Positions 1 to 64,000 of a DNA stretch of 64,000 nucleotides are shown here, one piece after another (position 1 is the stretch's first letter; each line of letters begins with the position of its first letter). Location: positions 1-64,000 of the forward strand of contig NW_026863975.1 in the NCBI RefSeq assembly GCF_026571515.1, in the 5' to 3' direction. The DNA is from Ruditapes philippinarum (taxonomy: Eukaryota). The notes beneath the pieces were generated by a model that saw only the letters and a list, made by a program, of their open reading frames with translations, had not been told where the DNA came from and did no database searches. Both the position numbers and the translations under genes were made by a program.

Positions 1-1280
1 CCTATTTCTTACTTCTGAATGACAATGATGATTACTCCTAATCTTTAGGAACTTTAATCCAGATGAGACATTGCTCCATATGCAAAGTTATATCTGTTAG
101 CAAATGAAATATGTTAACGAAACAAATCATAATTCAGTATTCAAGAACTGCCCATCAGTTTCTGTTCTAAAATCATAATGTTTATTCTCGGAAATGGATT
201 GAATGACGAAAACAATTTTGTTAACATATGACGTAACAAAATGTATCGCGCTTTTTATAGATAATTCCGCTTTCGGAATTGCACGGTCGGTGGCATAATT
301 TAAGTGACATTTGCAAATTTTTTGTTTTTGTTTTTCACTTGATTTATTTTTTTATATATATATATTAGGCGTCTTTGTTTTAGCGTTTTCGAAAAGTTGT
401 AAATCTAACAGTGAACATAACTCAGTATATAGATTTCTAGATCTAGATACAATATCACCATACTGTACACTATATTAGATCTGTATATAGATATGACCGA
501 GCACTTAAAAACTTGCTTGCATGATTTCAGTCCGGCCATATTCCCTAGCCATGAAAGATAACTCCCTGTTTCCCTGTCTAAAATACCACCAAATTATTCC
601 CCTTTCAAATGAACTCAAAGAAGGGACCTTTTAAAAAGACTTTGTAGATTCTATTTATTTATTCAATTTTTTGTTCAGAAACGGACAATTTTTTCTTTAC
701 CTTTGTTTAATTTGCTTTCTATCTATATATGGTTCCTTTGGTAAACATATGAGTTTTGATGGTAAACAAATGAATTTTCTGAACCGAAAGTAATCTAACA
801 CACAGCGTTGCTGTCATCACATGACGTAAACAATACATTAAATCGGTAAGAATATTGAGATATTTGTTTGACTATCAGTTTCAAATGCAAACTACTAATA
901 TGGAAAAAACAACTTTGTGTAGTTTATGTGTATTGTTTTAATGCGTTTGTCTGATATTTTAGTTGTAAAAGCCATGTACACTTAGTGTTGCTTCATAGCA
1001 ACCGAGCTTAAAACGTGAGCGGTAACTGAACGAGATATGACAAAGCGCATGCTCGCGCACTGACTTCCGCTCTATCGAAAATACTGCATATACGTATATA
1101 GCGAAAGTTCGTAAGTGCCGAGTGAACCATGAACAGAATTTTGAAGCTCCTAGATCTATATAATGTTTTGACCGATATGACTGGATCTAAATTACGCAAC
1201 ATTTGGTACATTTTTTTCAGGTAATATTGTGTTGGAGGCATGCAGCTGCGGTGGCACATATGTCACATGTGTTTGTTTTT

Positions 1281-1881
1281 TATTTATCTCGTGCGCACGA
1301 GATAAATAGTCATGGCCACGAGTTACTAAGTCATGGCGACAAGATAATTCAGTGGTGCGTACGAGATACTATGTCGTGGCCACGAGCTACTAAGTCGTGG
1401 CCACGAGATAATTCAGTGGCGCGCACAAGATACTATGCCGTGGTCACGAGTTACTAAGTCGTGGCCACGAGATAATTTAGTGGTATGCACGAGAAACTAT
1501 TTCGTGGCCACGAGATACTATGTCGTGTTTTCTCGTGGAAACGAGTTACTTAGTCGTGGCAATGAGATAATTCAGTTCTGCGCACGAGATACTATGTCGT
1601 GGCCACGAGCTACTAAGTCGTGGCCACGAGATAGTTCAGTGGCGCGCACAAGATACTATGCCGTGGTCACGAGTTACTAAGTCGTGGCCACGAGATAATT
1701 TAGTGGTATGCACGAGAAACTATTTCGTGGCCACGAGATACTATGTCGTGTTCTCTCGTAGAAACGAGTTACTTAGTCGTGGCAATGAGATAATTCAGTT
1801 CTGCGCACGAGATACTATGTCGTGCCCAAGAATTACTAAGTCGTGGGAACGAGATAATTAAGTCGTGCGCACGAGATAATT
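1281..1881. repeat. Minisatellite of ~21-22-bp units centred on the palindrome TCGTGGCCACGA, with a 223-bp higher-order period
   Basis: Recurrent gtcgtggccacgag+(atactat/ttactaa/ataattca). The blocks starting at 1435 and 1658 are near-identical. The array opens with a perfect 28-bp palindrome at 1281-1308. Confidence 0.9.
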
Positions 1882-2895
1882 GACAAATCAGATTAAACTA
1901 TTTGTACAAATTTTCCTGGTTATCTAGACATGTGCTATAGAACAATAATGCTCAAACTTCAACTCTGCCTGTCAAAGTGACATTTATACAAATTTTTAAT
2001 TGGATATTGATTTTACTTTTAGCGTTATTGTGATCCTGATCTTTTACCCAATGACCTCAAAAATAATTACGTGTCATCTACTGAAATCTTTTAAGGTTAT
2101 TTACCTTTTAACAATACGATTTTTCCATAGCAACCTATGTTGCATTTCGCGCATGCGCATTCTGCGTAGGGCAAAAGCGCAATAACGATAGACTACATTT
2201 AGCGTACTTGAAGGCTATGAAAGACGCGATTATAGGTTATGTCACCCAGAAAACAGATTTTTTTTTATGAATTAAAGCGGTCAGTTCTTATAACGTGAAT
2301 AGTTCAGTACCGGGACGTTTTAGTACCATGATATATTTAATCACATAAAATTATGAAATTATCGTAATTTAAGTTACTTTTTAATAATACCATCAATGTT
2401 TATTAATTTTGTGAAGTGACAATTAAATAGTGTACGTGGCGTGCATTTTAATGTTTTACGAGAAACCGGATAAATTGTGTGTTATTTCATAACCCATCTT
2501 AATCTATAAAGAGTTTGAAACATTATTTAAATGAATAATTTTAAAAATACACGAAAGACTTTTGTTCGTAAACTGAATATGTTTAATATTGTATTAAGAT
2601 ATAACGTCAAGATAGGGTATTGTTTACCTTGCAAAGTACCGGGTCAATTAAATTACGATTGTATAATTGAAGTACTAGCATATCTATTTCAAAATTTACT
2701 GCTACCCATAGTATGATTTAAAAAGTTAACTTGGATCATTCCTGCATGGATATTGCTAATGCTTTTAATTTCATTATACTACTGTCGTTATGAATAAGGT
2801 TGCACACACGTATTTATTTATTCCCCAGATTAAACATTAAACCCAATCATTATGCCCCCATTTCGAAGAAAAGGGGGTATATTGCTTTGCACTTG

Positions 2896-3163
2896 TCAAC
2901 ACAGGATTGGAGCAGTACCTCTAGACGCTTGCAGAAATCATGATCACAAAATAGACAAATATCGTTTTTTTCGCCGAATTTTACATTTTTCCTTGATTAT
3001 CGTACTTGATTCGGTGTGAAAAAATGAATTAGACCTGTTTAAGTTCATTCCGTTGGGTAAAAAAGACAAGATTTTAGCATTTTATCATTCAAGCGCCTTG
3101 TCCGGTATATACCGGAATACGGTATTTAGTGTGGTGCTCCAATCCCTTTTTTTAGTCACAGCC
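2896..3163. mobile_element. ~270-bp insertion flanked by a 17-bp direct duplication, with 11-bp subterminal inverted repeats
   Basis: atattgctttgcacttg occurs at 2879-2895 and 3164-3180. ggattggagca (2904-2914) is the reverse complement of tgctccaatcc (3135-3145). Confidence 0.7.
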
Positions 3164-3215
3164 ATATTGCTTTGCACTTGGTCGGTCAATCGGTCCGTCG
3201 GTCCGTAGACCAAAT

Positions 3216-5070
3216 GGTTTCCGAGTGATAACTAAAGAACCCTTAGGCCTAGGAACTTCAAACTTGGTATGGGGTGATTGGTCATGACCAGCAGATGACC
3301 CCTATTGTTTTGGGGTCAAGGGGTCAAAGGTCAAGGTCACATTGACCTTGTAAGCAAAAACGGTTTCCGATCAATAACTAAAGAACCTTAAAGCCTAGGA
3401 ACTTCAAACTTGGTATGGTGATTGATCATGATCAGTAGGATGACCCCCTATTGATTTTTAGGGTCAAGGGGTCAAAGGTCAAGGTCACATTGACCTCTTG
3501 GGTAAAAACGGTTTCCGATCAATAACAAAGAACCCTTAGGCGTAGGGACTTCAAACTTGATATGGTGATTGGTCATGATCAGTAGATGACCCCTATTGAT
3601 TTTGGGGTCAAGGGGTCAAAGGTCAAGGTCACATTGACCTCCTAGGTAAAAACGGTTTCCGATCAATAACTAAAGAACCCTTAGGCCTAGGAACTTCAAA
3701 CTTGGTATGGTGATTGGTCATGACAAGCAGATGACCCTATTGATTTTGGGGTTAAGGGGTCAAAGGGCAAGGTCACATTGACCTTGTTAGGTAAAAATGC
3801 TTTCCGATCAATAACTTAAGACCTTAGGCCTAGGAACTTCAAACTTGGTATGGTGATTGGTCATGACCAGCAAATGACCTATGGATTTTGGGGTCAAGGG
3901 GTCAAAGGTCAAGGTCACATTGACCTCTTGGGTAAAAACGGTTTCCGATCAATAACAAAAGAACCCTTAGGCGTAGGGACTTCAAACTTGATATGGTGAT
4001 TGGTCATGATCAGTAGATGACCCCTATTGATTTTGGGGTCAAGGGGTCAAAGGTCAAGGTCACATTGACCTCTTAGGTAAAAACGGTTTCCGATCAATAA
4101 CTAAAGAACCCTTAGGCCTAGGAACTTCAAACTTGGTATGGTGATTGGTCATGACAAGCAGATGACCCCTATTGATTTTGGGGTTAAGGGGTCAAAGGGC
4201 AAGGTCACATTGACCTTGTAGGTAAAAATGCTTTCCGATCAATAACTTAAGAACCCTTAGGCCTAGGAACTTCAAACTTGGTATGGTGATTGGTCATGAC
4301 CAGCAGATGACCTATTGATTTTGGGGTCAAGGGGTCAAAGGTCAAGGTCACATTGACCTTGTAGGTAAAAACGGTTTCCGATCAATTAACTAAAAACGCT
4401 TAGGCCTAGGAACTTCAAACTTTGTATGATGATTGGTCATGACCAGCAGATGACCCCTATTGAGTTTTTGGTCAAGGGGTCAAAGGTCAAGGTCACATTG
4501 ACCTTGTAAGTAAAAACGGTTTCTGATCAATAACTAAAGAACGCTTCGGCCTAGGAACTTCAAACTTGGCATGGTGATTGGTCATGACCAGCAGATGACC
4601 CCTATTGATTTTGGGGATCAAGGGGTCAAATGTCAAGGTCACATTGACCTTGTAAGTAAAAACGGTTTCTGATCAATAACTAAAGAACGCTCTGGCCTAG
4701 GAACTTCAAACTTGGCATGGTGATTGGTCATGACCAGCAGATGACCCCTATTGATTTTGGGGTCAAAGGTCAAGGTCACATTGACCCTGTATGTTAAAAC
4801 GGTTTCCGATCAATTATAAAAGAACCCTTAGGCCTAGGAACTTCAAACTTAACATGGTGATTGGTCATGACCAGCAGATGACCCCTATTGATTTTGGGGT
4901 CAAGGGGTCAAATGTCAAGGTCAAATTGACCTTGTAGGTAAAAACGGTTTCTGATCAATTAACTAAAAATGCTTACGCCTAGGAACTTCAAACTTTGTAT
5001 GATGATTGGTCGTGACCAGCAGATGGCTCCTATTGAGTTTTGGGTCAAGGGGTCAAAGGTCAAGGTCATG
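3216..5070. repeat. Tandem satellite array, ~13 units of ~145 bp
   Basis: Unit starts (ggtttccgatcaataac) at about 3216, 3362, 3510, 3654, 3799, 3940, 4085, 4230, 4373, 4518, 4664, 4801 and 4946. Confidence 0.95.
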
Positions 5071-6038
5071 ACCAGTAGATACTTGATAACCCTTATTAAT
5101 TGTTTGATCACTGGGTCAGAAGTCATGCATAATAACTGTTAGTTGGAGCAATAGATTTCGGAACGTCATTTTCTGGTTGGGCATTCTCTTTTAAACATGA
5201 AAATGAAAGAAGTCCCCCAGGTGCAACCGTTAAAATTTGGAATGCAGGAACGATAACCACAGAGGAAACACCGACGTGTTAATTGCTGAAACCAGACGGA
5301 ACATTTGATTCATTTGGCTACGACGCAGAGAAAAAATATGGGGAGCTATCAGCCCAACATCTACACTCAGAATACTTCTTCTTCAGACATTTTAAAATGA
5401 AGCTCGTTGAGCCGTTTGGAAAGGTATAAAATAAGTAATTGAAACATAAGCTGATATAATTTTTGTGTTTAACTGCATATGTATTTGTATGGTACATGTT
5501 ATATATTTGCATAAGATTTTGTATAATAATGTAAGTAAAAAAATACAACAATTAATTTAATGTTACAGATTTAATGCAAACAACCGTTAGAAAAAGTCAT
5601 AATTCTACTAAATGTATTGTTCCCTTCTTACCAGGGTATTAAAAGGGATATGATGATTCTTGATGAGATTGGCAAGCAATTTCTAGCGGTAGATGTGTTT
5701 GCAATATCGTTGAAATATTTGCATGGTTGAGGATATGATGAAAATTGTGAACAAGCGACTAGTCGGCAAATTGAACCCCACTGATATCGGACGGGTAATA
5801 ACAGTTCCTACAATATGGTCGGATGCATCAAAGCAGTTTATTAGGGAGGCAGCGATAAAAGTTTGTATCTTAATTTAACTAAAATAAAAACGCCGACATA
5901 AGGAAGCAATCCCAAGTGTCATTTTCGAATGACGTAAAAAGACGTTAACATTGTAAACTACGTTTAAAAGTGAATTACCCTTGACTCGTTAAAATAAATT
6001 GAAAAGGTAACGATAAGCAAATTTCAGAAGTTTTATAT

Positions 6039-6470
6039 AATCAGACAAGCCACACAAACACGAACATTTAGTAATTTAATTTAATTGCAAACGTTTCGGC
6101 TATATGCCTTCATCAGTGCAAAACATAATAAAATTACCGGAAGCGACGTCATAACGGAACACGCGTTAAACGCGCGAAAAACGTTATGGCGTTTAGCGGC
6201 AAAACTATGATAACATGTAGAAACAAATATTTATGCTATAAATAAAGCTGGTACATGAATTAAAATGGATCAACAGTGATACAGATGTCTATTAGACAGT
6301 GTTAATAAAAATAAGATAATAGACAAACATATTAATATTCATGTAACCTATTATAAATCAAACAATACTTTATTATTTAGTCCATTTGGATTCCAAATAT
6401 AAAATAAAGTATTGTTTGATTTATAATAGGTTACATGAATATTAATATGTTTGTCTATTATCTTATTTTT
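6039..6470 (-). mobile_element. 5'-truncated Penelope-like retroelement fragment with inverted 5' segment and 13-bp TSD
   Basis: TSD agaagttttatat at 6026-6038 and 6471-6483. The minus strand reads PNGLNNKVLFDL* (6389-6351), resembling a GIY-YIG C-terminus. 69-bp inverted arms at 6306-6374 and 6403-6471. A hammerhead motif lies downstream. Confidence 0.8.
6085..6121 (-). ncRNA. Minimal type I hammerhead ribozyme (Penelope-type)
   Basis: The minus strand reads TTGCA CTGATGA A GGC ATATA GCC GAAAC GTT TGCAA. This gives the CUGAUGA and GAAA core boxes, a 3-bp stem II, a 5-bp stem I, and self-complementary AAACGTTT in place of stem III. Confidence 0.75.
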
Positions 6471-9141
6471 AGAAGTTTTATATCTCTTTCATGAGTTTAA
6501 GAGTTGAATGTCTTTAACATTTTAAAATGTCATTTCGAAAATTTGTGAAAGGTGTCAAATGTTGTTTTCTCACGGCGACATTCTTATCAAAGTTTCTTTG
6601 AAATAAGCCACTCTGTTCTACAGGGTGTACAGATCAGTTTGATGTTAAAATTTGTACCTTCCTTTTATACGTATTGCAATCAATATCATTTAATATTTTT
6701 TGAAATCTTCTCTGTGTATGAAGGTCTAGTAATCAGCAATGTGTCATACCTGGTTCATTTACATAAAGTTTTTATCAAGTTACAAATCTAAAAATGCCAA
6801 AATCCTGCATTAGGAATGGCTTTATGTAGAATCACGTGTATTTCATATTCTTACACCAAAATATTTGTTTATGTAAGCATTTTTACTTCTTTCTATTTGT
6901 TACAGACTGGCATTGACAATGACCAGCTTAGAATTGCTCTGGAACCCGAAGCTGCTTCAATATATTGCCGCCATTCACCAGTAGATGCATCGACAAGTGA
7001 GACTGAACTAGCAAATATCAAATCTTCCCATTGGTACCAAAATATATGGTTTTAGACACAGGAGGTATTAAAAAGTTTTAATACACTTTTTATAACACAC
7101 AGTAACACATTCAATGTGACACTTTACCAATCAATGAGTAAACGTCGACTGTTCAGGTACAATTCAAAATAACTTTTATAAAAGTAGAGCAGTTTTTTTA
7201 TATGTTACGCAGTTTAATTATTATATCCTTAATAAAAGTCATTATCATTTATTGGCAATTGACCATCATAATAGCAAATCTTTTTAAATATGTAAGTATT
7301 TTTGCTCCTTTTGACAATAAAAAGCAATATGTTACTTTAATGATTAAAAGTGTATGGAAACAAATTTCTACTTTTTTCTAAGCAGCGGCTTTCAAAGCAT
7401 TCTAAATCAATATAGTATTTGAATATATCTATTAGCTACATCATGGACCTTTGAAAGCATTTGAGGATTTCTTAAAGGAAATTGTTGGTGATACAGTATT
7501 CGAGTCTTTCAAAATGAAAGAAACTGAAGATTGGCTTTATATGGCACTTCAATTTGAATCAAAGAAAAGAGAGATCGAAATCAAATCACCGAGGTATATC
7601 ACCTTACGTTTACCCTTTTCTCTGATTGATTTATGTGAAAAGATAAATGGAATCCAGATTCAGGATGCAGTTGCTGCTCAAAGTATGCTGAAATAATAGA
7701 GATAGTCGGTGATAAACTTTAAACTCTCAAAAGTTTTTTTTTTTCTATATGTTTGGACAAACATTACAAAGAACAGTTGATCATGTAAAGTCTTTATTTA
7801 GAGAAAAAAATAAAAGAAGTTGGTATCATTCTTATGATTGGTGGGTTTTCAGAATCGAGATTGCTGCAACAAGCTTTAAAAGAAGCATTCCCGAATAAAG
7901 AAATTGTCGTTCCATTAAAACCCTTCATCGTGTGTACTTAGAGGTGCCTTAATATATGGCCATACACCTTTGACGATTAATAGCAGAATTCTTAAGTATA
8001 CATACGGCACAGAATCAAATACAAAAATTTAAAGAAGGTTATCTCCCAGATCAAAAGAAAATGAATTCGGATGCCGGCATTAGGTGTAAAGATATCTTTG
8101 CAATATTTGTTGGGAAAAATACCGTAGTTAAAGCAAAAGATACGTACTTCAAAAAACAATTTACGACACTTAGAAAGTATCAAAAAGCAATGAGTATAAG
8201 ATGTTTCCTATCAGAGAAGACTAATCCAAGATATGTTAATGAAGATGGATGTTTAAAAATAGGAAAAATTAGAATAAATCTTGACAATCCGGACGAAAAG
8301 TTTAGACCGCACAGTTAGTGTCTATATGGTGTTTGGTGATACAGAAATCACGGTGGATGCAGAGGATGAAAGAACCGGGAATAAAACAAGAGCAGTTATT
8401 GATTTTCTAGGATAAGGCCGAGATGTAATTAAAGGAATGATTCATCAATCGTTTAAAACCTAAAGCAAGGAAAATGTATATATAAGAAAATATGTATTTG
8501 ATTTATAGGCTTTCAAAAAAAAAGTTTATTCATAAAATTAAATTTATTGATTTTTTTGACGTGACAGGCTTAAGTTATGTACACCGCGAAAACTACGTCT
8601 TTAATTTCATAACTCTAATTAGTTAAACTTACCTAAAAATAATGATAAACATATACTCAAAAACTAAATTATAGAATAATTATAATTAATTAATTATATT
8701 AACATAAAATATATATATAGATATTTTGCTGTAATCAAATATCTAATTTCAATGTAAATTTCTTTAAGATATCCAGTTTTAATGAAATCACATTTGAAAA
8801 TCAAATGCCATTTTTAACAATAAATTGGTAATCCGTTAAAAATATTTAAACTTGGAGATGGTTAACTATTTAATAAATTTTTAACATACTAAGGCGTGTA
8901 TGAAGATCTTTTGAAATGAATTGTATCCTCGCTGTAGTAAAAGCATTACACTGATATAGTTGGCAGTTCTTATAATTTCTATCAATGTTTCCAAATCTAC
9001 CAGTTCAATAAAAAGTTCATGAAACGAAAAAACTTATTTAGCAAGTTAGAGTAGAATCTTTAACATGGATTTTATCTTTTAAGTTATTTATCATATATAT
9101 ATATAGCTGACAATTTCGGGTTCGGATTACCAACTCGTTGA

Positions 9142-9357
9142 TTTGTTTGTTTGTTTCATTTTATGCCTTTTCCCAACAGTATTTCAGTCATATAGGGAGG
9201 GTAGTTTCCTAACCATCTTTCCTGGAGAGTTGCACCAGTACTAGACTACCTTTCTCCGTGCTAAACTACCAAAGCATCTCCCGGGGATCAAACCCACTCC
9301 AGAGAGGCTACTGGAATAGCAGTCATCGACTCTAACCCCTCGACCAACGGAGGCGGT
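9142..9357 (-). mobile_element. Degenerate tRNA-derived SINE
   Basis: (TTTG)n tail at the left, caacagtatttcagtcatat 3' module, central ccagtact, and reversed B-box/A-box-like head (gggatcaaaccc...ctctaacccctcgacc). Confidence 0.6.
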
Positions 9358-11096
9358 CACCATTCGTTGAAATATTAAAAAAGGAAACAAAATGTCTAAA
9401 TTAAGTATGAACAACGGTTAAAAGGATACTGTGAAAATTTAAAGCTTCTTGCGTTTTTTTTATAGTATCAAAACCCAAGTATCTCTAATGATCTAAGGAT
9501 AGCACAAAACATCCTGTCATCATAAGGACTGAATACACACTGTACTTTATACCCTTGGCTTAAAACATAACATAATGTGTATCATGAAATTCTTGAAATT
9601 AATGACAGGGGACGAAATACGTAGACTCGAAAATCAGGATACAAGACTGATTTGTTTCCAAATCACTTTGTTTCCAGATTTTTTACGCTTCACAACAGCA
9701 GTTGTTAAAATACTGGTCCTTCGGGATCATTGATGCCAGCACTATTAAGTGTTGATAATTGAGTAAATCAAGCCGGTGCTAAAGGCGTGAGGGATGTTGC
9801 ACTATTCCTTATCCTCATGTACAGACTCAATCAAACCGAGTCTGCAACTTTCATATAATTATGTTGTGGTTAATGCTTCCGAGGGATCACTTTGTTACCA
9901 GATTTTTACAACTTTTCTCTACCTGTTGTGCTTTGTTTCAAAGATCTTACATTTCATAATGGTGATACATTTCTCCCTGCAGGGTATATTGTTAATCTCA
10001 ATCAGCTATCAAGTTTACTATGCGTAAGGAGAATCATTGTTTAATCATTGTTTAAAACAGTAAGACTAATGAGCAGATTTTACGTTCATAAAATGTACAC
10101 TTTGCAAAATTAATTATCGAACTTTAATTCATATTGTAATTATATCATATAAGTCAAAGAAAAGTTTATTTCGCTGTCATACGAGCACAATATTTTGTTT
10201 ATTTTCTCATCTCACCTTTAATGAAAAACTACCTTATTAGTATGACATCGCAAGTGTGTTGGGAATTAACTAATTAAATTAAATTGTTAAAACGCAATCA
10301 TGGTCATTTTATATCCCATGCAAAATGCAACGGCACATTGTTGCATTGTAATATTTGTAATATTTTAATTTGCTACTTTGTTCCATTTTGACGTTCTTTT
10401 TATACAAGCGCATGTGTACATAAAAAGAAAACAATCCAAAAGTTGTATTAAATGTGAAAACACATAATTTTAAAAGTGTTTTCCTAATATCAGTTATTAA
10501 TTAACTAACTTATTAAATATCCATATTCTATGGCTTTTGTGTAAAATACCTGCTCATGTGTAACCAATATTTGTAAAACATCAATACTACAAATCAGCAA
10601 AAATGCAACAAGTCGAAAAATACGACAATGCAACAATACGAAAAGGTATACAAGCGAAAGTAAAAAGATAAGACAAGAAATACCGCAAAGACAAAATCAT
10701 GTGTATCAAGTTTGTCTCAGTGTTTCGTTCTTTTGGTTTTTTGGGCTCGAAAATACGAAAATGCAAACAAGGAAAGAAAAAGAACACATATACACAAAGA
10801 TATGAACAATTGAAAAAACGATTAAGAGTAAATTATAAATCAATCTCATTAGGTGTTATATCACTAAAAACAGAATACACAATTTAAAGGTGCATGCTTT
10901 TCAACTGTGTCATCTTGTCAGTATTTTTTAGCAATGTAGTTTTCATGGAACTTGAACCTAATGTTCAAATAATATTTGTTGCATTGACTTGCAACAGGCT
11001 TATGGTTCATGAAGCTTGATTAAAATCTTCCTGTGTAACAAAAATACTTCAACACAAAGTATAACCTCTTTTTAAAAAAGGAGGAATTCCGAACGG

Positions 11097-11181
11097 TTAT
11101 GTTGTCGACTCTGCGTCATCCGGATTAAAGTGATGATCTAAGTCTTCACGGACACTCCCCGATGCTTTTTGGTAGGTTTTA
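11097..11181 (-). pseudogene. Relic exon homologous to NLR coding exon 3
   Basis: After a ttttttag acceptor it reads KTYQKASGSVREDLDHHFNPDDAESTT*. 11165-11100 aligns ungapped to 61463-61528 (ALENAGEEIDQHLNKKDAESTT) at 47/66 nt by manual count. Confidence 0.6.
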
Positions 11182-11317
11182 CTAAAAAAAGAATATGGTT
11201 TAACTTTTTAACTGTAGATAAAAGTAATTAAAATGGCATGCCCCTTAAACAAAAGATTTTCATGATAAACTATGAAAATAATGCTTTCATATAATTATAA
11301 TTTTTAAAATGTTGACT

Positions 11318-11570
11318 TTGTTTATTTTTGGGGTTTACGTCTCATCGCCACAGTATAGGTCATATCCCGACGTTCCAGCTTTACTGGTGGAGGAAGACCT
11401 CAGATGCCCTTCCGTGCATTATTTCAGGCACGAACGGGCACCTGAGTAGAACCACCGACGTCCCGTAAGCTAGCTTGATAGATTCCTCACATGAAGGAAT
11501 CCAAAAGCCCTGTCGGGATTCTAACCCACAGCGGTGAGGGGCAAGTGGTTTGAAGTCAACGACCTTAAAC
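11318..11570 (-). mobile_element. tRNA-derived SINE (mollusc V-SINE-like), slightly 5'-truncated, with probable 8-bp TSD
   Basis: Body tataggtcatat...ccagcttt..ggtggaggaagac..gggcacctgagtagaaccaccgac..cctcacatgaag, then a reversed tRNA head ending gaagtcaacgaccttaa. tgttgact at 11310-11317 and 11571-11578. Confidence 0.75.
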
Positions 11571-13057
11571 TGTTGACTAAAAGCTAGCCCAGTATATAAA
11601 GCGCTTGTAAACTAAAATGTCAGAGCCGTGGTATGATTTTGTCATCTCCCATATCGTGAACATTTTCAAGATGTATTTCTATTTAATTAATTAGTAGTCA
11701 TTTCGTGCAATGCTATAATTGCGTAGCCATTCTTCAATATGTCAAAATGAAATAAGTAATGTCATAAAATCCTGTAAGCGTATTTTGAATGATATTGGAT
11801 CAATGCCAATTTTACTACAGATGAATAATTTTAACCGAATGACATTTGTGGTTCAGAAACAAAAACACACAATGTATAGTATTATGTGAGTGTTTCTTTT
11901 CGCTGAATTACCATTATATTACAAACGATTGATCATTTAGTTGTAAGTGATGGAAAAAAATCCAAACAGTTTAATCTTTGTCTTTTCTGTAAAAACATGA
12001 TAGGAAAAAATATATTTTGCTATTTCTATAATTGGTTGCTACTGTTGTTTGCAAGTGATATAATTGCCGTTTTCATATTTTGTTAACATAATTTGGCATT
12101 TGAATAGTCTCTCATTGTATTACTTTCAATAAACCATCACTTTCGATGCCACTTTCACACAGGAGTTTTTTTGACAGCTAAAATTGCTTTCAGTTTATTC
12201 CCTTACACTATTGTAAATGAATAAGTATTGTTATTATGTAAAATGACCCCAAAAAAGGAAAGTTTTGCAACTCAAACCAGGCAAAAATCTAACAAAAATG
12301 GATTTTAAATATGTCTGAGCATATTACTTTCTTATCTTTTACCCTAGTGGTACATTTTTGAACTAATCTTTAAAATTAGCTGCTTCGATTCCTTGTCTTT
12401 GTTTTTGTTTAACCTAAAACATTGCTAGGTGTCTACCTAGCTTTGTAGGTTTTTCTAATAGTAATGATGTTGTATATCACCTGATATGATGTCACCTGTG
12501 TCAAAGAAACAAAACATAGAATTTATGACGTTATTTAAACATAAACCTAAGGATCCTGCTTTTAGATTTGTCTTTTCACGTCTTGACTGTGACATGCAGG
12601 CATTTAACCTATTGCACATTCCAGTACCGTCAGCCAAACCCAGCCTGTAAACATTCAATATTGCCGTTTAGGACGCTCTTTAGGAATTCCGTTTTTTTCT
12701 TTCACTCTTTCTATTTCGAGTACACAGACCAATTTTTCTAGTACATGAAATGCGATTTATAGATTTATAATGGATAAACTGGGATATCAAGTATTTCTTA
12801 AAGCTGTTTAATATATTGTCGTATAAAAGGATATAAAGTTCTCATTAAAAACGTAAATGAGTCATTACTTAAATAGTGGCAGTGGTACAAAACAGAAATT
12901 TTATTGCAAGACGAAAAGCATGGCAAATAAATATACAAAACTTGAATGATTTTATTTAAAAAAAATAAAACGATCTGACAATTTATGACATCGAATAGTG
13001 TATGCTTTCCAAAATGTTAGGTATTATGACATGAAAATAATGTTTCCCTTAAAAATT

Positions 13058-13136
13058 GAAATTGAAATCCATACAATGAATGGGATGGGGGGAATAAAAT
13101 GAAATCCATACAATGAATGGGGTAGGTGGGGTAAAT
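13058..13136. repeat. Short direct duplication (2 x ~38 bp)
   Basis: tgaaatccatacaatgaatggg occurs twice in tandem. Confidence 0.8.
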
Positions 13137-13192
13137 TACACCTTCACTTTAAAGTCATGTGGAATTTTTTATGGGTATTTTGTTTTTAATAC

Positions 13193-13376
13193 TTGAAGAC
13201 CTCACGTGTTCATTCTAGCCTTATTAAAGGTATGGACCGGCACCTGTGTGGAACCACCGATCATCCGTCAGCTATGTTTATATCTTTCATATATGAAAGA
13301 AGTTCTTTGGAGATTAAAACCAAAAGCAGAGAGGAGGGGCAAATGGTTCGATGTCGGCGACCTCAACAACGCAGTT
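13193..13376 (-). mobile_element. Older, degenerate copy of the SINE family at 11318-11570
   Basis: gaagacctca..ggcacctgtgtggaaccaccgatc..gaggggcaaatggttcgatgtcggcgacct is colinear with 11394-11566. Confidence 0.65.
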
Positions 13377-14544
13377 ATATCACATAAAATTCTCATATAT
13401 TTTTATAATGAACAAAATACAGAACCCATATTACATATTATAAATATAAAAAATGCGAGCATTACTTAATCTTCCTGGTTTTATTCTTCTGATAACCCAA
13501 CTGCGCCCGTCTTTGCTTTAGACTTTTTATAGTACAAAAAATGTATTTTATCACTTACTGAAGTTCACTTATTTAAGTGAACATGGTGTCATTCGATTTT
13601 ACGACTTGAAGTTCTTATAAGGCTGCATCTCGCCATATGAATAAACAGATCTGCAGAAGACAAACTACTTAATAGAATGATATAAAACACTATCAACATA
13701 CTTTAAAACAATATGAAAATTCATAATTGAAATGTCAAATTGCATGTTTTATACAAAATGTGGTTGAATATACAATTATCATCACTATATTTCTACTTAC
13801 ATGTTTTAATCTTTTTCTGCTATTTTGAAATGTTGTTTTATATAGAACTTCTGTACAAAACCTTTTTAAATTGAAATTATCTTCTGCTTTAAAAGGCTGT
13901 CGTACATTTCGTTTAATATCAGTATAGCCTTCTTTTTGTACATTAAATGCATATATAAAATATATAGAAATATGACCCAACAGAAAAAAGTGTATGGGGG
14001 TTTTCCTTTGTTGAAAGATGATTGGTGTACAATTGGAACATTTTTCGGAAGTATTTCAGACAAAATTAAAAATAATAAGGTATGATTTGGATAATTATTC
14101 TTATAAAATGTTGCTTGAAATAATGCTAATAAATGATGATATTAATACTTTATTCCAGAACATTCTTCATCTGCTATACTTGTATAAATATACGTAATAC
14201 CGGCTGGTTATTATGTCTGATACTAAATACTCTTAACGTAGTTATTTATGGCATTAAAGACCTTCTATTATAAACCAATTCAAACTATTTTAAGTTCTCT
14301 TCTGTCTGAAACTTCACCTTCATTTCTCTTGGAACTTACAAATAACTATTGTTACTAAGATTCCTTAAGCATTAAGCATTGGAGGTTTTGTGATTTAGTT
14401 ATTATACGGTGGGCAAAATTAATGAGTAATGACCGTTGTTGATGTAGATGTGTTGCATTTGTGTGTTTTTGTTCCTTTGTTTTTATATGTTAAAATAGAG
14501 AAATACTTGTCTGTTTACAACCACTGGTATATCATAAGGTTTTA

Positions 14545-14865
14545 CAATTCAAATATCATGGGCCCATTTCACAACAATAACATAGGTGGTGGTAGTTTAA
14601 CCTTCACAGCACAGAAAGTCACAATGAAAGCAGAGTTCAGCCACCGCATTGTTCCTGAGCAGACTGTCAAGCAGCTTACCGGTACGTTTTGCATTCGCTT
14701 AAAATTGCAAGGTGCTAATAACGTCAGTACATGCTAGGTCCAAGATACTCTCCGAATAAAAGAAGAAAGGATTTCAAAAATCAATTACGGTGAAAATGAC
14801 TCCACCAGCCGGAATTAGAACTCACAATTTCAAGCATGCACATGTGTTTTATATCGACCTGGACT
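14545..14865 (-). mobile_element. Highly degenerate SINE remnant
   Basis: Pieces ggtggtagtttaacc, tgttcctgagcagact, cttaccggtac and a B-box-like ggaattagaactcac are in the same order as in the 9142-9357 element. Confidence 0.35.
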
Positions 14866-15939
14866 GATTCCACCCTATTGTCTTCATTATCTTGCAGACG
14901 CTTAAAAATGTAAGTATAATAATTATTGATCAATCGTTTACATATTCAAAATGCGTAGCTAATCAACGAAATTACATGACCAGGGAACCAACGCAAAAAT
15001 GATAAGTAATTATCGTACCTTTCCTACATTAAATATACAATTGAAAATTCAAAGGTAAGCAAATCAACAAACATCATAAAACAAGTTTGAAAAGTTAATA
15101 GTAATTCTCGTCAGGAAATATGTGTTGTGATTTAATACAAATGATGTGTACTTTTTAAGGGGCAGTAACTTTTCGCTTCAACTAGGACCTTTTTTTCTTA
15201 AATCAAGATTTTATCTATTAAATAGTGTCTTAAACAAATTAAAATTTCGCGCTGGATTGATTCCATATAGATTGATGATGGGCCAGTTAAATTTTACATT
15301 CCTGCCAATCCTGGTAAATATAGTACCATCAGGATAAAATTAAAACATTCCACAAACAACTATTTTTCTTATGATACAAATATATGTAATATTTTTACAA
15401 AAAATACTTTATTTTCCTTTAGATTACAAATAAATACACCAATTACTCATTATACCACGATTTCATGCAGTTTTGGGACAAGCAGTTGTTTATGGGCGAT
15501 TTGATTAGGGGCGAAACGTCCTGTTTGCTCGAGGTGATCTGATTGCATTTTACGGAATATTTACAGTTAGCAAGTTTGTAAGGGCGTCGTCCCTAACATT
15601 TATACCAATACCATCATTTCTTTGTGACGATTGTTAGGTCATTCCTTAGCACTCGTTTATCATGCAGACTGAATAATACAAGAAGAAACCAGAAACTTAA
15701 AAGTGTACCTGTACAGGATAAAACCCCATTTATTTTTCGGACCGTTGTCGCACTAATATGCTATGGCAAACCCATTTGTTAAATGCATTTTTACAAAAAG
15801 TAGTAAAGACAAAAACAAAACATATTAACTTTCCAAATAAAACAATTTGAGTTTTAATTTGTTTAAAGGGCCTAAAAGTAGGGATCGATTTTGCAAAAAA
15901 AAAAAACAGCCCGGCAGAAAGAAACCGGTAGCTTTTTGT

Positions 15940-18850
15940 TATAGAGAGAGAAGAAGAAATATCGACGGTCCAAAAACGATCATGCCACGCGGAAATTTCT
16001 AGGAAATATTTCTCGAGTTACGTCTTTGGGCTTTATATTGTACAAATGAGACTATCCAAACTTGTACAAAATCGAATCCGTATTTGAATCAGACAAATGG
16101 TATTTAAACGGTTAGCTCTGGAAACTGGTGTATATTTCACTTTATCTTATAGAATTTAAATACAGAAATAACAAATCGATGGTCCAAAAAGCGACAATTT
16201 AACTGGCACCTCTACCTATAACTTTTCTTACGGTAGAGCTATGAACCTTATATTGCTGTGAAGAAGATCATCTAAACTAAAATAACCAACCAGATAATTA
16301 CATTAAGTTTAAGTACGTAGCCTTTCATTATACAATAACTTACTGTGCATGATCTCAATTCATATTAGAACGTTCTCTAAAGTGCGTTTTTCTATTGTCG
16401 CTCTAAATTTACTTTCATTTTTATAAAGTTTTGAAATAATGTAAATCTCAGTTTTAGAAGATTGCTGTCTCTAAGATGTTGCTTTTACAGTCGATTCACG
16501 GTTATAGAGAGAGAACAGCAAATCGACGGTCCAAAAAAACGACCATACCTCGCGGAAATCTCTAGGACAAAATTCTTTGCTTAGGTCTTGCGCAAAGAAG
16601 ATCCTCCAAACTTGTATAAAATGGAATCCGCAATGGAATCAGACAAACGCTGTACGGTTGGCTCTAGAAAATGGTATTTTTATACACTTAATATACACAA
16701 AGAACAAATCGCCGGAACATACAACCACCATGCCACGCGGTTAATAATTGCTTGAGTTAGGGCTTTTGGCTTTATTTTGTGCAACGAAAACCATCCGAAA
16801 TTGAATCTGCATTGGAATCAGACAAAGGGTTTTTAAACGATTGGCTGTGGAAAATGGTTTTATTTTCCGAAAAGTTATACAATTTATCTACACAAAGAAC
16901 AAATCTCCGGTCTAAAAAGTGACCATGACATGCGGAAAACTCCAGGACATATTTCTCGGGTTATGGCTAAAGGCTTTATATAGTGCAAAAAAAAACCTGC
17001 CAACTTGTACAAAATCGAATCCGCATTGGAATCAGACAAATGTCATTTTAACGAGTGGTTATGAAAAATGGTGTATTTTCCGAAAATTTATACAATTTAT
17101 AAGAAGAAAAAACAAATCGCTGGTCCAAATAAGGACCATGCCATGCGGAAATCTCCCGTACATATTTCTAGTGTTAGGGCTTTGGACTTTATATTGTGTA
17201 AGGAACACCCTCCAAACTTATACAAAATTGAATCTGCACTTGAATCAAGCATATGGTGTTTAAACGGTTGGCTCAAGAAAATGGTGTGTATTTTACTAAA
17301 TCTTATAGAATTTATATACATAAAGCTCGAAATTTTATTTCGAAAATCTGTACACTTAATATACAGAAACAAAACGCCGGTACAAAAAACCTATCATTCC
17401 ACACGGAAATATCACGGATATTTTGCTTTTGGTAGTGCTAAGGCCTAACATTGTTATAATGAAGACCCACCAAACTCGTACAAAACCGAATCAACAACGG
17501 AATCAAACAGTTGGGGTTAAAGTAGTTGCCTCGAGAATATTTTGGGGATTTTTTACGAAAATTTATACACATAAATAACAAATCGCCGATGCAAAAACAA
17601 ACGACCATGCCGCGTGGAAATATTACGGACATTTTTCTTGGGCTAGGGCTTTGGACCTTTTTGGACCCTATAAAATTCTACAAAATCGTAACCGCAATGG
17701 AATCAGCCAAATGGTGATTAAGCAGTTGAATAATATTGTGTTTGTATCTTCGAACATTAATACAGTTTTTATACAGAAAGTACAAATAGTCGGTAAAAGA
17801 AACGACCATTCCACGAGAAAACTCCCGCACAGTTTGCTTGGGTTAAGGGTGTTTATCTTATATTCTAAAAACGACCATGCCACGCGGAAATCTCGAGCCA
17901 ATATTCCTTAGCCTTATAATGCTATAAAGAACATTCTCCAACCTAATGGAATATTTATTCCGCAACGGCAGTATACAACTTGTGTTTTAACGGTTGACAG
18001 CAGAAAATGGTGATTTTTACAAGTATTTATACTCTTTCTATATACTGGAATAACAAGTCACTGATAGGATTCTCAAAACTCATACAATTGCTAATCTGCA
18101 ACAATATTATAATAATGGTGTTTTAACACTTGACGAAAATGTATACAATTTATTTACTTACAAACAAATCTCAAATGGAAAGAGTGACTTTACATCGCAG
18201 TCATTTTTTTCTTGCGTTAGAGCCTAATATTGCTGTTAGAAATCTTCCAATGTAATAAAATCGAACGAATAGCCTTTTTTGAAGTATGTAGCGTTCATGT
18301 CATGAACGGTTGCCTTTAAAAATTGTTTTTTTTTACGAAAACATTTACACATTATTTTGAAAATAAACAAATTGCCGGTCCAAAAACCGAGCATGCCATG
18401 CTGAAATCTCGGTGCCATATTCCTTGGTCCAGAGCTATATGCTATGATCAGCTATGATGATGTAAAAAGAAATCTACAAATTTATATAATTTCCGATAAG
18501 GACCGAAATAAAAAAAAATGGTGTTTGAAAGGTTGTCGTCAAAAGATGATGTTTATAAGAAAATGATTACACTTTATTATAAACAATAACTAGTCGCCGA
18601 AACAATAAGACGTAAATCTAACGTCTATATTCTTTGTCCTTAAGCTCGGTGTCATATATTGCTGTGAAGAAGAACATCCAAATTAATACAATTTTAATCC
18701 GGAACGGAATCACACCAATGATGTTTAAAAGTTTGGCAGCAGAATATGGTGCATTTTCCAAAAGTGTACCCTTTATATAAAAAAAGAACAAATTGCCGGT
18801 CCAAAAAAACGACCATACATCGCTGAAATCTAAAGGCCATAATCCTCCAA
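15940..18850. repeat. Old, diverged tandem array, ~13-14 units of ~190-215 bp, interrupted at ~16280-16500
   Basis: Recurrent aacaaatcgccggtccaaaaa(a)cgaccatgccacgcggaaat...caaacttgtacaaaatcgaatccgcattggaatcagacaaa at about 15960, 16175, 16520, 16705, 16900, 17115, 17370, 17580, 17785, 18370, 18590 and 18790. Confidence 0.85.
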
Positions 18851-20780
18851 AATCTCCAAGTGATATATGGATGTAATGATGATGTATATGTGTAATGCAA
18901 AGGATTGTATGAACACTATGATGTGCCTTGCCATATATTTTGTGTTGTGGGTTTTAATGAGATAATTTCATTAAGACAATCACAGAGATATAACAATCTC
19001 TGTTATAGGCTATAGAGATCTGAATCTACGATACTACCTTCATTTTACTTAAAAGATTCTTCACAAAACCCTTGATATTTTATTATTTGTTTATATTTAA
19101 GTGTTGATATTATTAAAAGATGACTTTGTAAGGTTTTGATATTATATCATTTTTTGTGAATTTTATTGTGATGTTTTATTCATAAAACGTCTGTTATTAA
19201 ATATATTCAATGACCTTGCCCATCAAGGTCAAATTATTTGAATTTGTTTCTTTTGTCATAACTGTTGTATTTACTTATAGACTTGATTTACATTTGCACA
19301 AAAAAGAACACATGTGACACAACTGACATATTTAATTATTCTGATTTGACATTGACCTTCAATTGATATTGGCTCTCTTGGTCAAGTTATTTACCAAGAG
19401 TAGCATAACTTAGTTATAAATTATGTATTTGATTCATACTTGAAGTGAAAAAAGAGCACTTATTTCTACACTGAGGAGATGACAAATGTGACCTTGACCT
19501 TTGAAAGCCATTGACTAGGTCCAATATAAAAATTGAGTTTTATTTTGTGAAAGGAAAATTATCTTTCGTAGGAGCGCTCTTTACTATAATATTCTTCATT
19601 TTGTGTGTTTGTAGAAATAAGAATAAGAAAAAGTCCACTGAGTCACCCAAGCCGGTGGTTCTTGTTTTTTTTATTACATTTGCTATTGAACATTAGAATA
19701 AGCTAAAGATACCATAAAACTGAAACTGAAAAAAATCAATATTAATAGTTTAAGCAGTAAATACTGTAACAGTACTTTTGATTATAAGTCATAATTGCCA
19801 CAAATTTAAGGACTAATTTCAGATATAATCATAGAAAAATATTCAAAATTTATATTATATTTATAACAAAAAGTAGTAGAATCTTTATTCACAATATATA
19901 CATGATAAAAATCTGTAAGAAGAGTGATCCCTCGGAAACATTTATGACAACAAAATAACATAAAAACTGCAGACTCGGTTTGACTGAGTCTGTACATGAG
20001 GGGTAAGTTAATAACATACAGCATCAAAACCATTTCAAGTAAACAATGCATTTTCATTTTAAAAGAATACGAAATACCAGTCAAGAATTTATTCAGCATA
20101 AAACATACTAATACAAATAAGAAATGCATATAGCATATATAAATTCAATATACAGTGTAAACAAAAACAAAAAAATTAAACAAAAAAAAACATATGGACA
20201 TAAATGTTTTCAGTATTAATCATAAAGTAATCAACAGAAGAGGTTGTTTCAAACGAAAATTTACGATTAAAAATAAAATTATGACAAGGAATGATTCATT
20301 TACTTAAGACACATATATTTATATAACGAAATTTCTTTACTTATCTATAATAATTATCTTGTTGAATTATACAATTCTTTTTATATACAAGAGAAACAAA
20401 TCTATCTCGGTAACATCTATCGTTTTTCTTTTTTGAATTGTTGACATGAGAGCTATAAATTAATAAAATGTTGGACACTTGCAATGAAAGCGTTTAAAAT
20501 TTCATAAATTCTATATGGCTTCTAATATTACTTGTTACAGGGACAGATCCAGAATTATGATCATTGAAAAATATTCAAATGTAATATTTAGTCATAAATA
20601 ATGTTATTCCTTTATTTATATCGACTTGTATCTTATGTTTTGTACTCACCGTGACGGCTTTAGTTCAATTAAAATGCTTCAATTTTTCTGCTTTGGCTAC
20701 TCGTTCATGCAATATTCTTAGGTTTGTTTTGAATCAAATGTACCAATGAAGAATGTTTTCAAAATAAAAGAATATTTCCT

Positions 20781-20843
20781 GTTAGTTAGTAAGTTAGTAG
20801 ATAGTTAGTTAGTGAGTGAGTGAGTTAGTTAGTTAGTGAGTGA
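20781..20843. repeat. (GTTA)n/(GTGA)n compound microsatellite
   Basis: Directly visible. Confidence 0.9.
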
Positions 20844-21102
20844 TAATGATAATGAGGACTGAAATGTGGTCAAAACTAAACATTCATGGTGTAAACACTG
20901 TGTTTTCTTTATCGGCAATTATGGATTCGGTTATTCGAGACGTTTCTTATTAATTAAATTGAAACGTTATAGTAACTGTTGTTTTTCAAAAATGTATTTA
21001 TTTTCAGAAAACTTCATACAAACTATTTAAATATGTATGTACACCGACTGAAAGGTTTAACAAATAAATCTAGAATAAGAGCAGCACAATAAATCAAACT
21101 GT

Positions 21103-21215
21103 TCATTGGAAAACAAAAAGAAACATAGCTAAGACTCCGAGGATAGCACCAACCAGTCCAGCTACCATAAACAGCCCACTGACCCAAGCGTCCTTTGCTT
21201 CGAAATTTGCGTATC
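21103..21215 (-). CDS. NLR terminal exon 6 encoding a transmembrane tail (GYANFEAKDAWVSGLFMVAGLVGAILGVLAMFLFVFQ*)
   Basis: Acceptor ttttgtataatttcag|, phase-1 match to the donor ACAG|GTAAGG at 21575/21574, and ~26 uncharged, mostly hydrophobic residues before TGA. Confidence 0.72.
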
Positions 21216-24200
21216 CTGAAATTATACAAAAATGTATTACTGTACTATATCAGCTCATGAAGATGATATATATTTCAGACTATCTAAAAATAATTTATAC
21301 ATTTACAGTACCATAACATTGACGCCAATGTGATGGATTAACAAGTTTAATTATATAAATTGTATTTTAAGATTGTGTGCTCATGCTCATTACATTTTTT
21401 TTGTTCCTATTATTTACACAACCATTTTTATCATTAAAATATTGATCATAAATTGAAAATATTTGTATTTATATTCAATATGTATTCAGACAAAAACGGC
21501 ACATATAGATTTACCTTAAATACCATTTCCTGAATACAAATTTGGTAGCTACCTAAAACTATCATCATCCTTACCTGTTTCGAATGAAAACTTTTTCTTG
21601 CTGTCGAACCTTACCCTATACTTGGTGGACTTTCTGATCTTGTTTGTTATCATATGGTATGTTAAGCAGCATGAAGGTATAATATCGCAACTTTCTATGA
21701 TAATAAGAACGGCTTTAGAAAGGTTATCGACGCTACGAATTAACTCTTCAAGTGCCGGAGTGGTTAATGTTACCTCGTAAAGATGTACACGTTCAATACT
21801 TCTCATTTCAGGAGCTAAGACGAATTTTCTACCACCAAAATCAGCATATTCAATTGCAAAACTTTTTATTTGCGTCAACTTTGTAAGGGATCCCGCCGCG
21901 TAGAGGGATACCTGTTCTTTTGAAAGGTACTTTAAGCGTAGCGTGTCAAGATTTGCTGCATTTGGCAGACTGCCTTCCAATTCCTTGTGAACATTGGTTG
22001 AAAGTCTTCCAGTATAACACATGTTTAAAACAGAAGGATTGACTCTTAGTGTTGAGATAGGTATGGTGCCAAGCCGTAACGTCTGCAGATTCTTATGTCT
22101 TGAAAGATCTAATACGCCACATTCTCCGCTGTGGTCCGAATCTTCACATTCAATATGACACAACCCAACCTCTGTCATTTCTGACTTTCCATTTATGTGA
22201 GCAAGTAAATCTTGAATGTCTGTATGAGATAAACGAATGCTATTTAGGCGTAATGACGTCAAAAGATCCATGCCAAATACTGTTCTTATAATTTCACGAG
22301 GAAGTTTTGTATACTTTGTGCGGTATTGTCCATCGATAAAGTTTGCAAAACATAAGTCGAGGCATTTTAATGATTTCTCAGAGTTTGTCAATAATTGTTC
22401 AAGATCATGTTTTGGTGGCGTAGCAATAACTTCTATCTTCTGAAGGCATTTCAAATTTGGAAGATCAATTTTTAAGAGTCTATCTGACACTTCTTTTGTT
22501 GACCTACTTTGCTCTATACTTAATGATTTGATATTATCTGTATTTTTCCGGATGATCTTTACAAGTGTTTTGAACCTTTTGTTAGTAATTGAATTATCTA
22601 ATACAATATCCTCTAGATATAAGTCAAAGTCTCGATGATTGTTTCTCAACATTTCTTGTAAGATATCAGTCTGCATAGACTGAAACGACTTTACAACTTC
22701 CCAACATTTTCGATACTCTGGTAATGACGTTCTTCCAGATAAGCGGCACCTGTAGCGACTTATTGTTTCGTCTGTTGACATTATAGACCTCTGTAAATCT
22801 GCAATATTCTCATAAGCCACAGGACTAAAGCCACCCAGGAATACAAACATATTTGACAGCTGCAAAATGGATTCCAATGTACTGTACTCCGTAAGAAGAC
22901 TCTTTTTTAAATCTAGATTGTATGGACTCGCCTGAATATACAGTGCAGCGAAATACTCTTGAATGGTTTTATGCTGAAACGAAAAGTTACTTTTCCTACC
23001 TGAAATCTTTGTATAGTCTTTATTCTGAGATAACAATCCTTTGTTAAGGAAAAGGCTTTGCTCATCGGTTGAGATAAATTTGTCCACAATATGGTCCTCA
23101 AATATAAGTGCTGATTCGTTTCTCCCACTGGTAAGTGTTTCAAATGCTAATTTCCCAAGCCTTAGAAGTTGCTGATAGTAATGCAAACACTCTTTATTTG
23201 CTGAAAAACATACAAGATGATTTACACTTTCATTTGAGGCAGTTTCTGTGACAGTCACGTCTGTAAAACTCTTACCTCGAGCAAGATTAAGTTCTATAGT
23301 GTTGCTATAGATCTGACATTGAGAATTTCCTATTGTATAGTCGTCGAACCATAGGCAAATCAATTGTAAAAATATGTAAGGTATGGACATTAAAGCATCA
23401 ATTTTTGTAGATGACACAGCGGTTCGAAAGTCTTCTACTTTTTTTGAAGTCCTATACGCTCTATTAAATAGCTTTACGGCCGAAGCTAATAACTGGTTTG
23501 ATTTTGTCTCGTCAAATTCAAGAAGCTCATATAGCATATCGATTTGACTGTTTTGAATTTTTGATGAATAAAGTTTCCATGGACGTGTTGTAGTGAGGAT
23601 TGTACAGTTTGGCCAATGTCGTCGATGGGGAATAACATCACCCTTGTGTTCGCAGTTTTCTGGATGCATCCATTCATCCAACCCATCAAGTATAATCAAC
23701 ACATTCTTTTCGAGCAATAATTTGTCCAAAAATCTTCTGCTGTAAATGTTAGGGAAAGGCATGTTTTTTTGCAACATGTGGTATATCATTTTATTGATAT
23801 GGCACTCATTTGTATCTGTTTCTTTTAAAGATATAAAAAACAATAAATCAAACATCTTCAAAGTTGTAAAATCTTCCGTTTGACTTGCTGACTTAATAAC
23901 CGGTAAATGTGCCTGGCACCATGTCAAGCAAACCTTTTTTACAAATGAGGTCTTTCCGATCCCCGCCTTTGCAATGACATAAATTTCCGTATACGGTTGT
24001 TTACCGGAAAGGAATAGATCTTTGTATGAACATATTTCATGTTTAGATGTAGAATTATTTGCATCTAGGAATGCATTTGTTATTTCTATAGATCTGATTG
24101 TTGGCTGCACGTAAACCTCTTCAAGCGGAACATCATTTTCTATTATCAACGGAGAGATAGGTAATGTTCCTTGGGAACGTCTGTAAACTTTTACCAAATC

Positions 24201-26994
24201 ACGGCGTAACCCTGAAATTATAGACACAATTTTATAAGTTGAAACAATTTCTAAACTGTAGTAACTGAAGCACGTTCATAAAAACAAAAGCACAAGAAAA
24301 TAAGATCATTCGTCAAAAAGATATTCTAAATTTACATTTAGTAAGAACATTTAGCTCTTAATCGGTATTGCTTTATTTATCTAGTGTTTCTAAGCTTGTT
24401 GTAAACAGCAATGTTTAAGACAGAACGTCGGGTTGTACTTTATAATACAAGATATAAACAATAATGGTTTTTTTTTCTAATTTGCAAGTACATTATATAT
24501 AATATGGTTATAATCTTTCAGAACAAAAGAAATATGCGTCTTCAGAAACAAATTCAAACATTTATTAACAACAGTTAACAGCACTTACTTTTACAAAGGC
24601 GTTTGTATTTCAAACAGGAAAGTATATCAAAACCATAGGCTTGCTGAGGAAAATCGTTTGCTGTAAATGCGAAACAAGAAGAATTGATGAATAGATTCGT
24701 TTTTCTTTATTTTATCATAAATTACTTATAATAGCAAAACAAATTTGGTTTGTAATCTAGCTTAGAAAACTTTCTCAATGACAACTGATCTGGAACATTA
24801 AGTTTAATGAATATTGTCTCACACCGTTGATTTATAAATCATATGGGATTAATTAAAAATAGTTCACTTGCACAAAATACATGAAATACTTGTGATTTTT
24901 ACAGGAAAGCTGGGCAGGTGGACCGGATGCCGAGATATGACTTAAATCGGTTTAACAACAAACAAATTTATTGGTAAGCATAATACACATTAGTCGTTTT
25001 AAGGACGTTATTAACTCATATACATAGGCATGTATAAACACGGTCAAACCAACATTGCAATGTATATCTCGACAGTTTGACAAAAATCAACATAGCTTAC
25101 CAATTCCCTTTTGGAGAATTTCATCGACTACTTCACTTTTAATTTCTTCCTTCATTTTTATTAGAGCCTGTAACTTTATTGTGACTATGTAATCTAGTTG
25201 TGCAAGTGGTAGAGTTTCTTTGTTGGCTACCTCCGATTTAATGTCGTTTATCAATTTACGCGGTATCTGCATCGCATCTTCTTTATTCTGCATTTCTTTT
25301 TCATTTCCAGTGGAAGAATCTATTTCTTCACTGGCGGTCTCTAACGCTTTATTTAGATCTACCACATGAACAGTTATTTCATTCTTCTTCAGCTGAAAAA
25401 TGAAAACAAAATCATTATATTGGCTCGAATTTTATGTAACACTTCAAAATACACGTATAGCTTCGTAAATTAAGCTTTAAATATGTTGACCTTTGTATAT
25501 GTAAAGTTTTTAACGTAAGATTTTAGAGATCCTGTATGTTGAAATTAAGGACTTAAGTGAAATTCTATATATGTATATTATTATGCTTCTTCAACAATTT
25601 TCAAACACCGAAGAATATGTAAAGTATGTACTGCAAATATTTGTCCATAATCATTAAAATATATAAATTTCTTATTGAAAAGATATCTTAGACTTTATAG
25701 AAAATAAATTTCAAATTACCTACCTTTATTAACATGTAATGTAAACTCGGTAATATCTTTACAAATAATGCTTTTTGGAACTTACAATATTGATAAATCT
25801 TCATTTGAGCAATAAATTTATGATAAAAAACATAACAATGAGTTACAGGATCTTTATAAAATCTACTAGACTTCTTTGATAACTGTAAAATATAACATAA
25901 GTTTGCAGTAGCTATTTATTGCCTTCATTGTCCAATGAAAATCGACCTTACAAACGTGCAGAATTATAATTTCAAATACACGCCATTTATGTTCAATGTT
26001 TATACAATGTTTAATTGAACGTCATGCAATTCACCAACCAAGTTAAGCTGTTTCACTGCTTCTTGTGCTGTTTTGTTATGAGCCAAACATTCAGCATCGG
26101 AAAGAAGACTTATCAAACTGTCAATATAAGTTTCTAGGTTTGTTCGTGAAACAATCAAATCTCCAGAATGTCTAATATCATTGCCCATATCACGCACCTA
26201 AAATAAAACAAATTATTATAGTAATGTTAATAAAAAATTCAACACATTGACACTTTGTAATTTCATTTATTGAAAGTTATGTTAAATGTTATGCTTTTGT
26301 CAAAAGCCGATTGTTATATTGAATGAGTTTTGGGTGCAATATACCTGTATTCACCAGATAATTCACTAATTGTTAAAGCCAATGCTTTCATATGAACGGT
26401 TAAGAAACTCTTTAAAAAGAAATACAATGTAAAGATTACCTTTGTGACCTTATTTACTTTCTCACTGAGCAGATTTGGCATTGTGCGTCCAAAACTTTTC
26501 TTACATATAAGTATGGAAAGAAACCCATTAAAATCCACATCTTTAAGGCTCTTGGCATTTTTGTAACGGTTTGTAGGAGGCACAAAACATTTCGCTATTT
26601 CGACTAAGTCGGTGCACCATCTTGTTGCGTCTGTACTTTTCCAATTAGGTGTCTGCCTGTGCTGTTTTCGTAATTCGTCTCGGATATGATGGCATATGTC
26701 CTTTGCACATTTTCTTCCAGGTACCTCTCCTTGAATCGTTGAACTATGGTAAACACATCTATTTTGACGTCCCTTGACACAAAAGTTGTTCGTTGGACAG
26801 CTCAAAATAAGTTCAGTCGTACATGAGTTGCAAATGGAGCTTTTATTTATCTTGTGTTTTGTGAGGACTGTTTGGATGAACTTATTTAAATCGTCTTCCA
26901 AAGTGGATTCTATTCCCTGTTTTGTCAAATTCATTGCCATATGACTTTTCAGCCAGTTCAAAAAACCGTCTTCTTTTAACAACGAATCCATCAT
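21103..26994 (-). CDS. NLR-like NACHT protein, 1269 aa: DUF4559/CXorf38-like N-terminus, helical linker, NACHT, LRR-like region, C-terminal TM; join(26994-26458, 26197-26039, 25392-25101, 24660-24589, 24211-21575, 21215-21103)
   Basis: All introns are GT-AG with compatible phases (0,0,1,1,1). The total is 3810 nt with no internal stop seen. The exon boundaries that fall inside the duplicated region are conserved in the inverted paralog at 60-64 kb. NACHT motifs are in exon 5. Confidence 0.82.
21575..24211 (-). CDS. NLR exon 5: NACHT (NBD-HD1-WHD-HD2) plus LRR-like region
   Basis: Lies within the 892-aa ORF. Pre-NACHT PLEEVYVQP, Walker A AKAGIGKTS, Walker B VLIILDGLDEW, sensor-1 ILTTTRP, WHD FSFQHKTIQEYFAA, and LxxLxL repeats (LKCLDL, LTSLRL, LQTLRL, LDTLRL). 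Confidence 0.93.
24589..24660 (-). CDS. NLR exon 4 (72 nt, phase 1-1)
   Basis: catttacag| ... |gtaagt, open frame ANDFPQQAYGFDILSCLKYKRLCK, conserved at 62189-62260. Confidence 0.65.
25101..25392 (-). CDS. NLR exon 3 (helical/coiled-coil-like linker)
   Basis: ttttcag|CTGAAG ... ATTG|gtaagc, paralog at 61418-61736. Confidence 0.82.
25527..25853. mobile_element. MITE-like insertion in NLR intron 2, absent from the paralogous intron
   Basis: Inverted termini agatcctgta (25527-25536) and tacaggatct (25844-25853). The paralogous intron 61112-61417 is ~340 bp shorter. A related inverted copy is at ~41511-41830. Confidence 0.65.
26039..26197 (-). CDS. NLR exon 2 (C-terminal part of the DUF4559-like domain, VRDMGNDIRHSGDL...)
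   Basis: ttttag|GTG ... TTG|gttggt, 159 nt, phase 0-0, paralog at 60953-61111. Confidence 0.85.
26458..26994 (-). CDS. NLR first coding exon: Cys/His-rich DUF4559/CXorf38-like domain
   Basis: NWLKSHMAMNLTKQG...CNSC...C...C...C..H...C..C...HRQTPNWKSTDATRWCTDLVEIAKCF...DVDFNGFLSILIC, ending at the donor AAA|gtaaat. Confidence 0.85.
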
Positions 26995-27646
26995 TTATGG
27001 AAGTAATATTCTTGTTTCAAGACTCACTTATCTTATAAGACCTAAATATTGTATGAAAAAGGTATGTTTATTAAATAATTGACAATTATTGATTTATAAA
27101 AATAACTTGAAAGTATCTAGTAGATAACAAAATGGTAGATCCCTCATTATCAAGTAAAATCAAAGTAAAATACAATAAAGAAAAATCAACCAAGCTTAAG
27201 CATCTTAAACAAATGTAGTCTTCATTACCCTGTGAGGTTTAATGTGAAATGAAATGATGGTTATTAAAATATATTACCCTGCTAGAAAAATCTTTCGTCT
27301 GTGACTGTGTCGTCATCACGTTTTTATAATTGTTTTATTTCTGAAAATTGAATCAAACATTTCAATGTGGAATTCAGTATAACGTTTAATGAAAAAGTAC
27401 AAAAATGTATATATAAAGAAATCGTGCAAAACAACCACATATATCGAATTACCTTTGTTATTTTTGTATGTTACAAATCTGTCCGCTCCATCATAGAACA
27501 ATATGTGATGCATGAGTTTCTGGTTAGTAGCTCAAATGTTTTCGACAGAACTAGATGTGAAATTCAAAACTGTGTTTAATATGTCGTTGTTTTTTATTGT
27601 TTTTATTGTAATTTTTTTGAATGATTCTGACGGCAAAAATGTTTAC

Positions 27647-27767
27647 CTGAAATGATGTGTGGCGGAGATGAACGATACTAAACGAAGCTAAAACGTTCAA
27701 TTCAAAGCTGCAGGTTGACGATATGAGTATAGCTGTAAAGCAACATTTTCTCTCACGACGTGAGGCA
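27647..27767 (-). promoter_or_regulatory. Probable non-coding first exon/proximal promoter of the NLR gene
   Basis: Donor ag|gtaaac at 27647/27646 is conserved in the paralog (59515). There is an acceptor at 27041, upstream of the ATG. Homology between the paralogs stops at 27767/59393. Confidence 0.4.
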
Positions 27768-29814
27768 TTTTAATTGTACTTCTATTGTCCATATCTATAG
27801 TTATGAAAATAACATCAAGTTCATGTATTTAATGCAATTGAAATTGCAAGTCTTACGTGTACACTGTTTTAAATAAATTAAACGTTATTTACTATAAGAA
27901 TAACAAAACATAGCCAGTTGTCTCTATTGTAACCAAGATGGTCATTATTTCCTTTTCAAACACGTTTTTTTTGTGCCTTTGTTAGTTTTCATTTGTGTCA
28001 TCATATTAACTTAATATGAGAAATAATCAAGGAAAATATTCTTTCAAATGATCTGTATAACGATAATAAAAACACAACAGCTTAAATGCTTTAATGTACC
28101 AATAAGTTATCGTATTCACAGCTTAAATGTAGTATCGCGATATCATTTAGGTCCGTTAAACATATTTTTTAAATGCCTATTATGTCAATGTTAAAGAAAA
28201 TAAAAACAATGTATTGTCTTAATTGTTTATAACGGACATAATAGCATGTTACCAGTTAAAAAGAATCACAAACTCGTTTGAAAATAAAAGGATTTGGACA
28301 TGACGTGTCTGATATGGTTATACATTGTTCTCGTTGTATATTAATCTATGTAAATTGATATGAATAAATGATACTACGTATAATTAAGAATATATGTCAT
28401 TGATTGCAGAAATATGCAATTTATTTCTATGATGAATAAGGTAAGAAGTGGAAATAATTTTCTAAAGTGACTGAATTATATTTTGCAAATACATATGTAT
28501 TCTTTTTTACGGTCAAAAACACTTAATTTGAATATGGTTTATAAATATAGGCAGTGGTTCGCTAAAAAATCTGATTCATAGGGTCCAAATTACTCTACAT
28601 AATTTGAAATAAGTATAAGAATAATGAATGAATGTTACGAATTTTAAAACAATATACCGATGAATTCCATATGATCGACTTCCTTTTTGCAACAAACGAA
28701 CAAACGCCAAGTTGCAGACAGGAAATAATTTTGCATATAAATGTAAAAAAATAAATGATTGATTAACTGACTTTGATACTGCTGGAAATATGTTTGTAAT
28801 AAATTGGACATTTTCTTAATATATGGGTTTTGACGAGGTATATTATCATTATAACGATGATTGTTCAAAGCATAACTCAATCTGAAAAATAATAGACACT
28901 AACAAAACAAATGTTTATATCATGATTATTTGATTAACTTCTACCAACCTTGGAATACGCATTGGCGTCTTGATACACGTACCCCAAAATGTCTAACAAT
29001 TTATTTCAAATAAGTCAAAAGGGTAAATAAATAGAAGGTTTTACAGTTTCGGTTTAAAAAATAACCAATAGAGCTAAACAAATCCAGTGCGGTTTACGCT
29101 TTAATATATAAAATGTAAACATTTTATTTTCTTGACCCTACTTTTCATAAACACTGTTCAAAACAATGCTAATGTAAACTCGCTAAAGTATTATTATTTA
29201 AAACAAACTTTTTTACCTTTTATCATTCATATCATGTTTCGTTAAGCTGTGTATTTTAAATTTGTCTTGTTGCATAAAAGCTATTTAACAGTTATTTAAT
29301 GTACGGGTTTTGGGTTTCGTTGTCAAGTAATATGAGATCTATTATGAGATCATGCATTGTTCGCCACCATTGTAAAATGTCCTTGAACAAATCATTTATA
29401 GATTTCAGGATAAAAAATAACCATCTTTCAATGTTAAATAAACAACTTTAATCAAAATTAAATTTTTTATGAGTTTTCAAGTGATACGACAGAAGTAAAA
29501 GAGAAAAGTGTAATTTACTGCAGTTTTATGACTTTGAAAAGCATTTGTTTGGTAGGGAGGTATTTCAATATTTACATAATTTTAAGATATTGAATTAGAC
29601 AATATACTTTAAATCTCTACAATGATCTATACAATTTCATTAATTGAAAACTATTTTTAAAAGAAATCAAAGAAACATTTCAAATTGCATATAGCTGCTA
29701 AATCTGGATGATGTAATAGATAAAATACATGTATGTGTCTGCGTAAAAATCATTGCTAAATTAAAAGAAATAGGTTGAACGGATGTGCGACATCAACACA
29801 ATAGCAGTGCTTTT

Positions 29815-30753
29815 AAGTTACAGTCTCACTTACAACCCGGCAGAGCCCCGGTAGACGTCCGGGGTGATCCGGGAACGACTGGAGTACATCCGTAACTCTG
29901 TCGGCAACGTCCGGGATGACCCGGGATGATCCGGGAACATCCGGGATTCGACCCCGGATGGAATAAAATATTTAATATAACCGGGGTGGTCCGGGATGAT
30001 CCGGGAAGGTATTATAGCTTTGCCGGCTTCATCCTTAGCTCTGCCGGGAACGACCGGGGTTATACCGGGGAAGCACCGTAGCTTTGCCGGCACAAACCGG
30101 GGATGATCCGGGGTATGATATAGCCGGTAGAGCTACGATAGAGCTACGGTAGAGCCCCGGTTTATGCAGGCAGAGCCCCGGTAACTACAGGCAGAGCCCC
30201 GGAGGATAAAGGTAGAGCTACGGCTGATCCCGGTAGAGCCCCGGCAAAGCCCGGATCATTTCAAAAAAATAACGACAATTTGCGATGATTGCACTTGTTT
30301 GTATTTAAACTATTCCCATTTCCCTTCTATCCAGTCTTGCATAAGGATTTTTCAGAAAATCATCATGAATTACTATTCTGGAACAATAAATATTATATTT
30401 AATAAAAAATATGTATCAATTTTATCATTTTCACTCGTTTTCAATCCACCGAGGTTCTACCGGGGCTCTGCCTGGATCGTCCTGGGCTCTGCCTGGATCG
30501 ACCGTGGCTCTGCCTGTGTCAACCGGGGCTCTTCCGGAGTCATCCGCGAACGACCGGGGAAGCACCGGCATGAACCGTAGCTTCACCTGGGCTCTGTCTT
30601 GATAATCCGGAGCGCATCCTGGGTGGTTATTTGGGAATTACCGTAGTGCTGCCGGGGTTAGTGTGACGGCAACAATAATTTCATCCCGGATCATCCCGAT
30701 AACTTACCGGGATAGTCCTGGGCTCTGCCGGGAGTAAGTAAGACCGCAGCTTT
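29815..30753. mobile_element. GC-rich MITE with imperfect TIRs and internal AGAGCCCCGG/GATCCGGG sub-repeats; TTAA at both ends (Harbinger- or Kolobok-like, unresolved)
   Basis: The left end aagttacagtctcacttacaacccggcagagccc matches the reverse complement of the right end, aaagctgcggtcttacttactcccggcagagccc. Internal motifs are mirrored around an AT-rich core (30260-30445). Confidence 0.8.
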
Positions 30754-31606
30754 AACGAAATTATTATAGAGATATTAAATTGCAGTTGACAATAGAAACA
30801 TGGCTTGATAGTCATGAAATATTGCAATTCGATTTGTTTAAACATATTTTATTCCTGTCAAATTTTTACAAGATGTTCAATGCAAATATATATATAAAAA
30901 ATAAAAAGAAATACACTTTGAAAGAAAAAAGGTTGGACCACAAGTTCATGTAACATTAGTAATTCGGTCCGTCCCTAATTGCAATTAGACTGTTTGAAGA
31001 TGTTTGACAATGCCTGATAATAGAAATTTTCCAAATGAAATGGAACCTGTTCCCAGACCGTCACGTAAATAAATTCCAATATATTTTACTGCCACAATTG
31101 TTAAAGGTCAAGTGCAGAAAAGGTTTGGATCTGATATTGAATGTGTGATGGATATTTTGACAATGACTGCGTTTAACAGGTAGGCGAACCAAAATCTGGC
31201 AAATATTTGTAATCAGGGGTAATACGAAACTATATTATTAGCATTGCATATTTCTGTACTGCAAATAATGTCAAAAGGATTCGAGTCGTTTACATAAGAA
31301 TAAATCAATGAAATCATGTAATATTAGCCGAAAATAGGCCATTCTTACATGACGCGTTTAAATCATAGAAGCGTATCCCTACATAAATTTTGCATTTTGG
31401 TGTCAACCATTCATAAAAATTTCATTCTAAAAATTATTAATAAAGGTATATAAATGGTAAAGTTAAGATGATAATCCTTCAACTACAGAAACAAAACAGA
31501 ACTTTATCATGGAAACACTTGTATTCATGACATATAAATAGAACATTTGATTAACTATTGTTATCAAACAACAACAAAAGCAGCAGTAGAAATGAAGATA
31601 GAAATG

Positions 31607-31756
31607 GTATGTACGTACGTATGTATGCATGTACGTACGTACGTACGTACATACACACATACACATCTGTTAAACATATTTATTTGTACGTACGTATGTA
31701 TGTATGTATGTTCGTACGTACGTACGTATTTATGTACGTATGTACATATGTGCGTG
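31607..31756. repeat. (GTAC)n/(GTAT)n microsatellite at the edge of a ~360-bp segment absent from duplicate copy B
   Basis: Visible repeats. Copy B jumps from ggtatgtacg (42591-42600) to the homolog of ~31975. Confidence 0.85.
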
Positions 31757-33633
31757 CTTGTGTCGACTTCAATTCAATCGGTAAAACAATTTAATTACAT
31801 TACAAATACTGTGCATAATAGGGATCAAATGCATCGTAATTTAGCTACACAATAGACCGTATTAATCAAAAAATACATATTAAGCAATAAAAATGTCTGG
31901 CCAACCGACAAATTTCTAAATGAAAGGTACAATACAATGTAACCCAGTCCTGTGTATAAACACCGGTTAGGCTAAAAAGAGCTTGAAATATGTGTAAATG
32001 AGATATATTCTAGAGACTTGCGTTAGTCATGCTTGTTTTTAATTTTATTTTTAATATTAAAGAATTAGAGCAATTATGTTAACAATATGTTACTCGCAAT
32101 GCAAATGATTTGTCAGAAAACAACGATGTAAACACTTCACTTTTGTTGTACACAGATATTAAATACAAATGTACATAACTTAAACGTAAAAAAAAAGAAA
32201 TAAGAAACATGTATAAATATTTTGATATTTTATAAAAAAAATCTAAGAATAGAAAATTTGTATATTTCAGTTTTTTTCTGATTTAGTTAAAACATTCCGA
32301 TATTTTGACAAGACGAATTACTTGTCAGTACTTTAACTATTGCGTTCTGTTTTTACCTGATGGATTGTGTTTTATGCAATGCAAACAAAGCAGGTAAAGT
32401 GTAAATATCAATTTCCCTACATGTTTACCAGTCATATTATTTGGAAAAAATATCAAGATTATAAAAGGATATTAATACGAGAAACGATTTAAATAAGTTC
32501 TTTACCTGAAATTGACACCTTTTATTTGTGCATTTGCTTGAAACTAGACCTCGATCCATACGCACATCCCGTGTCCTTTATGAACTTAAAGAAAAAATAT
32601 AAATGTATTTTCTTTGACGTTGCCGCCATTGTTATAAATTAATTTTTCATTAATTAAGTGACTCAATTTGAATTAACATCCAAATTAATTAGTTTTGAAT
32701 AGAAGAATTAATTAAGAAAAGATACATTGTCCGATAATGAATTTAAAGATTATGTAATCCACGGTAACAATTGTCTGCCATTTGTTATGACTACCAAAAC
32801 GCAACTGATCAATGCAGAAAAAACTAGGAGGTATGCAACTGAAAGTACAGGAATAGAAATAAGGGAGATTATATGGGAGGATCGATAGGGTATTTCCAAT
32901 GCACAGTATGATTAATTTTGCAATATCGCATATAAATTCAACCAAGAAGTATTCTATAAACACGCAGTAAACCTTGGTTTAACCATTGATGGTTTACTTC
33001 TTCGAGTTAGGTTTGTGCAGAAATAATATGAACACTTAGCAATGTTACATAACACAAATACTTGGTGAAATCATATGTTTTCAGATTATTATGATGGTAT
33101 ACCAGCACTTTTTAATTGACGTAAAATTTAAGTTTTATTGTATGTTACCAGTAAAATAGTGCTTTAAATTACTAAAAGCGTATTTCAATAAGAACAATAT
33201 TGTTTAAAATACAATAGAGAAAAAAGAATCTTTAAAGAATGACCAAAACAGCTGTTATGCTTCGCAATAGACCTCTGACCTAATGAGGCGACATATTTGA
33301 ACTACTTTTAGTACATGATTCTACCATTTTGTTGGATTATGTTATCATATAAGGTGTAAAATTTAAAAAAAATAGTCATTATTTATTTTTTTCATCATTG
33401 TTACTCGGGTTGATTAAAAAAAGAATAATTGAAGAAGGTATCACAAAGATAAATACTCTAAATACTAATAGATACGTGATTTGTTACTTTCTCGCGAACG
33501 GACACTGCCTCTTTAACCGGGCGAGTTGCGTTTTTCGAGGCCTATTAACATCCGAGATATTTACGGAAATAGTCGATGTTTTACGATTGGCGCAAACGGT
33601 ATTTTAGATTTTACTTCAGACAAAGATATGTAA

Positions 33634-35157
33634 AAAAAAAAGCATTGATGCAAAGCATCAAAGGGCGTCCAAGCAAGAAATGCAGCAAGTGCAGATGAAC
33701 TAGTAGATATATGATGACAAGATATTCTTATAAACTTTTCAATGGTTCATTGGTTTTTACCAGAATTGTATATCACTTATGAATGAACGGACGAAAGACA
33801 TTGTTCATTACTTATAACTTTGATTGGCATGCTAGAAATTAGAATATTACTTGTTATTTCTTTATGATCGTGGTTATTAATAGCAACGGACATACATGTA
33901 TACAATCATTTATAATCCATATGTGTAACGCATGATCAGCACCACACTTGTGTAATTGTCCCTTATTAATTTATCGCTATGAGCGAAGACCATGTTGATC
34001 ATGTTGAGCATAATTGTTTATTATACAATAATTGTAATATTTATTTTAATAAAAAATACAGATTTTATGAATATTGTTTTCTTTTTTTTGTTTTATGCGC
34101 TATTTTAATACTGAGTTTTTACGTTTACTACTGTTTTAAGAATTCAATTGTCATATTGACCGACGATTATAATTAAGTCAAAACTTAACTGGAAAAAGTC
34201 AGTAAACTATGGTTAATCTTTCAATATATAATATTGTTTATTCTTAAACCATAAACATGTACATTTGTATTTTTCTTTATCATTTTTTAAATTATCAATC
34301 AATTGAATTATTCATAAAATCTGATTTGTAACTTTTTTGTACTTGATTTGTAATAATTCCTCGGCATCTTTACTAAACACGAATAACAAATGAAATAAAA
34401 TGTTTCAAAGTTGATAGTGTCATATTAATGCCATAAAAATGTACATTTTTCTCAATTATTGTACATATTTATTGTTTGATCTCATATAGATAAAATAAAA
34501 CATGCGATTTGTGTTGTTTTCGTTTTTTTTTTTTTTTTTTTTTTTTTTCGAATTGTATGTTTATGTATAATAATAATCAATAAATTTGAGAGTTGATCTG
34601 TGTTTATTAATTATTGTAACCAAACTAACATTCATTTTGGAAAAAAAGCTTATTTATCTGTAAAATATTTGTTTTGTTCTGTAACGATATCAAACATCTA
34701 CTCCAAAACCGGGAGAGACCGGACAATAAACGTGTGGTACTATTCGCCCCGGTCAAAATAGACCAGGAGAGACCGGGAATTACCGATAGGAGTACATCCG
34801 TCTATAAATAGATTTTCGGAATTTTTGTGTCATCAACTCATCATTCTATTTACAGCTTTCGGAATAACATACCATAATAACCCACTGTGTGCTAAAAAAT
34901 GATAAATAAAAATACCCCGAAGAGCGCGATTTATTGACGGAAAAGGTGATTTCAGTTGAAAATGTTTGCATTGCGAAATTCTCCAGTTCGCTATTCATTG
35001 TACATATCGCGACTAATTAATAATCAAGCACCCTCATACCGATCGGAATGATCGGCTTTTATTATGAACAACTATAAAAGGCTCGAGAAGTTGCTGTCGC
35101 CCTTTCACAAAATCTGATTTCATTACATAAAAGGCGCCGCGCTTCGGCGCGGACGCC
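33634..35157 (-). mobile_element. ~1.5-kb Helentron-type non-autonomous element (HINE) with an in-window empty site
   Basis: Copy B reads gatatgt-aa-caatcg with no insert. The insert ends carry inverted GGCGTCC/GGACGCC motifs, a GC hairpin (35133-35157), and a TTGATGC-AAA-GCATCAA hairpin next to an A-run. The target is TT, with no TSD. Confidence 0.7.
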
Positions 35158-35547
35158 AACAATCGAAACTAAAATGATCTTCATATCTTAAAGTGATTTA
35201 GTAGAAATCGCAATTTTCCAATTGATATTGATTAAACAGATATACTAGATTAAAGGGTATAAACTTATAAAATTAAATATTTTCAGTATATTAATAACAA
35301 GTAGAATTTTGTTGTTTCTATAATCTAGTGGTCGATCAATGAGTTTGTGCATACGTCAGCTGCACTTAAGAAGGCAGTATGCAAACGTATTCTTTTGCAG
35401 AAATTACACTACATATTGTAAATTTATAGCTTTGTACACTATATGTATTTAAAACTAAACTTTGAACCGTGATATGGCAGAAAATGATATCAAAATATGT
35501 TTATAATGATTGTCTGTGTAAATTTAGAAAATATGACAAAATACATG

Positions 35548-35765
35548 TAGTGGCCGAGTGGCTTAAGAGTCGGACTAGTAGTCTAATGATCGATAGATTA
35601 TGGGTTCAAACCCTGTCAGGGGCAAGTCGTTGTTTCCTTGAGCAAAAACCTTTTTTTACACTCATTGCTCAGTACTGGTTGGTTCCAGGAACGGATTCAA
35701 AAGTTTGCCTATAAGCTTATAGCTTCCTACACAATCAAACTAAAATAAATTCTAAATAAACTAAA
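35548..35765 (+). mobile_element. tRNA-derived CORE-type SINE
   Basis: A box tggccgagtgg, B box ggttcaaacc, core tccttgagcaa...cattgctcagtactggttgg, (A)TAAA-like tail, and tacatgt on both flanks. Confidence 0.78.
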
Positions 35766-38700
35766 GTACATGTTATCGAAAGTTTCAAAAGTGGTTATTT
35801 TGAATATGAAAAGATCGTCGGATTTTATATTTCACAATTTTAAAGTAGTTTCTACCAGATTGTTTATGTGTTAACTCATTACTGTGTTCGAGACCCGGTT
35901 AGATTGCATCATTATTCTACATTTTATAATTTAATAGCGAAAATGTCGGCATATAAAACATTTCAGAGACTTGCTTTAAACGTGTTTGTTTTGTTTTGGT
36001 CTTTGTTTGTTTTGTATTGTTTTGTTGTTGTTGTTTTTTCTTTGTTTTTTTTGTGGAGGGGGACGTCATTTTGTTGTTTTCTTTTCGGAATCGAAAGTAA
36101 TTAAGTACATACAATATGGAACAATCGAAGCGCCTCAACACCTCAACGATTATTCATAATAATCTAGGAGTTATAACTAATACGGATTAAAACTATTTCT
36201 ACCACTACTAAAGCATGGGATGGCGATATTTAAATTTGCTGATTGAATATGTACTTTTTTCAAAAAATAGAACAAATATTTTCCTTCTTGTCTTTTTCAT
36301 TTTTTAAGTTAAAATATTTCATTTATTAACAATTCTCTTTACACAAACAAAACCAAAACCATAGAAAACTTTGCATAGTAATTTATTTTACTCAGACACA
36401 AAAGAATGCAATTCAATATTACTTCAAAAAAGTGAGAAGTTATAATTGTAAATGGTAAATAAAAACAGGATGTAAAATGTCAAAAGCCAAATAAAAAAAT
36501 AAATCTGAACTAAGATGAAATGTTGCGTCTTTTAAGTGATTTTGAACTATCAAAAGGATCCAAAGGTTCCAAAAATTATTGTTATTCTTTTAAAAAAAAT
36601 ATTACTGTTATATCTGCTTTTAGATTATAAATTGTATTGTTTGCAATACAACAAAGTCGGTGTTATTAATCATGCTCCTATCAAGCAAAAGAAGTTAAAA
36701 TATATTATAAACTTTATAAAATTATAAAAAAAGAAACGTTTACGAAAACGATTAATTAAATAAAGTGCTTACCTGAAACTAACTTCTCATTGTTGCGTAT
36801 AGAAATACTATGTCCTTTTAGGTATGATAAAAAACAAAAACGGATTCCTTCTGCAAAGGCCTCCAATCTAACAACGATTGTATTAAGTTTAATAACGACC
36901 TTTATTACTCTGTAAAGTTTATGTTATCCAAGCTGCAAATGTCTGTCATTTGTCTAAACTGCCTTGTAAATGAAATGGATTATGTTTTATCGAAGTCGGT
37001 GTTTAATAATGCACAAATGCATTGTGCAACGGGGAATATCGAGTTACCAATAACGGTAGGTTTACAAAGGGTATTTCCACGGCATGACGATAAAAAACAA
37101 ACAGAATATAACCTTAACGTCCCATGCACATTTTACAAAAATAATGCTTAATCATGGACATGATGGAAGAGCCGTCGTTTTTAATCTGAAGTAATTTGAA
37201 AGTTTATCAAGTGAGTAACTATAAATCAAATTCTTGCATAAAAACGCGTGCACAGGTATGTATACATAAACGGAGAAGTGGATAAAATCTGTCTATAGCG
37301 TTTTTTGTAATATGCAAACACTTTTAGAGGCTATTTTGTTTCCAAAAAAACCAAACCTTTGGAAAATTTCCCTGCATAAATTTTGGTTTCTAAATTTAAA
37401 AAGATTTTTTAAAAATTATAAATTGTGATTCCGGGGGTTACATACTGCACTGGGATTAAAACAAATTTTTATTATTTTCGATTGAAAAATGAAAAAATTT
37501 TTATAAAAAGTATTTTAAATTTTAAATTTGCGGGCATGGTTTAAAAAGTAAACGATAAAAATTTCACAAAACGTTTTAATTTCTGTGCTCATGACGTTTA
37601 GAATGTAACTGCATTTAACTTGACACACTAAAGGGTTTTCAACACCCCCACTTTCCTTTTACTTTCTAACGCGATTTAAAATTTGGGAAAAGATTTTGGG
37701 AATTTCCCTTTATTTGGAAATTTTCACGGAAATAGACGAAAATTAATAGGCGGAGCCAATTTCACGAAAGCAGAATATAAAGAGAGGTAACTCTTGCGGG
37801 TACAAAAATATTTCAAATTATATAGAAACTGTTACATCACTCTTGACTTTGAACATCCCTCTGATTTTGTTTAAACGTATTCTAGTACAGGATATTCAAG
37901 TCATGCAAAATTGTTTAATATATAATGTAAAAAATGTAACAACGTATATACTGATAATGAGCATAATAATATGCAAAAAACTAAAGTTGGTGAAATAACA
38001 TAAGGAAATGTTTCCCATATATAATGACACTCACCACTATTTATTGATATCAATAATAGAGTTTTGCTTGAGCCACGGCAATACTCTTTGGCCATATCTT
38101 TTTTTTTTTACCTTCAGCAAATAGTACTAGAATGCGATACATGGAAGGCACTTTTGGCAACACCAATAAAGAGAACTGAACAAAAAGCTTGTGCCTTCTT
38201 TCTTTAAAGGACTATGTTGGGTTGTAGAAAAACTCATATATTTTGACCAAGTGTATAACCATGAAAACAATGCAGAGTTTACTATCGATAATTCCGTTGT
38301 ATAACCAAAACTTGTGAATTTGTCCCATATTAATGTTGAAATAAATATTCAGTGTATCCTTGCAACTCTGTTTACCTCCATTGGGAGGTATTTTGGGTCA
38401 TAGGATGTGATTTAGCCTTTTATTGTTAAATATATGCAAGCTGGCGTAGGTTAAGGTCTTTTTTATGCATTGTGCTGAATCAAATTAGCACCTCTAAAAT
38501 ATGTGTATACATGCTGTCATTAGCTGTCACCTAGATTTGCTGTCTAAATTTGTTGTCTATTATGATCAAAAACAGAGAACTACTTTTATGTACATGAAAT
38601 ACTACAGCAGAATATTTATTAAGGTTTTGAAAGTAATGGCTTTCTAAGGAGATAAAAATAAACAAGGTATATCATAAATTGATAATCAACATACATACAT

Positions 38701-40247
38701 TTGGACTCATTTTAAATTTTACTTATTGAAAACGAAATGGGAAAAATGGGGAAAATATATGGTAAAAATAAAAAGTTATGTACGAAAAGGGTACATACAA
38801 CTTTGGTTATAATTTTACTATTGTTAAAAGTTTTTTTTCTTGTCAAGTCATACGTTAGAATTAAGGTTACTAATATAATAGTACTACTAGGAAAGACAAC
38901 AGCCAGAATTTGGTCTGTATTAGTAATAAGTCGTATCAGAATGTTGAACTTGAAAAATTGAAAGTGGTAAGGTAGCAGCTTTAACTGTAAATGTTACTCA
39001 TTCTTATGCAAATTGGAATACCATCAGTGAAATTTATTTGTCGTTGAATATAGTCTTTTCAATAGTTTTCACTTCTTGAAAAATATTTAACCTCAGACAG
39101 TATGTAACCTGGTGATTTTCGGTTTTTTTTAAGTTTCTTTTTTCCAGGAAATGTGGTGTCTACAAACGTTTTAAAAACTTATATGCCTATATTCCTTTTA
39201 AAGTCCGCTGATGTTGGTTGTAGGCAATCATGCAACAGAATTATGTTAAGTAACTAAACACCTAAACGGTATGATAAACGGAAACTACGCCGTTTTCTTG
39301 TCGCCGACGGTAAATACCGAAAATGAGCGGAAAATACGTTTATTTACGATGATTTAGTGGGCGGGAAAATGGGCGGAGCTTATTTTATCTCCTATTGAAA
39401 AACGTGTAAAGCTGGATTATGCTGATCTGAATCATGATGGTTCGACAATGTAAAGCTAAGAATGTAACTTCTGTTTTGAGTATTCGAACACTTGGTACTG
39501 CTACTATCAGTTAATGTTTTGTCGTTAAACAAATAGTATTTTGTTGAAATGCATGTTTACAATGTTAAATCGGCAAACTCAATCCAAGTATGCAACATTG
39601 GAGTTTACATACAAAGAAATACAATTGTATTTTATCCATTAACAAACTGTTCAACTCAGATCAACAAGGCTGGATTTTTGGCAACGAATAGCCTCCATAT
39701 AACACAGGGCTCGGTGTAAAACTAGCTAACTGTCAAATGACCTGGCACGTAAAAAGCATGTAGTAACCGTTTTTTATAACGCAACGTGGAATGAAAGAAT
39801 CAGAAATATCCTTATAAGTAATAATAGCCCTCGGGCATTAGTATGTGTCGATGTAAATGCTTGTAAACATTGTACATTAACCCTGTAATAATAGCCCACG
39901 GGGATAAATATGTGTCCCATTAACCCCGTATTATAATGATACACTTGTTGAGCACTAAGGAACCTAAGAAGGATAACATGCTGAATAGTGCCTCACAAAT
40001 AAATTCTATTGGAAAAGATACTTTAAGAAGAAAAAATACTTTAAGAAGTTCAACTAAAATTATTATTCTATTTCAAGGTGGCAAAAAAACTAAAAGATAT
40101 ATGTGGCAACGGGGTCTTTCAAATAGAAGTATCACCATTCATACATATAAATACATTAAGAAAAATGTTCTTTTCAACAGCTCCATGTAAATGTATATTT
40201 AATAAAGTGTTAATTTCATGGCAGTTGAATGAAAGAATATAACAATT

Positions 40248-40482
40248 GAGCCGCGTCATGACAAAACCAACATAGTGCGTTTGCGACCAGCATGGATCCA
40301 GACAAGCCTGCGCATCCGCGCAGTCTGATCAGGATCCATGCTGTTCGCTTACAAACCCTATTACAAGTAGAGAATCTGATAGCGAACAGCATGGATCCTG
40401 ATCAGACTGCGAGGATGCGCAGGCTGGTCTGGACCCATGCTGGTCGCAAACCAATTATGTTGGTTTTGACATGACGCGGCTC
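40248..40482. mobile_element. 235-bp palindromic MITE, ~100-bp TIRs, GAG...CTC termini (Sola-like, tentative)
   Basis: gagccgcgtcatgacaaaaccaacata...catgctgttcgct and agcgaacagcatg...tatgttggttttgacatgacgcggctc, with flanks aatt/attt. Confidence 0.88.
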
Positions 40483-41510
40483 ATTTATTTTCATATTTTA
40501 TATTTGTAAAATTAACATGGTTAACATTTTATATGATTTTCTTAAATGCAACAAATTACACATGAATGAGTGCAGTTCTTTAAGAAACACTTTTGTCAGT
40601 TTAACTTACTATATTGTCATTCTAGGAAAAATGATCATTTATTGTAGTATGTGAACATTTGTGCATGTGAGTGTTTATTGTTAAAGCATTTCAAAATTAA
40701 ATTTTTTCAAGAACGGCACAATTTTATTGCTTGAATTTATTTTCATAAACAAATCGATTACTAGATTGATTAATGAATCGTGTTTAACTGATTTACCAGT
40801 GTAAACGTTTTTGATTCATCAGAAATAATTCAATCATATCGGAAAAAAAAATAATTTCACGCACATGTGTTCACATTTGATATTAAGTAAAAAAAATCCA
40901 CATCATTTGATTGAAATAGAAACAATATATGTATGTGCATGTAATAAGTAAAACTATTACTGTAATAAGTAAATTGTTTTTACCAAAAAGTCACAATCTA
41001 CACTTATACCAAACCATGAAAAGACTTCTTCCAAAATTATACCGTAAATTGTTTAGCTACTTTTAAATGAACATGTGCCGATTACTGTCATTTATTGCAA
41101 TCAGTTGTAATGTTCGACATAGTATCAACGAAAGTAAATAAAATACATATGTTACAAAGTGGCAATTTATATTCATAAGTATAATACAAGATTCTAGTTC
41201 GAAACAATACAAGGAAAAACATTAATTCGCTTCATACACTTGTCATTGTCTTCCATGAACAAGCTTAATAAAACAGAATTTCAAGTTTACCAACTCGTTT
41301 TTGTTGCCACTGTTCTGGAAGAACTCTCTTCTCCTTTTTCTAGACATTCTAAAATATTGGGAAAGTCAATCGTTTTAAACTTTCAATGTCCAATTGAGTG
41401 CCAAATAATCTGCATTTCATCGAATTAATTATTTGATTAAATTATATCAACCTTTTGAATGCGCATTGGCGTCTTGTTACACTTATCCAAGATTTTGTTA
41501 CTATTCATTT

Positions 41511-41830
41511 AAAGATCCTGTAACACATTTTTTATGGTTTAAAATCATAAATATTATGCTCAAATTCAGATTTATCAATATTGTAGGTTCCAAAAAGCAT
41601 TATTTATAAAGATATTACCGAATTTAACATTTCTTGTAAATAAAGGGCGGGTATAAAAAATTTATTGTCGATAAAGTTTAAGTCCATTTTTACAATAAGA
41701 AATTAATTCATATATATTTTAATGATTACACATAATATGCACAAATATTTGCAGAACATATTTTACATATTCTTCGACGTTTGAAAATTGTTTTATTGGC
41801 ATAATTATGTACATATATATATAAATATAT
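41511..41830. mobile_element. Second, inverted copy of the MITE-like repeat at 25527-25853
   Basis: aaagatcctgtaa, ttccaaaaagcattattt and caaatatttgcag..catattcttcg..tttgaaaattgtt match the reverse complement of 25570-25855. Confidence 0.6.
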
Positions 41831-44681
41831 ATATATAAAATGGTGGTATGTGTGTATATATTCTCTCATTTCTATCAATTTATCTGCACACTTGTATCTT
41901 AAGTGATCCCACGCAGGGGAAAGTATAACTGTATTGAATTTAATTATCTCCCTTTTATATATACTTTATCTGTCTAAATTCATTGTATCCTACGGATCTA
42001 CTTGATCTTACGTGATCCAGTTGACTTTCGGAAATAGATATATAGTTCTCTGGTCCCAATCAGTGAAGAAGACAATAAAATGTCATCGTTGATTTGTGAG
42101 ATATGTTAACAGAGAACAAACTCTATATATGAGAATGTTTGAGCTTGTTTCAATGTGTAGTGCAGTTTGTGACTGTATATAAAGCTGTTCTGAAACCATC
42201 ATTTTTGTGATGGTGGATGAGCAGTGGCTATGCTTTCATGACTGTTTCTGCCATGTATTGCATATTATGTCATAAGGATTCGAGTCGTTTACATAAGAAT
42301 AAAACACAGAAATCATGCAATATTAACCGAAAATACGCTATTCATACATGACGCGTTTTAATCATAAAAGTGTATAACTACAAGAATTTGCATTTTGGTG
42401 TCAGCCATTCATAAAAATTTCATTCTACAAGTTGTTATTAAAGGTATATAAATGGCAAAGTTAAGTACCACGGAAACAGACAGAGCTTCATCATGGAAAT
42501 ACTTGTATTCATGACATATAAATAAGAACATTTGATTAACTATTGTTTATCAAACAACAACAAAAGCGCAGTAGAAATGAAGATAGAAATGGTATGTACG
42601 GACGAACAAAGTGCTTGGAATATGTTTAAATAAAACCATATTTAGAGACTTTCGTTATCATGCATGTTTTATTTATGTAGAGTAATTCTGCTTACATTAT
42701 GCTTCTGACAGTCAGGAAATTATGACGTCCCCATAAAACTTCACAAATGATGTACAAAAAAAATCAAATTAAATAAACTTAAACATGAAATGAAAAAAAA
42801 AAACTTATCAAAGTATTTTTGAGATTTTATAAAAAATTACTTACGATAATATAAACTTTCTATGCTATTTTAGTTGATCTGACTTAGTTAAAACTTTCCG
42901 AATATTTAACAAGACAATTTTACTCGTCAATAATTGAACTATATAAATATATTTTAATCTTTTACCTGACTGATTGTGTTTCATGCAATGCAAACAAAGC
43001 AGGTAAAGTGTAAATATCAATTTCCCTACATGTTTACCAGTCATATTATTTGGAAAAAATATTCAAGATTATAAAAGGAGAACGAGAAACGATTTAAATA
43101 AGTTCTTTACCTGAAATTGACACCTTTTATTTGTGCATTTGCTTGAAACTAGACCTCGATCCATACGCACATCCCGTGTCCTTTATGAACTTAAAGAAAA
43201 AATATAAATGTATTTTCTTTGACGTTGCCGCCATTGTTATAAATTAATTTTTCATTAATTAAGTGACTCAATTTGAATTAACATCAAAATTAATTACTAT
43301 TGAAAAAGAATAATTAATTTAAGAAAATTATTTACATTGTCCGATAATGCATTAAAGATTATGTAATTTTGCACGGTAACAATTATCTTGCCATTTGTTA
43401 TGACTACCAAAAACGCAAACTGATCAATGCAGAAAAAACTAGGAGGTATGCAACTGAAAGTAAAGGGAATAGAAATTAAGGTTGATTATTTATGAGTAGG
43501 ATCGATAGGGTATTTTTAATGCACAGTATGATTAATTTTGCAATATTCGCATATAAATCCAACCAAGTAGTTTCTAAAACAAAACAAAAAAACACGCAAG
43601 TAATACTTGGTTTAACCATTGATGGTTTTTAACTTTTTTCGAGTTAAGGTTTGTTTGCAAGAAATAATGTGAACTCTTAGTAATTGTCATTAAGAACACA
43701 AATTAATGTGTTCCACTTTGCTCGGTTAAATCATATGTTTTCAGATTATTATGATGGTATACCAGCACTATTTAATTGACGTAAAATTTAAGTTTTATTG
43801 TATGTTACCAGTAAAATAGTGCTTTAAATAACTTAAAGCGTTGTAACAATAAGAACAATATTGTTTAAAATAGAGAAAAAATAATCTTTAAAGAATTACT
43901 AAAACAGCTGTTTTATAGACCTCTGACCTAATAAGGCGACATATTGGAACTACTTTAAGTACATGATTCTACCATTTTGTTAGATTATGTTATCATATGA
44001 GGTGTAAAAATTAAAAAAAAATAGTCATTATTTATTTTTTCATCATTGTTACTCGGGTTGATTAAAAAAGAATAATTGAAGAAGGTATCACAAAGATAAA
44101 TACTCTAAATACTAATAGATACGTGATTTGTTACTTTTCCTCCGCGAACGGACACTTTGCCTCTTCTTTAAACGGGGCGAGTTTGCGTTGGTGTTGTAAT
44201 TCGTCTTCGAGGCCTATTAACATCCGAGATATTTACGGAAATAGCCGATGTTTTACGATTGGCGCAAACGGTAGTTTAGATTTTACTTCAGACAAAGATA
44301 TGTAACAATCGAAACTAAAATGATCTTCATATCTTAAAGTGATTTAGTAGAAATCGCAATTTTACAATTGATATTGATTAAACAGATATACTAGATTAAA
44401 GGGTATAAACTTATAAAATAAAATATTTTCAGTATATTAATAACAAGTAGAATTTTGTTGTTTCTATAATCTGGTGGTCGACCAATGAGTTTGTGCATAC
44501 GTCAGCTGTGCTTAAGAGGGCAGTATGCAAACGTATTCTTTTGCAGAATATAAACACTACATATTGTAAATTTATAGCTTTGTTTAAAACTAAACTTTGA
44601 ACCGTGATATGGCAGAAAATGATATCAAAATATGTTTATCATGATTGTCTGTGTAAATTTAGAAAATATGACAAAAAACAT

Positions 44682-44897
44682 GTAGTGGCCGAGTGGTTTA
44701 CGCGTCGGACTAGTTATCTAAAGATCGCTAGCCGCATGGGTTCAAACCCTGTCAGGGGCAAGTCGTTGTTTCCTTAAGCAAAAAAATTTACACTCATTGC
44801 TTAGTACTGCTTGGTTCCAGGAACGGATTCAAAAGTGTGCCTATAAGCTTATAGCTTCCTACACAATCAAACTAAAATAAATTCTGTATAAACTAAA
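44682..44897 (+). mobile_element. tRNA-derived CORE-type SINE (duplicate of 35548-35765)
   Basis: Same A/B boxes, core and flanks. Confidence 0.78.
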
Positions 44898-47800
44898 GTA
44901 CATGTTATCGAAAGTTTCAAAATTGGTTATTTTGAATATGAAAGGAAGTCGTCGGATATTATTATTATTATATTCCACAACTTTTAAAGCAGTTTCTACC
45001 AGATTGTTTATGTGTTAACTCATTACAGTGTTCGAGATCCGGTTATATTGCATCATTATTCTACATTTTATAATTTAATAGCGAAAATGTCGGCATATAA
45101 AACATTTCAGAGACTTGCTTTAAACGTGTTTGTTTTGTTTTGGTCTTTGTTTGTTTTGTATTGTTTTGTTGTTGTTGTTTTTTCTTTGTTTTTTTTGTGG
45201 AGGGGGACGTCATTTTGTTGTTTTCTTTTCGGAATCGAAAGTAATTAAGTACATACAATATGGAACAATCGAAGCGCCTCAACACCTCAACGATTATTCA
45301 TAATAATCTAGGAGTTATAACTAATACGGATTAAAAGTATTTCTGCAAAGGATGGCGATATTAAAATTTGTTGATTGAATATGTACTTTTTTCCAAAAAT
45401 AGAACAAATATCTTCCTTCTTGTCCTTTTCATTTTTTAAGTTAAAATATTTCATTTATTAACAATTCTCTTTACACAAACAAAACCAAAACCATAGAAAT
45501 CTTCTGCATAGTAATTTATTTTACTCAGACACAAAAGAATGCAATTCAATATTACTTCAAAAAATGAGAAGTTATTGTAAATTGTAAATAAAAACAGGAT
45601 GTAAAATGTCAAAAGCCAATAAAAAAAATAAATCTGAACTAAGATGAAATGTTGCGTCTTTTAAGTGATTTTGAACTATCAAAAGGATCCAAAGGTTCCA
45701 AAAATTATTGTTATTCTTTTAAAAAAAATATTACTGTTATATCTGCTTTTAGATTATAAATTGTATTGTTTGCAATACAACAAAGTCGGTGTTCAGTCAT
45801 TCTCCTATCAAGCAAAAGAAGTTAAAATATAGTATAAACTTTATAAAATTATAAAAAAAGAAACGTGTACGAAAACGATTAATTAAATAAAGTGCCTACC
45901 TGGAACTAACTTCTCATTCTTGCGTATAGAAATACTATGTCCTTTTAGGTATGATAAAAAAAACAAAAAAGGATTCCTCTTGCAAAGGCCTCCAATCTAA
46001 CAACGATTGTATTAAGTTTAATAACGACCTTTATTACTCTGTAAAGTTTATGTTATCCAAGCTGCAAATGTCTGTCATTTGTCTAAACTGCCTTGTAAAT
46101 GAAATGGATTATGTTTTATCGAAGTCGGTGTTTAATAATGCACAAATGCATTGTGCAACGGGGAATATCGAGTTACCAATAACGGTAGGTTTACAAAGGG
46201 TATTTCCACGGCATGACGATAAAAAACAAACAGAATATAACCTTAACGTCCCATGCACATTTTACAAAAATAATGCTTAATCATGGACATGATGGAAGAG
46301 CCGTCGTTTTTAATCTGAAGTAATTTGAAAGTTTATCAAGTGAGTAACTATAAATCAAATTCTTGCATAAAAACGCGTGCACAGGTATGTATACATAAAC
46401 GGAGAAGTGGATAAAATCTGTCTATGCGTATTTGTAATATGCATAACACTATAGAGGCTATTCGTTGCCAAAAATCCAGCCTTTGAAACTTGACAATGCA
46501 TACTTCGGTTCTATTAAACAGATTAGTAAACAAATTCTAATTGTCGCGATCCGAGAGTTACATACTGCACTGTATTAAGCATTTTTGATTTTTCTCGATC
46601 TTGATAAAATGAAAGGATGGTTTAACATGCAACTTAGAATTAAATTTGCAAACTGTTTTTTTATAAAGTAAATAACTTCAAATTTGCGACATGTAGAAAT
46701 GTAGCAACGATAAAAACGTACACCAAATACGTTTAATGCTGTGCATCCATACATGAGCGTTGAGAATGTAACTGCATCAACTTGACACACTCAGGTTTAC
46801 AACACCAACACTTTCCTTTTACATTCTTAACGGCGATTAACATTTGTAAACGATTTTTGCAACTTCCCATATATGGAATTATCACGGAAATAGACGAAAA
46901 ATTAATTAGGCGGAGCCAATTTCACGAAAGCAGAATATAAAGAGAGGTAACTCTTGCGGGTACAAAAATATTTCAAATTATATAGAAACTGTTACATCAC
47001 TCTTGACTTTGAACATCCTCTGATTTTGTTTAAACGTATTCTAGTACAGGATATTCAAGTCATGCAAAATTGTTTAATATATAATGTAAAAATGTAACAA
47101 CGTATATACTGATAATGAGCATAATAATATGCAAAAACTAAAGTTGGTGAAATAACATAAGGAAATGTTTCCCATATATAATGACACTCACCACTATTTA
47201 TTGATATCAATAATAGAGTTTTGTGAGCCACGGCAATACTCTTTGGCATATCTTTTTTTTTACCTTCAGCAAATAGTACTAGAATGCGATACATGGAAGG
47301 CACTTTTGGCAACACCAATAAAGAGAACTGAACAAAAAGCTTGTGCCTTCTTTCTTTAAAGGACTATGTTGGGTTGTAGAAAAACTCATATATTTGACCA
47401 AGTGTATAACCATGAAACAATGCAAAGTTTACTATCGATAATTCCGTTGTATAACCAAAACTTGTGAATTTGTCCCATATTAATGTTGAAATAAATATTC
47501 AGTGTATCCTTGCAACTCTGTTTACCTCCATTGGGAGGTATTTTGGGTCATAGGATGTGATTTAGCCTTTTATTGTTAAATATATGCAAGCTGGCGTAGG
47601 TTAAGGTCTTTTTATGCATTGTGCTGAATCAATAGCACCTCTAAAATATGTGTATACATGCTGTCATTAGCTGTCACCTAGATTTGCTGTCTAAATTTGT
47701 TGTCTATATGATCAAAAACAGAGAACTACTTTTATGTACATGAAATACTACACAGAATATTTATTAAGTTTTGAAAGTAATGGCTTTCTAAGAGATAAAA

Positions 47801-49379
47801 TAAACAAGGTATACATAAATTGATAATCAACATACATACATTTGGACTCATTTAAATTTTACTTATTGAAAAACGAAATGGGAAAAATGGGAAAATATAT
47901 GGTAAAAATAAAAAGTTATGTACGAAAGGGTACATACAACTTTGGTTATAATTTTACTATTGTTAAAAGTTTTTTTTCTTGTCAAGTCATACGTTAGAAT
48001 TAAGGTTACTAATATAATAGTACTACTAGGAAAGACAACAGCCAGAATTTGGTCTGTATTAGTAATAAGTCGTATCAGATGTTGACTTGAAAATTTGAAA
48101 GTGGTAAGGTAGCAGCTTAACTGTAAATGTTACTCATTCTTATGCAAATTGGAATACCATCAGTGAAATTTATTTGTCGTTGAATATAGTCTTTTCAATA
48201 GTTTTCACTTCCTTGAAAAATATTTAACCTCAGACAGTATGTAACCTGGTGATTTTCGTTTTTTTTAAGTTTCTTTTTCCAGGAAATGTGGTGTCTACAA
48301 CGTTTTAAAACTTATATGCCTATATTCCTTTAAAGTCCGCTGATGTTGGTTGTAGGCAATCATGCAACAGAATTATGTTAAGTAACTAAACACCTAAACG
48401 GTATGATAAACGGAAACTACGCCGTTTCTTGTCGCCGACGGTAAATACCGAAAATGAGCGGAAAATACGTTTATTTACGATGATTTAGTGGGCGGGAAAA
48501 TGGGCGGAGCTTATTTTATCTCCTATTGAAAAACGTGTAAAGCTGGATTATGCTGATCTGAATCATGATGGTTCGACAATGTAAAGCTAAGAATGTAACT
48601 TCTGTTTTGAGTATTCGAACACTTGGTATTGCTACTATCAGTTAATGTTTTGTCGTTAAACAAATAGTATTTTGTTGAAATGCATGTTTACAATGTTAAA
48701 TCGGCAAACTCAATCCAAGTATGCAACATTGGAGTTTACATACAAAGAAATACAATTGTATTTTATCCATTAAAAAACTGTTCAACTCAGATCAACAAGG
48801 CTGGATTTTTGGCAACGAATAGCCTCCATATAACACAGGGCTCGGTGTAAAACTAGCTAACTGTCAAATGACCTGGCACGTAAAAGCATGTAGTAAACCG
48901 TTTTTATAACGCAACGTGGAATGAAAGAATCAGAAATATCCTTATAAGTAATATAATAGCCCTCGGGCATTAGTATGTGTCGATGTAAATGCTTGTAAAC
49001 ATTGTACATTAACCCTGTAATAATAGCCCACGGGGATAAATATGTGTCCCATTAACCCGTATTATAATGATACACTTGTTGAGCACTAAGGAACCTAACA
49101 AGGATAACATGCTGAATAGTGCCTCACAAAATAAATTCTATTGGAAAAGATACTTTAAGAAGAAAAAATACTTTAAGAAGTTCAACTAAAATTATTATTC
49201 TATTTCAAGGTGGCAAAAAAACTAAAAGATATATGTGGCAACGGGGTCTTTCAAATAGAAGTATCACCATTCATACATATAAATACATTAAGAAAAATGT
49301 TCTTTTCAACAGCTCCATGTAAATGTATATTTAATAAAGTGTTAATTTCATGGCAGTTGAATGAAAGAATATAACAATT

Positions 49380-49614
49380 GAGCCGCGTCATGACAAAACC
49401 AACATAGTGCGTTTGCGACCAGCATGGATCCAGACAAGCCTGCGCATCCGCGCAGTCTGATCAGGATCCATGCTGTTCGCTTACAAACCCTATTACAAGT
49501 AGAGAATCTGATAGCGAACAGCATGGATCCTGATCAGACTGCGAGGATGCGCAGGCTGGTCTGGACCCATGCTGGTCGCAAACCAATTATGTTGGTTTTG
49601 ACATGACGCGGCTC
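49380..49614. mobile_element. Palindromic MITE (duplicate of 40248-40482)
   Basis: Same sequence and flanks within the duplication. Confidence 0.88.
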
Positions 49615-52600
49615 ATTTATTTTCATATTTTATATTTGTAAAATTAACATGGTTAACATTTTATATGATTTTCTTAAATGCAACAAATTACACATGAATG
49701 AGTGCAGTTCTTTAAGAAACACTTTTGTCAGTTTAACTTACTATATTGTCATTCTAGGAAAATGATCATTTATTTTAGTATGTGAACATTTGTGCATGTG
49801 AGTGTTTATTGTTAAAGCATTTCAAAATTAAATTTTTCAAGAACGGCACAATTTATTGCTTGAATTTATTTTCATAAACAATCGATTACTAGATTGATTA
49901 ATAATCGTGTTTAACTGATTTACCAGTGTAAACGTTTTTGATTCATCAGAAATAATTCAATCATATCGGAAAAAAACTAATTTCACGCACATGTGTTCAC
50001 ATTTGATATTAAGTAAAAAAATCCACATCATTTGATTGAAATAGAAACAATATATGTATGTGCATGTAATAAGTAAACTATTACTGTAATAAGTAAATTG
50101 TTTCTACCAAAAAGTCACAATCTATACTTATACCAAACCATGAAAGACTTCTTCAAAATTATACCGTAAATTGTTTAGCTACTTTTAAATGAACATGTGC
50201 CGATTACTGTCATTTATTGCAATCAGTTGTAATGTTCGACATAGTATCACGAAAGTAAATAAAATACATATGTTACAAAGTGGCAATTTATATTCATAAG
50301 TATAATACAAGATTCTAGTTCGAAACAATACAAGGAAAAACATTAATTCGTATTATGAAATACATGGTATCTAATATACCAAATGGTCGAAAAGGAGGAA
50401 GTTAAGAATTTAATCTTTATCTCAGATAAGAAGATAACATTAGGAAATAAAATGTTCCCTTTTTAAATGATTCGTAGAAATCACATTTTTACAATTGATT
50501 GATTAAACAGATAAGCTCGATTAAATGTAATTGAATCTGCACTTTGAACCTTACTGTGTCAGAAAATGATATCAAAATATGTGGAGGATGATTGTCTGTG
50601 TAAATTTAGAGAAGAAGGAGGAGGGGGAAGAAACTTTAAAAAATATGCTTAATAATTTAAATATGAAAGAAGAACCACCGGGTTTGTGTATTTGATGAAC
50701 AATTCACAGCATGGTTTTACTTTTCAGTTTTAAAGTAATAACTATATTAAGATCTTTTTTTATTAAAACATGTCTATGGGTTTAAAATATCACACAATTT
50801 TATATGGGGAAAGACTACTCTTACTTTTGAAAATATTTAATAAAACTGGGTTACAGTTTCTTTGAGCAAAACATCAGTATCAAATGTCATAATTATGAAT
50901 ATGTGTATTTTTATGACATATACACTGTAAGTAGTGAAAGAACAAATTGTTCACTATTTATGCATGTTCACTCATGGCATTCCTTTGATTTTTTTTATAT
51001 TTTAAAACGTATTTGACGTGACCTAGCGAAAGAAAATTCTGGGTCAAGTGACCGCAGTCAATGTATCTTGCTTTATAAATCCCATCCTTTGGACTCCTTT
51101 TCGTGTTTTTTCTAAATACTTGCATTTCCATGTACAAGTATCTTAAGAACATAATATTATTGTATGTTTCCCTTACTGTGATTATTGCACTTAAATGGTT
51201 GCAGAAGTGATTAAATAATAGCCATGGCATGTTTTTTTGTGTAAAAGCGCTGCAAATCGACAAGTCAAACATAAGTTTGTGGGTTGGGGTTGCCATTGTG
51301 AGCCTAGTCAGGATTTATCTACTACTGGTGACAACTTATATTTCCTTTACCTTGGTAATATCAAAACTATTTAGATCTATAAGCATATCAGTATTGTATA
51401 TGATTGCGTATTAAAACAATATCGATTGAGTTTTATTTCGGAAACGTGACTTGCTCTGTAACTTCAGTATATGAGGTCACTGAAACTTCATTTCCATAAA
51501 AAAATATTTATCCAAGTGCAAATAGGGACATGGCAATGATCAAAGCAGACTGTTAAGGGCCCTTTAAAGATGATTTTAATGTTGTGATTAAACTTGATTC
51601 CGTGTTTAGAAGGAGCTTGCCCCTGTTCTCCTGTCTACAAGGGAGACCAATGATAATGTAGTTATAGCGATGAGACTAAAACATTATGGATGTCAATTGA
51701 ATATGACAGACATTTTACAAAGTAAAGATTAGGAAAGGTTTAGTCCAAGCTTTAAATCATCATATTGAAGCTATAAAGTGGAAACGTCAATTTAAATCAA
51801 TGGATATGTCAGCAGAGGTCATAACAATTCAAGATGAAAATGACAGAGTGGCTTAATCAGATGAACATAACAAGTTAGTTTATATTATATATTAATCGAC
51901 ATTTGAAATTTAAACTGTAACGAAAGCGACAATAAGAGAATTGATGTGACTTCAAACGAATAAAACAAACAAAATCAACCAAACCGCAATAGAGAGTAAA
52001 AGTAGTTCAAAAATATAAACAAAATAGGTAAACTAAAAATATGAAAATGATGATAGCCCTTTACAGCACCGAAAGCAAAATCAAAAAGGTATAATAAAAT
52101 GCAGACTCATCTTGGGTCTCTACATGAGAGATAAATTAAACAATGAGGAACAAAAATGCTTATCACGGGTCATAACCTAACATTATTTGATATCTTGATA
52201 ACATTTTCCGATGTATCACGACTTAAAAGATCAGAAGCTTTCGCGTAGGAATCACATCTGGATAATCTGTTTGAGGATTAATCGTCTGAAAATAAAATTA
52301 TTCCACAAAATCACGTGAAGATCAATATATCGTTTAATCCATTTTACCTGAAGCCCTGGCGTCAGTCATTCAAAGTAAGCTTTAACTTCCTGTTTTGAAA
52401 GTTTGATCAATGCTGTCAACACGATAATGACTTTGGTGTCTAGAAATATTTCAAACAATTTTTTTTTACATTCTCTCAAATTATAGAATATAGTTGTCTA
52501 TCATGATCGCCACAGAGCTAGGCTGCAGTACCATTTGCAATTTCAAAAAAAAACATATTGCGTTTACCAAATATCTACCAAAAAAGAAAGCAAAATATTA

Positions 52601-53239
52601 TACATTATTGCATAGGCAATGTATGTGAAAATTAACAATGATAAAATTGTAACTATTGTGGAGAAACCCTTTTTTAACTTTTGTTATTAACATTTTTCCT
52701 ATATTGTTAAATTTATACTTTACTTTTTTTTCTTTCGTAAAACAACAACTATATTTTTCGTGTATTTTAATTATAATTCTCATTTTCACCTTTTTTGTTA
52801 GAATTGGTGTCACTACAATACGTTGAATCATACCTACACTTTGTTATGTTGATGATTTTTATTTTACAAGTAATAGTCTTTAGTTAACCCATGTAAAACG
52901 AATTTACTCTTCGGTGTTTAATTTTTATGAACGGAGATCGCGACAATATGAATAACATTTAACTAAAGCAGAATTTGGCAACCAACATTTTTCTTAAATT
53001 TAAAGAGGATCTTCTGCACTCTCGCGAACTTTGAGTAATATGAAAGCTAGGTCAGACTATTATCTCTCTAGATTTCAGTGACAGTCGGAGGTTATATCGA
53101 TCGCAGCAGGCAAAATATATCCCGTATTGCACAACCGCAAGCGGCATTCATGTATTACTAAATCTCTTCATCGACCACCACCCATATATCTGCCGATTTC
53201 GTCTCATATAGCATACATTTTTGCTTTTCCCGTATTTGC

Positions 53240-53395
53240 CAATTGTCTGTTTTTGTGTTGTTGTTTTTTATGGGAGAGGGGGATTTCTTTTTGTTGTTGT
53301 TTTGATGTTGTTGATTTCCTATCTTTTTTTGCTTTTGTTGTTGCTTTTTGTTGTTGTTTTTGTTGTTGTTGTCGTTTTTTTGCTGTTGTTATTTC
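53240..53395. repeat. (GTT/TGT)n-rich low-complexity tract
   Basis: Directly visible. It explains the Cys/Phe/Val-rich spurious ORF. Confidence 0.8.
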
Positions 53396-53707
53396 CTTAA
53401 ATGGCGCGGTTGTTAGATTAATTTATGATGATAATATCATATACAATTTGGTAATCGATAGACTGAGGTGGTCAGACCAATTTAACTTTAAACCATAACT
53501 TATAGTTTATCAAAATGTGCAAGATCGGAATTTCTTGAACTAATTAAAACCAGGTTCGAATATGAAAAACATTTAGATAATGAAAAAAGAAAAAAATAAC
53601 ACATTTGGTTGATTATTTATTTTCATATACATTGTATCGTTCAGATTGCCACGTAATCAATCTGAATGTGCAACACACCTCCTTATTTATTTAGAGCTGT
53701 GATTTTA

Positions 53708-56188
53708 CACGCCTACTAAACGGTGGCTCTTTCACATTTTGGTGATCTGTTTAAATGAGAGCCATCGACACTTCCGTTGCAGAGCCCTCGATGAAAACAA
53801 GGCTGAAAAAGGTAAGAAATTTTAGTAAAAATATCAATTTAAAAAGATTATGCTTGTTTTTCAAAAATCAAAGAATGTCATTCCACGTAGAACATTTTTC
53901 TCATCATGTTGGGTGCAGTTTCGATAAGAAATGCCCTGAAATGACGTTGCTAGAACTTTTATCAAATATAACATCGTAGGTTTTCCTTTACGAGGAAACA
54001 CATTTTGAGTGATTTCTCTACCGTAAAGTAGATGCTAGCCCATTTAATCGTGCATATAGCATTGTCCCAACCTCCTCTTTGGACTGACACAAAAAATAAC
54101 TTACATACCTTAGTTGAAAACCAAATAATCACATTTTTATTATTGTGATCGAGCCATCGACAAGGTGCTGGCGCCATCGGCAATGTGAATGAGCCCTCGA
54201 AAATGTGATGGAGCCAACACTATCATTCATTTTGTGATAATATGATGGAGTGTAATTGTTATTATACGTAACTGATTAACATATACAATTTCATATGCAT
54301 CGTATCACCGGGATGACATATTGAAATAAAATACGCGATTTGATTATTGGAATTCATTAAAATTGAAGTAAAACCTCTTTGTATAAAAAATAAACAGACT
54401 AGGCATACAAAAAATAGTTTTTTTTACTTTTAGTCGTAAAGTTTCAGTTTTTAATTTATTTAAATTTCAGTTGAAATCTCGACATGAGTAAGGGGATACA
54501 AAAACGATTTTTAATGTGATGTGCGTGGAAAGACGTACGTCAATAAGGCCAGGGTTAAATTTGATAAAAAACTATCATGAGCACCCTTTACCTCATATAT
54601 ACGCGAAACAACGCACTTTCGACCCCCCCCCCTCTTTTAGGCCTCAAATAGTGAAAAATGTCCTATATTGGGCCCCATACAATTGTTTTCATTTGAGAAA
54701 TGTTGCTAAAAAAGTGAGCACTTTTTCGGCGCCCCCCATCCAAAAGATACATCAGGGGGTTGCAAGAAGTGGGATGTGCCCCCTTCAGTTTTGGGGGTTT
54801 GAAGGGGGCGGTAGTCCCCCTCATCGCCAAGAAATTTTGGACTTGTGAGAGGCTAAAATGACCCCAGGTTGATCATAAGGTAACGTGTAACCAACGCTGA
54901 AAAGCCTTTGACTCTATCTCAATACCTTAAGAAGTTGCAGCACTTCGAAATAAATTTTGATGGAAAAAATCAAGGCAAAATAGTGATTTTTGGCAATTTT
55001 GAGATGTCCCCTCGTTGCCATGGTAACAGGAAATTTAAGACTGAGCATGTCGTTACAAAGGCAATGGTCCAGTCAACATTTGTGCCAAGTTTGATAAGTA
55101 TGTAAGCATTTTTCATAGTTTCATAACAGTTTGAACTTGTAACAGGATGCTTTTCAATGAAAACTGCCTTTCACAATATGCTCACGAGGGAAAGGGTTTA
55201 AAGGCACGTTGAACGTGTACATACACGGAAAAGGTCACTTGTGTGCACGATTGAAGAATGCAGTAGTCCATTCTGCACAAAGAAATACAGGATGGACCAC
55301 ATACGGCAAACATGCCTCTAGACTACAGACTGCTTCGTACAATACTTGCATGTTTGGTTCTTCTTTATATTTTTTCCGCATCTTTGGAGGTGTCGTTTAA
55401 AGTTGTGTTCATAAGCAAAATTTTCTCACAATCCCCACTATTCAGCTTATTGACACCGTGTTTTTTTCCGTATGTGGTTCGTTCTGTCTTTCTTTGTGCA
55501 GAATGGAATATTGCATTCTTCAATCGTGCACACAATGACCTTTATTACTTCAATTTTAATGAATTCCAATAATCAAATCGCGTATTTTATTTCAATATGT
55601 CGATGCATATGAAATTGTATATGTTGATCGGATAGGTATAATAACGGTAACACTCCATCACAAAATGAATGATAGTGTTGGCTCCATCACATTTTCGAGG
55701 GCTCATTCACATTGCCGATGGCGCCAGCACCTTGTCGATGGCTCGATCACAATAATAAAAATGTGATTATTTGGTTTTCAACTAAGTTCTGTAAGTTATT
55801 TTTTTGTGTTGGTCTAAAGAGGAGGTTGGGACAATGCTATATGCACGATTAAATGGGCCAGCATCTACTTTACGGTAGGGAAACGACTCAAAATGTGTTT
55901 CCTCGTAAAGGAAAACCCACGATGTTGTATTTGGTAAAAGTTCTAGCAACGTCATTTCAGGGTATTTCTTATCGAAACTGCACCCAACATGATTAGAAAA
56001 ATGTTCTACGTGGCATGACATTCTTCGATTTTTGAAAAACAAGCATGATCTTTTAAAATTGATATTTTTACTAAAATTTCTTACCTTTTTCAGCCTTGTT
56101 TTCATCGGGGGCTCTGCAACGGAAGTGTAGATGGCTCTCATTTAAACAGATCACCAAAATAAGAAAGAGCCACCGTTTAGTAGGCGTG
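53708..56188. mobile_element. 2.48-kb non-autonomous foldback DNA transposon, ~650-670-bp TIRs, CAC...GTG termini, 5-bp TSD TTTTA
   Basis: 53708-54382 is the near reverse complement of 55545-56188 (hence the mirror ORFs 53755+ and 56141-). tttta at 53703-53707 and 56189-56193. Confidence 0.88.
55230..55543. mobile_element. Nested ~310-bp inverted-repeat unit (~85-bp arms) inside the foldback element
   Basis: aaaggtcacttgtgtgcacgattgaagaatgca...ccacatacgg and ccgtatgtgg...tgcattcttcaatcgtgcacacaatgaccttt. Confidence 0.75.
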
Positions 56189-56724
56189 TTTTAATGCTAT
56201 AGTTTATCCCACAAGTAAGAATAAATAGAAAACCTTATTTGTACACATGCCATTACTAATATTCCTATAGTGGACAAACTCTGTAATTTATTACACTATC
56301 GTTGCTCAGCGGTTATCTACCTTTACGCCTTTGATATGGTATAAACTATACATTGCATATACTGATATGTGAATAAACATTATCAATTGCACTTTGGCAG
56401 TCAATAAAAGCTGTTAAGAATCGTTTCAATTTTTTACTGGACTCTAGTGTTAAACTTCATTCGGTTATGCTGATTTAGTTAACTTATTTGTTAAGCTGAA
56501 TTATATATTGATGAGGAATATCGGCGTTTATGGTAGTAGTGTTTATCTGTAGTTATGAGGATGTGAAGTGCAAAACTGTTGCACCAGACAGCTTAAGGTA
56601 AGCTTTATAGAAAAATTAACTAAATTTGCTTTGCATGTTTTATGCATAATATAACAGACAGCTTTTGTAAAATGACATATCGTTACTTAATTTAAGCCCG
56701 ATTGCGAAACAGGTTATTGCAACT

Positions 56725-56842
56725 TATATATCACTTTCGAGTCCAACCAGTACTGGAGTCTTATGAATAAACATGGTCGTGACCCGATAATGGTTCGAGC
56801 CCATGATACCTGGGTTAAGAGGCAGACACCTGGGCCTACTAA
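56725..56842 (-). mobile_element. Degenerate tRNA-derived SINE fragment
   Basis: The minus strand has a B-box-like ggctcgaacc, then gtcacgaccatg and ccagtactggttgg, the last shared with the 35548 SINE. Confidence 0.5.
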
Positions 56843-58129
56843 AGGACAAAGAATATTGTCTGCATATTTTGATCATTAATTGGTATTTTCTGCGGGCTAT
56901 TGATTTCGCAGCAATTTTACTCATTAGAACAATTTTAAGTACTGTATATGATGGCAGTAAGCATAAACGTCTGCAGTTCTGATAATCTTGATAGAAATTT
57001 AAAGTACATGCATGTTTGTTATAATTTATTTTGTGTGTAAACTAGGAGTAAAATTGATAACACCAGATAATCTAGTTAAAACCTGAATACAAACAAAAGT
57101 GCATTATAGAGATATGCAACTTTATCTCTTATTTGCACACGATTTCATATCGTATTTACATGCAAAATTTCAGAAAACACTTGATAACACTTGGTTACTC
57201 ATGCGATAATATTACAGGATTTCCGTCATTGAAGTGCATGTAATAATAAACTAAAGCAATACAGATAAATGATGGTCATAATACCATATCTCATTATTTT
57301 ATTTGTAAAATGTTAGTCAGACATTGATTAAAGATACAATTGAAAATCACTGTATGGTCTTTTTCATAACTTTCATAACTTATGACACCATTTTCAGCCG
57401 GAACAGATTGTCTTTTAAGTCCGCGACTTCATCCTGTCGGAAGCTGGAGTTATTAACAAAACGGCTTCTGTACGATCTTTCCTGAATTGAATAAGACTGT
57501 AGTTCAGTTATAAATCAGAAACTCAAATATTATTGAAAATAAATTGTAATTTAAAACAAATGCCATCGCCTAGCGGGGAGCACGAAGAATATCATAGTAA
57601 AGAGTACTCATATAAAATATATTTTCCTTATAAAAGTTGGATTAAAATTTCATTTTTGACCTAAACTCTTTTCAAATGTATTGAACTTAATTTATGTTTT
57701 TGTGTTCGTGTGTCTGACACCATAGTTTATCAGCATAAAATATGGAAAGGCGCGAGGGAAAGGCGGCGATAATTTTTTATCTCTATGTAATTTTGTAGTA
57801 CAATAAAGTGACATTACTCTTTGATTCAGTTCATTTTTGTATAGTTGAGAGATTAATGCATAATAAACCGGGTTATGATTTTTTGTAAAATAAATTCTGT
57901 ACGACTTTTAAAGATGAAATTCACACTCTTATCTTTAAATAAACTTTAAAAAGATGATAATTTGTATATGCAATTTTTAAGGCATCATGCCCCTCCGCGT
58001 GTCCACAGCGTGAGTAAGGTGTGACTTAATAGAAAAGAGATATAACAGAAAAAAATCTGTAATTTGTTGTAAAGTTGGAGGTTTCGGGATGTTGTCACGG
58101 CCACCAAAGCATTACTTAAGATATATCAT

Positions 58130-59360
58130 GGCTTATTATGCGTTCAGGGGCTACGAAGTTTAAGTTCGTGGTTGTCTACGCTTCATTGCCACCACTACCC
58201 ACGTTATCAACCCAGTATTGTTCGAAAACGCCATAGACATACTATGAACTACAGCGTCCCGGTTTGTTCCTTTCCATTCAGCTTATGCAGTTTGTACTGC
58301 GTTTGTATGGCCTATAACGACCTTACGGTGGTTTTATGCGGCCGAATGGGGTTCAATAAGTAAAGTACATGTAATGGAGTTTTACGACTATGACGATCAT
58401 GCGGCGTCCTAACGGCGACAATACAACGTAACTATGTGAATTGAGTATAAAAGGGCACTAATTCCGCAGTCTTACCCAGAATCTTATTCGCCTGTTTTTT
58501 TCCTTTTTTTTTGCAAGGAACAGCAACATGAATTAGTCATTTTAGTTGGATACCGGCATCTTACGTTTGTTGTGCTATCAGAAGCTTATCCATACTTTTA
58601 AATAAAAAATAATTGAAAATCAGTTTGCAAAACAGAAGTTTCACGTGCAGAATAAACGCCAATATTGTAACACCCAAAACCGGTGGTGTCATTATGTACG
58701 TAAAAAGAGCACTGAAACGACGTCCTGGAAACGTCATAGGCGAATTAAGAACTTTCTGGTCGCACTGCAAACATGCTAGTGTCGCCATAGAGTCACCAAT
58801 AGAATTTTTAACAGTTTATGTGTTTTAAAACGGTGAATATGCGGCATCTAATGTACGTTACTAGTACGTGCTGGGATTTTCTATCGTGAGTACGGCGTCC
58901 CTAGTCCAGGACGCACTGAGACTGCCGATGATGTTTGTGCATGTTCAAAATAGTCGCAATTGCTTTACATCTTGAGCCAATAGTTGTACCCTTACAGCAA
59001 CTATATTCGTTCTCAACTCGAATTCGACATAAGGCATTCATGGGGTTTCCACTGCATCCTATGACTAAGTGACATCTCGAAGAACACCGTCCCATTTCAA
59101 GCGCCAGAATGCGTTCTCATTTCGATTTATGTGCGCTTTTTTGGCGTCCGTAGCGCTTCCGTTGTTATATTCATGCAAAGCCCAATGACATGACCAAAAC
59201 AAACGCCTTCCGTTGTGTGTGTTTTATGCTATCCTGCCACGTCTCTGCGTTGCTGCGACGACGCATGCGATCGTCCTGTGCGTTGCGCTCAGGTTGGCGT
59301 TCTGCTTTTTTTTTATCTTGAGTTGAGTAAGAAAATCGCCGTTGTATGAAAGTGAATTTA
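58130..59360. mobile_element. CpG-rich degenerate interspersed repeat abutting the inverted NLR duplication breakpoint
   Basis: Marked rise in GC/CpG with recurring cgttc/ggcgtcc/gcgtt motifs. No credible ORF, and termini are not resolved. Confidence 0.35.
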
Positions 59361-60155
59361 GTTACAAATGACAAAAAAACGTTCTAAAGACCTTGCCTTA
59401 CGACGTGAGAGAAAATGTTGCTTGACAGCTATTTATTATGCTACCAATCTCATATCGTCAACCATCAGCTTTGAATTTAATTTTCAGCTTCCTCGCGAGA
59501 CATCATGTCTCTAAGGTAAACATATAATTGCCAAGTGCTCCCAGAATCAGTCAAAAACAGGAACAACGACATATTAAACCACAGTTTTGACATTTCACCT
59601 CTAGCTCTGTCGCAAACATTTGAGCTACTAACCAGAAACTCACGCAACACATGTTGTGCTATAATGGACCGGACATATTTATAAATAAAACGTGTCAAAT
59701 GTAAAAGGGTAAATTAGGTTGTTTTGCACGATTTATTCATTAAACGTTATACTTAGTTCCACTTTGAAATGTTTCATTTATTTTTCAGAAATAAAACAAT
59801 CATAACAACGAGATCATGACACAGACACAGACGAAAGATTTTGCATGCAGGGTAATATATTTTTAATAAAATCATTTCATTTCACATTAAAATTCAGAGA
59901 GTAATGAAGACCATACTAAGTATTTGTTTAATATGCCTAAGCTTTCACATGTGACGGTTGCTTTTTCTTTATTGTATTTTACTCTGATTCTACTTGATAA
60001 TAAGGGATCTACCTTTTTTTCATCTACTAGATACTTTCTAATTATGTAAGAAAAATAATAATAGTCAAATATCTAATAAAGCATACCTTTTTGCCAGACA
60101 ATATTTAGGTCACGTGAGATAAGTGAGTCTTGAAACAAGAACATTACTTCCACAA

Positions 60156-63100
60156 ATGATGGATTCGTTGTTAAAGGAAGGCGGCTTTTGGAACTGGCTA
60201 AAAAGTCACCTGGCAATGGTTTTGACAAAACAAGGAATAGAGTCGACTTTGGAAGACGATTTAAATAACTTTATCCAAACAGTCCTTACAGAACACAAGA
60301 TAAATAAAAGTTCCATTTGCAGTTCATGTACGACTGAACTTATTTTGAGCTGTCCAACGAAAAACTTTTGTGTCAAGGGACGTCAAAATAGATGTGTTTC
60401 CCATTGTTCAACGATTCAAGGAGAGGTACCTGGAAGAAATTGTGCAAAGGACATATGCCATCATATCCGAGACAAAATACGAAAACAGCACAGGCAGATA
60501 CCTAATTGGAAAAGTACAGACGCAACAAGATGGTGTACCGACTTAGTCGAAATAGCGAAATGTTTTGTGCCTCCTACAGACCGTTACAGAAATGCCAAGA
60601 GCCTTAAAGATGTGGATTTTAATGGGTTTCTTTCCATACTTATATGTAAAAAAAGCTTTGGACGCACAATGCCAAATTTGCTCAGTGAAAAAGTAAATAA
60701 GGTCACAAAGGTAATTTTTACATTGTTTTTTTTCAAGAGTTTCTTAACCGTTCATATGAAAGCGATGGCTATAACATTTAGTGATTTATCTGGTGAATAC
60801 AGGTATATTGCACCCAAAACCCATTCAGTATATAACAATCGGTTTTTGACATAAAACATAACATTTAACATAACTTCCAATTAATGAAATTACAAAGTGT
60901 CAATGTGTTGAAATTTTATTAACATTACTATAATAATTGTGTTTTATTTTAGGTCCGTGATATGGGCAATGATATAAGACATTCTGGAGATTTGATTGTT
61001 TCACGAACAAATCTAGAAACTTATATTGACAGTTTGATAAGTCTTCTTTCCGATGCTGAATGTTTGGCTCATAACGAAGCAGCACAAGAAGCAGTGAAAC
61101 AGCTTTACTTGGTTGGTGAATTGCATGACGTTAAATTAAACATTGTATAAACATTGATCATATCTTAAATGGCGCGTATTTGAAATTCTGCACGTTTGTA
61201 ACGTCGATTTTCATTTGACAATGAGGGCAATAAACAGCTGCTGCAAATTCATATTTTATCTTTTTGTTATCAAAGAAGCCTAGTAGGTTTGGTTTTAAAA
61301 TCTGATAACAGTTTACACATACAAAGGCCAATCTATTAAAAGCTTAATCAACAGAGTTATGTATTGAAAGTTTACATAAAATAGGGCTTACATAATGATT
61401 CTATTTTCATTTTTCAGCTGAAGAAGAATGAAGTAACCGTCCCCGTTGAACATTTAAATGAAGCGTTAGAGAATGCCGGTGAAGAAATAGACCAACACTT
61501 AAATAAGAAAGACGCAGAATCGACCACTGGAAATGAAACAAAAAGGCAGAATAAAGAAGATGCGATGCAAATACCACGTAAGGTGATAAACGATATAAAA
61601 ACGGAGGTAGCCAACAAAGAAACTCTGCCACTTACACAATTAGATACCATAGTCACAATAAAGTTGCAAGCTCTTAAAGAAATGAAGGAAGAAATTAAAG
61701 GTGAAGTGGTCGATGAAATTCTCCGAAAGGGAAATGGTAAGCGATGTTGATTTTTGTAAAATTGTCGATATATAATGTTAGTTTGACCGTCTTAATACAT
61801 GCCTATGTATATGAATTATTAAGTTAAGTGTATTAATATGCTAACTAATAAATCCAGAGTTTTATGTTTGTTGTTAAACCAATTTAAGTCATATCTCGTC
61901 ATCTGGTCAGTCTGCCCGGCTTTTCTGTAAAATAACCAGTATTTGATGTATTTTGCGCATGTGAACGACCTATAGTTAATCCAATATGATTTATAGGTCA
62001 GCGGTGTGAGACAATATTAATTAGACTTAATGTCTCAGATCAGTTGTCGTAGAGAAAGTTTGTTTAGCTCGATGTTTGAGCATGCGAACCCTGGATTACA
62101 AATCCAATTTGTTTTCGTTACAAGTAATTTATGATAAAATAAAGAAGAACGAAACTATTTAACAGTTCTTCTTGTTTCGCATTTACAGCAAATGATTTTC
62201 CTCAGCATGCCTATCGTTTTGATATCCTTTCCTGTTTGAAATACAAACACCTTTGTAAAAGTAAGTGCTGTTAACTTTTGTTCATAAATTTTCAAAATGG
62301 TTTTAATGTGTTCCTTAAGACGCATATTTCTTTTGTTCTGAAGGATAATAACCATTATTTATTTGCAAATTCACAAAAACATAGTTTATAAACTTTATTA
62401 TAAAGTATAACCCGACGTCTTGTCTTCAAGATTGCTGTAAACAATAAGCTTAGAACCACTAGATAAATTTAATGTTTCTCTTTAACCACTAGATAAATTT
62501 TATGTTTCTCTTCTAAGTTAAAATAATACCGATTAAAGGCTAAATTGTTCTTACTATATGTAAATCTAAAATATCTATTTGACGAATGATCTAAGTTTAT
62601 TGTGCTTTTGTTTAAATAACCATGCTTAAGTTACTCTAGTTTAGAATTTGTTTCAGCGTATAAAAATATGTCCAAAATTTCAGGGTTACGCCATGATTTG
62701 GTAACTTTTTACAGACGTTCCCAAGGAACATTACCTATCTCTCCGTTGATAATAGAAAATGATGTTCCGCTTGAAGAGGTTTACGTGCAGCCAACAATCA
62801 GATCAATAGAAATAACAAATGCATTCCTAGATGCAAATAATGCTACATCTAAACATGAAACAACCGTATACAGAAGTTTATGTCATTGCAAAGGCGGGCG
62901 TCGGAAAGACCTCATTTGTAAAAAAGGTTTGCTTGACATGGTGCCAGGCACATTTGTCGGTTATTAAGTCAGCAATGTTTTATCAAACGGAAGATCTTAC
63001 AACTTTGAAGATGTTTGATTTATTGTTTTTTATATCTTTAAAAGAAACAGATACACATGAGTGCCATATAAATAAAATGATATACCACATGTTGCAAAAA

Positions 63101-64000
63101 AGCATGCCTGACCCTAACATTTACAGCAGAAGATTTTTGGACAAAATATTGCTCGAAAAGAATGTGTTAATTATACTTGATGGGTTGGATGAATGGATGC
63201 ACCCAGAAAACTGCGAACACATGGGTGATGTTATTCCCCATCGACGGCATTGGCCTAACTGCACAATTCTCACTTCAACACGTCCATGGAAACTTTATTC
63301 ATCAAAAATTCAAAACAGTCAAATCGATATGCTATCTGAGCTTCTTGAATTCGACGAGACAAAATCAAACCAGTTATTAGCGTCAGCACTGAAGTTATTT
63401 AATAGAGCGTATATGACTTCAAAAAAGGTAGAAGACTTTCGAACCGCTGTGTCATCTCTAAAAGTCGATGTTTTAAGGTCAATACCTTACATATTTTTAC
63501 AATTGATTTGCCTGTGGTTCGACGACTATACAATAGGAAATTCTCAATGTCAGATCTATAGCAACACTATAGAACTCAATCTTGTTCGAGGTAAGAGCTT
63601 TACAGACGTGACTGTCACAGAAACTGCCTCAAATGAAAGTGTTAATCATCCTGTATGCTTGTCAGCAAATAAAGAGTGTTTGCATCACTACCAGCAACTT
63701 TTAAGGCTTGGGAAATTAGCATTTGAAACACTTACCAGTGGGAGAAACGAATCAGCACTTATATTTGATGACCATATTGTAAACAAATTTATCTCAACCG
63801 ATGAGCAACGTTTTCTTTTAAACAAAGGATTGTTATCCCAGAATAAAGACTTTAGAAAGGTTTCAGAAAGAAAGAGTAACTTTTCGTTTCAGCATAAAAC
63901 CATTCAGGAATATTTCGCTGCACTGTATATTCAGTCGAGTCCACATAATCCTGATTTAAAAAAGCGTCTTCTTACGGAATACAGTACATTGGAATCCATT
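60156..64000 (+). pseudogene. Paralogous NLR copy; exons 60156-60692, 60953-61111, 61418-61736, 62189-62260, 62684->64000; 35-bp frameshift deletion at 62860/62861
   Basis: Same exons and splice sites as the minus-strand gene. tatgttcatacaaagatctattcctttccggtaaa is missing, giving a stop at 62965-62967. The original NACHT frame (AKAGVGKTS, ILDGLDEW, FQHKTIQEYFAA) is still readable downstream. Confidence 0.85.
62454..62512. repeat. 2 x 30-bp tandem duplication in the paralog's intron 4
   Basis: aaccactagataaattt(a/t)atgtttctctt occurs twice. Confidence 0.8.

Follow-up and report, generated by a model that had tools for sequence, protein, structure and literature searches.

Does a NACHT-LRR gene of the Manila clam, Ruditapes philippinarum, encode a sensor that carries its own membrane anchor? 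NLRs are textbook soluble cytosolic sensors, and their place of action is still debated, NLRP3 being found at Golgi and endosomal membranes and NOD1/2 reaching membranes by palmitoylation. The window analysed here (the whole stretch of 64,000 nucleotides at the start of contig NW_026863975.1) had been read in a first-pass annotation, made from the letters alone, as containing a large NACHT open reading frame whose stop is bypassed by splicing to a hidden terminal exon that encodes a hydrophobic C-terminus. We found that all the in silico tests agree with its main claim, that this exon turns the product into a NACHT-LRR protein of the tail-anchor type: the RefSeq model, the NLR fold of the body, the single C-terminal hydrophobic segment and the tail of the Mercenaria orthologue. 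Taken together, they make it probable that the product of LOC132723986 is a DUF4559-NACHT-LRR protein with a putative tail anchor that holds it at the cytosolic side of an endomembrane, probably that of the ER.

LOC132723986 is a six-exon gene on the minus strand, and its 1275-aa product is the RefSeq protein XP_060564774.1 (P0003). Mapping of this protein onto the window, combined for exon 5 with the ORF and its translation, gave the exon borders, which are presented here together with the other features of the locus:

26440..26994, minus strand: coding exon 1, start codon ATG from 26994; DUF4559 region (P0003 mapped onto the window)
26039..26197, minus strand: coding exon 2; DUF4559 region (P0003 mapped onto the window)
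25101..25392, minus strand: coding exon 3 (GT-AG borders, P0003 mapping)
24589..24660, minus strand: coding exon 4 (GT-AG borders, P0003 mapping)
21575..24211, minus strand: coding exon 5, with the NACHT NTPase, helical domains and LRR; ends in phase 1 at a CAG/GT donor
21216..21574, minus strand: last intron, 359 nt, GT..AG, within which lie the codons of the read-through end (GKDDDSFR) and an in-frame stop (TAG, 21551-21549)
21103..21215, minus strand: terminal coding exon, 113 nt (36 codons plus the split first codon), with the stop TGA at 21105-21103
21109..21189, minus strand: 27-residue uncharged segment, a predicted transmembrane helix (hydropathy, alignment, AF2 model of P0001)
20997..21002, minus strand: polyadenylation signal AATAAA, about 100 nt downstream of the tail-exon stop (pattern scan)
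60159..64000, plus strand: paralogue gene B, in divergent orientation, continuing past the window and then past the end of the contig at 65017 (tblastn with P0001 and P0002)

The 892-aa minus-strand ORF that had been described is present at 21549-24227, and the splice prediction attached to it was borne out in its particulars. The donor reads GAAACAG/GTAAGG, and the last exon base is 21575, in phase 1 and eight codons ahead of the TAG; the 359-nt intron runs from GT at 21574 to AG at 21216, and the acceptor (tataatttcag/GA) resumes the frame in phase from 21215. The uncharged C-terminal run, announced as about 26 residues, translates as claimed, counts 27 residues and ends one residue before the stop. 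Only the word hidden has to be withdrawn, since the same spliced tail is already in the public model XP_060564774.1, whose C-terminus is identical to the translation of the terminal exon, as is likewise the case for the paralogue model P0001. Such models may in part be ab initio predictions.

The nature of the body was addressed by profile and structure searches. NACHT (PF05729) was detected with an E-value of 6.6e-10 and a score of 39.5 bits, the cut-off being 26.7, and the translation shows a Walker A motif (GIGKT) and a Walker B-like motif (ILDGLDEW). Residues 7-279 correspond to DUF4559 (PF15112, E 5e-14), which stands at the N-terminus instead of a death-fold or BIR effector domain, neither of which was found there. 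The protein is therefore a non-canonical NLR, and non-canonical N-terminal domains are common among invertebrate NLRs (PMC9646362). Pfam LRR gave no match in the protein. In the AF2 model of the 91% identical paralogue P0001 (pLDDT 87.7, pTM 0.84), beta-alpha repeats span residues 428-772, mostly with pLDDT above 90, and Foldseek with this model retrieved NLRC4 (4kxf) as the best match at E 2e-18, then NOD2, NLRP3 and NLRP9, in alignments of about 800-900 columns (E 2e-18 to 1e-12) that include the LRRs. As modelled, the body is a true NLR fold, LRR included.

The tail itself consists of 27 consecutive residues, mostly aliphatic or aromatic and none of them charged or strongly polar. Its Kyte-Doolittle (KD) mean of 2.68 over 19 residues (1256-1274 of 1275) is the maximum of the whole protein and lies far above the classic threshold for membrane segments, which Kyte and Doolittle reportedly placed at 1.6; the runner-up 19-residue window (1.76) falls within the folded NACHT region, and the tail is the sole segment above 1.9. 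The hydropathy scan thus finds in XP_060564774.1 a single hydrophobic segment, at the extreme C-terminus, and none in the N-terminal 1200 residues, where three to five helices of the anthozoan type would have appeared. By hydropathy, no signal-peptide-like core occurs in the first 35 residues either (top 8-residue KD 0.36). For a tail anchor, at most about 30-40 residues may follow the segment, so that it does not emerge from the ribosome before termination, and here the uncharged run is followed by one residue in R. philippinarum and by four in Mercenaria. Hydropathy and translation therefore give the protein the features of a tail anchor: one segment, at the very C-terminus, and no N-terminal signal. 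In both clam species the residues that follow the helix have a net charge of 0, and the 19-residue KD values are 2.55-2.68. We also found a small-xxx-small pattern in the tail (A..G..G at i, i+4, i+8), that may be involved in helix packing.

If the tail is real, a transmembrane exon would be expected in orthologues or paralogues, and a hydrophobic C-terminal tail is found both in the paralogue model P0001 and in the Mercenaria mercenaria orthologue LOC123557924 (P0002), which is 53% identical and has a C-terminal uncharged segment of 26 residues. P0001 and P0002 are sisters with 100% SH-aLRT inside an eight-member clade; the other six members, their nearest tail-less relatives, stop just past the common FxFxT motif. 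Three Gly and one Ala are in register between the tails of the two species, and the local score of one tail against the other is 41, compared with 20.2 +/- 4.1 in shuffles, only 1 of 2000 of which reached it. The linkers from FxFxT to the helix are unlike between the two clams. Such an order-dependent similarity, the existence of the Mercenaria tail and the RefSeq match place the tail above chance. The probable course of events is that the tail was gained once, ahead of the Ruditapes/Mercenaria split, by recruitment of a donor eight codons upstream of an older stop, which persists within the intron.

The wider family is numerous, with at least 126 paralogous loci in the R. philippinarum genome and 778 representatives in public data. 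Tail-less members of this bivalve NACHT expansion have in common with the clam gene a single-exon NACHT-LRR body of about 880 aa and the terminal FxFxT motif, but they end 2-16 residues after the motif without the hydrophobic tail that LOC132723986 possesses. No credible tail exon was found at 24 distant paralogue loci (about 26-31% identity) when 1.4 kb downstream were scanned, which means that the tail is not family-wide; a credible tail is also missing in nearly all of the best 150 of the 778 representatives, and hydrophobic tails occur at a base rate of only about 2-3% in the family. One ENA entry (P0068) is doubtful as a tailed member, its hydrophobic end having a KD of 2.07 and containing Arg and Asn. 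When the tail exon alone was searched against the genome, it matched only LOC132723986 (gene A) and a near-copy on contig C4467. This copy appears to be a broken gene, and it also has an AATAAA past the tail stop and an in-frame stop eight codons into the intron. With the C-terminal 200 aa of exon 5 as query, no transcript-derived ORF fragment was found among candidates of 110-350 aa, and further word-index protein searches returned the query itself or nothing.

The first-pass annotation had also proposed looking for the tail exon in the paralogue past position 64000, and the outcome was mixed: the RefSeq model of gene B (P0001, 809 aa) has the same tail as gene A, but the assembly lacks the tail exon of gene B. 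The contig end covers residues 1-681 of P0001 with 100% identity; residues 682-809 lie beyond it, and two of these last 128 residues differ from gene A. Most likely, the annotator drew on transcript evidence for the part beyond the contig.

Taken by itself, hydrophobicity argues only weakly for the tail, because frames with a KD of at least 2.2 are common in AT-rich flanks; downstream of 27 further loci (one near-copy, the others distant paralogues), about half have such an open frame. This frequency is what would be expected if the annotated terminus were an artefact, the true end being the read-through stop after FSFET-GKDDDSFR and the hydrophobic frame a product of chance in AT-rich DNA. 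The read-through end has the same form as the ends of most relatives, and between gene A and the C4467 copy identity falls from 97.3% in the body and 95.5% in the intron to 91.2% in the tail CDS, so that this comparison, made with a copy that appears to be broken, shows no purifying selection. We nevertheless consider an artefact quite improbable, as the Mercenaria orthologue has the same kind of tail with aligned glycines in a family where hydrophobic tails are so rare, the splice sites are canonical and in the correct phase with an AATAAA after the stop, the model of paralogue B continues past the contig with the same junction, and in the C4467 tail the frame is open and 6/6 amino-acid changes are hydrophobic or neutral. 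We infer that the junction is used in vivo. Whether it is always used is another matter, since a spliced, anchored isoform and an intron-retained, soluble isoform of ancestral form might coexist, with localisation regulated at the RNA level. Gene A and the C4467 copy both retain a stop of the ancestral type, in frame at eight codons from the start of the intron, the intron has a short length of 359 nt, and the read-through end, 8 residues after FSFET, resembles the short ends of tail-less relatives, which fits a soluble isoform and does not show it. An in-frame stop soon after the donor is, however, expected by chance in AT-rich introns, and a second RefSeq isoform of the gene is absent among the cluster members listed; judged from the gene sequence, the two-isoform arrangement is possible though doubtful.

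A translated tail might still serve another purpose than membrane insertion. Small-xxx-small glycine patterns occur also at soluble helix-helix interfaces, and the C-terminal helix of the AF2 model (residues 777-808 of P0001) has a low confidence, pLDDT 47-62, as might be the case for a buried or oligomerisation helix packed on the LRR or on other copies. This is very hard to reconcile with 27 uncharged, mostly aliphatic or aromatic residues at a KD so far above 1.6, and the model does not place the helix against the LRR; free membrane helices usually have a low pLDDT, and we regard a packing helix as extremely unlikely. For the tail-anchored protein that we favour, the helix would leave the ribosome only at termination and no N-terminal signal is present, so insertion would take place after translation, in the style of tail-anchored proteins, which use GET/TRC40, EMC or no assistance, and the whole sensor would stay in the cytosol. 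With only about 5-11 residues between its last strand and the helix, the LRR would be held close against the membrane surface. In mammalian cells, the hydrophobicity of the tail and the charge after the helix set the organelle (PMC5450235), and by this mammalian rule the high hydrophobicity and zero charge found in both clams would point to the ER or ER-derived membranes. The mitochondrial outer membrane or peroxisomes could alternatively be the destination, as in a MAVS-like platform: the glycine-rich helix lowers the effective hydrophobicity, the basic end of another tailed gene of R. philippinarum (L035) favours peroxisomes or mitochondria by the same rule (PMC5450235), and MAVS is a precedent of an innate-immune protein anchored there (PMC13032619). 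For LOC132723986 this destination seems unlikely, given that a charge of 0 after the helix and a KD of 2.55-2.68, in the gene and in its Mercenaria orthologue, correspond to the ER class (PMC5450235), and that the C-terminal side is without flanking basic residues.

L035, located on contig C3781 (ORF of 930 aa, NACHT E 6.6e-8), is the R. philippinarum orthologue of Mercenaria LOC123549242 (P0085). In both genes the main ORF itself encodes the C-terminal helix, without the need for a splice, and in L035 the end after the helix is strongly basic, with four Lys/Arg in ten residues. We tentatively suggest that tail-anchored NLRs may have evolved at least twice in venerid clams, by exonisation before an old stop and by a helix in the main exon, that the different charges (0 vs +4) could send paralogous sensors to different organelle surfaces, and that intron retention could restore a soluble form. 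If this scenario, which we see as possible rather than probable, were true, it would represent a surveillance layer at organelle surfaces in which the sensor itself is fixed to the membrane, versus the adaptor as in MAVS or STING. As for LOC132723986, an anchor immediately behind the LRR would hold the ligand-sensing end to the membrane and make oligomerisation occur in two dimensions. The gene would also be a natural example of a domain architecture altered by the gain of a 3' exon within a very large lineage-specific NLR expansion, with relevance for disease resistance in a major aquaculture species.

Vertebrate NLRs such as NLRC4, NOD2 and NLRP3 have the same core as the clam protein, that is, NACHT, helical domains and a C-terminal LRR, whereas at the N-terminus they carry a CARD, PYD or BIR and the clam protein DUF4559. 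Among vertebrate NLRs, NOD1/2 and NLRP3 reach membranes through lipidation or polybasic patches and NLRX1 through a mitochondrial presequence, and to our knowledge none of them has a C-terminal transmembrane helix. The statement of the first-pass annotation that animal NLRs are soluble describes what is normal for the family and has to be qualified in view of the putative membrane-bound NLRs with N-terminal helices that have been published (PMC3879445, PMC5094078, PMC12909245). These anthozoan and sponge proteins are NACHT-LRR proteins with predicted transmembrane helices, described on the basis of sequence (PMC3879445, PMC5094078, PMC12909245); those of the anthozoan type have three to five transmembrane helices at the N-terminus (PMC3879445, PMC5094078) and were called an anthozoan-specific innovation (PMC5094078). 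The clam protein is like them in having a predicted helix known from sequence alone. However, those described in detail, from anthozoans and the sponge Amphimedon, have one to five N-terminal helices in place of the effector domain, whereas in the clam protein, from a mollusc, one helix follows the LRR at the very C-terminus and the effector domain is kept. In this sense the predicted C-terminal anchor is new, as wherever a topology has been described for published membrane-bound NLRs, in cnidarians and a sponge, the helices are N-terminal.

MAVS and the clam protein have no sequence relationship. They are alike in that a cytosolic signalling domain is held at an organelle surface by one C-terminal helix, a prediction in the case of the clam, and the tail decides the organelle (PMC13032619, PMC5450235). 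MAVS is, however, an adaptor with a CARD and without NTPase or LRR, whereas in the clam it is the sensor itself that would be anchored.

The minus-strand gene LOC132723986 (gene A) of Ruditapes philippinarum carries in the window an ORF of 892 aa (21549..24227, minus strand), in which Pfam detects a NACHT domain (PF05729, E 6.6e-10). The first-pass annotation proposed that a hidden terminal exon makes this NLR a tail-anchored membrane protein. We found all the splice elements of that proposal in the sequence, namely an in-phase donor eight codons before the ORF stop, a 359-nt intron and an in-phase acceptor, and the translated exon is identical to the tail that had been noted. The exon is not hidden, however, because the existing RefSeq model (XP_060564774.1, here P0003, 1275 aa) ends in exactly the predicted junction and tail. 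P0003 maps onto the window as six coding exons with GT-AG at all borders; these are listed with the signals read from the sequence.

Coding exons of gene A and signals around its last junction
26994-26440, minus strand: coding exon 1
26197-26039, minus strand: coding exon 2
25392-25101, minus strand: coding exon 3
24660-24589, minus strand: coding exon 4
24211-21575, minus strand: coding exon 5 (the NACHT-LRR exon)
21575, minus strand: exon end at the donor ..GAAACAG/GTAAGG, phase 1, inside the 892-aa ORF
21551-21549, minus strand: read-through stop TAG, eight codons beyond the donor
359 nt past the donor, minus strand: acceptor ..tataatttcag/GA
21215-21103, minus strand: coding exon 6 (tail exon), frame kept for 36 codons, TGA at 21105-21103
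21002-20997, minus strand: AATAAA, downstream of the tail-exon stop

By Pfam, P0003 contains DUF4559 (residues 7-279) and NACHT (residues 440-601). DUF4559 is the N-terminal domain (window 26039-26994, minus strand, PF15112, E 5e-14). The acceptors of exon 5 (24210-24221) and of the tail exon (21214-21225), on the minus strand, share an identical 12-mer, tataatttcagg, which may be a coincidence or a trace of the origin of the new acceptor. The junction was examined through database proteins that already carry it, with the exons searched one by one, and a search for short transcript-derived ORFs of the gene found none. The model is labelled 'uncharacterized protein' and is not discussed in the literature searched. 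The tail exon, though already publicly annotated, is very probably real.

No LRR was matched by Pfam in the gene A protein. An AlphaFold2 model of P0001, the RefSeq protein of the plus-strand paralogue B (69-sequence alignment, mean pLDDT 87.7, pTM 0.84), displays regular beta-alpha repeats at 428-772 and a low-confidence terminal helix at 777-808. Foldseek against the PDB aligned this model over about 800-900 columns with NLRC4 (4kxf, E 2e-18), NOD2, NLRP3, NLRP9 and other NLRs. Judged from the predicted repeats and these matches, the NACHT-LRR identity first assigned to gene A is correct at the fold level, despite the silence of Pfam; the N-terminal effector is non-canonical.

Two further copies of gene A are found in this genome.

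Copies of gene A
From about 60159, past the window and off the contig end at 65017, plus strand: paralogue B, RefSeq model P0001, 809 aa
G000:C4467:9000-18999: third copy (C4467 copy, L003), NACHT-LRR body 97% identical to gene A

Paralogue B lies divergent to gene A, about 33 kb apart, and its model starts at an internal Met. Residues 1-681 of P0001 match the contig at 100% and the next 128 are absent from the assembly; of these, 126 agree with gene A and two do not (identity outside this part is about 90%), and junction and tail are the same as in gene A. The annotator's transcript evidence would be the simplest source of these residues, and the pattern suggests either a transcript-based completion or gene conversion at the 3' end. 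In the C4467 copy the NACHT-LRR exon is broken into four ORFs and the RefSeq model is truncated (490 aa); the reading frame of the tail exon remains open and AATAAA is kept. Its changes relative to gene A (A>V twice, G>V and F>I in the segment) keep the hydrophobic nature, and those in the linker (A>V, A>T) are neutral. The tail CDS is more diverged than the intron (91.2% against 95.5% identity), and purifying selection on the tail is therefore not evident from this pair. Unless assembly indels account for the breaks, the copy is likely a young pseudogene.

Outside R. philippinarum, the closest protein is Mercenaria mercenaria LOC123557924 (P0002, 1264 aa, 53% identical), which has DUF4559 and NACHT as in gene A and, stopping four residues short of the C-terminus, an uncharged segment of 26 residues (KD, the Kyte-Doolittle mean, 2.55). 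It also gives an additional faint Swt1-like HEPN match (E 0.068). A full HMMER scan covering 1.84 billion representatives recovered 778 relatives; among the best 150, a hydrophobic end occurs only in the R. philippinarum cluster, P0002, P0085 (Mercenaria LOC123549242) and, doubtfully, P0068. A maximum-likelihood tree was built from 69 members after an occupancy filter had removed the tail columns; in it, P0001 and P0002 come out as sisters (100% SH-aLRT) inside an eight-member clade (99% support) whose other six members have no tail, while P0085 and P0068 are placed elsewhere. The P0001/gene A and P0002 tails share three glycines and one alanine in register, and their local score of 41 (20.2 +/- 4.1 in composition-preserving shuffles) was reached by one shuffle in 2000; the linkers ahead of the helix are unlike between the two species. 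From these sequences, a single gain of the tail before the split of the two venerid genera would be the most economical reading.

P0085, whose C-terminus is likewise a transmembrane-like helix, has an orthologue in R. philippinarum.

Second locus with a C-terminal helix
G000:C3781:331576-334065 (L035:1366-4155), minus strand: L035, orthologue of P0085 (53% identity), single 930-aa ORF, NACHT E 6.6e-8

The hydrophobic segment of L035 (KD 2.46) lies within the main ORF and so does not depend on a predicted splice; the ten residues that come after it are basic, four of them being Lys/Arg. L035 appears to represent a separate lineage of tail-anchor type, with a charge signature unlike that of gene A. 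In both clams, two distinct branches of the NACHT family therefore have a conserved C-terminal helix.

As a genome query, the tail exon alone matches nothing beyond gene A and the C4467 copy, and the C-terminal 300 aa of the NACHT-LRR exon match at least 126 loci. Most of these consist of one ORF, about 880 aa long and roughly 28% identical, that stops shortly past a common FxFxT motif. These single-exon NACHT-LRR ORFs, at least 126, end in a conserved F-x-F-K-T-T-T, and the Manila clam has a very large lineage-specific NLR-like expansion. The tail of gene A recurs in the paralogue B model, and the Mercenaria orthologue has one of the same kind; within 1.4 kb downstream of the 24 distant R. 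philippinarum paralogues inspected, no credible tail exon was found. A chance hydrophobic frame follows about half of the 27 loci inspected, which makes hydrophobicity alone weak evidence in DNA so rich in AT. Tail-less relatives stop 2-16 residues after FxFxT; the read-through end of gene A, where the stop comes after eight residues, is of this form, and the C4467 copy has retained it. This agrees with a tail that arose when a donor shortly before the old stop came into use, and retention of the intron, proposed earlier as a possible localisation switch, would restore a soluble protein of ancestral type.

The gene A tail has 27 consecutive residues without charged or strongly polar side chains (KD 2.68 in a 19-residue window). 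By hydropathy it is the sole hydrophobic segment of the protein and ends one residue ahead of the stop, and the N-terminus shows no signal-like core. When translation of a tail-anchored protein terminates, a segment of this kind has not yet left the ribosome; the gene A tail would therefore be inserted after translation, leaving the whole DUF4559-NACHT-LRR part in the cytosol. The stretch from the last LRR strand to the helix is short, about 5-11 residues, which would place the LRR end at the membrane surface and leave the effector domain facing away. The aligned small-xxx-small pattern might, speculatively, help helix-helix packing during NACHT oligomerisation. For mammalian tail-anchored proteins, the organelle depends on how hydrophobic the helix is and on the charge at the C-terminal end (PMC5450235); with a very hydrophobic helix and zero tail charge, gene A and its Mercenaria orthologue would fall in the ER class, by extrapolation of this mammalian rule to bivalves. 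The tail-anchored reading of gene A is well supported in silico.

Putative membrane-bound NLRs with 3-5 N-terminal helices were termed an anthozoan-specific innovation (PMC3879445, PMC5094078), and similar reports exist for sponges (PMC3879445, PMC12909245). Bivalve NACHT expansions combine HEPN, death, TPR and WD40 domains, with no transmembrane NLR described (PMC9646362), and a full-text search for 'NACHT' with 'tail-anchored' gave no paper on such a protein by title or abstract. The gene A tail is notable in being unusual for its family, conserved across genera and recurrent. The nearest functional analogue is MAVS, which is tail-anchored but is an adaptor; it has no homology with gene A, in which the sensor itself would be anchored.

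Follow-up and report, generated by a model that had tools for sequence, protein, structure and literature searches.

A large group of clam NLR-type proteins with a DUF4559/CXorf38 HEPN-like head has undergone a clade-wide change of the HEPN motif: the canonical Arg at motif position 1 (R1) is lost, position 2 is relaxed, an Arg at position 5 (R5) and Asn156 (N156) are gained, and Asp154 (D154), Arg187 (R187) and His195 (H195) are kept. The reference member, termed gene A here, was found in a 64,000-nucleotide stretch of the Ruditapes philippinarum genome (the window; contig NW_026863975.1, positions 1 to 64,000), and carries the motif in the form RxxGxxxRH, in which motif positions 1 to 6 correspond to residues 190 to 195. 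The domain layout of gene A is already known from other animals; the RxxGxxxRH motif class is the new part.

The head might be a rewired, still active RNase that uses R194 and is switched on by NACHT oligomerisation, a reading of the sequence to which we give an even chance. The choice between an RNase and an inactive head had been posed in the original prediction on a single residue; the family data instead favour a rewired site over simple loss, because the motif change is clade-wide and comes with new conserved residues. Rather more tentatively, and at somewhat short of an even chance, venerid and myid clams could possess a large, old NLR sub-family with a re-built HEPN RNase site, in which the catalytic Arg would have moved from position 1 to position 5 and the Asn to a neighbouring helix.

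Structure and Transcripts of Gene A

Gene A, on the minus strand, is intact: six coding exons form one open frame of 1,275 aa, and all coding introns are GT-AG (Table 1). The encoded order is a DUF4559/CXorf38 HEPN-like head, a helical linker, NACHT, an LRR-like region and a predicted membrane tail. The range 26039..26994 comprises coding exons 1 and 2 plus the intron between them (26439-26198; GT-AG, phase 0). The N-terminal pattern first noticed there (NWLK...Cys/His cluster...HRQTPNW..TD..W...EIAKCF...DFNGFL) is indeed encoded by exons 1 and 2, with VRDMGNDIRHS downstream in exon 2.

Table 1. Features of gene A and its inverted paralog, in window coordinates.
Feature	Position	Strand	Content or basis
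Gene A 5' untranslated exon	27278..27340	-	Joints 27039/27276 and 27340/27647, contig of one of four runs
Gene A coding exon 1 (aa 1-185)	26440..26994	-	Greater part of the DUF4559/CXorf38 HEPN-like domain, including the Cys/His insert; PF15112 match
Cys/His cluster C55, C58, C66, C72, C80, H83, C96, C101	26692..26832	-	Cys/His conservation
D154-F-N156	26527..26535	-	Conserved Asp and R5-group-specific Asn
Gene A coding exon 2 (aa 186-238)	26039..26197	-	Helix with the motif, then the final HEPN helices; AF2 model of relative P0182
Motif R187-D-M-G190-N-D-I-R194-H195	26168..26194	-	G in place of canonical R1; Arg at -3 and 5; His retained
Gene A exon 3, helical linker	25101..25392	-	Sequence, contig joints, AF2 model
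Gene A exon 4, 72 nt	24589..24660	-	GT-AG, in frame, joints in contigs
Gene A exon 5, NACHT, helical/winged-helix part and LRR-like region	21575..24211	-	Pfam, family profile
NACHT of gene A	about 23487-23972	-	Walker A AKAGIGKT, Walker B ILDGLDE
LRR-like region of gene A	about 21690-22620	-	Family profile
Gene A exon 6, hydrophobic C-terminal tail and stop	21103..21215	-	Hydropathy, spliced contigs
Gene B, inverted paralog	60156..64000	+	Exons 60156-60710, 60953-61111, 61418-61736, 62189-62260, 62684 onward

All five coding joints were found in assembled transcript-like contigs of public runs, the exon 1/exon 2 joint in contigs of two of four runs and the last joint (21214/21574) in contigs of three of four runs. 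A second 5' untranslated exon, ending at 27647, is present in a contig of one of four runs. As the contigs show many differences from the window sequence, they represent gene A or near copies and not the exact allele. In raw RNA reads from two 2026 runs, depth on exon 5 was very low and no joints were seen; most of the 540 and 579 reads matched a repeat in intron 2 (25566-25856, also present at 41510-41819), which draws most RNA reads mapped to the gene. Expression of gene A is therefore read from the spliced contigs, as none of the datasets found to contain the sequence is on record as RNA.

The DUF4559/CXorf38 Head and Its Fold

Pfam DUF4559 (PF15112) matches exon 1 over profile positions 3-148 (E 8.4e-11; 42.3 bits, cut-off 27), so that the proposed DUF4559/CXorf38 identity stands above the curated cut-off on exon 1 alone; exon 2 extends the same profile weakly (153-200; E 0.042). 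CXorf38 is classed as a Swt1-like HEPN family with an inserted Zn ribbon and is listed as active in the survey PMC3710099 (2013).

The Cys/His cluster likely forms two putative Zn sites. In an alignment of 103 proteins, C55, C58, C96 and C101 are invariant (103/103), and C66 and H83 are conserved at 98% and 97% in the R5 group, which supports conserved ligands in the predicted Zn-binding module. C66 and H83 are also kept in the canonical sister lineage L100, and other canonical members carry a Cys at 82 in their place. Change at the second likely Zn site seems to predate that of the motif.

An AF2 model was available for P0182, a relative that shares 220 of its first 240 residues with gene A (pLDDT 88), in which the motif helix spans 182-194. 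The best VIA-align match of this model is the Swt1 C-terminal domain (Z 5.7, weak; rmsd 3.6; 126 of 136 aligned), and non-HEPN helical bundles score equally well. HEPN-family chains occupy 6 of the 50 rows (Swt1 plus AbiF, AF0298, sacsin, Csm6 and a HEPN toxin), where they are mixed with unrelated bundles, and every Z-score is below 8. Foldseek of the head model against the PDB gave no match at E 0.001, and PDB sequence searches with the exon 1 and exon 2 profiles gave nothing or chance matches. The HEPN-like fold of the original prediction is consequently supported in part, by the weak match to Swt1 and not by Foldseek, and the weak fold match counts against an active RNase in this model-based comparison. 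The corresponding run with a canonical-class model is an uninformative control, as all 50 rows matched its coiled-coil tail. A homodimer prediction for P0182 aa 1-245, in which the alignment was not used, scored 0.27 against a mark of 0.32 and speaks neither for nor against a dimer. Language-model neighbours carry HEPN_DZIP3 or DUF4559 with scores of 0.94-0.96, on just 11-38% of their members.

The low Z-scores and the absence of a significant Foldseek match in the PDB would suit a Zn-stabilised adaptor without a nucleic-acid role, whose motif residues are kept only for folding. Such an adaptor is very improbable, given that the head belongs to DUF4559/CXorf38, a family classed as HEPN (PMC3710099), that Swt1 heads the structural matches with five further HEPN-family chains, and that the language-model neighbours point the same way.

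The same DUF4559 head occurs on other bodies in Mercenaria, namely with PF08477 (P0043, P0071), which we take to be a Roc GTPase, and with ankyrin repeats (P0052); in P0085 it is accompanied by a kinase profile match and the motif has decayed.

NACHT, LRR-Like Region and Membrane Tail

The predicted fusion to NACHT was confirmed by Pfam NACHT (PF05729) on exon 5 (E 6.3e-10; 39.6 bits, cut-off 26.7), with Walker A and Walker B both present; the first Gly of Walker A is replaced by Ala, likewise in some close relatives. No LRR was called by the Pfam search of exon 5 itself. An LRR-like C-terminal part is supported by a profile of 103 relatives, of which positions 326-1139 align with NLRP3 (E 1e-31) and which also matches the ribonuclease inhibitor LRR (E 2.6e-7). 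Gene A is likely an immune receptor, judging from its architecture and family size.

Exon 6, with a 19-residue hydropathy of 2.68, is predicted to encode a membrane anchor. The tail exon itself, part of the original prediction as a tail anchor, is real, being spliced in the contigs of three of four runs. The same tail is found in Mercenaria P0115, which is 48% identical to gene A over its full length; of the 108 long database relatives, P0115 alone has it. The membrane tail is a trait of a small sub-branch, and the idea that a tail anchor defines the class was rejected on this count. The last intron (window 21219-21603) is spanned by a contig of run X17, and read-through there would end the protein a few residues past exon 5; since this contig extends into the intron, a tail-less form of gene A may also exist.

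Census of the Motif Change

The Rx4-6H (R-phi-x3-H) motif is absent from gene A: G190 occupies the Arg position, the nearest upstream Arg lies 8 residues before the His, and another Arg adjoins the His. In the 1.41-Gb Ruditapes assembly, exon 1 matched all 150 scored places among 434 candidates, and the genome holds at least 150 matching loci. A motif sample of 140 overlapping loci yielded 104 distinct motif exons, 37 of them canonical (R1, N2, H6), proportions that are not genome-wide estimates because the 140 loci were picked from searches seeded with gene A. Arg at position 5 occurs in none of the 37 canonical exons and in 65 of the 67 non-R1 exons, where it is encoded by AGA (29), CGA (20), AGG (7), CGC (4), CGT (3) and CGG (2). 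In 52 of the non-R1 exons position 1 is G, the remainder having S, C, V, L, T, E, A or N there, and most R5 members carry R or K at position 2. The notion that Gly makes room for the new Arg is weakened, as position 1 can also be V, L, W or E.

In the 103-protein alignment, R194 is present in 61 of 62 non-R1 proteins, a conservation that ranks with that of the Cys ligands; mean pairwise identity within the R5 group (61 proteins) is 42%. Among 135 database representatives, 70 are R5, 17 are R1, five are neither (one a false match) and 43 lack the exon; the remaining 15 among the best 150 database relatives are R1. Twenty R5 proteins that were looked up come from Mercenaria (7), Mya (6), Dreissena (5), Ruditapes (1) and an unnamed source (1), and a further search gave 34 proteins from the same four genera, with R5 and H6 in all 27 new ones. 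The R5 sub-family is thus large and present in four clam genera, in searches not designed to show absence elsewhere. Ruditapes, Mercenaria, Mya and Dreissena span two clam orders. Alignment of bivalve homologs at the R/G position, proposed at the outset as a check, indicates clade-wide loss of R1 and not a local lesion; a local Arg-to-Gly mutation, or gene A as a pseudogene, is out, because the change is shared by the clade and gene A has an uninterrupted frame and spliced contigs.

As human CXorf38 has RNEIMH, the ancestral state is probably the canonical one. Trees need one change between the R1 and R5 classes. The class-separating branch has a support of 94 with the motif exon (104 rows, quick tree) and an SH-aLRT of 30 without it (71 hand-picked rows, quick tree). 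Because the switch looks like one evolutionary event, the mutual exclusion of R1 and R5 counts once. In the tree of exon 1, which took in L100 and L111, a small canonical-motif lineage (L100, L111, L117) clusters with the R5 class (support 100); it is the best outgroup for reconstructing the switch.

Co-Conserved Residues and the Predicted Site

Both a catalytic-type His (H195) and an upstream acidic residue (D154) are present in gene A. By Pfam profile positions they are likely the equivalents of H167 and D134, the pair proposed for human CXorf38 with its RNEIMH motif (preprint 10.64898/2026.05.28.728550). In the 103-protein alignment, D154 is 98% conserved in both classes, H195 is 95% conserved in the R5 group across four genera, and N191 is 93% conserved in the R1 group. 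N156 reaches 95% in R5-class proteins and is variable in the R1 group; in the genome sample it occurs in 59 of 61 scored non-R1 loci versus none of the 27 R1 loci that gave a score (4 of 92 loci went unscored), so that loss of R1 and strict N2 coincides with gain of R5 and N156. Residues 187, 190, 191 and 194 lie on one predicted helix in the P0182 model, and 190 and 194, one turn from each other, are separated by 40 degrees on an ideal helical wheel.

If the RNase is rewired through R194, the LRR-like part would sense a ligand and NACHT would oligomerise in response, by analogy with NLR biology, gathering the HEPN heads into a composite site. In that site, acid-base catalysis would fall to His195 together with Asp154. 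Phosphate or the transition state would be bound by Arg194, which lies one turn along the helix from the Arg that was lost, and Asn156 would stand in for the former Asn at position 2. Activation would lead to RNA cleavage, either antiviral or causing cell shutdown as with RNase L, and in the small sub-branch the tail would hold the receptor on the membrane. Consistent with such a site, positions 1, 2, 5 and 6 of Las1 are reported to face the catalytic centre (10.1101/760058), and other basic residues may substitute for a lost HEPN Arg according to PMC3710099. Against it, Las1 R1K is non-viable (10.1101/760058), R1 and the position-2 residue are required in the HEPN RNases tested in the literature covered, and the RNase activity of CXorf38 is given as a prediction in its sources (PMC3710099; 10.64898/2026.05.28.728550).

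An active head might alternatively work through the upstream Arg187 with R-x7-H spacing, leaving Arg194 a structural role such as a salt bridge to Asp154. The bacterial Zn-finger HEPN RNase RAZR requires R146 and H154, with the same spacing as R187 and H195 (PMC13017515), a comparison that concerns the Arg-His spacing and not the intervening sequence. The rise of R187 from 73% in R1-class to 93% in R5-class proteins and the loss of R194 together with D154 in P0092 and P0095 would fit this route; yet R187 also occurs in most canonical members (33 of 37 motif exons), several R5 members have K or L there, and R194 is retained more strictly, which makes the Arg187 route unlikely.

Gene A keeps D154, N156, R194 and H195. 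In the non-R1 class, loss at D154/N156 accompanies loss at R194/H195 both in the genome (3/5 versus 2/59, p 0.002) and in the database (6/7 versus 1/67, p 3e-7, false match dropped), p values that are overstated because the test is post hoc and the rows are related. His is lost in 4 of 67 non-R1 versus 0 of 37 R1 exons (p 0.29), a hint of relaxed constraint in the non-R1 class.

A conserved binding site would yield the same conservation pattern as an RNase site, and a non-catalytic binding site is the main rival of the rewired RNase. D154, N156, R187, R194 and H195 would then form an RNA-/nucleotide-binding or dimerisation surface of a pseudo-nuclease head, and the receptor would signal as a scaffold, or would pair with canonical R1-class paralogs and regulate them; these are plentiful in the same genome (37 of the 104 sampled motif exons). 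The two residues lost here, R1 and strict N2, are important for catalysis in the other HEPN RNases described in the sources covered; the motif helix of the R5 class is more basic (R or K at positions -3, 2 and 5), which suits binding, and a shared binding site would also produce the co-decay. Retention of His195 and Asp154, the proposed catalytic pair of CXorf38, across four genera argues against a pseudo-nuclease, as does PMC3710099, where HEPN domains that are probably inactive are described as devoid of conserved charged or polar residues. Overall, a pseudo-nuclease head is a serious possibility, if a doubtful one.

Relation to Known Systems

CXorf38-HEPN fusions to NACHT have been in print since 2013, in cephalochordates and cnidarians (PMC3710099), and DUF4559 is counted in 45 of 99 NACHT genes of Corbicula fluminea (PMC8298618). 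With these reports in print, the suggestion of an uncharacterised mollusc immune receptor class is not supported as far as the architecture goes. No description of the RxxGxxxRH class was found in searches of open-access full text, and the main text of the Mercenaria genome paper (PMC8905726) contains no occurrence of NACHT, NLR, DUF or CXorf38.

Gene A resembles the CXorf38/DUF4559 family in its profile match, Zn-ribbon-type insert, conserved His with upstream Asp and NACHT fusion, and differs from human CXorf38 in having the RxxGxxxRH of the clam sub-family and a C-terminal membrane tail. The Corbicula fluminea 'NLRP' genes share the DUF4559-NACHT pair, likewise expanded in a clam; the text of PMC8298618 gives their domain count without a HEPN interpretation or motif analysis. 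DZIP3/hRUL138-type HEPN-NACHT-LRR proteins, expanded in pearl oyster and anthozoans (PMC9646362, PMC8260672), also combine a HEPN head with an NLR-type body, lineage-specific expansion and a proposed RNase output, but their HEPN family is another one (PF18738), and of 202 pearl oyster proteins 194 keep Rx4-6H. By these papers, NLRs with a HEPN head are common among corals and bivalves, and their text reports no assay of one.

RAZR has a Zn-binding part and HEPN and is activated by oligomerisation, as is predicted for gene A, and in both the Arg and His lie eight residues apart; RAZR differs in belonging to the DUF4145 family, having no NTPase and being templated on phage rings (PMC13017515). 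PF13643 (DUF4145) gave no match to exons 1-2 at E 1 and none in the genome. In the text of PMC13581612, HEPN appears solely in a Streptomyces protein that shares its sensor with Avs7, and this source thus gives no tested STAND-HEPN precedent. Vertebrate NLRs such as NLRP3 and NLRC4 have a NACHT and LRR body like the one predicted for gene A, as reflected in the family-profile match to NLRP3. Their heads are death-fold or BIR adaptors, unlike the predicted nuclease of gene A.

If the re-built site is real, some animal NLRs would themselves cleave RNA once activated, through a motif (RxxGxxxRH plus DxN) that is scored dead by current rules; the Rx4-6H rule would then misclassify a whole family, and other 'inactive' HEPN domains would merit re-examination. 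If the class does not cut RNA, clams would have expanded a pseudo-nuclease receptor class beside a canonical one, which raises the question of its ligand. The two clean classes and the naturally decayed members provide ready controls for examining NLRs as direct RNases.

Gene B and the Surrounding DNA

The head of gene B is identical to that of gene A at 219 of 238 positions, and GNDIRH was confirmed in both window paralogs, as first described. A 35-bp deletion near 62857, absent from the earlier description of this plus-strand paralog, shifts the frame upstream of Walker A; the product of 462 aa is identical to Ruditapes philippinarum record P0220. Two further close copies carry small indels that look like sequencing errors.

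The window is AT-rich DNA, amid which positions 29830-30750 are GC-rich and dense in CCGG words, probably a repeat element. Between genes A and B lies a 6.1-kb direct duplication (35158-41229 and 44304-50350; 94.7% identity), preceded by an older one of 1.7 kb (31976-33636 and 42608-44308; 83%). At 53707-56189, a pair of 666-bp inverted repeats with 92% identity encloses about 1.2 kb and may represent a non-autonomous DNA transposon. Satellite DNA in 145-bp units (12.8 copies) occupies 3228-5068, and a composite 21/64/95-bp repeat lies at 1291-1878.
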